Part shown: piece after piece, positions 1 through 64,000 of the stretch | Numbering within the stretch: the first letter of the stretch is position 1 | Layout of the letters: each line of letters opens with the position of its first letter | Source of the DNA: Chrysomallon squamiferum | Lineage: Eukaryota > Animalia > Mollusca | Length of the DNA: 64,000 nucleotides | Reading direction: 5' to 3' | Assembly: GCA_012295275.1 (NCBI GenBank) | Contig: CM022678.1 | Span: 62,001-126,000, forward strand | The notes under the pieces: generated by a model | Seen by the model: only the letters and a program-made list of their open reading frames with translations | Database searches by the model: none | Told to the model about the DNA's origin: nothing | Translations under genes and position numbers: made by a program

Positions 1-44
1 TCATTATTATTATTATTATTATTATTTGTTTATTATTTTTTTTT

Positions 45-920
45 TTCTTCTCATTTTGTCATTTTCACGAAGAAATGGTGTTAGAACTGGATTTCATTTA
101 ATATTATATTAAAGGTGCTTTGATTTTGACAGTGGAATTATACTAAAGAAAACGGATATTCTCTTAGAAAATGAGCTCTCTTTTTAAGAGGAAGTTTAAT
201 GAACACTTTGTAATGGCTGTTTCCATGTGGTTAAACTTTTTGTGAAGTACAAATCGTTATCGAACGATCGTGTCAAATGATACGAGACGAATAACTGGTC
301 CTGAGGTTACATTAGACTGACTGAATTTGTCAGAGCTGCTATGATGGCTGATGTAGTGATAGTTAAAACCACAGCTCTACGAAATAATGAAAATCGTTGG
401 CTCATTTATTTTATTAAATATTAAAAATAATGTTATATTTCTTTCAATTTTCAAAAGTTAAATACCAGTGTAAGTGTTCAAGAAGATGGACGTAAACGTA
501 AAGAGGTTTGACGTTTCTGTTAGTTAATGTTTTATATTATTTTTAAATGTGTATAAATACATTTTTTGGTTTCCAGTTCGTAGTTGGAAATAAACTATAA
601 AGTCATCAAACATTCTCAGAAATCTGAACTAGATTCATTTAGTTTTGAAAACAAATCAAGAACTACTTAAAATTGAAAAATATTTGTAAATTCTCCAGTA
701 TTTGTACTTATTTAAGTCATTAATAAATCGTGAATTGTTTTTATTTGTTTGCATATTACTAAAAGTTTTGTTAATATACCTGTCCTTGTCCTACTATTTT
801 GCTGTGCCGTAGACGATGCACATAAACTATTTATTATTATTAATTTAAAAAACAAGATTAGCCACTGCATTAAGGCTGTGAGTTTTCTCTTTCACTACTT
901 TTGTTTCTGACAACACTGTA
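45..920. repeat. Diverged copy of 39470-40612 (segmental paralogy, non-coding)
   Basis: Colinear blocks shared, e.g. tcattttgtcattttca..gaagaaatgg, aactggtcctga, gtgagttttctctttcactactt, gtttctgacaacactgtataat. The 39.7-40.0 kb stretch is absent from this copy. Confidence 0.85.
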
Positions 921-1392
921 TAATAATAATAATAATTAAAAAATCCTATCTTTCGTCTTATAGTCAAAAATATTTCTGTTTTAGTTTTATGAGCTGGTGT
1001 GATAAATCAGGCTCATGAATCATCCTACATCGAACAAAGCCAGAACAAAACTATACTAAAGTTATATATTTAAGTTTTAACACAAGTAAACCATACTAAA
1101 ATATATTTATGTAAATAGTATACATATGCAAAACTATACTAAAGTTATATATGTAAGTTTTATACATATACAAAACTATACTAAAGTTATATGTGTATAC
1201 ACAACAAAACCTTCAGCTAACCTGTACAGCATTGTTACACCTGTATAACTAGTATTTGAATTTACCTGTATTATGGTCAGTGCTTGCAGGTGCATCTGTG
1301 GCCTGGCCTATGAATTTACCTGTGTTACACAGTTTATAGGTGTGGCTTACAGGTAAAACTGTATAACTGTTCAGCACTGTTACACAGATACC

Positions 1393-1929
1393 GGCCACGT
1401 GAAGTGTTAAGGAAGGAAGACTTCAGCATGAAGGGACAGCTGACCTGTACAACACTGTTACACCTGTACAGGATTTTGTTTTGTTCACACAGGTATGGGC
1501 CACGTGAAGTGTTAAGGAAGGAAGACTTCAGCATGAAGGGACAGCTGACCTGTACAACACTGTTACACCTGTACAGGTTTTGTTTTGTTCACACAGGTAC
1601 GGGCCACGTGAAGTGTTAAGGAAGGAAGACTTCAGCATGAAGGGACAGCTGACCTGTACAACACTGTTACACCTGTACAAGTTTCATTTTGTTCACACAG
1701 GTATGGGCCACATGAAGTGTTAAGGAAGGAAGACTTCAGCATGAAGGGACAGCTGACCTGTACAACACTGTTACACCTGTACAGGTTTTGTTTTGTTCAC
1801 ACAGGTACGGGCCACGTGAAGTGTTAAGGAAGGAAGACTTCAGCATGAAGGGACAGTTTTGTTTTGTTCACACAGGGACACGTGAAGTGTTAAGGAAGGA
1901 AGACTTCAGCATGAAGGGACAGCTGACCT
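1393..1929 (+). repeat. ~104-bp tandem repeat, about 5.5 copies
   Basis: ggccacgtgaagtgttaaggaaggaagacttcagcatgaagggacagctgacctg recurs at 1393, 1498, 1602, 1706, 1810, with a final truncated copy near 1876. Confidence 0.95.
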
Positions 1930-3767
1930 GCGAGTTCAAGTTTGCAACGTTTTCCTGCAGACAACATCAACAACACCAGCAAGACAGTGAGGAGAAAGAC
2001 TACTCACTTCAAATCCTGGAAGCTCTTGAACCAGCTGTCTGTCTGGTGAGTCTGTATGTGTGTCTGTCTGTCTGGTGAGTGTGTTTAATGAATGTCTGGA
2101 TAGTTTGTCACATCTGTCAGGTGATTTTCTATGTATCTGTCTCTCTTATGAGTTTGTGAGTCTGTCTGTCTGGTAAGTTTGTATGTGTGTCTGTCTGTCT
2201 GGTGAGTTTGTGTGTCTCCATCAGTGAGTCTCTCTATATATTATAATTTATAAACTAATATATAATTTAACTTTAATTATTAAAACACTAATCGTACAAT
2301 AATCTAAAAAATAATGATGGCAGAAACTTGAAACAAAATAAATTGACCATTTTGTTAAACACTTTACTTTATGAATTTTCTTTTTTCGCTGAGAAAAACT
2401 GATGCATTTTTTGTTATTTGTGTCTACACTAAAAAAACCTAAAAATACAAGCCTAAATAATTTCCTGTGCTTTAAAGTAGTTGTATTACTTTTTTTTTTG
2501 TTAAATTGTTGATTTTTTAATACTAACAAAAATTCAGAATATGTTTTCTATAATTTCAGATGATTATTATGTTTTTCCATAAAATGTAGGTAAATTTAAG
2601 TATTCAGAATATATTTTCTATAATTTCAGATGATTATCATGTTTTTCCATGAAATTTGGGTAAGTTAGTACAAACAATATACTGAAACAAGATTGTACAT
2701 ATCTCCCAATATCTCCCAATCTCACCTTTTTTTTATTTTATTTTATTTATTTATTTATTTATTTAATGTTAAATTCATTTTATTATCCAAAGTGAAAATT
2801 CAAACATCCTTTCCTTTATATATTAGTTCTAACTATTAAATAAATGAATACATTTTTTCTAATATATTTTGAAATTTTCCCTTAAATGATAGTATCAAAA
2901 TAAATTATTATATTTTCATTTTTAGTCAGAGAAAACGCTCCGTTTCTGTTAAAACCAATTTATTCTTTATTTACAGATTGTCCAATGAGATGACTGGTGG
3001 GCGTGGTAACAGTAACAAGTAAAACAAAAACCTGTCAATCAAAATCTTTGACATGGGAGGTAGAAGGAAAAGCTCATCTGTTGACCCAGGTCAGTCCACT
3101 GCAGAGCTTGAAGTAGTGAGTAGTGAAGTAGTATCTAAGACAGCAGTGTGTAATTAAGTAGCATGAAAGCAGTATTCACTGAAGTAGTATGAAAGTAAAG
3201 TATATCGAAATTGTGTGGAAATAGTATGAAAGTAGTGTATAGCTAAATAGCAAGAAACTTAGTTGAGTAGTATGAAAAGAGTAGTCAAGATGTATGAAAT
3301 TAGTTTGTATTGAAGTAGTATGCAAGTAGTGTATGGTGAAAGTAGTATGCAAGTAGTGCATAGTGAAGTAGTATTCAAGTAGTGTATAGTGAGGTAGTAT
3401 GAAATGATCTCCGTTTGTCTGTCTCTCATTCATGTCTCCCTTTGTATTATTAAAATAAAATTAATTCCACAGAAATAAATAAATAAATTATTAGGTAAGT
3501 AAGTAAGTAAATAAATAAATTAGTAGGTAAGTAAATAAATAAAATAGTAATTATTTCTGCGGCTCAACATCTTCTTATTATCTCAGAAGATGTCAGTGAT
3601 GTTATCCTGGACATTTCAAGGGCAAGGAAAGAAGGTTAAACCTGAAAACCAGAAGACCAAGCCTCACTTTCATATTCATGAATGTAGCGAAAACTAAAAA
3701 TGATAAATTAACTCCGGAACAAAAGGAACAAATAAACCAAACTTTGGAATGGATAAAAAACTAACTG
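1876..3767 (+). other. Putative spliced transcript of unknown or degenerate coding potential (exons ~1876-2045, 2560-2589 or 2630-2659, 2977-3089, 3587-3767)
   Basis: Each segment is bounded by a pyrimidine tract plus cag and a donor (gtgagt, gtaaat/gtaagt, gtcagt, gtatgt). I found no continuous ORF or recognisable homology. Confidence 0.35.
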
Positions 3768-4389
3768 GTATGTGAGACCACTGTTCCACTACTGCTACTA
3801 CTACCATAGTAATAATAACAGTAATATTATTATCAATATGACTTCTATTATCCAGAGTTCAATTACTGTTACTGCTATCATTGCAGTGTTTACTACCACT
3901 GCTATACTATCACATCTACTGTTATTATTATTATTACTTGAACATCCATACCGCTACTACTACTACTACTACTACTACTATTACTACTACTGTTACTAAA
4001 TCAGTTTGGCAAGTCTTGATATGAAAAAGATATGTTTATAAATTTAGTTTCAGTAATAATTTAGTTTTAGTATATTTTATCAAATCACTTACATATATGC
4101 TTTGACAGTAGTTTGTTTGGTGTTGTACGAGTTGCCTCCCGTTATTTGTTTATTTATTTATTTATTTATTATTATTATTATTATATTCATTTGTTGAATG
4201 GATAATCTCCTTTTAATTTTATTTTTATTTACTATTACTACTACTACTACAACTACAGTTGATATCATTATTATCTTCATCATCATCAGTATTATTATTC
4301 TTATTATTCCTTTGTTGTAGTAATGATAATCTCCCTTTAATAATCATCAGGTAGTAACCATCACAAGAAACAGTATTGTGAATAACGTC

Positions 4390-4446
<57 letters not shown>

Positions 4447-5201
4447 CATCATAATAATAATAAAATGAGCAAGATGTATGTGTCTATGTAAATAAATAAA
4501 TAAGTCGGTAAACAAAGTCAAATGTTTTGATCAATGATATTTTTATTACAAATAATTATGGACAATACAATGAATATCACAATAAAATTAGAACTTTTCA
4601 CAACACATTTAACCATATTCTCTCAATATATACACACATATATACATATATATATACATATATATATATACATATATACAAATATATATATATATATAGA
4701 TATATATATATATTACATGATGTTTTTCGTTATTATTTAATAAAAACGTTTTATATAAGTAAAAAATCAATATTTTACTTGCTTCATTAACTACATATTT
4801 TTAAAATCAGTTTTTAAATTGATATCTTAACAACATTGCAATATCAAACATATAAAGAGCTATTTTAACAAAGAACATCAAAATCAGTTTAATTTGCTGT
4901 ATTTGTTTTACAACAGGATAAACATTTGATCAATAATTAAATAATTACACCATAGCCAAACACAATAATAATAATAACAAATTAATTGATAAATAAATTA
5001 TATTAAAAATTGAAAAATAAGAAGAAAATAAAGAATGCAAAAAGAAAAGATAAAAGAACACAATTAAATAAAGTGTGAATATACATATGTAAGTCTGAGA
5101 GTGTCTGCTTGTGACACCACTGTGCTAGGTTACTGAAGTTTTTGATTAGAAACTTTGTATGAAATTTACTTGTATTTCTCTCCCTTTCTTAGACTGCATC
5201 T

Positions 5202-5252
<51 letters not shown>

Positions 5253-6029
5253 CAGTGGACTACATATCAAGAAAAAGATGATATATTGCGACTATTCTAT
5301 TGTCATATTAAATCATCGTATTTTCTGCTAATCGGTGTAAATGATGTCTGTATAAAAACAATATTAACTCTTTTGTCTGTAGAAGAAATACAGCAACAAC
5401 TATATAAAAGACTGAAAGAGTGATGATTAGAAAGGAGATGATGAAATCTTGGAAGTTTAATATTTTATCTTTTCCCACCAAGAATTTCAGTTAATTGGCA
5501 GGTTTTTTTCTAACAGTTACAGTTACACTTTTTGGCCAGAAAACTGAAGTAACTAGATAACAACAAAATTAAACTAACTAGATACCAGGAAAATAAAAAT
5601 AAGTAGATGAAATTAAATAACAATAGCTAAACAGCGAGAAATTCAAAATAAGAATTTTGAAATAAAACAACAAAGAAAGCCGCACTTGTATGTGTACAAA
5701 CAGTTACAGTGCCGCACTAGAACGTCGAAAAAACTAGATATCAAGAAAATCAAACTGATTAGACAATGTCAAAATAAGTAGATACGAGGAAATAAAAGTA
5801 TCTAGATAAATTTAAATAACAAAAGCTAAACAGCGAGAAGATCAAAATAACTATTTAGTAAGTCCATGTGTACTGTGTTAGTACAGGATCATCTAATTTA
5901 TATACATCTATGTGGGATTGCGAGTTGACTAAGAAGAAAAAATACAATAACAAATGTGTGAAAGTATATTCCTCAGAACAAGTTTAAAACTACAACGACA
6001 TTAGATTCTTCACACATCTTTGTCTGCTA

Positions 6030-6031
6030 TT

Positions 6032-6074
<43 letters not shown>

Positions 6075-6155
6075 GTCTATTTATCTATCTATCTAGCTAT
6101 CTATCTATCTGTTTCTATCTATCTATCTATCTCTCTATCTGTCTGTCTATCTGTG

Positions 6156-6189
<34 letters not shown>

Positions 6190-6277
6190 TCTATTTATCT
6201 ATCTATGTATCTATCTATCTATCTATATCTATCTGTCTATCTGTCTATCTATTTATCTATCTATCTATCTATCTATC
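6030..6277. repeat. (TCTA)n/(TCTG)n microsatellite
   Basis: Directly visible tetranucleotide run; source of the spurious 6020-6526 ORF. Confidence 0.95.
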
Positions 6278-6414
6278 TTTAATTACCTGCCTTCATTTTG
6301 TTTTTTAAAAAAATCCCTCTTTTCATTGTCTTCATACAATTTTATTTCATTCAGTAAAATTTTATTTTATTTTTTATTTGATTTTTTTTATATTTCATTA
6401 CCTTATTTAACTCA

Positions 6415-6459
<45 letters not shown>

Positions 6460-7045
6460 CATGTTGTTGTTGTTGTTGTTCTTTCTGTTATTTATTTATT
6501 TTTTTTTTTTTGTGTCTTTTGTTTAATAGCTCTAAGATACTTAGATCACGTGTTACTCGAGTTCACGGTTGAATTGTAAACAAAGAGAATTTGAAACCTG
6601 TGTAGTTAACTCTTTGTTAGAGAATAGAGATATGTCGTTATACAGCTAGTGTTGATAATATGGCTAATACTGGCTAATTTTTACAGATTTCAAACTTTAA
6701 TGTTAAGCTACACATCATTATTGTGGTTGTTGTTGTGAAATCGAATTATATATTTGTATATGCAATAATAATGATGATGATGATGATGATGATTATATTA
6801 AGGGAGGTGTTAGGCCTCCTGGAAGCTCCTGGATTTATTTGATGAAGACAGCGAAAATAATACCCGAAATGAAATACTTGCCGTTGACTTAACGTTATTT
6901 ATAGACAATTGTAATTTGAGAAAAGAATTAGAAAGAAGAAGATGAAAAATATAAAGAAATGAATGTTAATGTGAATTGTTTAAAATACAATTTATCAGTT
7001 TATTTTCAGTATCTTTGCAGTGTCGTGCTTTATATGGATCAATTA

Positions 7046-7199
7046 CAGTGGAATCTCGGGTTACCCTATCCAATATGGCACCCAAGAAAACAAAAAGATA
7101 AATCGATAATGTTGGTGCAGAGTATAAATGTATAACACGAGGTTAAGAAAGAAAGAATTGCAAAGCAAAGAATTAAGTTCGTAACCTGAGGTTCCACTG
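7046..7199. mobile_element. Tc1/mariner-superfamily (pogo/Tigger-like) MITE
   Basis: TA|cagtggaatctcgggtta ... taacctgaggttccactg|TA: imperfect TIRs with TA target duplication. Confidence 0.75.
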
Positions 7200-8214
7200 T
7201 AATGCTAAAATCATCGTAGCTGCAGAATACCTATCTCTTGGGTATTAAAGCATCGAATTTTTCATTGCTTACTTAATTATGTAGTCAATTCTTAAACATG
7301 ACAGAAGTAAATAAATTTTAGATATTAATTCGATATTCTAGGGAATTTTGTAAAGCACGATATTACAGTTTAGTATACGTAGTTGCCCCATAATCTTTCC
7401 ATCTCTTTCTTACCCTACATGCAAACCAGTTTCAACAAATTTCTAAAAAATAGTTACGATCTAACTGTACTCAAATTTGACCTCAAAGACAATAACAAAC
7501 TGTGTGGGTCCTAAAAGTTCTTTACTAAAACTTGAAGCCAATCATCTGACGTCAGCAAGAAGAGAAATCACGCAATGTCGCCTGTGCACATGGTGTCACA
7601 TGAATGACTGTATTGAAAGGTCACCGACTGAGTTAAACACAGCTGTCCAGTCTTTTTGTCAGTCGTCAGTGTCCATAGTCAGAGGTCAGATGTGTTATGT
7701 ACAGAATGTGAAACGTTTATTAAAACCAGTAAAAGACCCAAAGTGGTTGCAGAACGAACTGTACTTTGACGTATATCATCAAAATGACGAGAGATTTGTG
7801 TATTAACCCTGTAACTGTTATTCATCCTGTATGTAGAAATAAAAGTCTTAAATAAATAAATATACAACAATAATTAAAAAACAGTAACATTATTATTATT
7901 ATTATTTCATCTATATATTTTTTTCTTTACTTTTCTTTCTTTTTTTTTTTTCTTTCTAGACGAATGTTATTTTATTATTATTTGAGGTATTCATTTATTT
8001 TTTGATTACGTTTGTGACAGATAACTACATATATTTATATGTAGATGTTTTATATATATTTTGATCGATTTGCATATTGGTATCGTCTTTGACCAGTCTA
8101 TTAAAAAAGAAAACAAAATTTGTATTTCTGTCCACGTCTCCGACAGCAAAAAACCCCAAAATCAAGAACATCGAAAGTAACAAAAACAGTAAATTAATAC
8201 ATCAATAAATAAAC

Positions 8215-8261
<47 letters not shown>

Positions 8262-9050
8262 TCTTGTGTTAAGTGTTACAGAAGAAAAGTTAAGTTTTTA
8301 TACACATGTACATATGTATTGTGTGTTTTAGTGTGTATGTATGCATATATGTATGTATGTATGTATGCATCTCTGTATACATGTATGGAACTTTTCACGT
8401 TCATTTAGCTTCAAGAAACATTTTATTTTCACTTTCATATTATTTTATTTCACCCATAATTTTATTTTTGATCTGATTTTATCATTTCATTTGTTTCATT
8501 CATTTTTTATTTCCATTTAACTATTATTCACTGTTCTTGTTATTTCTTCTTATTACTATTATTGTATTATCTTATTATACTACCTCTGCTGTTGCTGCCT
8601 ATATTATTGTATTATTATTATTATTATTATTATATTTATTAATGTAACATATGGTGCTGGAGATTTACGTAATGTGTTGCCAGTTGAGTTAACAAGGAAT
8701 TTGAGAACAATTGAACTCATTATTAAGAATAGAAACATTATATTTATAAGGTTACCAAGAAGATGTATTAATACCTGTCTAAGTTTGTTTGTGGCGAACA
8801 GTAGGTCAATTCTGGTAACTTTAATCAAACTACACTTACCATGTTAGGTTGTTGTTGTTGTTTCCCCAATGGAATTATACATATATGTGATAATATGTAA
8901 TAATAATAATAATAATGGACAATAAGTAAATAAATAAATACATAAATAAATAAAATAACAAATGTGTGAAACTAAATTAATCAGAACAATTTTAAACTAC
9001 AACGACATTTACATTCTTCACACATCTTTCATTGTGTTTCTAACTGTAAT

Positions 9051-9181
9051 TGGCTGGTAAAGAATCTTTTAAATTACATGGAATAATTTATTTTGTTCAG
9101 TCTATTGTTGTAAAGTCTGTTTCTAAACAGATCAGCCAAATCTTCTCTTAACTGACATCGAAGTAAGTTTGACATTTTATG

Positions 9182-9220
<39 letters not shown>

Positions 9221-9891
9221 CTCTCTATCTCTCATTTTCAAGACTCTCCTTTTATTATTTACTTTTGTCTCTATATAATTTGATTTCACTCAGTATTTTT
9301 TCAATTCCTTACTTTTCATTTTAATATTATTATTATATTGTAATTATGATTATGATATTGTTATAATAATAATAATTATTATTATTATTATTATTATTAT
9401 TATGTTGTTGTTGTTGTTGTTATTATTGATGTTGTTGCTGTTGTTGCTGGGGGTTTTGTGGGTATTTTTGTGTTTATTAGCTCTACAGATACTTAGGTCG
9501 CATGTTAATTGTGTTCAATTATTATTATTGTTATCATTATCATCATCATTATATTTTTACTGTTTATTGATTAATTTTAAGTCAGTTATTTATTTTTTTT
9601 CTTGCTTTAGTGGACTGTTTCATTTTCCAAAATAGAGCATGGCAAAACATATGTACAAACACTCAGACATACATATACATTCGCAAATATATATACACAC
9701 TGCAGAAAACATACATCTATAAAACAGACGTGAAGGTCGACTTCCAATAACAGCCACTTACCCATAGACAGACGGATAATATATATATTAAATTATACAA
9801 ACGTCTGAGTGCGAGAAACTTGTTATTTTATTTATTTAGTTTTGTTTGTTTTGTTTTATTATATTTATTATTATTATTATTATTATTATTA

Positions 9892-9934
<43 letters not shown>

Positions 9935-11010
9935 CAAAAGTAGTAACAGTTTTATCAATTGGTTACGTAAATTTTCCATTCATGACAGAATTTTAAATCC
10001 TGATGTCGCTACTGTATAATAGAACTGGTGAAACCATGTAGTGAAATAATTTTAATTGACATTGATGGACATAATGTTGCATCTTCTTCTGCCGTAGAAT
10101 GAAATACATAGTTTTCTTGTATTTGTCTGTGTAACATGTTTCTTGATTTAGTAAATCTATTTAACTTGTGCATTAAAAATCAAAACATTTATAGATTTTA
10201 GATATCTTGGTAATATTCGCACGAAGTACAAAGCAAATTGAAAAACAACAGAAAAACAATAACATTTCATGAGCATTAAGGAATCACTGAACAATTTATC
10301 TTTTGTTTATTTCATGGCATTCAGCGATTTTAAATATGCATTCTGTGTCATTAAGATACAAGGAGAACAGTAAAGGAGATCAATGTTCACTAGCAGGGGA
10401 AATAGTCCGTTAATGAGTTATGTGCACCGACACAAGATTTAATATTTCGATACATGTATATTAACATAACACATTTACCATTTACACCATTGTTTATAAA
10501 TTTTCACCACTTTGAATGAAACGATTGCTGAAATCTATAAACGTACCAAAACAGTTTTTTTCTTCCGTGCTTCATCAGTTCGATTACACCGTATAGTGTG
10601 TAAAAATCAGTCATTTGTGCAATAATCCTTCCTAATCCTGCTTGAACGTCAGTATATCATTTTTCAAGAAACAACTTTAGTCTATTATTTAACACAGTGT
10701 TAAAGAGTTGCCGAAGACAGTTAAGTAATGTAATAAATCTATACTTTTCTGATTATTTTTATCACCAATTTCATAAATTGAGTAAGGGGAGATATCAGTT
10801 TCAAACACAAAATATAAAGTCACATATTCATATATCAACAGTTTGCTTAATATATTCATTAATTATATTGCCTTGACCCAAAGTTTTGACGTTCTTGATA
10901 AATTTAACAACTGTAAGTATTTTACATTCTAAAATAGTATATTTAGTAAACTGTATTTTCTAAATCTGTGGTAAATTTTGTTATGGAGGCTGTCATTACT
11001 GAGGTTTACG
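9051..11010. repeat. Diverged copy of 40648-42510
   Basis: Colinear from tggctggtaaagaatcttttaaattacatggaataa through the LINE relic to gaggctgtcat. Confidence 0.9.
10320..11010 (-). mobile_element. Degenerate non-LTR retrotransposon (LINE) reverse transcriptase fragment
   Basis: Minus-strand pieces read GDKNN, YRFITLLNCLRQLFNTVLNNRL, QAG, FIDFS and SPLLFSLYLND, matching LINE RT motifs. Many frameshifts. Confidence 0.8.
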
Positions 11011-11544
11011 TCAGGAAAGTATTGGTGTAGTGATTCTTAAGGTTCAAAATCAAGAACTTCAAATTTTAAGATTTTCTAATACACGTAGCGAGCGAAGTAG
11101 TTTATATATATATATATTTGGTCTACAAATATCCTGATCTTTTCTTTGACAAATTTGAAATTCAGCACGTTGTTGGCTCGTTTGTAAAATTAAATAATTC
11201 TCTAAACATTCTATCATGTTATTTGTTTCAGTTGTCAACATTAGATAATCAGGGAGTTCTGTGTGCTGGCGTTATATTCTGTAGATATGTTATTAAATTT
11301 GTTTTACGGCATATCAAAAGTATCACTGTTAAAATAGGGACACCCTTTAGTTGGTATATAACCCAGTAAACATGAGCCATAATACATATTCAGATGTGTT
11401 TTGATATAAATTACTTTTGCAGGAAAATTACTTCAATATTAATAATAATAATAATAATATATTAATAATAAATAATAATAATAATAATAATAATATAAGT
11501 ATCTGTGTAACAACATGAACCATCACATCTGTCACGTTCTACAC

Positions 11545-11680
11545 TTACAGTAACACACTTTAATTACAGTAACACACTTTAATTACAGTAACACGCTTTA
11601 ATTACAGTAACACGCTTTAATTACAGTAACACACTTTAATTACAGTAACACACTTTATTACAGTAACACTTTAATTACCA
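11545..11680. repeat. 19-bp tandem repeat (ttacagtaacacactttaa), ~7 copies
   Basis: Directly visible. Confidence 0.9.
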
Positions 11681-11993
11681 ACTGAACTGAACTTTACTTT
11701 ACAGTCAGGCCGCAGTCTGAGGATTTCATACAAAATTAATAACATTATAACAAGTATGACAAGATGGTAGATTTACATAATGTACATAATAATAAATTAT
11801 AAACAATATATCAATATTTCACAAAGGATTTGAAAAATTCAGGATTAGATTACAGAGAGTAGAAAGTTTTGTAGGACGCCCGCTTTTTGAGAATTAAATA
11901 ATATATAAACTTATGAGTGCTTAATTTAGATTGACAGAAAATGGTAGGTAACATTTCTTTTGATTCTTGATAAACATACGTGTAAATATATAA

Positions 11994-12193
11994 NNNNNNN
12001 NNNNNNNNNNNNNNNNNNNNNNNNNNNNNNNNNNNNNNNNNNNNNNNNNNNNNNNNNNNNNNNNNNNNNNNNNNNNNNNNNNNNNNNNNNNNNNNNNNNN
12101 NNNNNNNNNNNNNNNNNNNNNNNNNNNNNNNNNNNNNNNNNNNNNNNNNNNNNNNNNNNNNNNNNNNNNNNNNNNNNNNNNNNNNNNNNNNNN
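11994..12193. other. Assembly gap (200 N)
   Basis: Run of N. Confidence 1.
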
Positions 12194-12214
12194 TTCGTTC
12201 AGTTACGTATTACT
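12194..12214 (+). other. Oxford Nanopore ligation adapter remnant (artefact)
   Basis: ttcgttcagttacgtattact versus adapter end TTCGTTCAGTTACGTATTGCT. It sits immediately after the gap and is absent from the other copy at 48280. Confidence 0.92.
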
Positions 12215-12586
12215 GAGAAAACTTAAGAATATTTATTGAAACTATTGGTGACATCTGTTCATTTTCATTGTTTGTTCCAGCATTTAATAGTGAAAAATAA
12301 TAAATATAAGTTATTGAAACTACTTTTACATTGTTTGTTTTGTAATATAGTAAATTATTTTATGATATGTTCATTTTATATTGTTTATATGGCACGGTTT
12401 TGATATTAGGGTTGACAAAACTAAAAACTATAACTTAGTTACTATTCTGATATATTAAGTATTGTGACAAAATTAAAAGTATAACATAGTAAAACTGTTC
12501 TGATAGTTATTATATTTACATAATTTAATGAGTTGCAGTTCAGAAAACAGACTATAAGGCTTTGTGATAATGATTACATTTTGCAG

Positions 12587-14419
12587 GTCATGCCAACAGA
12601 TAACATAAAAAGTTCAAGTATCTTCTAACAGCAGAAATGTCTTTCTTCAGAATATGATGAGTGTTTATATCTTTATCAATCGGTATACATAAATCTAGTG
12701 CTTACCTTTGGATAAGAAAATTCAGAAATGGACAAAATTATTATTTGTAGCGATGGGCTTTTAGGTGTTGTTTTGCTTTTTATTATCATTTTGTAAACTG
12801 ACGCTTTTCTGATTTATATTGTAAATAAATTAACAATTTAAAGGGTTCTAAGTACTTTCTGACAGACAAAATTAAAAAATAATAATAATAAAAAAAATAA
12901 ATAAAAAAATAACATAAAATAAAAAATAATTGCATACTAATTACTCCTGACTATTATAATTATTGTGTTCACCATTATTTACTGTAATCTTAGGTCATAT
13001 GTCCACAACATCTATGCATAATTAGTTAACAATACTAAGCACATTTGTTAAAAAACACATATTGCTGTATTCAGTAATACATTTTAGACAGACACAGTAT
13101 TATACTGTATGTTGCCATATCTCTACATACAATTAAAAACATTTGCTGTGTTTACAACATGCACATTCATTACATAGACACACACAAATATATTCAGAGA
13201 CACATGTGTGCTGTCATATCTCTACATATATATAAAACAGTTTTGTGTTTTCAAAATTGCTACAACATTTTATAATTATATCTAATTCTCAGTATTTTGC
13301 AGGTAAAAACATTTTTGAAATTATGCATTGAAGTTGTGAATTATAAAAGTGTGTTTACTCTGTTTTACTGCAGGACTAATGTCAAGTAATATATATCATT
13401 CTGGTTCTACTGAAATGACAGGTAACACTATACCCGTAAGTTAAAACTGAAAGTTTTCTCTTCTCTATATATTTAATAGTGTAACAGAATACACAGTAGA
13501 CATTAGTACTTTAACTATCAGACACTGTTACCTGAATAACATTGAAACAGCACATAAATAGAAAGATACAATAAATATAAACATACATACTTGTACCTAC
13601 AGTTAGCTCATACACAGAAAACAGACATACACAGACATACACATAAATACATTCAGACTGAGACACACTATGTATGTTAAACTGTATGCTGTCATGTTTC
13701 TACATATATATAAAAAAATTGTTTTGTTTTTCAAAAATTGCTACATTTTATAATTATATCTAATTCTCAGTATTTTTGCAGATAAAACATTTTTAGAAAT
13801 TATGCATTGAAATTGTGAATTATAAAAAGTATTTGCTCTCTTTCACTGCAGTACAACTGCCAGCAGATGCATCTCATTCTGTTTCTTCTCAAATAGGAAA
13901 TAACTATGTATCCGGTAAGTTAATAACTGAAAGTTTTCTGTTCTCTACATGTTTAATAGATAACAGAATACATACTAAATATTAGTACTTTTTTCTCAGA
14001 CACTGTGACCTGAACAACATAGAAAGATGCACATTAATACATAGACACAATACATATGAATATACATACCTGTACCTACATTTAGCACATACACAGAACA
14101 CATACATACACATATATATATGCAGGCGTGCAGTACACAGATATACACACAGATATATTCAGACTGAGATACAGTGTATGTATGTTAAACTGCATGATGT
14201 CATATCTCTTACATATATATAAAATCAAAATGTGTTTCAAACACTGGTGCTGCATTTAATAATTACATCTAATTCACAGAATCTTGCAGGTAAAACATTT
14301 TTAGATATTATGCATTAAATTTATGAATAATAAAATATATATTTACTTTGTTTCACAGGACAGTCCTTAATAAACATAATTAACAGTCCAGGTGCTAAAA
14401 GTAGGAGATATTAAACTGA
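12587..14419 (+). CDS. Gene A micro-exons, copy 1 (12587-~12652, 13374-13435, 13852-13914, 14359-14419), encoding RHIM-like motifs
   Basis: cag|...|gtaagt boundaries. Same exons as 48677-50529 but with 1-nt indels, probably read errors. Confidence 0.6.
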
Positions 14420-16587
14420 GTAAGTTAAAAACTGAAAAGTTTTCTTTTGTGTGTCTGTTTAATATATAACACATCCGAGTGAGTGCAATACATCATCACG
14501 AGGAGACGAGTGCAGATTGTTATATATGAAAATATTTAGAATCCTCATCTAATATCTTTTCCAATACATCATGTATATAACTTGAAACTGACTAAGTTGT
14601 AGCAGTTTCTAATAATGTTTATGCAACAGAATACCCAAGTAACCAATGGCTTCAGGAAATATTCAGGAATTTCAGATTATAGAATTAAAAAACGTTGTTC
14701 TGGTGAATGCAGCAGGTCAGAAATATGAAAATGTGTCCAGATGCTAAAGCGATGGTCAGTGACAGATTAAAAACAGGTCTGTAAAAAAATACTTAGTAGA
14801 AGTATCAGTGTTATTAACATACTGAAGTGCACATTTCATATCATGTTTCAGAGTTTCAACTTTTATTATGATCTCATTATGTGCATACACTGAGATGGCA
14901 ATGTGTGTATGTATGTTTCTTGATAGATACAAAGATATTTGTAAAGTTGATGAAGGTTTTGTCCTGTTTTGGCACTCATGATCTTAGTGGATGTAACCTA
15001 AAACAGCAGTGAAGTACACAAGTAAAACCTAATTAACAGACAAGCTGACGTCACCAAGCTCACTCAGTAACTGTTTAGAAGTCATTTTACCGCAGTGTTG
15101 ACCTTCTAGCAACATAGCTAAATATTACCAGACAAAACTACTTATTTTCATTAAATCAAACACTGAGTCAAAGTTTTGACACCATTAATGTTGCCCAGAA
15201 CAAAGTCTGTGCTGCAGAGGTTACCCTAATAAAACCAAAACCTTGTTAACTAAGAAATTGTAATTTTGAGAGCAACATTAATATTTTTGATACAAGTAAT
15301 ATCATTTTTTCCTTTGAGTGAGGGGAGTAAAAGAAATGAAAAAATATTTTAATTGTTTTACCTGTTCGGAAATAGCTGTCCGATCTATGTGTGCAGGGCT
15401 GGAAATCAAAGCATTTTGTTTCATTTTAACTATTCTCGTTTTTTTACTTTAACAATTTCAAAAATTACTTATTATTCCTCTATAATTATCAAAGCAACAT
15501 TAATTATCCATAACACTTCCGGCTTTTACCTATGAAACTAAATAAATTACACTTTATTAACAGAAAAAAAACAGAAAGAAAGAAACTTTATATAACTGTA
15601 TTAATTTATTGCAGTCATAATCCTTAGTTGATATGTATTATTACTCATTTATAAACTATAATACATAATTTTAAGTAGTGTTACGGAAAAGAAAATGATT
15701 ATGCAAACATTTTTTGAATTACGTAGAATTTACACACACACAGACACATAAAAACATAAATAAATTAACACAAACATTCACACATACAAACATATTCAGG
15801 CATAGAAAAAGTTTTGACTGAGATTTTCTTCTTAAACTGTTGATATAACTCAACATGACTATATATGCCTGTCATTATTATCACCTGTAAATACTAAATA
15901 TACTGCAAAGCATACATAACATCAACAGCAACAACAACAACAACAATAATAATAATAACAATAACAACAGCAACAATAAACAGTGGGGCATCTAAGGCAC
16001 TCACAAGCGACCATTAATTAACACCATCGTCACGTAACCAAATTAGAACCCTTTATTGGGCATAACACTCTTCCTCCAAAATAACACTAACTATACATAG
16101 GAAACTCCCTGTATCGGGTAGATAGCTACCCAATTTGGCTTGACTCTAAGGCCATATATGTATTTATATTTAATGTTAAATCATTAGAAACACAAAAACA
16201 GAAGTTTGGATTAAAGAATATATGATCTAATAATAGTTATTTACCAAGTAAGCTTACAATGTCTGCACAGCCGATTGCAAACAGTTTTACGCCACAAAAT
16301 TCACATACTTGAACATGTGAGAGATATTTCATATGTTTAAACTAGGAAACCCCAAGATGTATTTGAAGATGCAAGTATATCAAACTAATGTTCTGTTTAG
16401 CAGGACATTGACGTGACAGTCAGTTAATAATAACACCATTGTGGTATCTATGTTTACAATTACTGATGGTCAGTGTTGATCTCAGATACCCACTATTCTC
16501 ACCCACTGTTTCAGAGATAACAGTCTACAGTTACTGTGATGAGTCTGATCTCAGATTACCAGCCGTGCTCCAAATTAATGGTTATAC

Positions 16588-16677
16588 CAGTGATTCTCAA
16601 CAAGTGTGCCGCGGCAATTGATTCTCAACCAGTGTGCCGCAAACTTTTGTAGAAAAACAGTTTGAGAAAAAACACGA
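16588..16677. mobile_element. Tiny hAT-derived remnant (also 52696-52786)
   Basis: cagtgattctcaac..gtgtgccgc.. at the left and gtttgagaaaaaacac at the right resemble the termini of the hAT at 59940-61547. No clean TSD. Confidence 0.5.
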
Positions 16678-17479
16678 TTGACTGACCTGTCATTCAGAAA
16701 CATGGAAAATCATTCTGTTGTTAATCATCACAAAGTTGTAATAACTTGTCACATGTTTTCACTCATTATTTCAGTGCTTAAATTTTCTCCAAGTGTATAT
16801 TTGTGACATTTCCATTTGTATTGTTTATATCATGTTTATATTGTTTATATATTTTGGGATCAATTCCTCCTACATTAATTTGAGTGAGTATAATTACAAC
16901 TATTCAGATATTATCTGTACATTTATATTGTTTATATAACAAAATTTTGTAATAGCATTAAGTTTAAGTTATTCTGATATTACTAGTGTTAATCCTATAT
17001 TATTTAACTCGCCCAACTGTGATTGTTCTACATGTTTTAACATTATTTGCAATTTGTGATGGTTTTCAAAGAAAAACAGAAAGATTTAAATTCGAACATT
17101 TTCAGTATGATAAAATTTTAGAAGACAGTCTATAAGATTAAAACTAGTATTAATACAAGGAACTAGATGTAGGTCTCTAGAAGAGTATGCAAGATGTAGG
17201 AGGTTTTGGGATCAATTCCTCCTGATAGAATCTTGAGCTGTTTCTATTTTAGCAGTGCAGAACAACTGAGTTATGAAATAGTAACTGTCTGTGGGTAGGT
17301 ATAAATGTAATAAGAAATAGTGGACTGTGAAGTGACAACACAGGGTTTTTTCTTGTATTATCTAAATGTTCCTTAATCTTATGTCTAACCTCATATAAAT
17401 AAAAAAAAATTCTTCCTTCTGTTAAAAAAAACACAACAAAAGAAAATAAAAACTCAAATCCTTATATTACTTTTTACAG

Positions 17480-17781
17480 TTCAACCAATACAGATGACAA
17501 AAAAGAGTTCAAAAAATCTTTCTAGCATCACAGCTGATTTTTCCTCTGACAACATCACAGCTGAGTCTTCCTCTGACAACATCACAACTGAGTCTTCCAT
17601 TGACAACATCACAGCTGATTCTTCCTCTGACAACATCACAACTGAGTCTTCCATTGACAACATCACAGCTGAGTCTTCCTCTGACAACATCACAGCTGAG
17701 TCTTCCATTGACAACATCACAGCTGAGTCTTCCTCAGGCAACATCACAACTGAGTCTTCCTCGGACAACATCAATCCTAGA
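17480..17781 (+). CDS. Gene A exon containing a 27-bp minisatellite (Ser/Thr/Asp-rich DNITAESSS repeats); second copy 53592-53893
   Basis: tttttacag|ttcaacc ... cctaga|gtaatt. About 9 copies of gacaacatcacagctgagtcttcctct. Homologous to the 74-nt exon 27044-27117 of gene B. Confidence 0.6.
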
Positions 17782-17989
17782 GTAATTTTTATTTATGGTA
17801 ATACATAGAGCATTTCAATATATTATTTTCTTTATTGATTGGAAACTCTAAGCAGAATTATTATTTGTATCTGTTCCAATGCAGTTTTCAATATATTGTT
17901 TTGATGAGGCAATTCTAATCTGACAAAATTATTATTTATATCTGTAACTGTCTTATATTGTTTACTTTTCTAAAAAGATTATTTGTAAA

Positions 17990-18795
17990 CTGACATTTTT
18001 TTCTGATTTAAACTGATAATAAATTAACAACTGAAAAGGTTTCATGTACTCTCTTACAGGCAAACGTAGCAAAAATAATAAATTTAAAAAATAGACTAAT
18101 TATTGTTTCATCATAACTATTATAATTATTCTTGTGTTGACCATTATTTATTTTAATGTTGTAAAGCAATGCTCACATCAAATGTTATCTATGTATAATT
18201 AGTTAGCATTACTAAAGACAGTTGTTAAAACATATATTGCTATATTCTGTAATACTGTTCACACAGACTGTATTATACTGTATGCTGCCATATCTCTATA
18301 GATAGATAAAAATTTTCTATATTCTTAGAAATCATGCACTGAAGTTACAGAAATGTTTTTACTCTGTTTCACAGGATCAACGGTGATAAATAACATTAGC
18401 AGTCAGATTTGTCAATTCAGACATGACAATACAGCCAGTAAGTTAAAGACTGACATTTTTTTCTGATTTAAACTGATAATAAATTAACAACTGAAAAGGT
18501 TTCATGTACTCTCTTACAGGCAAACGTAGCAAAAAATAATAAATTTAAAAATAGACTAATTATTGTTTCATCATAACTATTATAATTATTCTTGTGTTGA
18601 CCATTATTTATTTTAATGTTGTAAAGCAATGCTCACATCAAATGTTATCTATGTATAATTAGTTAGCATTACTAAAGACAGTTGTTAAAACATATATTGC
18701 TATATTCTGTAATACTGTTCACACAGACTGTATTATACTGTGTGCTGCCATATCTCTATAGATAGACATGACAATACAGCCAGTAAGTTAAAGAC
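17990..18795 (+). repeat. ~460-bp tandem duplication of an intron plus micro-exon cassette; second copy internally deleted
   Basis: ctgacattttttctgatttaaactgataat starts at ~17991 and ~18450. The second copy joins gataga to catgacaatacagcca|gtaagt. Confidence 0.9.
18375..18437 (+). CDS. 63-nt phase-1 micro-exon, STVINNISSQICQFRHDNTA (RHIM-like); second copy 54485-54547
   Basis: tttcacag|ga ... gcca|gtaagt, with an open frame. Confidence 0.6.
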
Positions 18796-19664
18796 TAAAA
18801 CTGTTCTCTTCTCTACATTTTTAATAGGTAACAGTCATGAATTTAGATTGCTGTCAGTGCCATAACATTCCGTAATAGATTATCAAAAGGCTGTTATCAT
18901 AAAAATTAAATATGTATCTTTGATTAGCAACTGAACTGTAGCCCATATTAGATTTCATGAATTAGTGTCCTTGTCCATAACTATTGATGAGATATTTCCA
19001 CTTTCCAACAGCAAAATACAAACAGTTAAATATTATAAATTCCACAAAGTATTACAAATTGCGGGCCATTTATTAGATACATGTACACTCTGTATACATT
19101 TCTGTATTTATAAACCTGGTGGGGGCTTGTCATATTTTGGTTCACACTTTCTTAATGGATGACTAAAAAAAACTAATCACCAGGCAAGTTCATGTCACCA
19201 AACTCATTTGGTCATTTCTGATTTTCAGAAATCATTTTACTACAGTGCAGACTTTCTAGCAACTACTTAGCTAAATTATTAACTACAAAACTATTTTTCA
19301 TTAAATAGAAGAAAGTGTTATACATTTATTTTGGTATCAAACAATAAAAGCAAGTAGTAATCTGCCACTCACAGCAGTTAAATAGTCTCTCTCTCTCTCT
19401 GTGTGTGTGAAACCTAATCACTTAAACATGGTCATATAACTGGCATTTCCTTGACCAATAACATGTCACATATAGAAATGCATACATGTATACTAATCAA
19501 ACATAATTTAAACATGTAGTTTGTGGACAGTATAACACATACTAGTTACAAAATAATAGTTGAAGGATCAATTTTTTTTTAACATGGATATTACAGTTAC
19601 TTTTCTATAAAATCAACACAATTACTACACACATGCATATTCAGAACTGTCTAATGAGTAATAT

Positions 19665-20815
19665 CTCCACATTTCAGTTCTTGATAAAGAAGTAGGGAAG
19701 ATAAAAGGGATGAAACTAAAATGCTAGAAATCCTGGTTAATTCTGGAAATCCTGTGGATATAATAAATGACAAAAACAATAAAGGTGAAACAGCTTTGAT
19801 TGTAGCTCTGAAAAACCATTGTAGACAGAAAGCTGGTTTTTTACTGGAATGTGGAGCTGATCCTTGTGCATCAGACGATGATAGAAATTCTGTTTTGCTT
19901 CTAGCTGCTAAACAAGGATATTTTGAAATTGTGAAACAATTGATTAAGAAAGGAGTTGATGTGAATACTAAAAACAGTACAGGTGAAACTCCTCTGTTTA
20001 CAGCTGTTAAGTATGAACAGAACAAAGTAGCGTTGTATTTACTGGAAAATGGAGCTGATCCTAATTTAACAGACAATGATGAAAATTCTGTTTTACACCT
20101 AGCAGCTAAATGTGGAAATAGAGAAATTGTGACAGCACTGATTGGAAAAGGTGTTAATGTAAATATTAGAAACATTACAGGTGAAACTCCTGTTTTAACA
20201 GCTGTTAAGCATCAGCAGAAGGGTATAGTTTCATATTTACAGGAAAATGGTGCTGATCTTACTATAAAAGACAATGATAACAATTCTGTTTATCACCTAG
20301 CAGCTAAATAAGAAAATGTAGAAATTGTGACAAAATTGATTGAAAAGATGTTGATATAAATATTTGTAATGGAACCTCATTAATGCCTTTTTGCCAGGCT
20401 TGTTTTTAATCGAAATTTTGTCTTCTATGTAGTGAATTATATAATATTCGTAAAACACTTATTTTTATAAGTGGTAATTATGGTATACATTTTAATATTA
20501 CAGTCTGTTATCCTTTAGACAGGAGGAGCCAAATTTTAGGTATTAATACCAATTAAGCTAATCTCCGTACAGGGGAAACTCCTCTTTCTACAGCTGTTAA
20601 GTATAAACAGAAACGTGTAGTTTTGTATTTACTGGAACGTGGAGCTGTTCTTAATTAACAACATCAGCTCCATGTTCCAGTAAATACAAAACTACACATT
20701 TCTGTTTTACACCTAGCAGCTAAACATGGAAATATAGAAATTGTGAGAGTATTGATTGAAAAAGGTTCTGCTGTAAATATTTTCAGTCAAGGTAAATCGC
20801 CCTTTCATGTAACAT
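19665..20815 (+). pseudogene. Ankyrin-repeat region of gene A (ORF 19721-20311, then a stop, a frameshift and a ~195-bp insertion)
   Basis: GETALIVA, NSVLLLAA, GETPLFTAV, NSVLHLAA, GETPVLTAV, NSVYHLAA repeats with LLENGADPN/GVDVN. The TAA at 20309 is present in both copies. Repeats resume at ~20567. Confidence 0.85.
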
Positions 20816-21099
20816 GAAATTAAATGTATATCTGATGCACAAGCATTGAGCAGTCTGAAAAAAAGAAAAACAAAACAGAAGTTTTGTATTAATATTGAGA
20901 AATTTATGAATATAAATAAATGAAACTATTCTAATATTGTCTATGTATTTTCATTGTTTATATAACTTAGTTTACTAAAATTATTCTTAAGATATGTGCA
21001 TATATATTTTTTATATAACACATTGTGGTACTAGGATTGACAAAACTAAAATATAACTTAGTAAAGTATTTTGATAATTATTATATAATTTTACAATAG

Positions 21100-22090
21100 A
21101 TGATAAAATAAAAATGTTACAAAAAAGATAGTGAAACCTGACTGTTTTGATGTTCTTGCTCATGAGTTTACTGACTTGCTGGCATCAAATAATGCCAGAG
21201 AAATTATTTCACATCCATCACTGAAAGATGAAGGGTTTGTAAAGTATCTCATAGGGGAAAAACATTTTGGTGGTAGACTGTCTGAAATACTGCATCAGAA
21301 ACTTTTTGAAAATGCATTTCATAAAAACAGTCCTCATTCAATACTTGCTCAAAAGAAATATTTTTATATATCAGTAGAAATATTTCATGTCTTCTTGACA
21401 ATGAGTCAAAAACTATATCTAGTTACATGTGGTATTTGGAAGTTGAAGACACTTTTAATTTTCATTCACTGTTCCAAGTGAGTGCATTGTGAATAGACAA
21501 AGAACATTAAGATTGTTCACATCAAATCTATGTAAAATGAAACTAACGTGTTTGAAAAAAGAACTTTTAGATATTTCTTGTTTGTTTGGTGATGAAGATA
21601 TTGTGAGAATGTTGCTAAAATCAGGTGTTACACCAACATTTGATACACTGAATGCAGCTGCTTGTTCAAAAACAGACAGTGCTACCATACTCAAAGAACT
21701 GTTACAGTATAAAAAGAAGATGAAATTGAATATTTGTTCTCACTTGTTACATATTTCAATTTGTTCAGGTAACATGAACATTGCCTGTCTGTTGGCTGAG
21801 ATGATAAACAATGAGAAACAGTGAAATAAAGGAAAAAGTTGTAAAACTTTTATTGGTTAGGTTCCAAAGTACTTCAAGTGTTATAAAAGAAATAGTAAAA
21901 CTGAAACCTGATTGTGTAAATGATGAGAACAGAGATAAAGTACTTTTAGCAGCAGCAATGTGGGGATCTACTGATACAGTGAATGTTCCCACTGAACAGA
22001 GATGTAATGATACAGATGGAAACAACTGAAAGAAAAGTGAAATACTGAAAGTGGTAAGTGATATTTAACACTGTAGATGTTGTTCAGAAA
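21100..22090 (+). pseudogene. Degenerate helical plus ankyrin-like coding relic
   Basis: Overlapping ORFs 21131-21481, 21489-21824 and 21811-22029 with LLDISCLFGDEDIVRMLLKSG, LLHISICSGNMNIACLL and VLLAAAMWGSTDTV. A paralogous piece lies at 43040-43230. Confidence 0.6.
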
Positions 22091-23274
22091 TATTTAAATG
22101 AAGGGAGACAATAGGCCCCTGCTTGCTCACCCAATAATACAATAACATGTTTTTAACAACTTCAATTGCATTTACTTAGGCTAATAATAACATAGATTGT
22201 CCAAGATCAGGTCACAGTCTACATTTCATTGTTTATGTAGCGCTGCTATAACCAGACGGTAATTATTCATACAATATCATGCAGCATCCACGCTTTATTC
22301 AGTAAATAGATACCTAGACAGAGAACTACATCAATAAAATAATCTCTCAGTGAAAACCAGTTTGAGTGTTTAAACAAAGCGTGCCCACCATAACCAGACG
22401 GTAATTAATCACACAGTATCATGCAGCATCCAAGTGGCTGTTTACCTTCCTGCTCCCTGAATCGTAAAGGTTGCAATTGGACTAAATGAAATGGTTTCGG
22501 GTCAAGAGTTCGAGGTGGAAAATCGTAAGGAGTTACTACATCTGCAGCTCTGATTGGTGGTTATAGGTGACAGTGACTCGAGTGAGTATTAAATTTTGTG
22601 CAAAGCAAGCGGTACTACCCGGAAGTGAGGAGGATTCGCGGAATGGGAAGATAACTCTAAATAATTACATTGCGGAATCGGCCCATTAAAAGAAATGAAT
22701 GTTGACATGAAAGCTTCCAATATAAAATTTACGAGAATTAAAAGTTTGTGTATGCATTCATTGTCGTGCTAAGACTCATGTTGACTTCGAAATATAAATG
22801 AATAAAGAAAGAAAGAAAGAAAGAAACTGAAGTAAATTTATTGGTCACTAGTAAATTAGATGAAATGAATATCAAAAATTTTAATTTTTTATTTACTTAC
22901 TTTCAAAATTAAACATGACAGATCTGCATGTTAATCATCTATCTTTTATTAGTGTTTTATGTAGAAAATTAAAATAAGACATCCAAAAAGAAAACAATTG
23001 AAATGAAATGAAATTAAATAAAATAAATAAATAATGAATAAATATGTAAGAAAATAAGTAAATAAAGTTACGTATAATTGGATGAAAGGTTATAAAATAA
23101 AATTATGTTTACGAGTTAGTATACCAAACAGGGCCGAATGAAGGTTAAACGCAGAGTGATTGAGAAATTAAATTAAATAAATAAATAAACAATGTCTACC
23201 CTGACTTCTCTGACAAAAAACAGAGTAGTCTTTCTTGCTGGATGAACAATGTTGATCTAAAGAGCAATATAAAA

Positions 23275-23305
<31 letters not shown>

Positions 23306-24414
23306 TGTAAATCTATTAGCCATGACATAACTTAGTAACTTTAAAATAATTAACATTCAGTCACTATGTTTAATAACGATTTATTTACTGTAAGTAAACC
23401 CTTGTATACAGCGTAAATCTGTCAAACTAGTTTGACAGACGTGCTATATTTAGAACTGATTTGTAAAGCTGCAGACGTTGTCACAAAGTAATACACCGTG
23501 TGCAAACCTGTGACGTGTCGTCTTACAAAAATATCGTGTCTCCAAGACGACGATTCACAGGGCGAGAAGACGGCATAGAATTTGTGACATTCCTTAGTTT
23601 AAAAGATTCGGGTTTTACTTCGATTTCTACTACAGGTCGGCAAAATCTAAATCTACTATTTTAGTAGTCACTGTTGATTGTTTATTTAAAATTTAAAATT
23701 TAAAATTTTCTATGGCGATCTCGGACTGTCACACCCGAAACTCGGTTTATGTTTGAGTTTTCATTTAAAAAACAGTTATGAACTAATAAAATTTAAATAT
23801 TTCTATTTATTACATCAAGTTCTTTATAAAACAATAAACATACGAAACAAAAAGGGTATTATCGTCCGGTACATGAATATAGGTATACTTGACATCATAC
23901 GTTTTCGTTTCCAAACGATTAAAAATATTTTCAATACAGAACGTTTAGTCAACTTTTAATAATAAAGGTTAATTTAATATGTATTGATTTGTTATAATCA
24001 TAATATAATATTGAAATGTAATGTAAAATGGCTAAGGATATTTCTCTCCAAACAACAATAAATAAATAAATAAGTAATAAAAAACTTTTTATGACTAACA
24101 GAAAAAAAAACCTAATTTGTTATAATGTCCTTTCTAATTTGTATTTATGTATGTATTTATTTCCTCGGAATATGTAATTTTAATATGGAAAGTCATGAAA
24201 GATTGACATCAGCCAAGTATCAAATTTCTCGATTTATTAAACGAAAATTTAAAAATTTAGTAAATTACATCATTACGATAAATTAAATGAAAAGATATGA
24301 AGTACGATCGAATAAGTTTGAGAATGTTTGCGAATGAAACGTTTATTATTCAAAATGAATGTTCTCGCTGTGGTTAACTTGTAAAGTAGACAAGTTCGAG
24401 TTTGATAAACACAA

Positions 24415-24518
24415 TTTCCGGTCCAAGGTGCATGCCGGTTTATATTTCACGTAGCTAAACAGAACCACGTGATTTAAAATGGCGGAACGGTTCTAAGTAT
24501 TACATCAGAAATAAAAAG
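24415..24518 (+). promoter_or_regulatory. Candidate promoter/first exon of gene B
   Basis: Local CpG enrichment, E-box cacgtg (24466), YY1-type aaaatggcgg (24476) and donor aaaaag|gtaaaa. Confidence 0.45.
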
Positions 24519-26086
24519 GTAAAACAAATTTGTAATGTACTTTCTTATGGTTTTATTCGGATAATGTTTTCTACTTTGGTATGTGACCTATAGCAAAAAA
24601 GAAAATTGCGGATATTAACAAATATTAACACTAAATACTAATAAAAAACAACAATGATCATCATTTTAAAACTACATCTACTATTACATTTAATGTTTAA
24701 GTCACAGAGTGGTGAAATATATGTTCAAGCACAATCATAACTTATAATAATTACTGTAGAATAATTTTCAAATGCATAAAACACCTTTTGAACATTTTAA
24801 GCAGTGTTGTTGTTGTTGTATTATCATATAGTAACACTAAAACTTGTAACAGGGTTATCTTTTCACTGAATCAACTGTCATAGCTTGTATAATGTCAATA
24901 ATCTAAATGTAATCAAACTTTGTCCCATCACAAAATAATAATTCAGATTTCAGGCACTGTTTTCTCAGTATGAAGTTATATGCTCTTAACAGTTAACTGG
25001 AAGTAATATACAGACAAAAGAAGAAATCGTATAAAGACTTAAGATCTTTTATTTTATAAAGTGAACAAAATTTGTAATATAGTATGCAGCAGATTACTGA
25101 AAACAGTAAACTACAAATTCTCAAAATGTGTGTTTATACAAGCAGACACAATGAAGAAAAAAATTATCTTTTACATGTGACAGCATCACCCTGATTTGAA
25201 GTATTTATCACTATTTTATAATAATTTGTTCCAAAAATAAAAATTTACCAAGTTCATATGTTGTATTAAATAAGTAATGCATTTCAAATAATTTTAATTA
25301 GAGAATTGAAAGTGTTGTCTACTGAAAGACATTGCGTTAAACTGTCTAGATGTTTAAACTGAACACAAAAAAGTGATATCTGTTTTAAATGTATTGTAAT
25401 ATTTGCCTACAAAACTGTTGGGCACCTGACAGTATTTTACTATGACTAAAAAAACAAGTGTTACAAAGGCTGGTAAATAAACTGAGAAAAATGAATTTGT
25501 TTTGTAACAGCAAGCCACTGGCGATAAGAAAATGGAACAAATGTTTTAGACTTCAGATTTTTGTTTTGACATCACAGTATTATCAAATAATCACATATCA
25601 CTTCAAAATAATTTGCAGAGTTCATAGAACGGGGAAAAATGTTATTTGAGTCTCAGATCTGTGGTTAAAGGTTCCATAGCAAGAAAACACTCCTTGGTTC
25701 TAGGTGACTGCCTACACTGTCTTTCTCTTCCCTCTAGCTAATTTTTTATTTTGCGGAAAAGGCAGTCATAGTGACTCAAATAATGCCCCAAATGTGCTCC
25801 AGTGCATTCAGATCTGTACTCATGACTGACCAAGGCAGAACTGTTAAAGCTTTGTTGTGCACTCATTCAGACTGTCAAGTTAAATATTTTATTTGTAGCT
25901 AATAGATGAAAATACTGCTGTTTGAAAAAAAACATGGAGACATGATACACTGACCTGTCACAGGGAAAGCAGTTGTAACTCATTCAGAAATATGGAACAT
26001 AATTCTGTTGTTAATCATCACAAAGTTGTAATTACTTGTCACATGTTGTCACTCATTATCTCAGTGCTTAACTTTTTCCAGGTGTA

Positions 26087-26287
26087 TTGGGTTGTAGAAT
26101 AAGTCATTCATGGTTCATAACTGATTCAAATTTTATTGCAGAAGTATCAACAAACTTGTTGGTCATCGGGAAAATGTGATAAATAACAAGGGAAATTAAG
26201 TTACATCTTGTTATCAATTAAGCTTAAGTTTTCTTCTATGTAATGATTAAATTTAATTGAACTACAATGAGTTATTCCTCAACCCAA
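26087..26287. mobile_element. Mariner-like MITE (~200 bp) in a gene B intron
   Basis: TA|ttgggttgtagaataa ... ttattcctcaacccaa|TA. The paralogous intron (16790, 52900) shows the empty site aagtgtatatttgtgac. Confidence 0.85.
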
Positions 26288-27043
26288 TATATTTGTGACA
26301 TTTTTATTTGTTACACCGGACAGGTTTAGTTCATTTCAGTGATTTCTGACAACAGTTCTGTTGAATTTTACCATGTATATTTGTAATGTTTATTAAAAAA
26401 ATCAGTGTGTGTTTCAGGTTGACCAAGGCATAAGACACAAACAACCCAGTCAGCTCGTCCACAACCCCTAAAAAAAGAAGCAAAAATAAACAAAAACCAA
26501 AATGAAGTAAAGGTAATTAATTACAACTAAGTTTTTATGTAATAACATTGTGAAAACTGTATTTTGTTAAGTATTTTTAAATAGCATATTTTACATCTCT
26601 ATTTACAAAAATTAGTACATTTAATGGTTTATATTTGATTATTTAAAAAAAATGTAGTAGGAATATATTTATAGAACAAAAGTTGAGAATACTGTCTATA
26701 AGGCTAAGACTAATATTAATACAAGGTACCAGATGTTGGTCTCTAGTATGTGCAAGGTATAATATGTCTTTGGATCAATTCCTACTGATAGAATTTGTAG
26801 CTGCTTTCATTTCAGTTCGTGCTCAACAACTGATGTATGAACTTGTATGTGCTGTCTGTGGGTAGGTGTAAATGAAGTATCACTTGTTGTTAATGAGAAA
26901 GAGTAGACTGTTAAGTGATAGCACTGGGTTTCTTCTTGTATTATCTGAATGTTCCTTAATCTTATGTGTAACTTCATGTAAATAAAATGAGTTGAATAAA
27001 ACATTTCTTTTTATATTAGAAATCATTATTTTATTTTTAACAG

Positions 27044-27117
27044 CTCAACCAACAGTGATTATGAAAAAATGTGTTCAGCAATTTTATCTGACATCACAGA
27101 TGTGGCATCCTCAAAGA
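27044..27117 (+). CDS. Gene B small exon (STNSDYEKMCSAILSDITDVASSK)
   Basis: tttttaacag|c ... aaga|gtatga. Same donor context as 48677-48747. Confidence 0.55.
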
Positions 27118-27479
27118 GTATGACAAAATTATATTTTTAATAATGAAGTATTTCAAATCATGTTTATTTTATATATTTTTTTTTTTTTTGTTAGGCTTTG
27201 TAAAGTGTTGCTTTTTTGTCTTATATTCATAAATAAATTGACAATTCTAATATTTTCATCTGGTTTTTATTTGAAAATACACACTTGTTATTATTTGATT
27301 GGATAATTAGTTAATAATATTAAACACGTTTTTTAAAACATATAATTTTATTGTTATATTGAGAAATACTGTTAAGACAGACTGTATTAATACTGTCATA
27401 CCTCTACATGTAGCTAAAAATCACATGGTTTTAGAAATTATTTTAATAAATATAATTTTAAATAATTTCTTTTACTCAG

Positions 27480-27581
27480 TTAGAAGAACACAACCACTAG
27501 TAAAACATAATGTAAATATCAGCACAGTTCACAATTACCAGGATGTGTCTAATAACAGGAATGTTGTGTTTGGAAATCAAG
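27480..27581 (+). CDS. Gene B exon with RHIM-like motif (RRTQPLVKHNVNISTVHNYQDVSNNRNVVFGNQ)
   Basis: tttactcag| phase-1 acceptor and open frame. It is followed by the same ttaaaaactgaaagtt intron head as the gene A micro-exons. The donor is degraded or one base short. Confidence 0.55.
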
Positions 27582-28102
27582 TTATTAAAAACTGAAAGTT
27601 AAAAACTGAACGTTTTCTTTTCTCTACCTGTTTAATAAATAACAAAATACACACCACACTAGTCATTAGTACTTTTCTGTCATTCACTGTGACATGACCA
27701 GCACAGAAACATGCACACACAGGCACAATACATACAAACATTCATTCACACATAAATTATAAGTATTGTTATTCTCATTTAGATTTTATGTTTAATATTT
27801 TATTAATATAATTCAACCTAATTTAAACAACCCAATACAGATGTCATTATTAGTAGTAGCAAGAACATAGTAATAATAATAACACTGTGAACAATAACAG
27901 TACATAATTAACAACATGTAAAAACAAATAAAAGTAGTGGTTTTAATAAATAATTAATAAGTAAAAAGATCCAACAGTAATAATATTACATGTTTATTGT
28001 TTCATGAATAAAGTGTAGAGTAATTGTAAAGATCACTTTAATCATTCTCTTTTACACAACATCAATAATATAAATTTACTTGTTTATTTTTTGTTACTTC
28101 AG

Positions 28103-28132
28103 CAACTGATGAACAAGCATCCAATATCAAAG
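28103..28132 (+). CDS. Gene B 30-nt phase-1 micro-exon (TDEQASNIK); decayed duplicate at 28912-28944
   Basis: ttacttcag|ca ... aaag|gtatat. Confidence 0.55.
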
Positions 28133-29196
28133 GTATATTTTTATTTCATTTTTTATTATTATTAGTTGTACAATTTTCCATGATAACAAAACAGTCATCT
28201 CATTACTTTCACACATCTAAAATTGTGACATCTTATCTTTTGTTAAATTCTGATGAACAAAAAGCATGACAACAAACTGCCGTTTTTACTTCAGAAACTT
28301 CACATTAGATGATCAGTTAAAAAATGATATTATTTATATTTAAACAGTAAAATATCTTCTATACAATTAATACTTCCTTTTATTGTGTAACATGACTGTT
28401 GTAATAGGAAATCAGTTATTAAAAGTAGTAACATAGACAAAATACATACACTTAACAGATATATGGAACATGTACATAAACACACACATATATGCAGACA
28501 CGCATTACACAGACATGTATAATATTCACACAGTGCATGTATGTTAAACTGATCAGCATTTTCTTCTTAACTTGTTAGTATAACTCAAATGAAGTAAACG
28601 AGACTATATGCCTATCACTATTACTAAAATACAGTGCAGGGTACACATGACAGCAGCAATAATCACAACAACAACAGCAATAATAATACCAACAATAGCA
28701 ATAGATAAATAACATTAGTTATAAGAAACAACAGCAGTAGTTTTGATAATAGTAGGAGTAAGTATATAAAACCAGTAAGAAAGATCTAATAATAATGTTA
28801 TATGCTTCATGTTCAGTGAATAAAGTGCAGGGTATTTGTACAGATCACTTTAATCATTTCTTTTACACAACATCAGTAATGTAAACTTGTTTTATTTTTA
28901 TGATATTTCAGCAAAGACTGATAAATGAGCTTTCAGTATTAGATGGGTTTTTTATCTCCTGAAAGATGTTCATTTATAACAAGATAATCATCTGATTAGG
29001 TCTGCACCATATAAAATTGTGATGTCTTATTTATGTTAAATTCTGATGAACTAAAACTATGACAACCTTTTTTATCATTATTTTAGAACCTTCAATCTAA
29101 TAACCAATTAAAATTTATATACTTTTATTTAAATAGTAAAATATGTTTAAAATAGTTAAAGACAGATCTTTTTTGTTTGTTTATGTTGTGATGCAG

Positions 29197-30350
29197 AGTA
29201 TACCAGGTCAGTGTTAAACTCAGTTGACTGGAGTGTCTATGTTGAAACAAGAGCAGAGAAAAGAGGTGTTGAACTTTTGAAGAAACATGGTGTTGTGATT
29301 GTAGTAGGATGTCCAGGTTCAGGAAAAGACAACTCTAGCTTTGAGGATGATGAGAGAGATAGAAAAAGAAGAAAAAAGAGAATCTTACTCACTGACTCAT
29401 CACTATGAATTCAATGACATCTCTCTATTTAGAAATAAGAAATTTGTTGTTCTCATTGATGACATATTTGGTAAGACTAATCTTGTTTCATATTTTAGAG
29501 ACTCATGGAAACCGAAATTTATAAAGGTGTGGAGTCTTGTTCAGGATGGTTCTTTGAAATGTATTATTACTTTAAGAAAACAAATATTTTCAGAAACTAA
29601 AACTAGTTTGAAGAAATTTGGTCTGTTTAATGAGAATCATGTTTTTGATCTCTGTTGTCTGAATTATTATGAAAAGGAACAAATTCTAAACAAATATCTT
29701 AAAAAACACAATGTTACCGTGAATGAAAATGGTAAAAAAGACTGTCATTTACAATTCATTTACAGAGTTAGGATTTCCTCAGATGTGTGTGTATTATGTT
29801 AATTCAAGTGATGCACAAAAAAAAGAGGAGTTGAGTTTTTAAGAAACCTGTAGAGTATCTCAGACAAGAGCTGGAAAATTTGAAAACTGACAAAACTTTA
29901 CAGATCAATTATCTGGTTCTACTGCTGATTTTGTTCAAAGAAGGCAGTCTCAGCATTGATTCACTGGACCCATTTAAAAATGACTCTGACAGTGACATAA
30001 TGAAATTAATAAGGTTGCTAGAGCAAGTCTGCCCGAGTCTGAAAAACACTGGTCTTAGAGATATAAAGAAAACAGCTGATGTAATGTGTGGTACCTATTT
30101 GAAGTGTTGTGAGAATAAATACACATTTATTCACCAGTCAGTAATTGACTGTTTGTTTCTGATGTTTTCAGTAGAGTTTTCAAAGAAAGCAGCAGAGTTT
30201 CTAGAAGTGAGTCCTGTCTCCATGTTGTTAGAATATGTTGTTCAGTGTCGTCTTGGTAAAGGAGCTGATCCTAATCTGAATGCAGATGTTAACCAGAAAC
30301 TGATTCAACAGTTTGAAGAGGAAATTAAATTAAAACTGTGGTCTGATGAC
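29197..30350 (+). pseudogene. STAND-class P-loop NTPase (nSTAND3-like) plus helical/winged-helix region of gene B; frameshifted as assembled
   Basis: Phase-1 acceptor gatgcag|ag. Motifs: YVET, VVIVVGCPGSGK[TTLA] (Walker A, restored by removing one A at ~29325), FVVLIDDIFG (Walker B), CIITLR (sensor 1), LGFPQMC (GxP, shifted frame), GTYL..YTFIHQSVID. Confidence 0.85.
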
Positions 30351-30374
30351 AAAACTAGTTTAAATTTGTCCACT

Positions 30375-31590
30375 TTAGACTCACCTCTCCACATTTCAGT
30401 TCTGCGTGGTGACTTAGATATGTTAAAATCACTAATAAAGAGAAATGCTGATGTTAACATGAGTAAACAGTGAGGAAAACTCCACTTCATGAAACTGTAA
30501 AAAGCAGTGAAACACAGAAAGGAAGTAGCTTTGTTGTTACTGCAAAATGGTGCTGATACTAATATAACAGATAAAAAAAATAATTCAGCACTGCACATAG
30601 CATCTCAAATTGACATAAAAGTGGTAAAAGAAGTAGTAAAAAAAGGTGTTCAAATAAATGTAATTAACACTGAAGGTCAAACTCCTCTTTTTTTGTCCTT
30701 ATACAGTAACAAACCAGAAATAACTTCATACTTACTGAAACATGGAGCTGATCCTAATTTAACAGACATTCATAACAATTCTGTTTTACACTTAGCAGCT
30801 GAACATGGAAATCTAAAAATTGTGAGAGCACTGATTGAAAAAGGAGTTGATGTAAATATTAAAAACGGTCAAGGTGAAACTCCTCTTTTTACAGCTGTTA
30901 AGTATGAACATTGCAAAGTAGTTTTGTATTTACTGGAACATGGAGCTGATCCTCATTCAAAAGACAATAATAACAATTCTATTTTACATTTAGCTAAAGC
31001 ATGGAAATAGAAAATATTGTGACAGCTCTGATTGAAAAACATGTTGATGTAAACATTATAAACAGAAGTGGTGACACTCCTCTTTTTTGCAGCTATCAAG
31101 TATGGGCAGAACAAAGTAGTTTTGTACTTACTGGAAAATGGAGCTGATCTAATTTAAAAGACAGTGATGAAAATTCTGTTTTACACATAGCAGCTATACA
31201 AGAAAAATCTAGAACTTTTGACAGCACTGATTGAAAAAGAATTTGATATAAATGTTAGAAACAGTAAAGGTGAAACTCCTCTCTTTACAGCTCTGAATTA
31301 CTACAAATATGATTTTTACAAGCACCCACCAGCTGTGTAAATGTCGTAATAATGAAACTCTCAGAAGTAATTTTGTATTTACTGGATCATGGAGCTGATC
31401 CTAATATAACAGACAATGATAACAATTGTGTTTCCCAACAGACAGCTTATTGTGCAAATCTAACAATTATGAGAAAACTAACTGAATGAGGTGTTGATGT
31501 AAATGTTATTAATTCAATTGAAAAACTCCTATTGATATAGCTAACAGTTGCAGATTTCATCCGTAACAAGGAAATTGTCTTTACTGAATG
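30375..31590 (+). pseudogene. C-terminal ankyrin repeats of gene B (~11-12 repeats; ORF 30507-31010 plus frameshifted flanks)
   Basis: SPLHISV, NSALHIAS, GQTPLF, NSVLHLAAEHGNLKIVRALIEKGVDVN, GETPLFTAV, GDTPLF. Stops and indels lie between segments. AATAAA at ~31716. Confidence 0.85.
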
Positions 31591-32701
31591 CTAAAGATGG
31601 TAAGAGATGAATAGATTTTTCATATAAAACCCTTGAACTTTTCAGTTTTGATATAAATATTACACAGACTGTCTTTTAAGTGGAAGATTACCTGGTGAGA
31701 ATCTTTTACAGTTGAAATAAAATATTTGTTCATGAAATTAAAGTTCAGTTGAATAATTGCTGAGAATATCTTAAAATTGTGCAGAAATATTTATTTATAA
31801 AAGTGATGTTCATAAAAAAAAAAACCAGACAGATGTTGACAAGATATCTGAATTTGTTTTGTAATTTCTGTGGTACAAAGTTGATCAGAATTTTCAACTT
31901 CATCCTGAAATACATTGATTTCTGACATAGTTTCATTTTGGACTGCTTCATTTGTACTTACTTTTAATATAATGTTGTATTTATGTGTGTGGTAAATAAA
32001 ATGTACAGTTTTAACTGTTCAATTCAGAAGTGTAATTACTGACACATTAGTCAGACCACATTTCCAAAATAAAATTTGTAAACAAACCGTGTTGAAGAAT
32101 AAAAGCCAGTGTAAGTTTGTGTAACTATATGGCTGTGTTGTCTGGTGTATATCTAAATACTGTAAATTGTTTCGATTCAGATATTAATTAGTGTGTACTC
32201 TGCTATTTCTATTCTAATATTGTATTAATGCATGGTGTAGTTTTTGTTTCCATACAAATGTTGTATTGCCATATTTTATTATTTATTGTGTCTATTAAAT
32301 GCTGTATTATTGTTATATAGTCTTCTGTTTCTATTCAAGTATTTAGTTGTCGATTGTATTTATATGTAACAAGAAATATTATAATACTGTGTATGTTTAT
32401 GAAATTTTAACTTGATTTTGTCTTTTCACTGAAATACTTTGGGAGATTTATTGCACATTTCAATTTAAAAAAGTGTTAAGATATGTTAGGATTGCCAATA
32501 ATAAAACATACTACAACAGTACTAATACTGATGTTAATTTTGATCAGGTTATTCAGTCAGTGAAAAGTCAGAAAGTATTATAATATTTAATGTAAGATTT
32601 TTATATATTTTATTTTACAAAATGTTTGTTTCTTTTTCTTGTTTTTAATAAATACATTTTTATTTTTACATAAAATGTAATTTTTTAATTTTATATATAT
32701 A

Positions 32702-32913
32702 CAGGGGGTGCAAAAGAAGGTACACAGTTATGAAAAAAAAAAGAAAACACTTACAGTACTCATGACATTTATTATTAAAACAAAAAAGCTAATATAAAAA
32801 TACAAGCATTTTTATTAATTTAAATAAAATGTGGTTAATGACACTCAAAATAAGAAAAATGAATTTAATGTGCTACTAAAGCCACTGATGTGATACTACT
32901 TTTGCAACCCCTG
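32702..32913. mobile_element. Tc1/mariner-type MITE (~212 bp)
   Basis: TA|cagggggtgcaaaagaag ... ctacttttgcaacccctg|TA. Confidence 0.8.
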
Positions 32914-34713
32914 TAGATACTGAAGGCTGTATTTTTATTGTTAGTTTCATTTGTTTTATTGTCATACAAAAGAAAGTACCAGCAATTTTTTTGATTTATG
33001 TTATTAATGATGTAATGCTTACATTTGACAAAATGATCATTAGAAAATAGAGTAACACAATCAATAAAGAAAAGTTAAGTTTTCATTGTTAATACATTTT
33101 GTCTGCATTTATATAGTTAATAGAAAACAGTGCACCGTAATGTACAGTATTCATATTTTGATCCACTTCTTTCGTTTTGTTAGTAGTAGTAATAGTAGTA
33201 TTTTTATTGTAGATAGTTAGGAAACTGTTCAGAGTATTACACTGTCAAAGTTTTCATTAAGAAACACTAAATAATCAGTAAAGTAAATATTAAGTTTAAG
33301 ATAAGAATATTATTAGATAGATAGATAGATATAATCTGTTAAATAATTATAATCCAATAATTAATAAAGTTAATGTAATTTTTAAAGTAGGAATATTTTT
33401 AGCTAATAATGTTTACATTTATCTGTTTAATGATTCTAAAATAGTTAATAATTAATCAAGTAAATTTAAGTTTAAATTAGGAATATTTTATTTAAATATT
33501 TTCATTTTTATATTTAATAATTGCAAACTTGTCAATAATTAGTAAAGTAAATGTAAGTTTAAATTAGGAATATTTTTTATTTAACAGTGTTTTCATTTAT
33601 CTCTTTGACATTAAACTATGAGTTTGAAATTAAACTGATTTAATTTGTGTGACAAAATTTTAGTACTATTATTTTATTTGTAGAAAACTTGTATCAAATT
33701 ACTTTTTTGTGATGAATTATGATTATTACTACTAAAAACTATTTTGAGGAATGTATTGGACTTTGTATTACACTGATAGGTTGTATACATTTGTTTCATT
33801 ATTTATTTATTCATTTATTTATTTATATATTTATTTATTATTATTATTATTATCATCATCATTATTAATATTATTATTATTATTATTATTATTATTAAAA
33901 ATTATTTAGAGGAATGTATTGGACTATACATTACACTGAAGGATTATTTTGTATATCTTTTAATTTTTTTTAGTTCTTTTTATTTATTTGTTGTTGTTAT
34001 TTGGGTATCTATATCTATTTAATCATTAGAACATACTAAATCAATTTATATAGCAAATACATACATATATATAATTATCTTTTTTTTCTTATTTAATTTG
34101 TATGGTAGAATGTTTTTATTACCTTTATTTTGTATCAACGAACTTTAGATCAATCTTTAACTTACTCTTTTATAATTAACTGCATATTTAGTTATTGGAT
34201 TGTTTCTGATTTGTTACACATCCATTTGTTAAAGTTAGTTGAACAGTTAATAATATTAGTACAACAGTCTCCTGTGATCAATTGTTTTTCAATTAAATAC
34301 AATGAAAATAAAGAATAATAATAAAAAATATGAAAATTAAAAATCAAAGAATTTACTGAATGTCATAATAATAATGATGATAGCAAGAAAGACAGAAGAA
34401 ATAATATCCTAATTTTTATTTAGTTGAGACATGTTAATGTATTTTTATATACTTTTTGTAGCACAATAAGTTTATCTACGATTTTCACAAAAAGCAGCAA
34501 ATCAGTTTAACAAAATACTTGGTTTGGTTGGTTGTGCAAGTCACGTGATAGAGGAGTTGTCTTAAGCTTTTGTTTTTGTTGGGATTAGTGACAAAGACAA
34601 TTAATCAACTTTCCAGTATCATTGGTAATCAAACTACTTTTAATTGCTTTGTGTTTGTTTTTCATTTTGACTTTGGTATATTGCAATAGAGATTAATTCT
34701 TTAATTATTCCCC

Positions 34714-35034
34714 AAGCTAATTGTGTAACAACTGGAAGATGAGTCTATCATTGTATGCTAGGTAACTAAGCTAATTGTGTAACAACTGGAAGATGAGTCT
34801 ATTATTGTATGCTAGGTAGCTAAGCTAACTGTGTAACAACTGGAAGATGAGTCTATTATTGTATGCTAGGTAGCTAAGCTAACTGTGTAACAACTGGAAG
34901 ATGAGTCTATTATTGTATGCTAGGTAGCTAAGCTAATTGTGTAACAACTGGAAGATGAGTCTATCATTGTATGCTAGGTAGCTAAGCTAATTGCGTAACA
35001 ACTGGAAGATGAGTCTATTATTGTATGCTAGGTA
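34714..35034. repeat. 54-bp tandem repeat, 6 copies
   Basis: aagctaattgtgtaacaactggaagatgagtctatcattgtatgctaggtagct repeated head to tail. Confidence 0.95.
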
Positions 35035-35587
35035 GAGGGCATCTGATTACCAATTCAGTCATGAACTGTGTTTTTGTAAGGCGTGTGACAAATGGATGTG
35101 TACAAAATGGGATGATACTGATAAGAGTACCACTTGATTGTGAAAGTCCATTAAATTGCTACTGTTTTAAAATAATAATTAAATATCATAAAACTAATGT
35201 TATAATGTTGAATACTAAATGAAAGATATAATAAACGTTATTACTGTGTGTGTGTGTGTGTGACCAATATAATCTTGTTAAATAAGTAAATACTAAATTT
35301 GAATTTTGTTTAATTGAATTAGTTTAGAATTTACTGTATCACTAATTTCTTTAAAATTTTTATTGTATATATATATTCTAATGGTAATTATTATTATGAT
35401 TATTATTATTAATAATATGGAGTGTATTGTAATTAATTTTTATTATTAATATGGAGTATTGTTATTAATTATTATTATTACGATTATTATTATTATTATT
35501 ATTAATATGGAGTGTATTGTAATTATTATTATTATTATTAGTAGTAGTAGTATTATTAGTATTATTATTAATATGGAGTGTATTGTA

Positions 35588-35635
<48 letters not shown>

Positions 35636-35944
35636 ACGGAGTGTATTGTAATACCATTAACAATTATAATAAATATGCTTTATAAATGGTAATTACTTTT
35701 GTTTTCTTTATCAGATGAAGTATATTTAAAAAACAAAACCACACTGCAGTGGAATAATTCAGTGTATGAGTTCAGCCTGACTTTCACTAGTGACACTGAA
35801 TTACACACCAGCATGTCTGCTAACTCTGCTAATGGAATCTTCCATGCAAGTAAATTGTGGAATGTTCTAACAAAACACAGACCCAGTTTATTATGTTAAT
35901 TTCCTCATAAAAAGTAAATTAGTCATGTAATGTTTGACATGTTT

Positions 35945-36680
35945 TAGTGTAGATTCTCTAGGTTTGGGGTGGAATGCAATATTTGTTATGTTTCAATCTA
36001 TTTTCTTAGGAATTGGGGTAGAGTGTGATCAATGTAATGTTTGGTATATTTCAGTGAATATTCTCTAGATTGGTGTAGAGTATGATAAATGTAATGTTTG
36101 GTATATTTCAGTGTATATTCTCTAGATTGGTGTAGAGTATGATAAATGTAATGTTTGGTATATTTCAGTGAATATTCTCTAGATTGGTGTAGAGTATGAT
36201 AAATGTAATGTTTGGTATATTTCAGTGAATATTCTCTAGGTTGGGGTAGAGTATGATAAATGTAATGTTTGGTATAGTTCAGTGTGTATTCTCTAGGTTG
36301 GGGTAGAGTATGATAAATGTAATGTTTGGTATATTTCAGTGTATATTCTCTAGGTTGGGGTAGAGTATGATAAATGTAATGTTTGGTATGTTTCAGTGTA
36401 TATTCTCTAGGTTGGGGTGGAGTATGATAAATGTAAGTTTGGTATATTTCAGTGTATATTCTCTAGGTTGGGGTGGAGTATGATAAATGTAAGTTTGGTA
36501 TATTTCAGTGTATATTCTCTAGGTTGGGGTGGAGTATGATAAATGTAATGTTTGGTATATTTCAGTGTATATTCTCTAGGTTGGGGTAGAGAATGATACA
36601 TGTAATGTTTGGTATATTTCAGTGTATATTCTCTAGGTTGGGGTAGAGAATGATACATGTAATGTTTGTTATGTTTCAAG
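35945..36680. repeat. 57-bp tandem repeat, ~12-13 copies
   Basis: ttctctaggttggggtagagtatgataaatgtaatgtttggtatatttcagtgtata at a 57-bp period (36061, 36118, ...). Confidence 0.95.
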
Positions 36681-36805
36681 CTGGTTGCTCTGGGACTAAA
36701 GTTGGAATGATGATTCCAAACAGCAGCACAGAAAACAACATATTGAATGTGTTGGTAAATAAATAAATAATATATATATATATAATGTTTTTATTACATA
36801 TATAT

Positions 36806-36891
36806 ACTCAGTCAATATATATTAAATAAAATGTTCTTATTACATATATATATGTAATAAGAACATTTTATTAAATATATATTGACTGAGT
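36806..36891. repeat. 86-bp near-perfect AT-rich palindrome
   Basis: actcagtcaatatatattaaataaaatgttcttattacatata followed directly by its reverse complement, with one mismatch. Confidence 0.9.
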
Positions 36892-37438
36892 TGAACGTAA
36901 AGTTTCTGTGAGTTTTGTGTTACTTGTAGCCAGGTATTTCAGACTGATGTCACTCACAGTACAGCACCTCAGCAATCAGGTCTTTCTCCTGTTTTTATAT
37001 CTGCTTCCACATTCCTTGCGAAAAACCCCATAACAAAATTCAAATAAGAAAATGTTTCCCGAAATGTTGGCTGTTGACAGTACATCATGCAGTAGGTTAT
37101 TATAAACAGAGTTCACTGTAATATCTGTAATCTGCATAAAAACTATCTTAATTATTTTGTCTGTAGAATAAACAGCACACTTTCTGGAATCTTTCACAAG
37201 AAAATATAATCTCATGTTTGTGTAAAAACTTGAATCTCTTTCAAGTGTCAAAAAAAGAAGAAAAAAGACAACAACAGCATGATATGTTTAGTCTGTTTTT
37301 ATTTTGGTTTCAGTGTGCATTAAGATTAAATAATTATATGAAATACTACATATCTACACACAATAACATAAATTAAAATACTCTTTAGCACACACCTACA
37401 TACAAATACATTTAAAAACTCATAAAATGCTTGCAGAC

Positions 37439-37502
<64 letters not shown>

Positions 37503-37525
37503 TAACAATAACAATAATAGTAGTA

Positions 37526-37583
<58 letters not shown>

Positions 37584-37600
37584 TAACAATAATAGTAGTA

Positions 37601-37640
<40 letters not shown>
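37439..37640. repeat. (AAT)n compound microsatellite
   Basis: Directly visible; source of the poly-I/L/Y ORFs. Confidence 0.95.
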
Positions 37641-37642
<2 letters not shown>

Positions 37643-38184
37643 TATGTACTCCACATCTGGTACTTTCTACACCTAGAGTAACACACTTTAATTATCAACA
37701 CAAACACACAAACAAAAGTACATTAAATACTTGCTGAGTCAGATGTATGTTAAAATGCTAACAAACTTTTACTGAACAAAATACATTAAAACTATCACAG
37801 ATATAAACAAAGCAACCTCTAAGCATATCTACATTAACCTTGATGAAGAATTTAACAAAATTTCTCTGTATTAAATGAAATTATTGATAGGAGGAAGGAA
37901 ATATAAATAATTCTGTTATGGAATGATTCCTGTCATGTTTTTTCAGTGGTTGAGAGTGTTTGGCTTATGTGCTGTATAGTGTGTTACAAAGAAAGCAAGC
38001 TATAATTGCTTTTTTAAATTTAATTTTAATTTTTTTTTTATTGTTTTATAGAATCAGGTAGCAATACAGTGGAAATAAATTCTGTGGGTCTTGACAGCTA
38101 TTGTGCAAAGAAAGAAATTATTGTTATTGCTATTATTATGATTATTATTATTATTATTATTATTATTATACTTGAGTTATTATA

Positions 38185-38257
38185 CTTTTTTTATTTTCTC
38201 ATTCTGTATGGCTGTTTCCCCCTCACACTTCAGTGTGTGTGTGCGTGTGTGTGTGTA

Positions 38258-38321
<64 letters not shown>

Positions 38322-38531
38322 TGCACATGTGTGTATGTGTTTGTATTCTAATTTGTATATAAAATGAACTAAATAAGTAAGCATATATGTACGTAAGTAT
38401 GCAAGCATGTATGTATTATGTACATATATATGTATGTATATATACATGTATATATGTATGTATGTATGAATTGGTATGTGTGTGTATTTTTTTATTTTCT
38501 CATTCTGTATGGCTGTTTCCCCCTCACACTT

Positions 38532-38580
<49 letters not shown>

Positions 38581-38735
38581 TGCAGATGTTTGTATGTGTT
38601 TGTATTCTAATTTGTATATAAAATGAACTAAATAAGTAAGTATGCAAGCATGTATATATTATGTACATATATATGTATGTATATATACATGTATATATGT
38701 ATGTATGTATGTATTGGTATGTGTGTGTATCTCTC
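38185..38735. repeat. ~300-bp tandem duplication containing (GT)n
   Basis: ttattttctcattctgtatggctgtttcccc..tcacacttcagtgtg at ~38190 and ~38492. Confidence 0.9.
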
Positions 38736-38765
38736 TCTCTCTCTCTCTGTATGTGTGTATGTTGT

Positions 38766-38802
<37 letters not shown>

Positions 38803-39393
38803 GAAAGTGACCATGTTTTCATTCATGAAGGGGAAGTAACTTTACTGTTGCTACAGAGGATTTCAGTTAATAAACAGGTATTATGTTTGAAATAAAAATA
38901 ATAATAAAAATAAAAATAATAAAAACCATTAAAAAGTTAAAATAAATTTTTTTATATATATATAATAATAAAAGCATTGTATGACTAAAGGGAAAAAATA
39001 ATTTTATTTAATATTAACTGTTTCTAGTATCATAGACAGAGAAATACAGATTGCTTTTTCACGTCAATGTAAGGTATTTCATGTAAATATTGAAGACAGT
39101 TGTAGAAACATAAAAATTTACAAACTACAAGCAGAGTGATGAATAAAACCTGGACCCAACCTGGGACTTGATTTGAAAACTTGTCTTGTTCTGTACATTC
39201 TACAGTTATAATACTAAAATATAATTTAGAATTTTGTTTGAAACAAAGAAAGAAAGAAAGAAATAATAAAATAATATAGTAATTTAAACAAATACAATAT
39301 TTACTTGCTGATAATTCAGTTTAATCCATCTTTAGACATTAGCTGAATGTATGTTATTAAAACATTGTACCATATTTTGTTTATTTTATTTCA

Positions 39394-39448
<55 letters not shown>

Positions 39449-40781
39449 TGTTTATTTATTTATTTGTTTTTCTCATTTTGTCATTTTCATGAAGAAATGG
39501 GGTTACAGATGGATTTCATTTAATCTTATATTAAAGGTGCTTTGATTTTGATAGTGGAACTATACCAAAGAAAACGGATATTCTCTTAAAGAAGGAGCTC
39601 TCTTTTTAGGAGGAAGTTTAATGAATATATTGTAATGGCTGCTTCCAGGTGGTAAAACTTTTTGTGAAGTAGAAATCGTTATTGAAACATCATGCCAAGT
39701 GATACGAGGCGAATAACTGGTCCTGAAGTTACATTAAACCCGTATACATTTGTGAAATCAGATGTCGTTGATGAAAATGTAAGATAACTTTTACAAACCT
39801 TTGTGATTATTCATCGCAGCGATAGTAACTTAATAATTAATTATTGACAGTCTCAGTCTGAGTATTAATATTTGATTAATGATTAATAACGTAACATAGT
39901 AATAATCATTATAATGATGTAAATGGTAAGTTAGTAATTGAAATCTGTTATCTGTTTAGGTGATATGTTACGTTTTTCATATCGAGTGATTAAATTGACT
40001 GAATTCGACAGAGCTGCTATGATGTCTGATGCAGTGATACACTGATAGTAAAATTGAAATAATGAAAATCGTTGGATCATGTATTTTATTAAATATTAAA
40101 AATAATATTATATCCTTTCTACTTTTCAAAAGTTAAATATCAGTGTGCAAGAAGATGGACGTAAAGCTGTAGAATTTCGACCTTTGTGTAAGTTAAATTA
40201 TTTATATTATTTTTAATTGTGTATGAAGACATTTTTTTTGTCTCTGGTTGGAAATAAACTGTAATGGCATATCATTTCTCAGAAATCTCCAGACCTAGAT
40301 TTATTTAATTTTATTAAAATCGATAACTGTTTATAATTGAAACATAGTTGTAACTTGTTTGGTATCTGCACTTATTTGAGCCATTAATACACAGTGTATT
40401 GTTTTTATTTATTTATATATCACTAATAGTTTTGTTAATATACCTGTCCTTGTCATGTGACAGGTTTATCAGAAATTATCAAATACTATTTTCCTGTGTT
40501 GTAGACGATACACATAAAACTTTATATTATTAATTTAAAAAACAAGATTAGCTACTACAACACAAAGTGAGTTTTCTCTTTCACTACTTCTGTTTCTGAC
40601 AACACTGTATAATGAGTATATTTAAAAAATATAAATAAAAAAAAACTTGGCTGGTAAAGAATCTTTTAAATTACATGGAATAATTTAGACTTTTTATTCA
40701 GTCTGTTGTAGTAATGTCTGTTTCTAAACAGATCAGCCAGATCTTCTCTTAATTGACATTGAAGAAACTTTGACTTTTTAT

Positions 40782-40818
<37 letters not shown>

Positions 40819-41809
40819 GCGTATCTTCATTTTGTTTCAAGAGACTCCTTTTGTTATTTACTTTGTCTTCATTTAATTTGATTTCACTCAATATTTTCTT
40901 TCATTTCCTTACTTTTTCATTTTAATATTGTTATTATTGTTGCTATTGTTATTATGATTATTATTATTATTAAGTTGTTGATGTTGTTGCTCCTATTGTT
41001 GCTGGGTTTTTTTGTGTTTTTTGCTGTGTTTATTAGCTCCGCAGGTACTTAGATCGCATGTTAATTGTGTTCACTGTCATCATTATTATCATTATCATCA
41101 TCATCATTATATTTATTACTGTTTATTGATTAATTTTAAGTGTGTTATTTATTTTCTTTCTTGCTTTAGTAGACTGTTTTATTTTCCAAAATAGAGCACT
41201 CGCAAACATATATGTACAAACACACAGACATACATATACATTCACAAATGTAAGTATACACACTGCAGAAAACATACATCTATAAAACAGACGTGTAGGT
41301 CGACTTCCAATAACAGCCACTTACACAAAGACAGACGGATAATATATATCTTAAATTATACAAAGGTTTGAGTGCGAGAAACTCATTATTTTATTTATTT
41401 ATTTTTGTTTGTTTTTATTTTATTATATTTATTATTTTATTATTATTGTTATTGTGTATATATATATATATATCTAATGTATGTATATAAATCAAGTTTT
41501 TCATTTAATATGTAGAATTTGTATATTTCCTTGAAAGTAGTAACACTTTTATCAATTGGTTACGTTACATTTTCCATAAATGAGCTTTCTGTATTTCTCT
41601 GTATAACATGTTTCTTGACTTAGTAAATCTATTTAACTTGTGCAGTAAAAATCAAAAACATTCATTGATTTTTAGATATCTTGGTAATTATATGCACGAA
41701 GTACAGATCAGATTGAAAAGAATTTTTTTTTGAATTATTTTATGCATATATTAAGGAATCACTGAACAATTTATATTTGTTTATTCCATGTCATTCAGGG
41801 ATTTTAAAT

Positions 41810-42760
41810 ATATCTTCTGTGTCATTAAGATACAAGCAGAACAGTAAATTAGATCAATTTTCACTAGCAGGAGAAATAGTCCGATAATGAGTTATGTGCA
41901 CTGACACAAGATTTAATATTTCGATATATATTGTAAATTACCTGCACACATTTACCATTTATACCATTGCTAATAAATTTTCACCACTTTGAATGAAAAG
42001 ATTGCTGAAATCTATAAACGTACCAAAACAGTTTTTTCTTCCGTGCTTTCATCAGTTCGATTATACCGTATAGTGTAAAAATTGGGTCATTTGTACAATA
42101 ATCCTTCCTAATCCTGCTTGAACGTCAGTCAGTATATCAGTTTTTTCAAGAAACAACTTTAGTCTATTATTTAACACAGTGTAAAGAGTTGCCGAAGACA
42201 GTTAAGTAATGTAATAAATCTATAATTTTCTGGATTATTTTTATCACCACTTTTATAAATTGAGTAAAAGGAGATATCAATTTCAAAAACAAAATATAAC
42301 AGTTTCACATAATTATGCATCATACAATCAACAGTTTGCTTAATATATTCATTAATTATATTTCTAGACACAAAGTTTTGATGTTCTTGATAAATTTAAC
42401 AACTGTAAGTATTTTACATTCTAAAATAGTATACTTAGTAAACTGTTACTTTCTAAATCTGTGGTAAATTTTTGATGTGGAGGCTGTCATCACTGATGTT
42501 TATGTTAGTAAAGCACAGATCCGGTGTTTCCAAAGGAGGTAGATTACGTTCCTGAAACATTCGCGTGCGTATTTGCTAAGATCTGTAAGTTTCTGTTCTG
42601 TTTCTGTTCTATTTTCCAGTTATATCTTCTTAAATGTTTTAATACTACATTATTGTAGCGTTTACTGGTCTCTGATTGTTTTCCATTGTTTTCTTGTGTT
42701 TTCCTATTGCTAAACTGTTCTAGCTTCAGTGTATTTTCTTCTGTCTTTTGTTAAATGCCT
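41810..42760 (-). mobile_element. Degenerate LINE RT fragment (paralogue of 10320-11010, extends further 5')
   Basis: ORF 42171-42371 contains IYKSGDKNNPENYRFITLLNCLRQLF, the conserved pre-RT motif. Confidence 0.85.
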
Positions 42761-43424
42761 AGGGGGTAGATTTGCTTCGAGTATATCCAATGTATTTACT
42801 CAGGTGTTCACAAATACATTACTGATACAGTTCACAGAGCTGTTAAGCTATTCATGTTAGAAAATATCTCTTACAAGTAGTTTTATCAATATTTCTATCA
42901 TTACCAACTCTTCCATTTATAGTATATTGTTATTTTGCAAAATATACAGATATATAGATAGACAGATAAATAGATAGATAGATAGACAGATCGATAGATA
43001 GATTATATTTATATCAATCTTGTATTCATGACTTTGACCAGAACAGAGATAAAGTACTTTTAGCAGCAGCAATATGCTGATCTACTGATACAGTGAATTT
43101 TCTCATTGAGCACAGATGTAATGATAAAGATGAGAACAGCTGTAAGAAAAGTCAAGTACTCAAAGTAGCAGTGATGTTTAACAGTGCTGATGTTGTTCAG
43201 TGTCTTCTTGATAAAAGAGTGATCCCGGACTCTGACATGCGAAACTCATTTTTCATTTGAGTTTTCATTTTGAAAATAGTTATGACCAAATCAAATTACA
43301 ATATTTCTATTTCTTTAATTTATTCAATTATAAAACAATAAACACACGAACGAAAAGGGTTATCGTCTGGTATATTTAATGTAAGTATGACAGAAACAGG
43401 CCTGACATCAGACCAGTTTTGTCT

Positions 43425-43500
43425 CCAGACGCAGTGACCCAACTTTTCTACCTTGCGCGTTATGTCTGTTTAGCAGAGAATAAAGATGGCGCCAGTAAGG
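43425..43500 (+). promoter_or_regulatory. Candidate promoter/first exon of gene A
   Basis: CpG patch with YY1-type aagatggcgc followed by ca|gtaagg. Lies in a block paralogous to the region upstream of gene B (23718-24030). Confidence 0.35.
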
Positions 43501-43832
43501 GTCCATTAACTCGATAGAGGATTAAAATGTTAATTGGTTTCGTCAAATGTTGATACTGATGTAAATTTCAAAAGCTTCAAAAAATATAGACACTGATTAA
43601 AAATATTTTCTGTAGAGAACGTTTAGTCAGCTTTAATAACCCAGGTTAATTTCATATGTATTCGTTTGGTATAATTATAATTTAATATTGAAATATAGTA
43701 AAGGTGAGGTCTTTCTAAGCAACAACTACAACAATAATCAATCAATAAATAATAAAAACAAATTGTTGACTAAAAAAACACCAAACAAACAAAAAAAACA
43801 AATGAACGAACAAAGAACAAATTGATGATAAC

Positions 43833-43884
<52 letters not shown>

Positions 43885-45835
43885 TTTTTTTTTCTCAATT
43901 TCGAATTTTAACATGCAGTCTTTTCTCATTAAAATTATTTTCGACGAGGCCACATAAGATTCGTATTAGCCATGTGTTCATTAAAAGAACATTTAACTAT
44001 TTATTAACCTTTAGTTCGTATAAACACGATGTTAACTCTTTTGTGTGTAGAAGAAAAACAGCAGTGTCTGGACTCTTTCACAAATTTATATAATCTCTTA
44101 CGTTTGTGTAAAAACTATAATCTCTTTCAAATGTCAAAAAAAAAAAAAAACACCCCAAAAACATAAACAAAAAGACGACAACAAAATAAAAGATTGATAT
44201 AGTTATGATTAGAAAGTAGTTTAATATCATAATTTTACCTTCCTTTTTTTTTTTTCTTACAGTTAGAGTTACATTTTGTGGTTAGAAAATTGAAATAATT
44301 AGATAAGAAGAAAATTAAACTAACCAGATAGCAATAAAATTAAATAACAATAGCTAAACGGCAAGAAAATACAAATAACTAGATAGCAAGAAAATCAAAA
44401 TAAGTATTTAGAAAGACAAAAACACATATATGTACTGTTTTAGTACAGGATTATGTAATTTATATTACATGTATGTAAGATTACCATTAAAATAATAATA
44501 ATAAATAGATAAATAGACAAAATAACAAACGTCTGAACCTAAATTCATTTGAACAGTTTAAAACTATGACGACATTCACACAACTTTGACCGCTGTTTCT
44601 AGCTACAGAACTTGGCTAGTAAAGAATATTTTAAATTACATGGAATAATATTACATATTTTTATCAATCTATTCTTTTAAAGTCTCTCTCTAAACACATC
44701 AGCCAAATCTTCTTTTAACTGATATAGTAGAAATTTTTACTTGTTATGTACATTTATCTATTTATCTATCTCGGTATCTATGTATGTATATGTATGTTTG
44801 TATCTATTATTATTTCGCTGTTGTTGCTTATTTCTTATCCTCAAGACAGAGAAATGGTGGTCCACATTAAAATTGTTCATAACAATATTTTTATTTATCG
44901 TCGTCTCATAATTTCACCTATTACAAGACCATAAATTTATAATTATTTGAATATATATATATATATATTCAAATATAAAAATGTTCAAAGCTGACGTATG
45001 GTTCTATCTTGTCTGCAAATAAATTTTGAAAGAATAGGTAGGGTTACTGTTGTTGCTGCGTTAATCTATAACTTCGTTTACATATTCGCAGAAGAGAATT
45101 TGTTTCTAGAAAGAAAGTTTCCAGTGGAGACATTTTATTTATCAAAAATAAAAAGGGTTTCTTTTTTCTTTTTTTATTTCTTTTTACTTTTTTAAACATT
45201 AGTTTTAGTTATATAGCATTAGTTCTTCCCAAGACGAAATACTTATAATTATTAATATAACTCAAAAATAAACAAACTATAATAATACAAAAATAAAATA
45301 AAATAAAATAAAATAAATTTATAAATATAAACAAATAATCGTAATAAATAAATAAATAAAATGAATTATTACACTGAAGGATGGCTGATTTCAAATAATT
45401 CTAAATTTATGGAATCGTAATGGGTGAACATTTTATTGTATAGTAGAACAGGTGAAACCATGTAGTGAAATATTTTTAGTTGTCACTGGATAGAAATAAT
45501 GTTACATCTTCTCTGTCGTAGAATGAAATCAGAGCTTTTTTGTATTTGTCTGTGTAACATGTTTCTTGACTTAGTAAATCTATTTAACTTGTGAAAAGTA
45601 ATATATCAAGATACTTGTAACTTTCTTCATTATCAAGTTTTAATTTTATTTTTAATTTTATTTAAAAAAAAAAAAAAAATTGTAATATTTGTAGCTGCCA
45701 TTAAAAGTTAAGACTTTCGTCTTTTTACAGTTTACTGTTAGTTTCCATTTAGTGCAGTGAGAATCACAAACATTTATGAATTTTTACATATCTTGATAAT
45801 TATGTGCACGAACTACAGTGTCAGGGGTATAAAGT

Positions 45836-45884
<49 letters not shown>

Positions 45885-46024
45885 TTATAAATAGAAGTGA
45901 TTTAAATGTATTGAACTGTAAAATTTATATCTGCGATTGTCTTAAAGCTGCCTGGAACAAACAAAATTAAATTCAGTGTTGATATTTCTGGTTTTAGAGA
46001 ATTTCATTACACTAAAAATGACAT

Positions 46025-46699
46025 CTACGTCATGTCATTCTCCCCGTCGCCTTCATACGCAACGCCTACCATCTGCAGACACAAAACCTGGATTCGTCTG
46101 TGAATAAACGTCTGATCCCATTGTCTGCGTCGCCTGTGTTGATGTATTCTGGCCCCTTTGAGATGTTTCCGAAGGTGACGCGCTGTCAGGGGAACATCTA
46201 CAACACGGTGACGTGCTTGTAATCCAGCAGCATGGAGACTGCTAGGGACAGTTTGAGCATGAATTCTAGTGTGTGTGGTTTGCTGAAAACTACGGGATAA
46301 ATGTCGAGCACTTTCGAACCTCTGACGTCTAAATCTTCCCTTTGAGTAGTTAATCTGGTCTACCAGAACGTGGTCGATCACGGTGTACGCGCTGGCGGAG
46401 ACGTGACATGGTACTTCTACATGAAAGTACTGAGCGACGTCGTGTACACGTTGGCCGGCGTTAACCCGTCCCATTGCTTCATAACGTTGATTTTCCGTTA
46501 AGCCAGAACGGCGACCCATCAAAATAAGATAACTTCTTTCTTTTGTTTTTGGCGCGCGATATGACAAATGGTGACTTTTTCATTATCCAAAGCCATAGGG
46601 AATATGCATCTAACATATTACAAAGTTTTATCACTTATTTCAATTTATTTGGAAGCAACAGTCATTTACAAAAACTTGCTAAACTTTTCTGGTTAGGTA
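46025..46699 (-). mobile_element. 5' part of a Tc1-family DNA transposon (truncated, frameshifted transposase)
   Basis: Paired-like HTH (LTENQRYEAMGRVNAGQRVHDVAQYFHV), RRQRFESA..L, TV..LHAAGL.AR, PLTARH. The shifted frame gives FTDESRF and DGR (first catalytic Asp). A TIR-like end ta..ctaaccagaaaagtttagcaag lies near 46699. Confidence 0.85.
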
Positions 46700-47561
46700 T
46701 ATTTTTAACTCCTTAAGTAAATCTACTATTGACGGTTAAAGTTATAATTTCTTTGTTCTTGGAATTTGAGACAGAAATAATAATATAAAAGGCTTCTAAT
46801 AAACGGCCCCCTCCGATAAAAGAAAAAAAAGTAGCGGGTTATTGTCTGAATGCAGTTGAATGTTTACTTGTCATTGAACTCTCAAACTACAGATGTAACA
46901 CAGAGTCTCAAAAGTAACATTTTCTCTCTGCATCAGCTTTTTAAACTATTTTATGGACTCTGCAGCTCCATACGTTGAAATGTTTTGTCTTTAGTATTAG
47001 ATGGGACAGGTGATTATGTGATAATACTTTGATAAAAATAATCTGACACTTAATACAACAGTGGGTTGTTTCCCAACTCAAATTCTCTGTTTACTGTAAT
47101 GTATTTGTAAAAAAAAAGGTTTACTAGTCACTCAGAGCGTTTTTCCAGATAAATATAACAATAAATTTAAAACAGATGTCACTCTTTTGTGTTCAGATAA
47201 TTTAACACTTGAGTTCTTCAGTAGACCACACTTTCAGCTTTGCTCATATTTAACTGTATTCAGTTACTTACTTAATACGACATATTTCTGGAACAAATAA
47301 TTATAAAATAGTGAGAAATACTTCAAATCCGGATAATGCTGAAACATGTTGTACAAGATTGTTTTTTTCATCATTGTGTCTGTTTGTATAAACACACTGA
47401 GAATATGTTGCTTTCAGCTTTCAATAATCTGCAACATTCTCCATTCCAAATCTTGATCACTTCATGATTTCATGTTAATGTACGGACACATTTTCTCTCT
47501 TCTGTGGTTAGCATCTTGAAAAAAAATAATTAAAGCCAATACAGTATTTACTCTTTCACAG

Positions 47562-47624
47562 GAGGATAACTGGCAACAAACATAATTAACAGTCCACATG
47601 CTCATATAGAAAACAATCAACTGC
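47562..47624 (+). pseudogene. Dead RHIM-like micro-exon (G*LATNIINSPHAHIENNQL)
   Basis: tttcacag| acceptor, 63 nt, in-frame TAA, donor mutated to ataagt. Clearly related to 50470-50529. Confidence 0.65.
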
Positions 47625-47756
47625 ATAAGTTAACTGTTTTGTGGACCGGATTTTAAGTTCATTTTACACCGGGTTAACAACGCCTGAAATCAGAATGGTT
47701 TATTACTTTGATATGGGATGAAATGAATTACATTACTGATAAAAGTGATATTATAC

Positions 47757-47799
<43 letters not shown>

Positions 47800-48676
47800 T
47801 CCATTCCTTTTATACAGCTGTTCTGACTATATACAAGACCCAGTGGTAACCCAAATGTGCTCCAGCATTTTCAAATCTGGACTCATGACTGGCCAAGGCA
47901 GAATTGTTAAAACTTTGTTTTATAGTTGGGCTGTTACTTGATGAGATTACCAATGACAGTGATTGTAGTGAAGTTGATACCCAGTACATTTGCTGGACAT
48001 CATTTTTGTATCCATTCCTTTTATCTGCCATATTTTTGCCTCTGATGTCCTCCTTCATGTAATATATACTGTGAATGACACAATACAATGGAGTTAAATA
48101 TGCATATATGATGTAGAATATTCTGCAGTTTGGAAAACTCATGGGTGGACATTGGTAAGTTTTCACTTATGGTGTTTGTATAACTTAATTTAGTACTGAT
48201 ATTGAGAAAACTGAGCATATAACTTACTAAAAGTATTCTGGTGTTATCTATATATTTCCATTGCTTATGTTACAATTTAGTTTTAGTACTGAGAAAACTA
48301 AGAATATGTTTTATTGAAACTATTATGATAGTATCTGTTCATTTTCATTGTTTATTTAACTTAATTTAATATTAGTATTGAAAAATATGTAAATATAAGT
48401 TATTGAAACTACTTTTACATTGTTTGTTTTACTTAATATAGTAAAATTATTTTATGATATGTTCATTTATATTGTTTATATAGCACAGTTTGATATTAGG
48501 GTTGACAAAACTAAAACTATAACTTAGTTACTATTCTGATATATTAAGTACACTTGACAAAATTAAGAGTATAACATAGTAAAACTGTTCTGATAATTAT
48601 TATATTTACATAATTTAATAGTGCAGTTCAGAAAACAGACTATAAAGGCTTTGTGATAATGATTACATTTTTACAG

Positions 48677-50529
48677 GTCATACCAACAAGATAACATAAA
48701 AAGTTCAGAAGTATCTTCTAACAGCAGAAATGTCTCTTCTTCAGAGAGTATGACAAAATTGTTTATATCTTTATCAATCAGTATACATAAATCTAGTGCT
48801 TACCTTTGGATAAGAAATTCGAAATGGACAAAATTATTATTTATGTGTAACGATGTAGCTTTTAAATTGTTGTTTACTTTTTATTATCATTTGTAAACTG
48901 ACACTTTTCTGATTTATATTGTAAATAAATTAACAATTTAAAGGGTTCTAAGTACTTTCTGACAGACGAAATTAAAAAAAATAATAATAATAAAAAAATA
49001 AATAAAAAAATAACATAAAATAAAAATAATTGCATACTAATTACTCCTGACTATTATAATTATTGTGTTCACCATTATTTACTGTAATGCTTAGGTCATA
49101 TGTCACAACATCTATGCATAATTAGTTAACAATACTAAGCACATTTGTTAAGAAACACATATTGCTGTATTCAGTAATACATTTTAGACAGACTGTATTA
49201 TACTGTATGTTGCCATATCTCTACATACAGATTAAAAACATTTGCTGTGTGTTACAAACATGCAGACATTCATTACATAGACACACACAAATATATTCAG
49301 AGACACATGTGTGCTGTCATATCTCTACATATATATAAAACAGTTTTTTGTGTTTCAAAAATTGCTACAACATTTTATAATTATATCTAATTCTCAGTAT
49401 TTTGCAGGTAAAAACATTTTTTGAAATTATGCATTGAAGTTGTGAATTATAAAAGTGTGTTTACTCTGTTTTACTGCAGGACTAATGTCAAGTAATATAT
49501 ATCATTCTGGTTCTACTGAAATGACAGGTAACACTATACCCGGTAAGTTAAAAACTGAAAGTTTTCTCTTCTCTATATATTTAATAGTGTAACAGAATAC
49601 ACAGTAGACATTAGTACTTTGCTATCAGACACTGTTACCTGAATAACATTGAAACACGCACATAAATAGAAAGATACAATAAATATAAACATACATACTT
49701 GTACCTACAGTTAGCTCATACACAGAAAACAGACATACACAGACATACACATAAATACATTCAGACTGAGACACACTATATGTATGTTAAACTGTATGCT
49801 GTCATGTTTCTACATATATATAAAAACATTGTTTTGTTTTTCAAAAATTGCTACATTTTATAATTATATCTAATTCTCAGTATTTTGCAGATAAAAACAT
49901 TTTTAGAAATTATGCATTGAAATTGTGAATTATAAAAAAGTATTTGCTCTCTTTCACTGCAGTACAACTGCCAGCAGATGCATCTCATTCTGTTTCTTCT
50001 CAAATAGGAAATAACTATGTATCCGGTAAGTTAATAACTGAAAGTTTTCTGTTCTCTACATGTTTAATAGATAACAGAATACATACTAAATATTAGTACT
50101 TTTTTCTCAGACACTGTGACCTGAACAACATAGAAAGATGCACATTAATACATAGACACAATACATATGAATATACATACCTGTACCTACATTTAGCACA
50201 TACACAGAACACATACATACACATATATATATGCAGACGTGCAGTACACAGATATACACACAGATATATTCAGACTGAGATACAGTGTATGTATGTTAAA
50301 CTGCATGATGTCATATCTCTTACATATATATAAAATCAAAATGTGTTTCAAACACTGGTGCTGCATTTAATAATTACATCTAATTCACAGAATCTTGCAG
50401 GTAAAACATTTTTAGATATTATGCATTAAATTTATGAATAATAAAATATATATTTACTTTGTTTCACAGGACAGTCCTTAATAAACATAATTAACAGTCC
50501 AGGTGCTAAAGTAGGAGATATTAAACTGA
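48677..50529 (+). CDS. Gene A micro-exon chain (48677-48747, 49480-49542, 49963-50025, 50470-50529)
   Basis: Canonical AG/GT boundaries; lengths 71, 63, 63 and 60 nt. Spliced frame is open: SYQQDNIKSSEVSSNSRNVSSSE-RLMSSNIYHSGSTEMTGNTIP-VQLPADASHSVSSQIGNNYVS-GQSLINIINSPGAKVGDIKL. Confidence 0.7.
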
Positions 50530-53500
50530 GTAAGTTAAAAACTGAAAGTTTTCTTTTGTGTGTCTGTTTAATATATAACACATCACGAGTGCAATACACA
50601 TCACGAGGAGACGAGTGCAGATTGTTATATATGAAAATATTTAGAATCCTCATCTAATATCTTTTCCAATACATCATGTATATAACTTGAAACTGACTAA
50701 GTTGTAGCAGTTTCTAATAATGTTTATGCAACAGAATACCCAAGTAACCAATAGCTTGCGGAAATATTCAGGAATTTCAGATTATAGAATTAAAAAACGT
50801 TGTTACGGTGAATGCAGCAGGTCAGAAATATGAAAATGTGTCCAGATGCTAAAACGATGGTCAGTGACAGATTAAAAACAGGTCTGTAAAAGAAATACTT
50901 AGTAGAAGTATCAGTGTTATTAACATACTGAAGTGCACATTTCATATCATGTTTCAGAGTTTCAACTTTTTATTATGATCTCATTATGTGCATACACTGA
51001 GATGGCAATGTGTGTATGTATGTTTCTTGATAGATACAAAGATATTTGTAAAGTTGATGAAGGTTTTGTCCTGTTTTGGCACTCATGATCTTAGTGGATG
51101 TAACCTAAAACAGCAGTGAAGTACACAAGTAAAACCTAATTAACAGACAAGCTGACGTCACCAAGCTCACTCAGTAACTGTTTAGAAGTCATTTTACCGC
51201 AGTGTTGACCTTCTAGCAACATAGCTAAATATTACCAGACAAAACTACTTATTTTTCATTAAATCAAACACTGAGTCAAAGTTTTGACACCATTAATGTT
51301 GCCCAGAACAAAGTCTGTGCTGCAGAGGTTACCCTAATAAAACCAAAACCTTGTTAACTAAGAAATTGTAATTTTGAGAGCAACATTAATATTTTTGATA
51401 CAAGTAATATCATTTTTTCCTTTGAGTGAGGGGAGTAAAAGAAATGAAAAAATATTTTAATTGTTTTACCTGTTCGGAAATAGCTGTCCGATCTATGTGT
51501 GCAGGGCTGGAAATCAAAGCATTTTGTTTCATTTTAACTATTCTCGTTTTTTTACTTTAACAATTTCAAAAATTACTTATTATTCCTCTATAATTATCAA
51601 AGCAACATTAATTATCCATAACACTTCCGGCTTTTACCTATGAAACTAAATAAATTACACTTTATTAACAGAAAAAAAACAGAAAGAAAGAAACTTTATA
51701 TAACTGTATTAATTTATTGCAGTCATAATCCTTAGTTGATATGTATTATTACTCATTTATAAACTATAATACATAATTTTAAGTAGTGTTACGGAAAAGA
51801 AAATGATTATGCAAACATTTTTTGAATTACGTAGAATTTACACACACACAGACACATAAAAACATAAATAAATTAACACAAACATTCACACATACAAACA
51901 TATTCAGGCATAGAAAAAGTTTTGACTGAGATTTTCTTCTTAAACTGTTGATATAACTCAACATGACTATATATGCCTGTCATTATTATCACCTGTAAAT
52001 ACTAAATATACTGCAAAGCATACATAACATCAACAGCAACAACAACAACAACAATAATAATAATAACAATAACAACAGCAACAATAAACAGTGGGGCATC
52101 TAAGGCACTCACAAGCGACCCGTAATTAACACCATCGTCACGTAACCAAATTAGAACCCTTTATTGGGCATAACACTCTTCCTCCAAAATAACACTAACT
52201 ATACATAGGAAACTCCCTGTATCGGGTAGATAGCTACCCAATTTGGCTTGACTCTAAGGCCATATATGTATTTATATTTAATGTTAAATCATTAGAAACA
52301 CAAAAACAGAAGTTTGGATTAAAGAATATATGATCTAATAATAGTTATTTACCAAGTAAGCTTACAATGTCTGCACAGCCGATTGCAAACAGTTTTACGC
52401 CACAAAATTCACATACTTGAACATGTGAGAGATATTTCATATGTTTAAACTAGGAAACCCCAAGATGTATTTGAAGATGCAAGTATATCAAACTAATGTT
52501 CTGTTTAGCAGGACATTGACGTGACAGTCAGTTAATAATAACACCATTGTGGTATCTATGTTTACAATTACTGATGGTCAGTGTTGATCTCAGATACCCA
52601 CTATTCTCACCCACTGTTTCAGAGATAACAGTCTACAGTTACTGTGATGAGTCTGATCTCAGATTACCAGCCGTGCTCCAAATTAATGGTTATACCAGTG
52701 ATTCTCAACAAGTGTGCATGGCAATTGATTCTCAACCAGTGTGCCGCAAACTTTTGTAGAAAAAACAGTTTGAGAAAAAAAACACGATTGACTGACCTGT
52801 CATTCAGAAACATGGAAAATCATTCTGTTGTTAATCATCACAAAGTTGTAATAACTTGTCACATGTTTTCACTCATTATTTCAGTGCTTAAATTTTTCCA
52901 AGTGTATATTTGTGACATTTCCATTTGTATTGTTTATATCATGTTTATATTGTTTATATATTTTGGGATCAATTCCTCCTACATTAATTTGAGTGAGTAT
53001 AATTACAACTATTCAGATATTATCTGTACATTTATATTGTTTATATAACAAAATTTTGTAATAGCATTAAGTTTAAGTTATTCTGATATTACTAGTGTTA
53101 ATCCTATATTATTTAACTTCAAGCCCAACTGTGATTGTTCTACATGTTTTAACATTATTTGCAATTTGTGATGGTTTTCAAAGAAAAACAGAAAGATTTA
53201 AATTCGAACATTTTCAGTATGATAAAATTTTAGAAGACAGTCTATAAGATTAAAACTAGTATTAATACAAGGAACTAGATGTAGGTCTCTAGAAGAGTAT
53301 GCAAGATGTAGGAGGTTTTGGGATCAATTCCTCCTGATAGAATCTTGAGCTGTTTCTATTTTAGCAGTGCAGAACAACTGAGTTATGAAATAGTAACTGT
53401 CTGTGGGTAGGTATAAATGTAATAAGAAATAGTGGACTGTGAAGTGACAACACAGGGTTTTTTCTTGTATTATCTAAATGTTCCTTAATCTTATGTCTAA

Positions 53501-55764
53501 CCTCATATAAATAAAAAAAAATTCTTCCTTCTGTTAAAAAAAACACAACAAAAGAAAATAAAAACTCAAATCCTTATATTACTTTTTACAGTTCAACCAA
53601 TACAGATGACAAAAAAGAGTTCAAAAAATCTTTCTAGCATCACAGCTGATTTTTCCTCTGACAACATCACAGCTGAGTCTTCCTCTGACAACATCACAAC
53701 TGAGTCTTCCATTGACAACATCACAGCTGATTCTTCCTCTGACAACATCACAACTGAGTCTTCCATTGACAACATCACAGCTGAGTCTTCCTCTGACAAC
53801 ATCACAGCTGAGTCTTCCATTGACAACATCACAGCTGAGTCTTCCTCAGGCAACATCACAACTGAGTCTTCCTCGGACAACATCAATCCTAGAGTAATTT
53901 TTATTTATGGTAATACATAGAGCATTTCAATATATTATTTTCTTTATTGATTGGAAACTCTAAGCAGAATTATTATTTGTATCTGTTCCAATGCAGTTTT
54001 TCAATATATTGTTTTGATGGGCAATTCTAATCTGACAAAATTATTATTTATATCTGTAACTGTCTTATATTGTTTACTTTTCTAAAAAGATTATTTGTAA
54101 ACTGACATTTTTTTCTGATTTAAACTGATAATAAATTAACAACTGAAAAGGTTTCATGTACTCTCTACAGGCAAACGTAGCAAAAATAATAAATTTAAAA
54201 ATAGACTAATTATTGTTTCATCATAACTATTATAATTATTCTTGTGTTGACCATTATTTATTTTAATGTTGTAAAGCAATGCTCACATCAAATGTTATCT
54301 ATGTATAATTAGTTAGCATTACTAAAGACAGTTGTTAAAACATATATTGCTATATTCTGTAATACTGTTCACACAGACTGTATTATACTGTATGCTGCCA
54401 TATCTCTATAGATAGATAAAAATTTTCTATATTCTTAGAAATCATGCACTGAAGTTACAGAAATGTTTTTACTCTGTTTCACAGGATCAACGGTGATAAA
54501 TAACATTAGCAGTCAGATTTGTCAATTCAGACATGACAATACAGCCAGTAAGTTAAAGACTGACATTTTTTTCTGATTTAAACTGATAATAAATTAACAA
54601 CTGAAAAGGTTTCATGTACTCTCTTACAGGCAAACGTAGCAAAAATAATAAATTTAAAAAATAGACTAATTATTGTTTCATCATAACTATTATAATTATT
54701 CTTGTGTTGACCATTATTTATTTTAATGTTGTAAAGCAATGCTCACATCAAATGTTATCTATGTATAATTAGTTAGCATTACTAAAGACAGTTGTTAAAA
54801 CATATATTGCTATATTCTGTAATACTGTTCACACAGACTGTATTATACTGTGTGCTGCCATATCTCTATAGATAGACATGACAATACAGCCAGTAAGTTA
54901 AAGACTAAAACTGTTCTCTTCTCTACATTTTTAATAGGTAACAGTCATGAATTTAGATTGCTGTCAGTGCCATAACATTCAGTAATAGATTATCAAAAGG
55001 CTGTTATCATAAAAATTAAATATGTATCTTTGATTAGCAACTGAACTGTAGCCCATATTAGATTTCATGAATTAGTGTCCTTGTCCATAACTATTGATGA
55101 GATATTTCCACTTTCCAACAGCAAAATACAAACAGTTAAATATTATAAATTCCACAAAGTATTACAAATTATATTTTTATTAGATACATGTACACTCTGT
55201 ATACATTTCTGTATTTATAAACCTGGTGGGGGCTTGTCATATTTTGGTTCACACTTTTCTTAATGGATGACTAAAAAAAAACTAATCACCAGGCAAGTTC
55301 ATGTCACCAAACTCATTTGGTCATTTCTGATTTTCAGAAATCATTTTACTACAGTGCAGACTTTCTAGCAACTACTTAGCTAAATTATTAACTACAAAAC
55401 TATTTTCATTAAATAGAAGAAAAAGTGTTATACATTTATTTTGGTATCAAACAATAAAAGCAAGTAGTAATCTGCCACTCACAGCAGTTAAATAGTCTCT
55501 CTCTCTGTGTGTGAAACCTAATCACTTAAACATGGTCATATAACTGGCATTTCCTTGACCAATAACATGTCACATATAGAAATGCATACATGTATACTAA
55601 TCAAACATAATTTAAACATGTAGTTTGTGGACAGTATAACACATACTAGTTACAAAATAATAGTTGAAGGATCAATTTTTTTTAACATGGATATTACAGT
55701 TACTTTTCTATAAAATCAACACAATTACAAATGCATATTCAGAACTGTCTTAATGAGTAATATC

Positions 55765-56890
55765 TCCACATTTCAGTTCTTGATAAAGAAGTAGTGGAAG
55801 ATAAAAGGGATGAAACTAAAATGCTAGAAATCCTGGTTAATTCTGGAAATCCTGTGATATAATAAATGACAAAAACAATAAAGGTGAAACAGCTTTGATT
55901 GTAGCTCTGAAAACCATTGTAGACAGAAAGCTGGTTTTTACTGGAATGTGGAGCTGATCCTTGTGCATCAGACGATGATAGAAATTCTGTTTTGCTTCTA
56001 GCTGCTAAACAAGGATATTTTGAAATTGTGAAACAATTGATTAAGAAAGGAGTTGATGTGAATACTAAAAACAGTACAGGTGAAACTCCCTCTGTTTACA
56101 GCTGTTAAGTATGAACAGAACAAAGTAGCGTTGTATTTACTGGAAAATGGGAGCTGATCCTAATTTAACAGACAATGATGAAAATTCTGTTTTACACTAG
56201 CAGCTAAATGTGGAAATAGAAAATTGTGACAGCACTGATTGGAAAAGGTGTTAATGTAAATATTAGAAACATTACAGGTGAAACTCCTGTTTTAACAGCT
56301 GTTAAACATCAGCAGAAGGGTATAGTTTCATATTTACAGGAAAATGGTGCTGATCTTACTATAAAAGACAATGATAATTCTGTTTATCACCCAGCAGCTA
56401 AATAAGAAAATGTAGAAATTGTGACAAAATTGATTGAAAAGATGTTGATATAAATATTTGTAATGGAACCTCATTAATGCCTTTTGCCAGGCTTGTTTTA
56501 ACGAAATTTTGTCTTCTATGTAGTGAATTATATATATTCAGAAACACTTATTTTTATAAGTGGTAATTATGGTATACATTTAATATTACAGTCTGTTATC
56601 CTTTTAGACAGGAGGAGCCAAATTTTAGGTATTAATACCAATTAAAGCTAATCTCATTAGGGAAACTCTTTTCTACAGCTGTTAAGTATAAACAGAAAAC
56701 GTGTAGTTTTGTATTTACTGGAACGGAGCTGTTCTTGATTAACAACATCAGCTCCATGTTCCAGTAAATACAAAGACACATTTCTTTACACCCAACAGCT
56801 AAACATGGAAATATAGAAATTGTGAGAGTATTGATTGAAAAGGTTCTGCTGTAAATATTTTCAAATCAAGGTAAATGCCTTTCATGTAAC
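55765..56890 (+). pseudogene. Second, error-rich copy of the gene A ankyrin region
   Basis: Same sequence as 19665-20815 with extra homopolymer indels. Confidence 0.8.
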
Positions 56891-57855
56891 ATGAAATTAA
56901 ATGTATATCTGATGCACAAGCATTGAGCAGTCTGAAAAAAAAAAAAAAACAGAAGTTTTGTATTAATATTGAGAAATTTATGAATATAAATAAATGAAAC
57001 CATTCTAATATTGTCTATGTATTTTCCACATTGTTTATAACTTAGTTTACTAAAATTATTCCAAGATATGTGCATATATATTTTTTATATAACACATTGT
57101 GGTACTAGGATTGACAAAACTAAAATATAACTTAGTAAAGTATTTTGATAATTATTATATAATTTTACAATAGATGATAAAATAAAAATGTTACAAAAAA
57201 GATAGTGAAACCTGACTGTTTTGATGTTCTTGCTCGCAGGTTTATTGACTTGCTGGCATCAAATAATGCCAGGAGAAATTATTTCACATCCATCACTGAA
57301 AGATGAAGGGTTTGGCAAAAGCATCTCATGAGGAAAACATTTTGGTGGTAGACTGTCTGAAATACTGCATCAGAAACTTTTTGAAAATGCATTTCATAAA
57401 AACAGTCCTCATTCAATACTTGCTCAAAAGAAATATTTTTATATATCAGTAGAAATATTTCATGTCTTCTTGACAATGAGTCAAAAACTATATCTAGTTA
57501 CATGTGGTATTTGGAAGTTGAAGACACTTAAATTTCATTCACTGTTCCAAGAGTGCATTTTAATAGATGAAGAACATTAAGATTGTTCACATCAAATCTA
57601 TAAAATGAAACCATAATTTGGTTTGAAAAAAAAAGAACTTTAGATATTTTTGTTTGTTTGGTGATGAAGATATTGTGAATGTTGTTAAAACTAGGTGTTG
57701 TACCAACATTTGATATTAATTAATGGTTTTGTTCAAAAACAGACAGCTACTATACTCAAAGAACTGTTACAGTATAAAAGAAGATGAAATTAAATATTTG
57801 TTCTCACTTGTTACATATTTCAATTTGTCTTAGGTAATATGAACATTGCTCATCT

Positions 57856-57885
57856 AGCAATACGTAACTGAAACGAAGCATACCA
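57856..57885 (-). other. Oxford Nanopore adapter remnant, reverse complement (artefact)
   Basis: agcaatacgtaactgaaacgaag versus AGCAATACGTAACTGAACGAAG, immediately before the gap. Confidence 0.92.
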
Positions 57886-58085
57886 NNNNNNNNNNNNNNN
57901 NNNNNNNNNNNNNNNNNNNNNNNNNNNNNNNNNNNNNNNNNNNNNNNNNNNNNNNNNNNNNNNNNNNNNNNNNNNNNNNNNNNNNNNNNNNNNNNNNNNN
58001 NNNNNNNNNNNNNNNNNNNNNNNNNNNNNNNNNNNNNNNNNNNNNNNNNNNNNNNNNNNNNNNNNNNNNNNNNNNNNNNNNNNNN
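57886..58085. other. Assembly gap (200 N)
   Basis: Run of N. Confidence 1.
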
Positions 58086-58851
58086 TTGACTGTGTAATTA
58101 AAAAAATGTGACTGTTGATTATAATAGATAATATTTGCATATACTACAGATATAAACTATATATAATATCAACTATCCACTATGAACATCAAAACAAAAC
58201 ACAACATTTAAATTAGTAAGAAAATTAAATAATGCGAGTATTATAATATTATAATTTCTATTTCTTTAATTTTCACGAACAGGTTATGTTATAAATATAT
58301 ATAACTCAAGCTCTCTTACACACGTAAACGTTTCGTTTTAATTTTGAAATAAATTAGCGAAAAAATATTTTAAAAATATCATTTTAGAAATAAATACGGA
58401 AATAAAATAGTGACTAAACAGAATTTTTATTATTATTATTATTATTATTTATTTGCTAAATTGAAAAAAATAAATAAATAAAGGGGAGAACTATATTAAT
58501 CATCATCATCATCATGATCACAGTATAAAGGACAACAAAAATAACAAAAACAACAACAATAAACAAATAAATAAATAAATAAATAAATAAATAAACGAAA
58601 CTACAAGGCAGCTTATGTTTCGCTGCCATGACAACTCGTTTATCGATCGACTTAAGGTCGTGTCGCAGAGCTCAAACAAAATTAATAAACTAGGTCACCC
58701 CCCACCCCATACCATCCCATCCAGTTCTCAGTACTCACTGCTGATGTGAATTTCACCTTAAACACTGAACAAACAACTGACGCTTTAGAATTCTTTCCGA
58801 AAACATTTATTACAACAAATTCAACAACAAAACAGACACGAACAAATTGAA

Positions 58852-58903
<52 letters not shown>

Positions 58904-59253
58904 TAAAATAAAATAATATTAAATAAAAATAAAATAATAAATATAAATAAATAAATAAATAATAATAGCAACAACAACATCATAACAACAACACTAATAA
59001 TAGTAACAATGAGAAAAACAATAATAAGAAGTAAAACTAGATAGACTACTTATATGTAACAGTTGCAGCAGTAGTAGTAATTAATTAATTTATACGTAAC
59101 TACATTTTCCAGTACACGAGAAGTAAAACAGCTGGCTAGATACTGCTCATTTCCTGTCACCAACAAATAGTTTTCAGTAAACGTCAAACTTTTAGAACAG
59201 TAAATAAATAAATAAGCAAATAATCTATATACAGGTTTTCATATTAAATTAAT

Positions 59254-59306
<53 letters not shown>

Positions 59307-59939
59307 TCTCTTTATTTTTCTTGTTATTGTTTAGATTACTACATGCTAGAGCAGGGGCTGATAGACGTTTTACAGCACGACAAAATATTGTATAGGTTCA
59401 GCTTAAGTTTAAGTGAAAACAATGATTTCTTCTAATATTGTCTTTATGTATCAAACTTTCTTAAAACATCTTAAAGAAAAGTAATGAAACAACCATTTTT
59501 ATCTATTTTTTATATCCAACACTCAAGCCATAATCTATATTTAATACTTAATAAATAGGCTTAACTTTGCCAAAATCTTCTTTTGATTAAAATCTTTGTT
59601 TAGTATTTAGTGCTTTCTTTGGTATCCGAAAAGTCTTATTAATTTTCAAAGATTCACATCTGATTTATTTAAGTGTTCTCCATATTGTCTTTTCTTTTTT
59701 CCACTTTTCTTGATAATATTGGAATCTTCATCCTGAGTAATGGCTAACTGTCGCTTGTGATCCAGCAACACACCCACTGCCTTGTTTATAACAGTTTACT
59801 CTGATTTATATGTTGTTAGCACACAAACCAATACCATTCAATAATGCAAAAACAACAAAAAGTCACTAAATTTGAACTAACCGCCATTTCCCGCTTGAAA
59901 CTTTACTAGCTACTGTTGTTATTTTGAATGCCACTATAC

Positions 59940-61547
59940 CAGTGATTCTCAACCGCCGTGTCGCGACATACAAGTGTGTCGCGAGGCAAGGTGTGTCGCG
60001 AAACTTTGTGACGAACACCGGAAAACACGGACAATGTGCATAAATCTCGGTTTCGTGTTCCACTAATAAGCCTTGGAGGAAGGAACTTCCTTTCTCCAAT
60101 GAATATGCACAACAACCTTTGCACCTTTCGCTCAAGGTCGATCAGTAGCCCATGAGACGTCAGTGTGATAGGTTGTGTGTGTGGTGTTGTTCCGCACTGG
60201 TAATGCCGATTGCCGAATTAACTTCGCTGTGTTTTAAATTATTGTCATTCTTAAACACTTCTTAGTAAAGAGATGTAGCTAACTAGGTGTATTTAGTTAA
60301 GAAATTATGCTAGTTAGAACAGACTTTGCAAATCTGTTCAGTTAACAGTGTTTACTATTTACTTACATCGAACTCAATCGTACTGCACACTCGATTTTGA
60401 CCTCTAAATTACAGATGAATTTAAACTAAATTAGCTTGTGGCTGAACGCTGTTTTCTGTGCTTGCATATTTTTCAATTTGTTTAGCTCAGAATCAGTGTT
60501 GTTCACGTACTTTCAAACTATTGTTTTTAGCTCGCAATACTCGAGTTAAATCATATGGTGAATTAATTAAATAAGGATATTCAGTTTTTGTTATTGCATT
60601 GGTAGAATAAAGGTTAGTTTTTACCATATATTTCAGAAGGTGATTGAGTGAAAAAAAAATTGAACACTACTTAATGTTCCAGTTTGACACAGGATGTTGA
60701 CCGTTGACACACGGATCAGTTTAACACTGCCTGTTGTTTACTGTTGTTGGTTAGATTAGCGCGTGTTACTTCACAATGGATAAATTTGTTAAAAGGAAGG
60801 ATGTTAGTGACGGGTGTGAGGTTGAAACAGAACATACAATGAAGCCCACAAAATCCAGCACAAAAAAGGCAAAAGTTCACCATAATAGACGGTATTGTGA
60901 TGATTATTTGAAGTTTGGATTTTCTTGGTCAGGAGATGTTGCTCAACCATGTCCATTATGTATAGTTTGTGGTGAAAAAATGGCCAATGAATCCATGGTA
61001 CCAAATAAATTACTAAGATATTTCACGACTAAACATTCCTACCTACAAGATAAAGATCTGAATTATTTTCAAAGACTGTTACAACAGCAATCAAAACGAC
61101 GCAATGTTTTTCAGAAAACAATGACCGTGTCTGAACCGGCTCAATTCGCTTCAGTTGAGGTAGCTGAAATAATAGCAATGAAATCCAAATCCCACACTCT
61201 TGCTGAGTCAGTTATCCTTCCCGCTTGTAAAAAGATGGTGGAATCCATAATATAAAAAATAAGAAGAGAGAAAGACTACGTTCCACTGAAGAAGAAATGA
61301 GAGTTTGCTTATCGCACATACGACCAAATATTCAAGAAGTCATAAGACAACACCAGGCACAAGTTTCACACTAGGTAAGTGGCAATTCTGGGATACTAAC
61401 ATAATAAATTGAATCAGACAAGTCCATATATGTACTTTTTAATTTATTTTACGATTTCATCATATAATATTTAAAATTATTACTGTGTCGCGACAGTTTC
61501 ATGCGCTCGTGGGTATGTCGAGAGTAAAAAAAGGTTGAGAAACACTG
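59940..61547 (+). mobile_element. Non-autonomous hAT (Buster/Charlie-type) transposon, internally deleted
   Basis: TIRs cagtgattctcaacc and ggttgagaaacactg. Perfect 8-bp TSD cactatac (59932-59939, 61548-61555) with central TA. Subterminal gtgtcgcga repeats at both ends. Confidence 0.95.
60776..61374 (+). pseudogene. Truncated Buster-type hAT transposase (ZBED5/ZBED8/SCAND3-like N-terminus joined to the extreme C-terminus)
   Basis: RRYCDDYLKFGF, PLCIVCGEKMANESMVPNKLLRYFTTKH and KSHTLAESVILPAC. After the deletion the remnant reads EEEMRVCLSHIRPNI..QAQVSH*. Confidence 0.9.
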
Positions 61548-63065
61548 CACTATACGAGCACTGCAACCCTCTGTGAACCCACTTTTCATCAAAGTAACAT
61601 ACATTTTACATCAGCACCCATTACCATCCTTAGATAACAAACGTCACGCAGCCTAGCCTACATTTTTCTACTGTACTTTTTTCTTTACTTATACCGAATG
61701 ACATTTGCTTGCATGGTTTTTATTTTTTAATTTTTGTGTACTGTTCTTACATTATTATATCACTGTATTATGTAGCTGTTGTTCGTACTAACATTTTACT
61801 ATTTAGGTACATTTTAACGTTTATATTTACATTCGCGACTTCCCAGGTTTTTACTTTTTGCCCGGAAAGCTGCTCGCAACAATTAGTCCATGAAATCGAG
61901 GGTCGATAGTAGTATAGTTATAACTGTTCTGCATTGTTATTTATTTTAAAACGACGAACAACTCTTCTTACGAAACAAAAAAACAACGGCTGTTAATTTA
62001 TATTCACTTTTCAGTAGACTGAACATAATGAGCCACCTTATCAGTGATGTATTAATCGTATATCACTAGTTAGGTGAAGATTTATTAACAGTTATCGCTG
62101 ACGTATTAAACAGCGTTCTAACCCCAGAACTAAACCCGATGCATCCGTTCATTGACCCCAGAACGATACACTAAACAGCGCCTTTGTTTACAGCAGAAGA
62201 TCGAGCATATATTATGATAATGATATCGATTGACGTCACAACAAGGGCGAGTAACTCTCTTTGGTTCTCTTACTGAAATACATTGAAGCGACGTTGTTGG
62301 AAACATCGCTCTAGAAATACATCGGTAACAACATTAGTAAAGATTATTATTTCTCGTTCTAGCTAAAGGTTCAAATCAGATTCTGATGTTTCTGCCTTCG
62401 TATGTTTGAGAAAAAACGCGTAAAAGATGTTTATAACAAACTGCTATTGGAATGTATAAAAATGTGTGTGTGTGTGTTTGGGCGTTGTTATTGTGTGTAT
62501 TTACATCGTTGGCATTTGCTTTTTTTTATTATTATATACTTTTTTATTTCATTAATGCTATTTTTTTTTAGGAAATGGATCATCTACTTCCAGAAACCAG
62601 ACGTGAAAAAACACATGAGCAGTTGTAACAAGATTCTTGACATTTGCCATTAAATGCCTTCACAAACACTGACAACAGAACAGCTGTTACTTTTATTATT
62701 CAGTAACTGAACACATTTCTAACCCTAAACCTACATTACAGGCACTGTCACTTCACGAATACATCAATTTGTAACCTTTTCTCAAATCACTAAAACTTAA
62801 TATTTTTTTTTTCATTTAGTCGCAGAACAAAAATAAACCAGGCATGAAAAGAAACATTTAAAAAATTGACTATAAATAGAAAGGTTAAAAGATTATTTAT
62901 TCATTAAGAAAAAAATCCAGTTTGGTCAGGTGACGGTTTTAAATTAAACACCCTCCCCCCACCTCATTATCTTTTGTATCCTTTTTTGAAAGAACGCATT
63001 TAAGTAAAATATGTAAAGATTTATAATAAAATCTTGTTAAATTCAGTTATCTTTATTCGTCTTTC

Positions 63066-63174
<109 letters not shown>

Positions 63175-63253
63175 CTATTGTTCAGTAAGATTATTTTTAG
63201 TAATTATTAATCAAATACAAGGCAAACATTCTGCATAAATTATGGTGATTAGA

Positions 63254-63292
<39 letters not shown>

Positions 63293-63414
63293 AAGGAAAT
63301 AAAAATAATTGTAATAAAGTAATAATAAAATAAGATCATTTAAAAAAAACAAAAAACTACTGGATTTATTGGAACAAAAATCTGCGGGAAATAAAATAAT
63401 AAAAGTAAAAATAA

Positions 63415-63665
63415 AAATAAAATGGCGCGCGTTCTGTTTCACTGAAATAACACTCAACGTCGTATTGTTATTACTTTACGCACACTGAACGTAACCGCAT
63501 TCTGTGAGTGTGGAAATAAATGCTGACATGTAATATCTCTGTTTACCTCGCTTTAGCCCGCCTGAACCGAGAGCAATGTAAACATGGACGACACCCTATC
63601 GTATTTCACGTCACAGGCTATAGTCACGTGATGTTTGACATTACTTTCTTTTACGGCGTCAAAAC
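63415..63665. promoter_or_regulatory. Possible promoter-like CpG patch
   Basis: aaaatggcgc (YY1-type), gtcacgtga (E-box) and cacgtcac in otherwise CpG-poor DNA. No linked gene is visible. Confidence 0.25.
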
Positions 63666-63807
63666 AGATACTTTTTTGTTGATTTGTTTCAAAGTACACT
63701 GTCTCGTTTATTACTGAGTAAAGTACGTAAAAGCCTCAAAGTACGATACGTTTATTCACTTCACATATAAACAAGAAAACTAAGTTAGAGAAAGCTATTC
63801 TTATTAA

Positions 63808-63851
<44 letters not shown>

Positions 63852-64000
63852 TTCTGTCGAGTTCACACACGAATATATATAAGATGATAATAAACAATGA
63901 GATTATTTTCAGTGTTTTTATCTCATCTACAGCCTAACTTTGTGGTTTAAATACACTTCTGATACAGTATGTTAAAAAAATAAAATAAACAAAAACAAAA

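Follow-up and report, generated by a model that had tools for sequence, protein, structure and literature searches.

Signaling by STAND receptors through amyloid motifs has been demonstrated in fungi and bacteria and predicted once in animals. The locus at positions 27044 to 31590 (+ strand) of the 64,000-nucleotide stretch of the Chrysomallon squamiferum genome analyzed here (the window) raises the question of whether it encodes an animal receptor of this kind, as was originally predicted from an amyloid-type motif, an nSTAND3-like NTPase and ankyrin repeats. We found that this architecture holds for the family to which the locus belongs, as judged from paralogous RNA and from Gigantopelta, but fails for the window copy itself, in whose RNA contigs the motif exon is skipped.

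The RNA evidence consists of assembled contigs only, from two runs of a single study (X7 and X8); run X9, with a share of 0.04, was set aside. In both runs, an upstream exon that is probably untranslated (26418..26512, its 5′ end inferred from the acceptor, and with a stop preceding the frame of the next exon) is joined by a GT..AG joint (26512>27044) to an exon with two ATGs (27044..27117), that at 27061 being out of frame and that at 27069 in frame. Downstream on the same strand lie the RHIM-like motif exon (27480..27593; symmetric, 114 nt, phase 1-1), a linker mini-exon (28103..28132; 30 nt, phase 1-1) with both flanking joints in X7 and X8, a dead duplicate of the mini-exon with an in-frame stop and no GT donor (28912..28944), and a large terminal exon (29197..31590) for the nSTAND3 domain, helical domain, winged helix and ankyrin repeats. 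The proposed join 28132>29197 was seen in each of the two RNA runs but in neither DNA run. The other two proposed joins fared less well: 27117>27480 does not appear in the joint list, which gives 15 of the 20, and ~27581>28103 yields a frameshift and a stop. Position 27581 was rejected as a donor because its use would break the frame. The real exon end is 27593, and the donor there reads GA (27594..27595); no other GT yields an in-frame, stop-free exon with the motif.

Among the joints that are listed is 27117>28103 (GT..AG), found in one contig each in X7 and X8, which omits the motif exon. The prediction of a motif-bearing receptor at this locus does not survive this skip of 27480-27581, which it had itself named as grounds for refutation. 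Of nine homologous donors within the window, eight have GT and the one at 27594 has GA; a diverged X8 contig reads GT at this position. An X7 contig of 339 nt that derives from a different sample has zero differences across the GA, with 33 letters on its short side. The inactivated donor sits beside an exon that is still open and has an intact acceptor, and its skipping preserves the frame. In six paralogous contigs the motif exon is joined in frame (+3 nt, by hand count) to the mini-exon or the NTPase exon, and the N-terminal motif that is absent from the mature transcript of the window copy is present in theirs.

The remaining domains were predicted correctly. Walker A (29307-29330), Walker B (29446-29472), IITLR (29563-29577) and GFP (29771-29779) are all in the sequence, as are the winged-helix motifs (30090-30149) and an array of 11–12 ankyrin repeats (30381..31520, by Pfam and repeat starts), with 11 recognizable starts and a partial twelfth. 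The NTPase domain (29238..29720) is nSTAND3 rather than NACHT: PF20720 matched the window piece at 56.1 bits vs. a cut-off of 27.2, NB-ARC reached only E 0.012, and there was no Pfam match to NACHT on this piece. Its grouping inside STAND rests on the Pfam assignment together with structural matches of a relative's core, modeled from P0018 (pLDDT 90.8), so that the comparison is one of the relative's model. STANDs made up nine of the ten best matches; Avs5 came first (Z 13.7, rmsd 11.7, 242 aligned), level with NRC2 and MalT. The order NTPase, GxP helical domain, winged helix is seen as motifs in the window and as a solved-STAND-like fold in the P0018 model, and the region from the GFP motif through the winged helix (29771..30241) has 47–53% identity to the nearest Gigantopelta protein. 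Foldseek with the core placed AAA+ proteins top by E-value and STANDs top by TM-score; when the full-length model was used for a fold search, only ankyrin proteins came back. An atlas search with the NTPase piece gave nSTAND3 clusters at 0.86–0.87, which we treat as a lead only, and the same search with the motif exon gave no usable match; none of the PADLOC Avs models matched, and Rfam had no match in the window. By the strict animal criterion for an NLR (NACHT plus leucine-rich repeats) the protein falls outside the class, having nSTAND3 and ankyrin in their place.

The window locus belongs to a multi-copy nSTAND3-ankyrin family and is still transcribed, though damaged. In the assembly its terminal exon is interrupted by 11 or more frame breaks, mostly in homopolymer runs, and a shift of one base at about 29324 divides Walker A; as most of the frameshifts look like assembly errors, the copy may still make protein. 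A helical region of about 250–320 residues between the winged helix and the sensor repeats, present in relatives, is missing from it (spacing in five relatives and a tblastn gap). The deletion keeps the frame, and its breakpoint lies at a 7-nt microhomology (30235..30241) where paralogous RNA contigs show loose ends on both sides. An in-frame TGA (31487-31489) lies in the last repeat and is not among the seven substitutions of the X7 contig that covers it. Both this stop and the deletion were overlooked in the original prediction. In our tree the window protein falls inside a Gigantopelta clade (support 0.999) on a long branch (0.67 vs. 0.25–0.43 for its nearest relatives), and the locus is flanked by broken paralogues. 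Internally deleted and skipped at its RHIM-like exon in RNA, the window copy, though transcribed, is likely decaying.

Word-index protein searches with pieces of the window gave no match, and the relatives came from an exhaustive search; nSTAND3 is present in 28 and ankyrin in 29 of the best 30. Read depth over the NTPase in run X3 is about 40–75 times the single-copy level, a figure that is not a copy number but suggests tens of copies. We consider this gastropod STAND-ankyrin family to be undescribed and its members likely immune receptors. Within the clade, P0005, P0007 and P0008 have the motif 43–48 residues before the NTPase, and P0002 and P0006 have a different Gly-rich stretch. At the N-terminal position occupied by the motif, P0033 has a caspase and P0045 a SAM domain, the kind of variation that an effector slot would be expected to show. 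In Haliotis rubra the gene models of two isoforms, X1 and X2, of a single gene (P0051 and P0020) differ by a 32-residue Asn/Val-rich cassette in this place.

Is the motif a RHIM? The word noted in the 5′ exon (DVSNNRNVVFGNQ) is present, with the core VSNNRNVVFGN at 27545..27577 and the tetrad-like VVFG at 27563-27574. The 11-residue pattern by which it was recognized occurs once across the six frames of the window, and a looser 6-residue pattern three times. Its identity as a RHIM failed the formal tests: Pfam RHIM matched none of 14 motif segments and no RHIM fibril was among the PDB matches of the motif, short motifs being weak queries in both, and the window motif lacks the canonical tetrad (V/I)-Q-(V/I/L/C)-G, VVFG having no Gln. 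The similarity of the window motif to the N-termini of 26 relatives was not significant (Fisher p 0.49), and abalone N-termini differ from it. These results, together with the caspase-bearing member, favor the best surviving alternative, that the motif exon is a mere Asn/Val-rich disordered linker resembling a RHIM, that signaling proceeds by oligomerization alone or via paralogues with enzymatic effectors, and that the window copy is another decaying duplicate.

We nevertheless consider such a linker unlikely, though it deserves serious weight. A Cys/Asn-x-x-Val-x-Phe/Val-Gly word is found at the same position in a second species, Gigantopelta; P0007 (Gigantopelta XP_041355392.1) has a canonical-type tetrad, VQFG; similar words recur in the window on several exons in tandem, among them INIINSPGAKVGD at 50470-50528; and among the substitutions listed there is no high-depth one within 27557-27590, whereas the flanks vary. 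VQFG is a natural variant of the RHIM tetrad that is functional in human RIPK3 (PMC12119088), and P0051 of Haliotis rubra carries VQIG. The window VVFG fits the cRHIM word VxxG (PMC13506858), a weak criterion that often fits by chance. When the spacing of aliphatic positions in RIPK proteins (10.64898/2026.02.19.706818) is applied (RIPK3 450/452/458/460 plus Gly), the window motif has three of the four aliphatic residues and the Gly, P0007 has four of four and the Gly, and one of 25 N-termini has all. Two of six clade members have the literature-derived spacing (p 0.01, this being one of nine tests), compared with 0 of 19 others. When a shorter two-allele profile was used, selected only once the data were known, p was 1e-4 for Gigantopelta (two of seven at p<0.05) and 0.07 for the others. 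The motif is in the same place in Gigantopelta relatives, but the abalone proteins have no clear match and the conservation statistics are weak. A high-scoring match in P0040 was set aside, as it lies 192 residues upstream inside a domain that is TIR-type by eye; a relaxed pattern matching five N-termini was not counted, having been fitted after inspection of those N-termini, nor was the second motif of P0007 counted independently, being a near-identical duplicate. In the P0008 model the stretch with the motif lacks structure (pLDDT under 50), and a complex predictor given the motif exon in four copies scored 0.02, which we weighed neither for nor against. We predict that the short exon of intact copies acts as an amyloid signaling motif.

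Our leading explanation, to which we would give an even chance, is that the window locus is likely decaying, and that intact nSTAND3-ankyrin members splice the motif exon in and are likely NLR-like receptors signaling by amyloid templating. In such members, by analogy with STAND biology, binding of a ligand by the ankyrin array would free the closed STAND module, and the NTPase would then oligomerize, possibly as a filament like that suggested for Avs5 by PDB entry titles. The short disordered N-termini would be brought into register, the motif would nucleate a cross-β stack, and the stack could recruit a RHIM/cRHIM adaptor (a RIPK1-like or IMD-like protein of molluscs, for instance), leading to NF-κB signaling or cell death. 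In zebra mussel, NF-κB activation by RIPK1 requires its RHIM (PMC12119088).

A rather improbable alternative is that the window copy is a functional motif-less variant that senses or co-assembles with intact paralogues and cannot nucleate, making it a decoy or damper, with exon skipping a family-wide switch. It is spliced and transcribed, both the skipping and the internal deletion keep the frame, its Walker motifs are intact, and the Haliotis rubra gene models differ by exactly the 32-residue cassette; however, three further lesions (the about 250–320 residues lost, the stop in the last repeat and the out-of-frame upstream ATG), the long branch and the broken paralogues on its flanks argue against a maintained role. 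It is a speculative proposal that snails and abalones expanded an Avs5-type STAND-ankyrin family signaling via RHIM-like motifs on symmetric cassette exons, with output turned off by exon skipping or loss and motif-less forms (the window locus, Haliotis rubra isoform X2) acting as dampers of an amyloid signalosome. It is very improbable that the window locus itself still codes for a complete motif-nSTAND3-ankyrin receptor, with the GA explained by an error in the assembly or by low-level use of this donor. In favor of this reading, the assembly is prone to error (over 365 nt, up to 12 gaps separate it from Illumina contigs), joints beyond the 15 of 20 listed could differ, and the exon is open with its acceptor intact; against it, the X7 contig from another sample is identical across the GA, the skipping joint is in both RNA runs, and no alternative GT gives an in-frame, stop-free motif exon.

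If intact paralogues do signal by amyloid templating, as we prefer, they would act as receptors upstream of molluscan RIPK1-like proteins that depend on a RHIM, and would connect an animal receptor family with the class of NTPase found in bacterial Avs5. With a large expressed gastropod family, STAND amyloid signaling could be tested directly in an animal; for this the window copy is a poor subject, and intact paralogues or P0007 are preferable. Surveys for NACHT and leucine-rich repeats overlook this family; in Aplysia only one NLR was counted (PMC9334734).

An nSTAND3-ankyrin version of a RHIM-type receptor was not found in the literature searched. The concept itself has an animal precedent: Branchiostoma floridae BF82280 was predicted to be a RHIM-NACHT-repeat protein (Kajava et al., 2014, PMC4262963). 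As described there, and as a prediction only, it resembles the gastropod proteins in having a RHIM-type motif at the N-terminus, a STAND NTPase and repeats at the C-terminus, but has NACHT in place of nSTAND3, whereas the gastropod side is a large expressed family whose non-canonical motif lies on an exon that can be skipped. NLRs of the fungal NWD2/HET-S and PP-motif types and the bacterial BASS-NLR pairs likewise combine a short N-terminal amyloid-type motif, a STAND NTPase and a repeat sensor. Their NTPase is NACHT or NB-ARC, and an effector gene with a matching motif adjoins the receptor, whereas no such gene was seen within the 64-kb window; amyloid signaling has been demonstrated in these systems and is predicted from sequence in the snail family. 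Bacterial Avs5 (Sir2-nSTAND3-TPR; 10.1101/2025.07.08.663546; PDB 9jap, 9nc9) has the same Pfam NTPase and the same effector-NTPase-repeat layout, but is bacterial, with an enzymatic Sir2 effector, a TPR/Sel1/PPR sensor and 13–16% identity. RIPK1, RIPK3, ZBP1, TRIF and the arthropod cRHIM proteins (PGRP-LC, Imd) share the hydrophobic-x-hydrophobic-Gly word, its disordered setting and a similar spacing, and the tandem motif exons of the neighboring snail paralogue recall multi-RHIM proteins. The word in the window copy differs from theirs in having neither Gln nor a Pfam match, and whereas their motif is attached to a kinase, Z-alpha, TIR or PGRP domain, that of the snail is attached to a STAND NTPase.

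On the forward strand, three GT..AG joints were identified in RNA contigs of both runs (X7 and X8, one study): 26512>27044, 27117>28103 and 28132>29197. The last, absent from two DNA runs, confirms that part of the original prediction. The second leaves out the RHIM-like motif exon (27480-27593), and the predicted join 27117>27480 was not found among the 15 of 20 joints listed. In each run a single contig carries the skipping joint (depths 22.3 and 21.7; 28 and 30 letters on the short side), and we assign it to the main locus (~26418-31590) because the X8 skipping contig is equal in depth to the X8 contig with the upstream joint 26512>27044, which carries three corrections found at single-copy depth in the DNA run X3. 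The skipping is explained by the donor at 27594, which reads GA instead of GT: the sequence 3' of this exon type occurs nine times in the window and starts with GT in eight, GA being found only at 27594. A 339-nt X7 contig agrees with the window with no difference across this GA; at the donor site a diverged contig of X8 has GT. Use of the donor proposed at ~27581 (27581>28103) shifts the frame and runs into a stop. An in-frame, stop-free exon containing the motif is not obtained with any other GT.

RNA depth over the motif exon was 61-114 (X7) and 66-92 (X8), with flanking introns mostly below 11, and six contigs (four X7, two X8) splice a diverged version, by way of a 33-nt mini-exon, in the direction of the NTPase exon. 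The paralogous versions are each 3 nt longer than the window's by hand count, and consequently their joins are in frame. The predicted motif-nSTAND3-ankyrin receptor therefore holds for the family, based on in-frame paralogous RNA, but not for the main locus, where the exon is skipped; the family keeps the motif-NTPase architecture. The original observation is confirmed in part. Cys replaces the second Asn (27554-27556) in many contigs covering the exon, and no high-depth substitution lies within 27557-27590 among the rows listed. In Gigantopelta relatives a like word is located 43-48 residues upstream of the NTPase [P0007, VKDCRSVQFG; P0005, VTGNQNVHVG; P0008, LKNCRETNVG]; P0001 and P0003, whose models start at the NTPase, were left out of the comparison. 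In Haliotis members the corresponding place is occupied by Asn/Ile/Val-rich stretches of other types than the window motif, and the N-terminal slot holds a caspase in P0033 and a SAM domain in P0045. Two Haliotis rubra isoform models of one gene, P0051 and P0020 (XP_046560795.1, XP_046560796.1), differ by exactly 32 residues, an Asn/Val-rich cassette directly N-terminal to the NTPase that ends VQI-G. P0033 (Haliotis rufescens XP_048241358.1) is a caspase-nSTAND3-ankyrin protein, in which a caspase is fused to a STAND receptor. Residues ~145-270 of P0040 (Haliotis rubra XP_046555462.1) look TIR-type by eye, with no Pfam match at E 0.1.

The terminal exon (29197-31590, +) encodes Walker A, Walker B, IITLR, GFP and winged-helix motifs, followed by 11 recognizable ankyrin starts and a partial twelfth. 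In Pfam its NTPase is nSTAND3 (56.1 bits, cut-off 27.2), with NB-ARC at E 0.012 and no match to NACHT. The predicted model of the core of a relative, P0018 (pLDDT 90.8), had STAND proteins in nine of its ten best structural rows, so the NTPase groups with STAND, as predicted. The best matches were Avs5 (Z 13.7, rmsd 11.7, 242 aligned), NRC2 (Z 13.0) and the MalT regulator complex (Z 12.8), these three being tied; a second Avs5 entry (Z 12.4, rmsd 2.9, 149 aligned), NLRP9, NLRP3 and SAMD9 were also among the best STAND matches. The winged-helix piece, searched exhaustively, matched 47 proteins, the closest at 53% identity, from which we take the window to derive from a related gastropod. Among the 30 best relatives, 28 have nSTAND3 and 29 ankyrin; the 30 looked up include nine from Gigantopelta aegis, 15 from Haliotis and one from Solemya. 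In a midpoint-rooted FastTree phylogeny of 40 cores (near-duplicates P0020, P0048, P0049, P0050 and P0052 left out), the window protein was nested in a Gigantopelta clade (support 0.999) on a long branch.

The window is AT-rich, and the terminal exon contains at least 11 frame changes, mostly within homopolymer runs. These are probably mostly assembly errors, because Illumina contigs have numerous gaps relative to the window (7 across 568 nt; 12 across 365 nt) and an extra base at 29324 is missing from paralogous contigs. The winged-helix end is ~46 residues from the first ankyrin-like motif, versus 294-366 in five Gigantopelta relatives. Some paralogous RNA contigs stop at 30241 and others start at 30235, which points to an in-frame deletion through 7-nt microhomology; since no contig among those listed bridges 30235-30241, we consider the deletion probably, rather than certainly, real. 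The final ankyrin repeat is truncated by a TGA at 31487, where a covering X7 contig has no substitution (it has seven differences elsewhere, plus five gaps of unplaced position), and an out-of-frame ATG lies 8 nt upstream of the first in-frame ATG. The neighboring copies (12.2-21.8 kb, 48.3-57.8 kb) are without NTPase. We conclude that the window copies form a cluster in birth-and-death turnover. For the main locus, decay is more likely than a functional role as a damper.

Pieces of the helical region missing from the main locus stand alone at 21107-22050 and ~43040-43250. At 13375-14419 and 49480-50529 there are three tandem small exons of the motif-exon type, all with GT donors and two bearing RHIM-like words, SSQIGNNY and INIINSPGAKVGD (open in the 50470-50528 copy); they form a multi-motif N-terminus with no NTPase exon downstream within the window. 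A further exon of this type, VINNISSQICQFRHDN (18375-18437 and 54485-54547), lies between an exon on its 5' side that bears a tandem repeat of Ser/Asp/Asn/Ile/Thr (17480-17780) and an ankyrin-only stretch (19688-20830) on its 3' side; judging from sequence, it could belong to a putative motif-ankyrin gene that lacks an NTPase, or to a broken copy. Regions 12208-21784 and 48284-57849 are a 9.6-kb duplication (97% identity), each adjoining an assembly gap (11994-12193, 57886-58085), and represent either a tandem duplication or a haplotype artifact. There is also a Tc1-type transposase remnant at 46025-46579 (-) (Pfam HTH_Tnp_Tc3_2, E 4e-7) and a zinc-finger-bearing transposase remnant at 60755-61255 (+), which, without Pfam support, we take to resemble a hAT transposase.

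By formal criteria the motif is not a RHIM. Pfam RHIM matched none of 14 motif segments, no RHIM fibril was among the PDB matches, and the window's tetrad-like word, VVFG, departs from the canonical (V/I)-Q-(V/I/L/C)-G (10.64898/2026.02.19.706818). In an unbiased test, similarity of the 17-residue window motif to 26 N-termini (each at least 40 residues; P0048, P0049, P0052 and P0062 left out) was not significant (Fisher p 0.49; 3/26 at p<0.05). A post hoc 11-residue profile, its Asn/Cys column picked after inspecting relatives, gave p 1e-4 for seven Gigantopelta N-termini (2/7 at p<0.05) and p 0.07 for 19 others, with two of 279 control windows scoring at least 25 and none at least 30. The spacing known from RIPK mutagenesis (positions 450, 452, 458, 460, then Gly 461) is complete in P0007 (XP_041355392.1), and the window motif and P0005 have three of the four positions plus the Gly. 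With P0055 also omitted, besides the four proteins left out before, at least three of the four positions plus the Gly were present in two of six clade members, against an expectation of 0.14 (p 0.01, one of nine tests), and in none of 19 N-termini outside the clade. One natural variant of the tetrad, VQFG, supported signaling in human RIPK3 (PMC12119088), and the cRHIM has been defined as VxxG (PMC13506858). In its pattern, its position and its disorder the motif thus resembles a RHIM, and it shows conservation across the vent-snail clade; as an amyloid it is only a candidate.

For intact members we infer, with belief and doubt about evenly balanced, four steps: the ankyrin array would sense, the STAND NTPase would oligomerize, the N-terminal motifs would stack in register, and a RHIM-bearing adaptor would be recruited. 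The main locus cannot perform the third. Molluscan RIPK1 is a candidate partner for the fourth; in the zebra mussel its RHIM is required for NF-kB activation (PMC12119088). A CARD-RHIM protein is known from a bivalve iridovirus (PMC12452177), and RIPKs are reported absent from Aplysia (PMC9334734).

We found the family undescribed in literature on nSTAND3, RHIM with molluscan or STAND terms, molluscan STAND-ankyrin expansions and vent-snail genomes, a scope outside which most subscription papers fall. The same applies to the passages covered in PMC8195603, PMC7889193, PMC12261475 and 10.1101/2025.09.29.679196, although Figure 9c of the last and the supplements of these papers might show animal nSTAND3 architectures. 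Amphioxus BF82280 has been stated to have an NWD2-like layout (Kajava et al., 2014, PMC4262963), so that an animal RHIM-STAND-repeat protein has already been proposed in print, as a prediction. Avs5 is described as a Sir2-nSTAND3-repeat protein (10.1101/2025.07.08.663546), and both matched entries are titled as helical assemblies; it has in common with the snail family the nSTAND3 NTPase and repeats, whereas Sir2 is a feature of Avs5.

Follow-up and report, generated by a model that had tools for sequence, protein, structure and literature searches.

The 64,000-nt window of Chrysomallon squamiferum DNA (the whole stretch analysed) carries symmetric micro-exons that were probably multiplied with their intron cassettes and diversified as N-terminal parts of a molluscan nSTAND3-ankyrin (NLR-like) protein family, each likely encoding a degenerate RHIM-type amyloid signalling motif. 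The probability of this reading as a whole is put slightly under one half (about 0.47). Its most solid element, absent from the first-pass annotation, is the excess of amino-acid changes between two of the exons, e1 and e2.

Micro-exons and their intron cassettes

The five exons e0, e1, e2, e3, and e5 and their peptides lie where the first-pass annotation had placed them, on the forward strand as all features below. Four are live: e1 (49480..49542, with an in-frame ATG at 49485), e2 (49963..50025, containing Q-I-G-N-N) and e5 (54485..54547) are 63 nt in length, and e3 (50470..50529), whose peptide is the most RHIM-like, is 60 nt. All four are symmetric phase-1 exons with CAG upstream and GTAAGT downstream, and of the three frames only phase 1 is open. 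The fifth, e0 (47562..47624), had been called dead, in agreement with its TAA at codon 2 and its ATAAGT donor; it is without read cover, and its exon DNA is nearest to e3 (65% identity).

That the exons are chance AG/GT units was rejected on two grounds. A blind two-strand scan for AG-exon-GTRAG units of 45–93 nt (multiples of 3) returned 18 candidates, 8 of them open in phase 1, and 6 of these 8 were the reported exons or their twins. Further, 25.8% of 7123 local intron 63-mers were open in the phase-1 frame, and by arithmetic from this rate all four live exons would be open by chance with a probability of ~0.004. The stretch around e3 was also matched with 0 differences by contigs of two DNA runs, X1 and X2, of two studies.

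The repeated intron cassette reported for the core trio e1, e2, and e3 was found again, with spacings of 483 and 507 bp. Cassette flank identities were 87–90% for e1/e2, 76–79% with e3, 60–68% for e5, and 52–67% for e0, compared with a background of 51% (95th percentile 59%), so the e0 cassette is barely recognisable. The earlier proposal that symmetric cassettes can duplicate without frameshift is supported. Moreover, the region 48284–57849 has a 97% identical twin at 12208..21784 that carries all four live exons, e2 in identical sequence; substitutions between the two copies are 0–9 per kb in the mid-region, and the ends, beside N gaps, are noisy. The DNA runs contain many paralogous cassettes, and an exact scan of JGI metagenomes with the donor-side cassette motif gave 0 matches.

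The two genes and their family

The first-pass annotation had overlooked this twin, a Ser-rich exon between e3 and e5, an ankyrin exon, and an NTPase-bearing paralogue. The Ser/Thr/Asp-rich exon S2 (53592..53909, 318 nt, symmetric phase 1, ATG at 53606) is built from 9.2 copies of a 27-bp unit and contains 9 N-x-S/T sites; a mucin-like secreted stalk was considered from these sites and rejected, as ankyrins lie downstream and no membrane segment was evident by eye. A further short Ser-rich candidate exon, S1 (48677..48747, 71 nt), is open if read from phase 2 to 1, has ATA at the homologous start codon position, lacks read cover, and is of uncertain status. The ankyrin-repeat exon of this gene, termed gene A (55777..56405), uses a phase-1 acceptor within former coding sequence and ends at a TAA at 56403; most of the 1-nt slips that it shows in this copy stem from assembly errors, and the twin ORF at 19688–20308 matched Ank_2 with an E of 1e-35. 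Past the gene A stop, the middle domain typical of the nSTAND3-ankyrin family lies displaced at 57175..57849, as located by alignment with the twin, in which tblastn placed residues 758–979 of the relative P0001 at 21146–21812. Gene A has lost the NTPase, and no promoter was found for it.

Transcript evidence for gene A came from one shallow RNA run. One RNA contig matched 53818–53908 in S2 exactly and then departed from the genome; RNA depth in the e5 bin equalled ~64 nt of this contig and was 0 in the adjoining bins. By this depth arithmetic, the contig would fit splicing from S2 to e5 to the ankyrin exon. The core trio had no cover in this run, in which contigs show presence only, so the missing cover is no proof of silence.

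The paralogue, gene B, at 27–31 kb, places the same cassette ahead of an nSTAND3 NTPase and ankyrins. It comprises a Ser-type exon (27044..27117), a longer homologue of the cassette exon (27480..27596) that contains V-V-F-G-N-Q and has a damaged donor, a symmetric phase-1 exon of 30 nt (28103..28132), and a region of nSTAND3 NTPase, winged helix, and ankyrin repeats (29197..31513) with several frameshifts and stops. The intron downstream of its cassette exon is 74–77% identical to the downstream introns of e1 and e2. The NTPase was assigned to PF20720 (E 4.5e-15), and ankyrin families were matched as well. Its closest relatives are gastropod proteins, with 37–47% identity to Gigantopelta aegis proteins, and its direct homologues are molluscan nSTAND3-ankyrin proteins (G. 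aegis XP_041374008.1 and XP_041374894.1; Haliotis; Solemya; Potamilus), to which the NTPase piece is 45–47% identical. An exhaustive homologue search with the NTPase piece found 67 proteins, a word-indexed search retained 0 of 342 candidates, and a P0006 search of the ESM Atlas gave nSTAND3/AAA clusters only. Although frameshifted in the assembly, gene B has the order of N-terminal motif, STAND NTPase, and repeats. The gene family is NLR-like, a setting in which amyloid signalling motifs are expected. Its members, for which the only names are uncharacterised or ankyrin protein, have highly varied N-termini: before the NTPase some carry a similar motif, and others HEPN, caspase-like, or coiled-coil regions. 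Gene A differs from them in having several motifs and no NTPase.

Amino-acid divergence and RHIM resemblance

Between e1 and e2, 21.3 of 44.8 non-synonymous but 0.7 of 15.2 synonymous sites differ (Fisher P 0.003), with dN 0.75 and dS 0.05, and the differences at codon positions 1, 2, and 3 number 12, 8, and 2. In the flanking introns 38 of 316 positions differ (12%), and the exon non-synonymous excess over introns had a P of 2e-7; a codon-model test gave P 0.0005, with omega at the upper bound set for the fit. Assembly error was rejected as the source, because both copies in the window agree in the coding bases, and old exons within homogenised introns were rejected because dS is no higher than the distance between the introns. 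By counting, dN exceeded dS significantly in only 3 of 6 exon pairs, and pN also lay near pS in the ankyrin controls. Overall, the findings favour diversification in the course of evolution, by selection, cassette duplication, and exon swapping, over a demonstrated splicing code.

The resemblance of the peptides to RHIMs was scored at 10 RHIM positions taken from a mutational-scan preprint, against composition-matched shuffles. The P values were 0.0016 for e3, 0.026 for e2, 0.07 for e0, 0.24 for e1, 0.38 for the gene B exon, and 0.81 for e5; the four live exons together gave a best-of-four P of 0.004 and a joint P of 0.0017. The first-pass claim of a RHIM-like motif in each exon was overstated: two of the five, e3 and, weakly, e2, beat their shuffles, and e1, e5, and e0 do not. 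Its count of 8 of 14 positions aligned with the RIPK3 RHIM was correct by eye for the two strings it gave. The highest-scoring register coincides with the DNA-homologous one in four of the five exons (e0, e1, e2, and e3). In that register, all six peptides have N/D at i+1 and a hydrophobic residue at i+10, while S is kept at i+5 in 5/6, G at i+11 in 3/6, and Q at i+9 in 2/6.

The RHIM core tetrad is (V/I)-Q-(V/I/L/C)-G, and the cryptic RHIM core is V-x-x-G (PMC13506858); the former was present in none of the six peptides and the latter in the gene B exon alone. RHIMs carry hydrophobic residues at i, i+2, i+8, and i+10 (10.64898/2026.02.19.706818), a set complete in 0/6 peptides, with three of the four in e3, e5, and the gene B exon. 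A strict six-feature pattern count was not significant for the exons (joint P 0.12). Both e3 and e0 have a proline within the motif, and prolines within the RHIM lower nucleation according to the mutational-scan preprint. In searches that had no positive control for 20-residue queries, Pfam at E 10 returned no family for the six motif peptides and none in 20 relatives, and PDB searches by peptide and profile returned no RHIM chain; a phage capsid match in the PDB (E 0.27) was taken as chance. The ESM Atlas returned nothing for the gene B exon.

Similar stretches directly before the NTPase were found in relatives. P0064 gave P 0.006–0.009, and P0030 has two canonical tetrads directly before its NTPase (0.22 expected in the group). 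The first tests on relatives were non-significant (strict count, 3 observed vs. 3.0 expected among 31; combined P 0.18). In a narrower window, 25 linker-only relatives gave a combined P of 0.010, and the 15 whose N-terminal domain is folded gave 0.81; this grouping of related sequences was made by eye after those first tests. A window-only profile gave a weak signal, with combined P values of 0.006 (25 linker-type) vs. 0.14 (15 folded) and one sequence below 0.05 in each group. In a de novo motif search on 26 N-termini, width 12 beat 8/8 shuffled sets and width 14 beat 7/8, and e3 and the gene B exon matched at P 0.01–0.03, with no score for e2 and e5; this result is weak because it is inflated by Haliotis paralogues. 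Within the 64-kb window, no effector with the same motif turned up. CARD-RHIM proteins exist in bivalves and in a bivalve virus (PMC12452177).

Alternative readings and proposed function

The tripwire logic of NLRP1/CARD8 offers a model for another function, in which the exons would be hypervariable disordered bait in the N-terminus of an NLR-like sensor, attacked by pathogen proteases or effectors and selected for variety rather than amyloid formation. Strong amino-acid diversification suits such an arms race better than a partner-matching motif, and the missing canonical tetrad and the varied N-termini of relatives agree with it. However, the i+1, i+5, and i+10 pattern is kept, the RHIM register is shared by most of the exons, relatives have canonical or near-canonical cores, and gene A lacks the NTPase through which a cut would be relayed, so we consider a bait unlikely.

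A relic reading is likewise doubtful; under it, the trio, and possibly gene A as well, would be remnants of a tandem array in decay, with copies that are unspliced or part of a transcribed pseudogene and a selection signal from ancestral receptors. Such decay would account for the dead e0, the S1 without ATG, the damaged donor and frameshifts of gene B, the scrambled domain order, an ankyrin frame that stops after about six repeats, the trio's lack of RNA cover, and the failure to find a homologue of the gene B first exon near gene A. In contrast, all four live exons retain frame and both splice sites, a later S2 donor restores the frame, the exapted ankyrin acceptor is in frame, many 1-nt slips are assembly errors, and the RNA run is shallow.

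The first-pass proposal that alternative skipping yields isoforms with different amyloid motif sets and partners was not borne out and is quite improbable: the exons are all symmetric, their peptides are strongly unlike one another, and no stop arises at any of the 15 junctions that skipping could form between e1, e2, e3, S2, e5, and the ankyrin exon, but the single informative RNA contig includes e5 with no skipped junction seen, the GTAAGT donors are strong, and duplication alone also explains the symmetry.

If the amyloid reading holds, full-length receptors would work much as fungal NLRs and Branchiostoma RHIM-NACHT proteins do: a ligand bound by the ankyrins would oligomerise the NTPase and bring the motifs together, and the gathered motifs would template a cross-beta fold onto a partner. 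Selection may diversify the motif for escape from pathogen decoys or separation of paralogous channels. Gene A, with at most four motifs, a Ser-rich spacer, about six ankyrins, and no NTPase, may act as an adaptor or decoy with several motifs. The number and identity of motifs would shift through duplication and exon swapping between cassettes, possibly with regulated skipping.

Similar to fungal and bacterial NLRs (NWD2/HET-S, PP, BASS3) (PMC4262963; PMC9815663; 10.1101/2020.01.06.895854), a short polar/aliphatic motif is combined here with a STAND NTPase and repeats including ankyrins. Unlike them, this is an animal gene family in which the NTPase is of nSTAND3 type, each symmetric exon holds one motif, and several divergent motifs stand in series; no central G-phi-Q-phi-G is present, and no neighbouring gene for an effector that has the motif was seen. 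Metazoan RHIM proteins (RIPK1/3, ZBP1, Branchiostoma RHIM-NACHT-repeat, Drosophila cRHIM, Pirk) share the ~20-residue motif in disordered context, and two or three RHIM copies occur in ZBP1 and several invertebrate proteins, with a RHIM-NACHT-repeat architecture in Branchiostoma (PMC4262963). RHIM domains are highly conserved according to the mutational-scan preprint; unlike them, the motifs here have no canonical tetrad and diversify under selection, and the exon-per-motif layout is unmentioned in the accessible parts of the metazoan RHIM literature. In Schistosoma micro-exon genes (MEGs) and truffle NACHT-ANK mini-exons, short symmetric exons also vary without frameshift, but skipping is documented there; the former genes are secreted and mostly micro-exon, and the latter exons are 3 bp and vary a C-terminal sensor (PMC4015677; PMC9815663). 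Gene A falls outside the MEG class (mostly micro-exon coding, signal peptide, documented skipping), with 249 nt in micro-exons vs. 318 + 629 nt in longer exons and no skipping seen. Conotoxin genes, also gastropod, have a single hypervariable exon that is under positive selection and flanked by conserved introns (PMC3862624); they encode secreted disulfide toxins without sequence relation to these exons, and the analogy is evolutionary only.

A review poses the question whether the RHIM is the sole signalling amyloid in animals (PMC7889193). If the exons are amyloid, molluscan nSTAND3-ankyrin proteins would be NLR-like receptors that signal through amyloid in the fungal style, and this set of exons would be a natural library for the minimum substitutions that give a new seeding specificity. 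It is a speculative and rather improbable extension that amyloid motifs, each a mobile, positively selected exon cassette, wire an extensive NLR-like immune system in molluscs, in which NTPase-less genes like gene A would collect several divergent motifs and, through duplication, swapping, and skipping, decide between which receptor channels a bridge or a block is placed. Amyloid or not, ~21 amino-acid-changing differences against 1 silent difference between the 20-codon exons e1 and e2 indicate that an unstudied family of immune genes is under intense selection at this site.

Cassette exons and the selection acting on them

The five 60–63-nt symmetric phase-1 exons proposed in the first-pass annotation, e0 (47562–47624), e1 (49480–49542), e2 (49963–50025), e3 (50470–50529) and e5 (54485–54547), were confirmed. 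A blind AG/GTRAG scan returned 18 candidates, eight of which were open in phase 1, and six of these eight were the above exons or their twins. Both other frames are closed in each of the four live exons (e1, e2, e3 and e5); the frame that these exons keep open is also open in 25.8% of 7123 intron 63-mers from the surroundings. Exon e0 is dead, its second codon being a stop and its donor inactive. Homology of the cassettes, that is, exons with their repeated intron flanks, is strong within the trio e1–e3 and near background for e0, which is surrounded at 47141–47758 by an inverted copy of the first-intron sequence (24885–25414) of the paralogous gene B. Around e5, a 318-bp duplication (54101–54416 and 54559–54876, 99% identical) leads into another copy of the e5 3′ part (54874–54892), which has a GTAAGT donor of its own at 54893; a contig of the DNA run X1 over this place has about double depth, and the arrangement looks like a cassette duplication in progress.

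Between e1 and e2, the flanks are 87–90% identical and the exons 63%. The two exons differ at 21.3 of 44.8 non-synonymous vs. 0.7 of 15.2 synonymous sites (P = 0.003), with 12, 8, and 2 differences by codon position, while the introns differ at 38 of 316 sites (compared with the non-synonymous rate, P = 2e-7); a codon model rejected omega = 1 (P = 0.0005). Among the six exon pairs, which are mutually dependent and comprise 18–20 codons each, three were significant by site counting (e1/e2; e1/e5, P = 0.035; e2/e5, P = 0.010) and four by the codon model, and no significant selection signal was found for e2/e3 and e3/e5. Ankyrin controls gave pN/pS of 0.7–1.3, indicating that the family as a whole is weakly constrained, yet e1/e2, at about 11, stands apart. 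The selection signal is solid, and selection acts in at least one exon pair. Further, the e3 exon is nearer to e0 (65%) than to e2 (51%), whereas its introns are nearer to e1/e2 (76–79% vs. 60–65%), and its synonymous sites have diverged too; this mosaic suggests that exon swapping or intron homogenisation may have occurred.

All four live exons lie in a block (48284–57849) that in the window self-comparison is 97% identical to a twin at 12208–21784. The blocks, 9.6 kb each and 36 kb apart, each adjoin one of the two N gaps of a noisy assembly; their middle parts carry 0–9 substitutions per kb relative to each other, and small indels are numerous toward the error-rich, gap-adjoining ends. Short-read contigs agree with whichever copy sits farther from the gap, so the twin, which arose either by tandem duplication very recently or as an assembly overlap left uncollapsed, does not count as independent evidence. 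The window consists of AT-rich animal DNA (GC 22–36%) with minisatellite arrays at 1378–1930, 34714–35035 and 35925–36678 (units of about 104, 54 and 56–57 bp, respectively) and two transposon-like remnants, at 46025–46579 (minus strand) and 59940–61560. By eye, we take the former to be a Tc1-type transposase piece and ORF 60755–61255 in the latter to be of hAT/zinc-finger-BED type; a Pfam search with this ORF gave no confident family.

An NLR-like family and the NTPase loss in gene A

Gene A, which carries the live cassette exons, belongs to an NLR-like family and has lost the NTPase. Its paralogue gene B (27–31.5 kb) comprises, in order, a Ser-type exon, a longer cassette-exon homologue, a 30-nt exon, nSTAND3 (PF20720, E 4.5e-15) and ankyrins. 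A promoter-like, GC-richer stretch at 24400–24520, with a donor at its end (about 24518), is the probable first exon of gene B, and no homologue of it was found near gene A. The family's middle domain (residues 758–979 of the relative P0001) is absent from gene B and displaced behind the ankyrins of gene A, a scrambled locus. Between e3 and e5, gene A has the 318-nt Ser-rich exon S2 (53592–53909), 9.2 copies of a 27-bp unit with nine N-x-S/T sites, whose donor lies 16 nt beyond the ancestral donor, restoring the frame; relatives P0004 and P0005 have short N-terminal repeats too. After e5, the ankyrin exon starts at 55777 in phase 1, with a stop at 56403 in both copies. Its acceptor (55769–55777), which falls within a stretch coding in gene B (30383–30410), is a splice site exapted after the NTPase loss. 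Beyond the stop, the decayed ankyrins contain a short inverted ankyrin piece (20592–20721 and 56677–56800).

Among 1.84 billion representative proteins, 67 relatives were found, of which 20 were named: eight from Gigantopelta aegis, ten from Haliotis (two assigned by like names) and one each from Potamilus and Solemya, the seven best-matching all being from G. aegis, which makes a gastropod the likely host. In molluscan nSTAND3-ankyrin proteins (relatives P0001–P0095), N-termini are swapped freely among short motif linkers, HEPN, caspase-like, coiled-coil and membrane-anchor types, as they are in fungal NLRs.

Likeness of the exons to RHIMs

The RHIM is defined by a core tetrad, with VxxG as a cryptic form (PMC13506858), and ten residue positions are given by a mutational scan (10.64898/2026.02.19.706818). 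Among six peptides (the five exons and the gene B cassette exon), the tetrad occurred in none and VxxG in one (strict-pattern joint P = 0.12), and Pfam and PDB searches with the exon peptides, run without a positive control, gave no RHIM match. RHIM substitution scores gave P values of 0.0016 for e3 (weakened, as the RHIM hypothesis was picked after seeing e3), 0.026 for e2, 0.07 for e0, 0.24 for e1, 0.38 for gene B and 0.81 for e5, and 0.004 for the best of the four live exons; the best RHIM register equals the DNA register in e0–e3. The proposal of one RHIM-like motif per exon is supported for e3 and more weakly for e2, and is not supported for e1, e5 and e0.

The relatives were tested after omission of cluster duplicates, four unrelated matches, and proteins without a Walker A match or with an N-terminus of <30 residues. 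A crude RHIM count gave 3 vs. 3.0 expected of 31, and a window of 200 residues put 2 of 31 under 0.05 (combined P = 0.18; NTPase-core control, 0 of 31), both null outcomes. The 80 residues before the NTPase gave a modest signal: combined P was 0.010 for 25 linker-only vs. 0.81 for 15 folded relatives, as grouped by eye (rank test, 0.015), and two canonical tetrads were found, both in one relative, vs. 0.22 expected. We read the resemblance as real but degenerate: the exons may work like a RHIM, without RHIM membership.

RHIM-NACHT-repeat proteins of Branchiostoma and invertebrate proteins with two or three RHIM copies have been described (PMC4262963), in a paper whose main text mentions neither mollusc nor exon and whose figure alignments or supplements may include molluscan sequences. 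Motif–NLR pairs of fungi and bacteria (PMC7889193, PMC9815663, 10.1101/2020.01.06.895854), an iridovirus that has captured a bivalve CARD-RHIM protein (PMC12452177), symmetric micro-exons (PMC4015677) and a hypervariable exon within conserved introns (PMC3862624) are also described. Among the best literature matches, covering few subscription papers, neither RHIM-like motifs in molluscan nSTAND3 proteins nor a one-motif-per-exon layout was found.

Transcription, paralogous cassettes and possible roles

Four of nine sequencing runs, one of the nine being RNA, were compared over 49100–56600. Over 53818–53908, RNA contig 27 (245 nt, depth 3.9) is identical to the genome, which it then leaves; RNA depth is 0.99 in the e5 bin, equal to 63.7 nt at depth 3.9, zero in the bins either side, and 3.9 again at 55837–55845. 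Judged from these depths, with no RNA-run row among the 15 of 156 joint rows listed, the contig fits splicing of S2 to e5 to the ankyrin exon through an in-frame donor and acceptor (92 + 63 + 90 = 245). The ankyrin bin holds 109 nt-equivalents, vs. 90 or fewer expected from contig 27, which requires a contribution from a further contig. In e1, the e2 5′ part and the e3 bin, the positions listed have RNA depth 0; the last e2 base has 2.6, in a shallow run with intronic contigs present too.

In X1, summed depth over e1 and e2, which is no measure of copy number, is 1834–2221 vs. 45–93 for single long contigs, and 14 contigs share one alternative letter at 49455; in the DNA run X3, where long contigs have depths of 3–12, a 66-nt e2 variant with the 5′ third replaced is carried by a contig at depth 158. 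Many paralogous cassettes exist. Internal exon changes among the 40 of 475 rows listed were two missense and two silent.

Judged from sequence, an amyloid role of the exons is likely. In the reading that we prefer, at a probability of just under one half, the motifs would template amyloid, and gene A would act as an adaptor or decoy. By analogy with a tripwire, the exons may instead be a hypervariable bait; the e1/e2 divergence would suit one, the RHIM resemblance of e3 speaks for amyloid, and we consider a bait improbable. Similarly doubtful is a relic array, which dead e0 would fit and the four live exons would not. A combinatorial splicing code is less probable still and has no support so far, no exon skipping having been seen in the one shallow RNA run; the feature itself is real, and the first-pass interpretation of it is partly right. 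The NLR-like context is as solid as the selection signal, and both can be tested directly.
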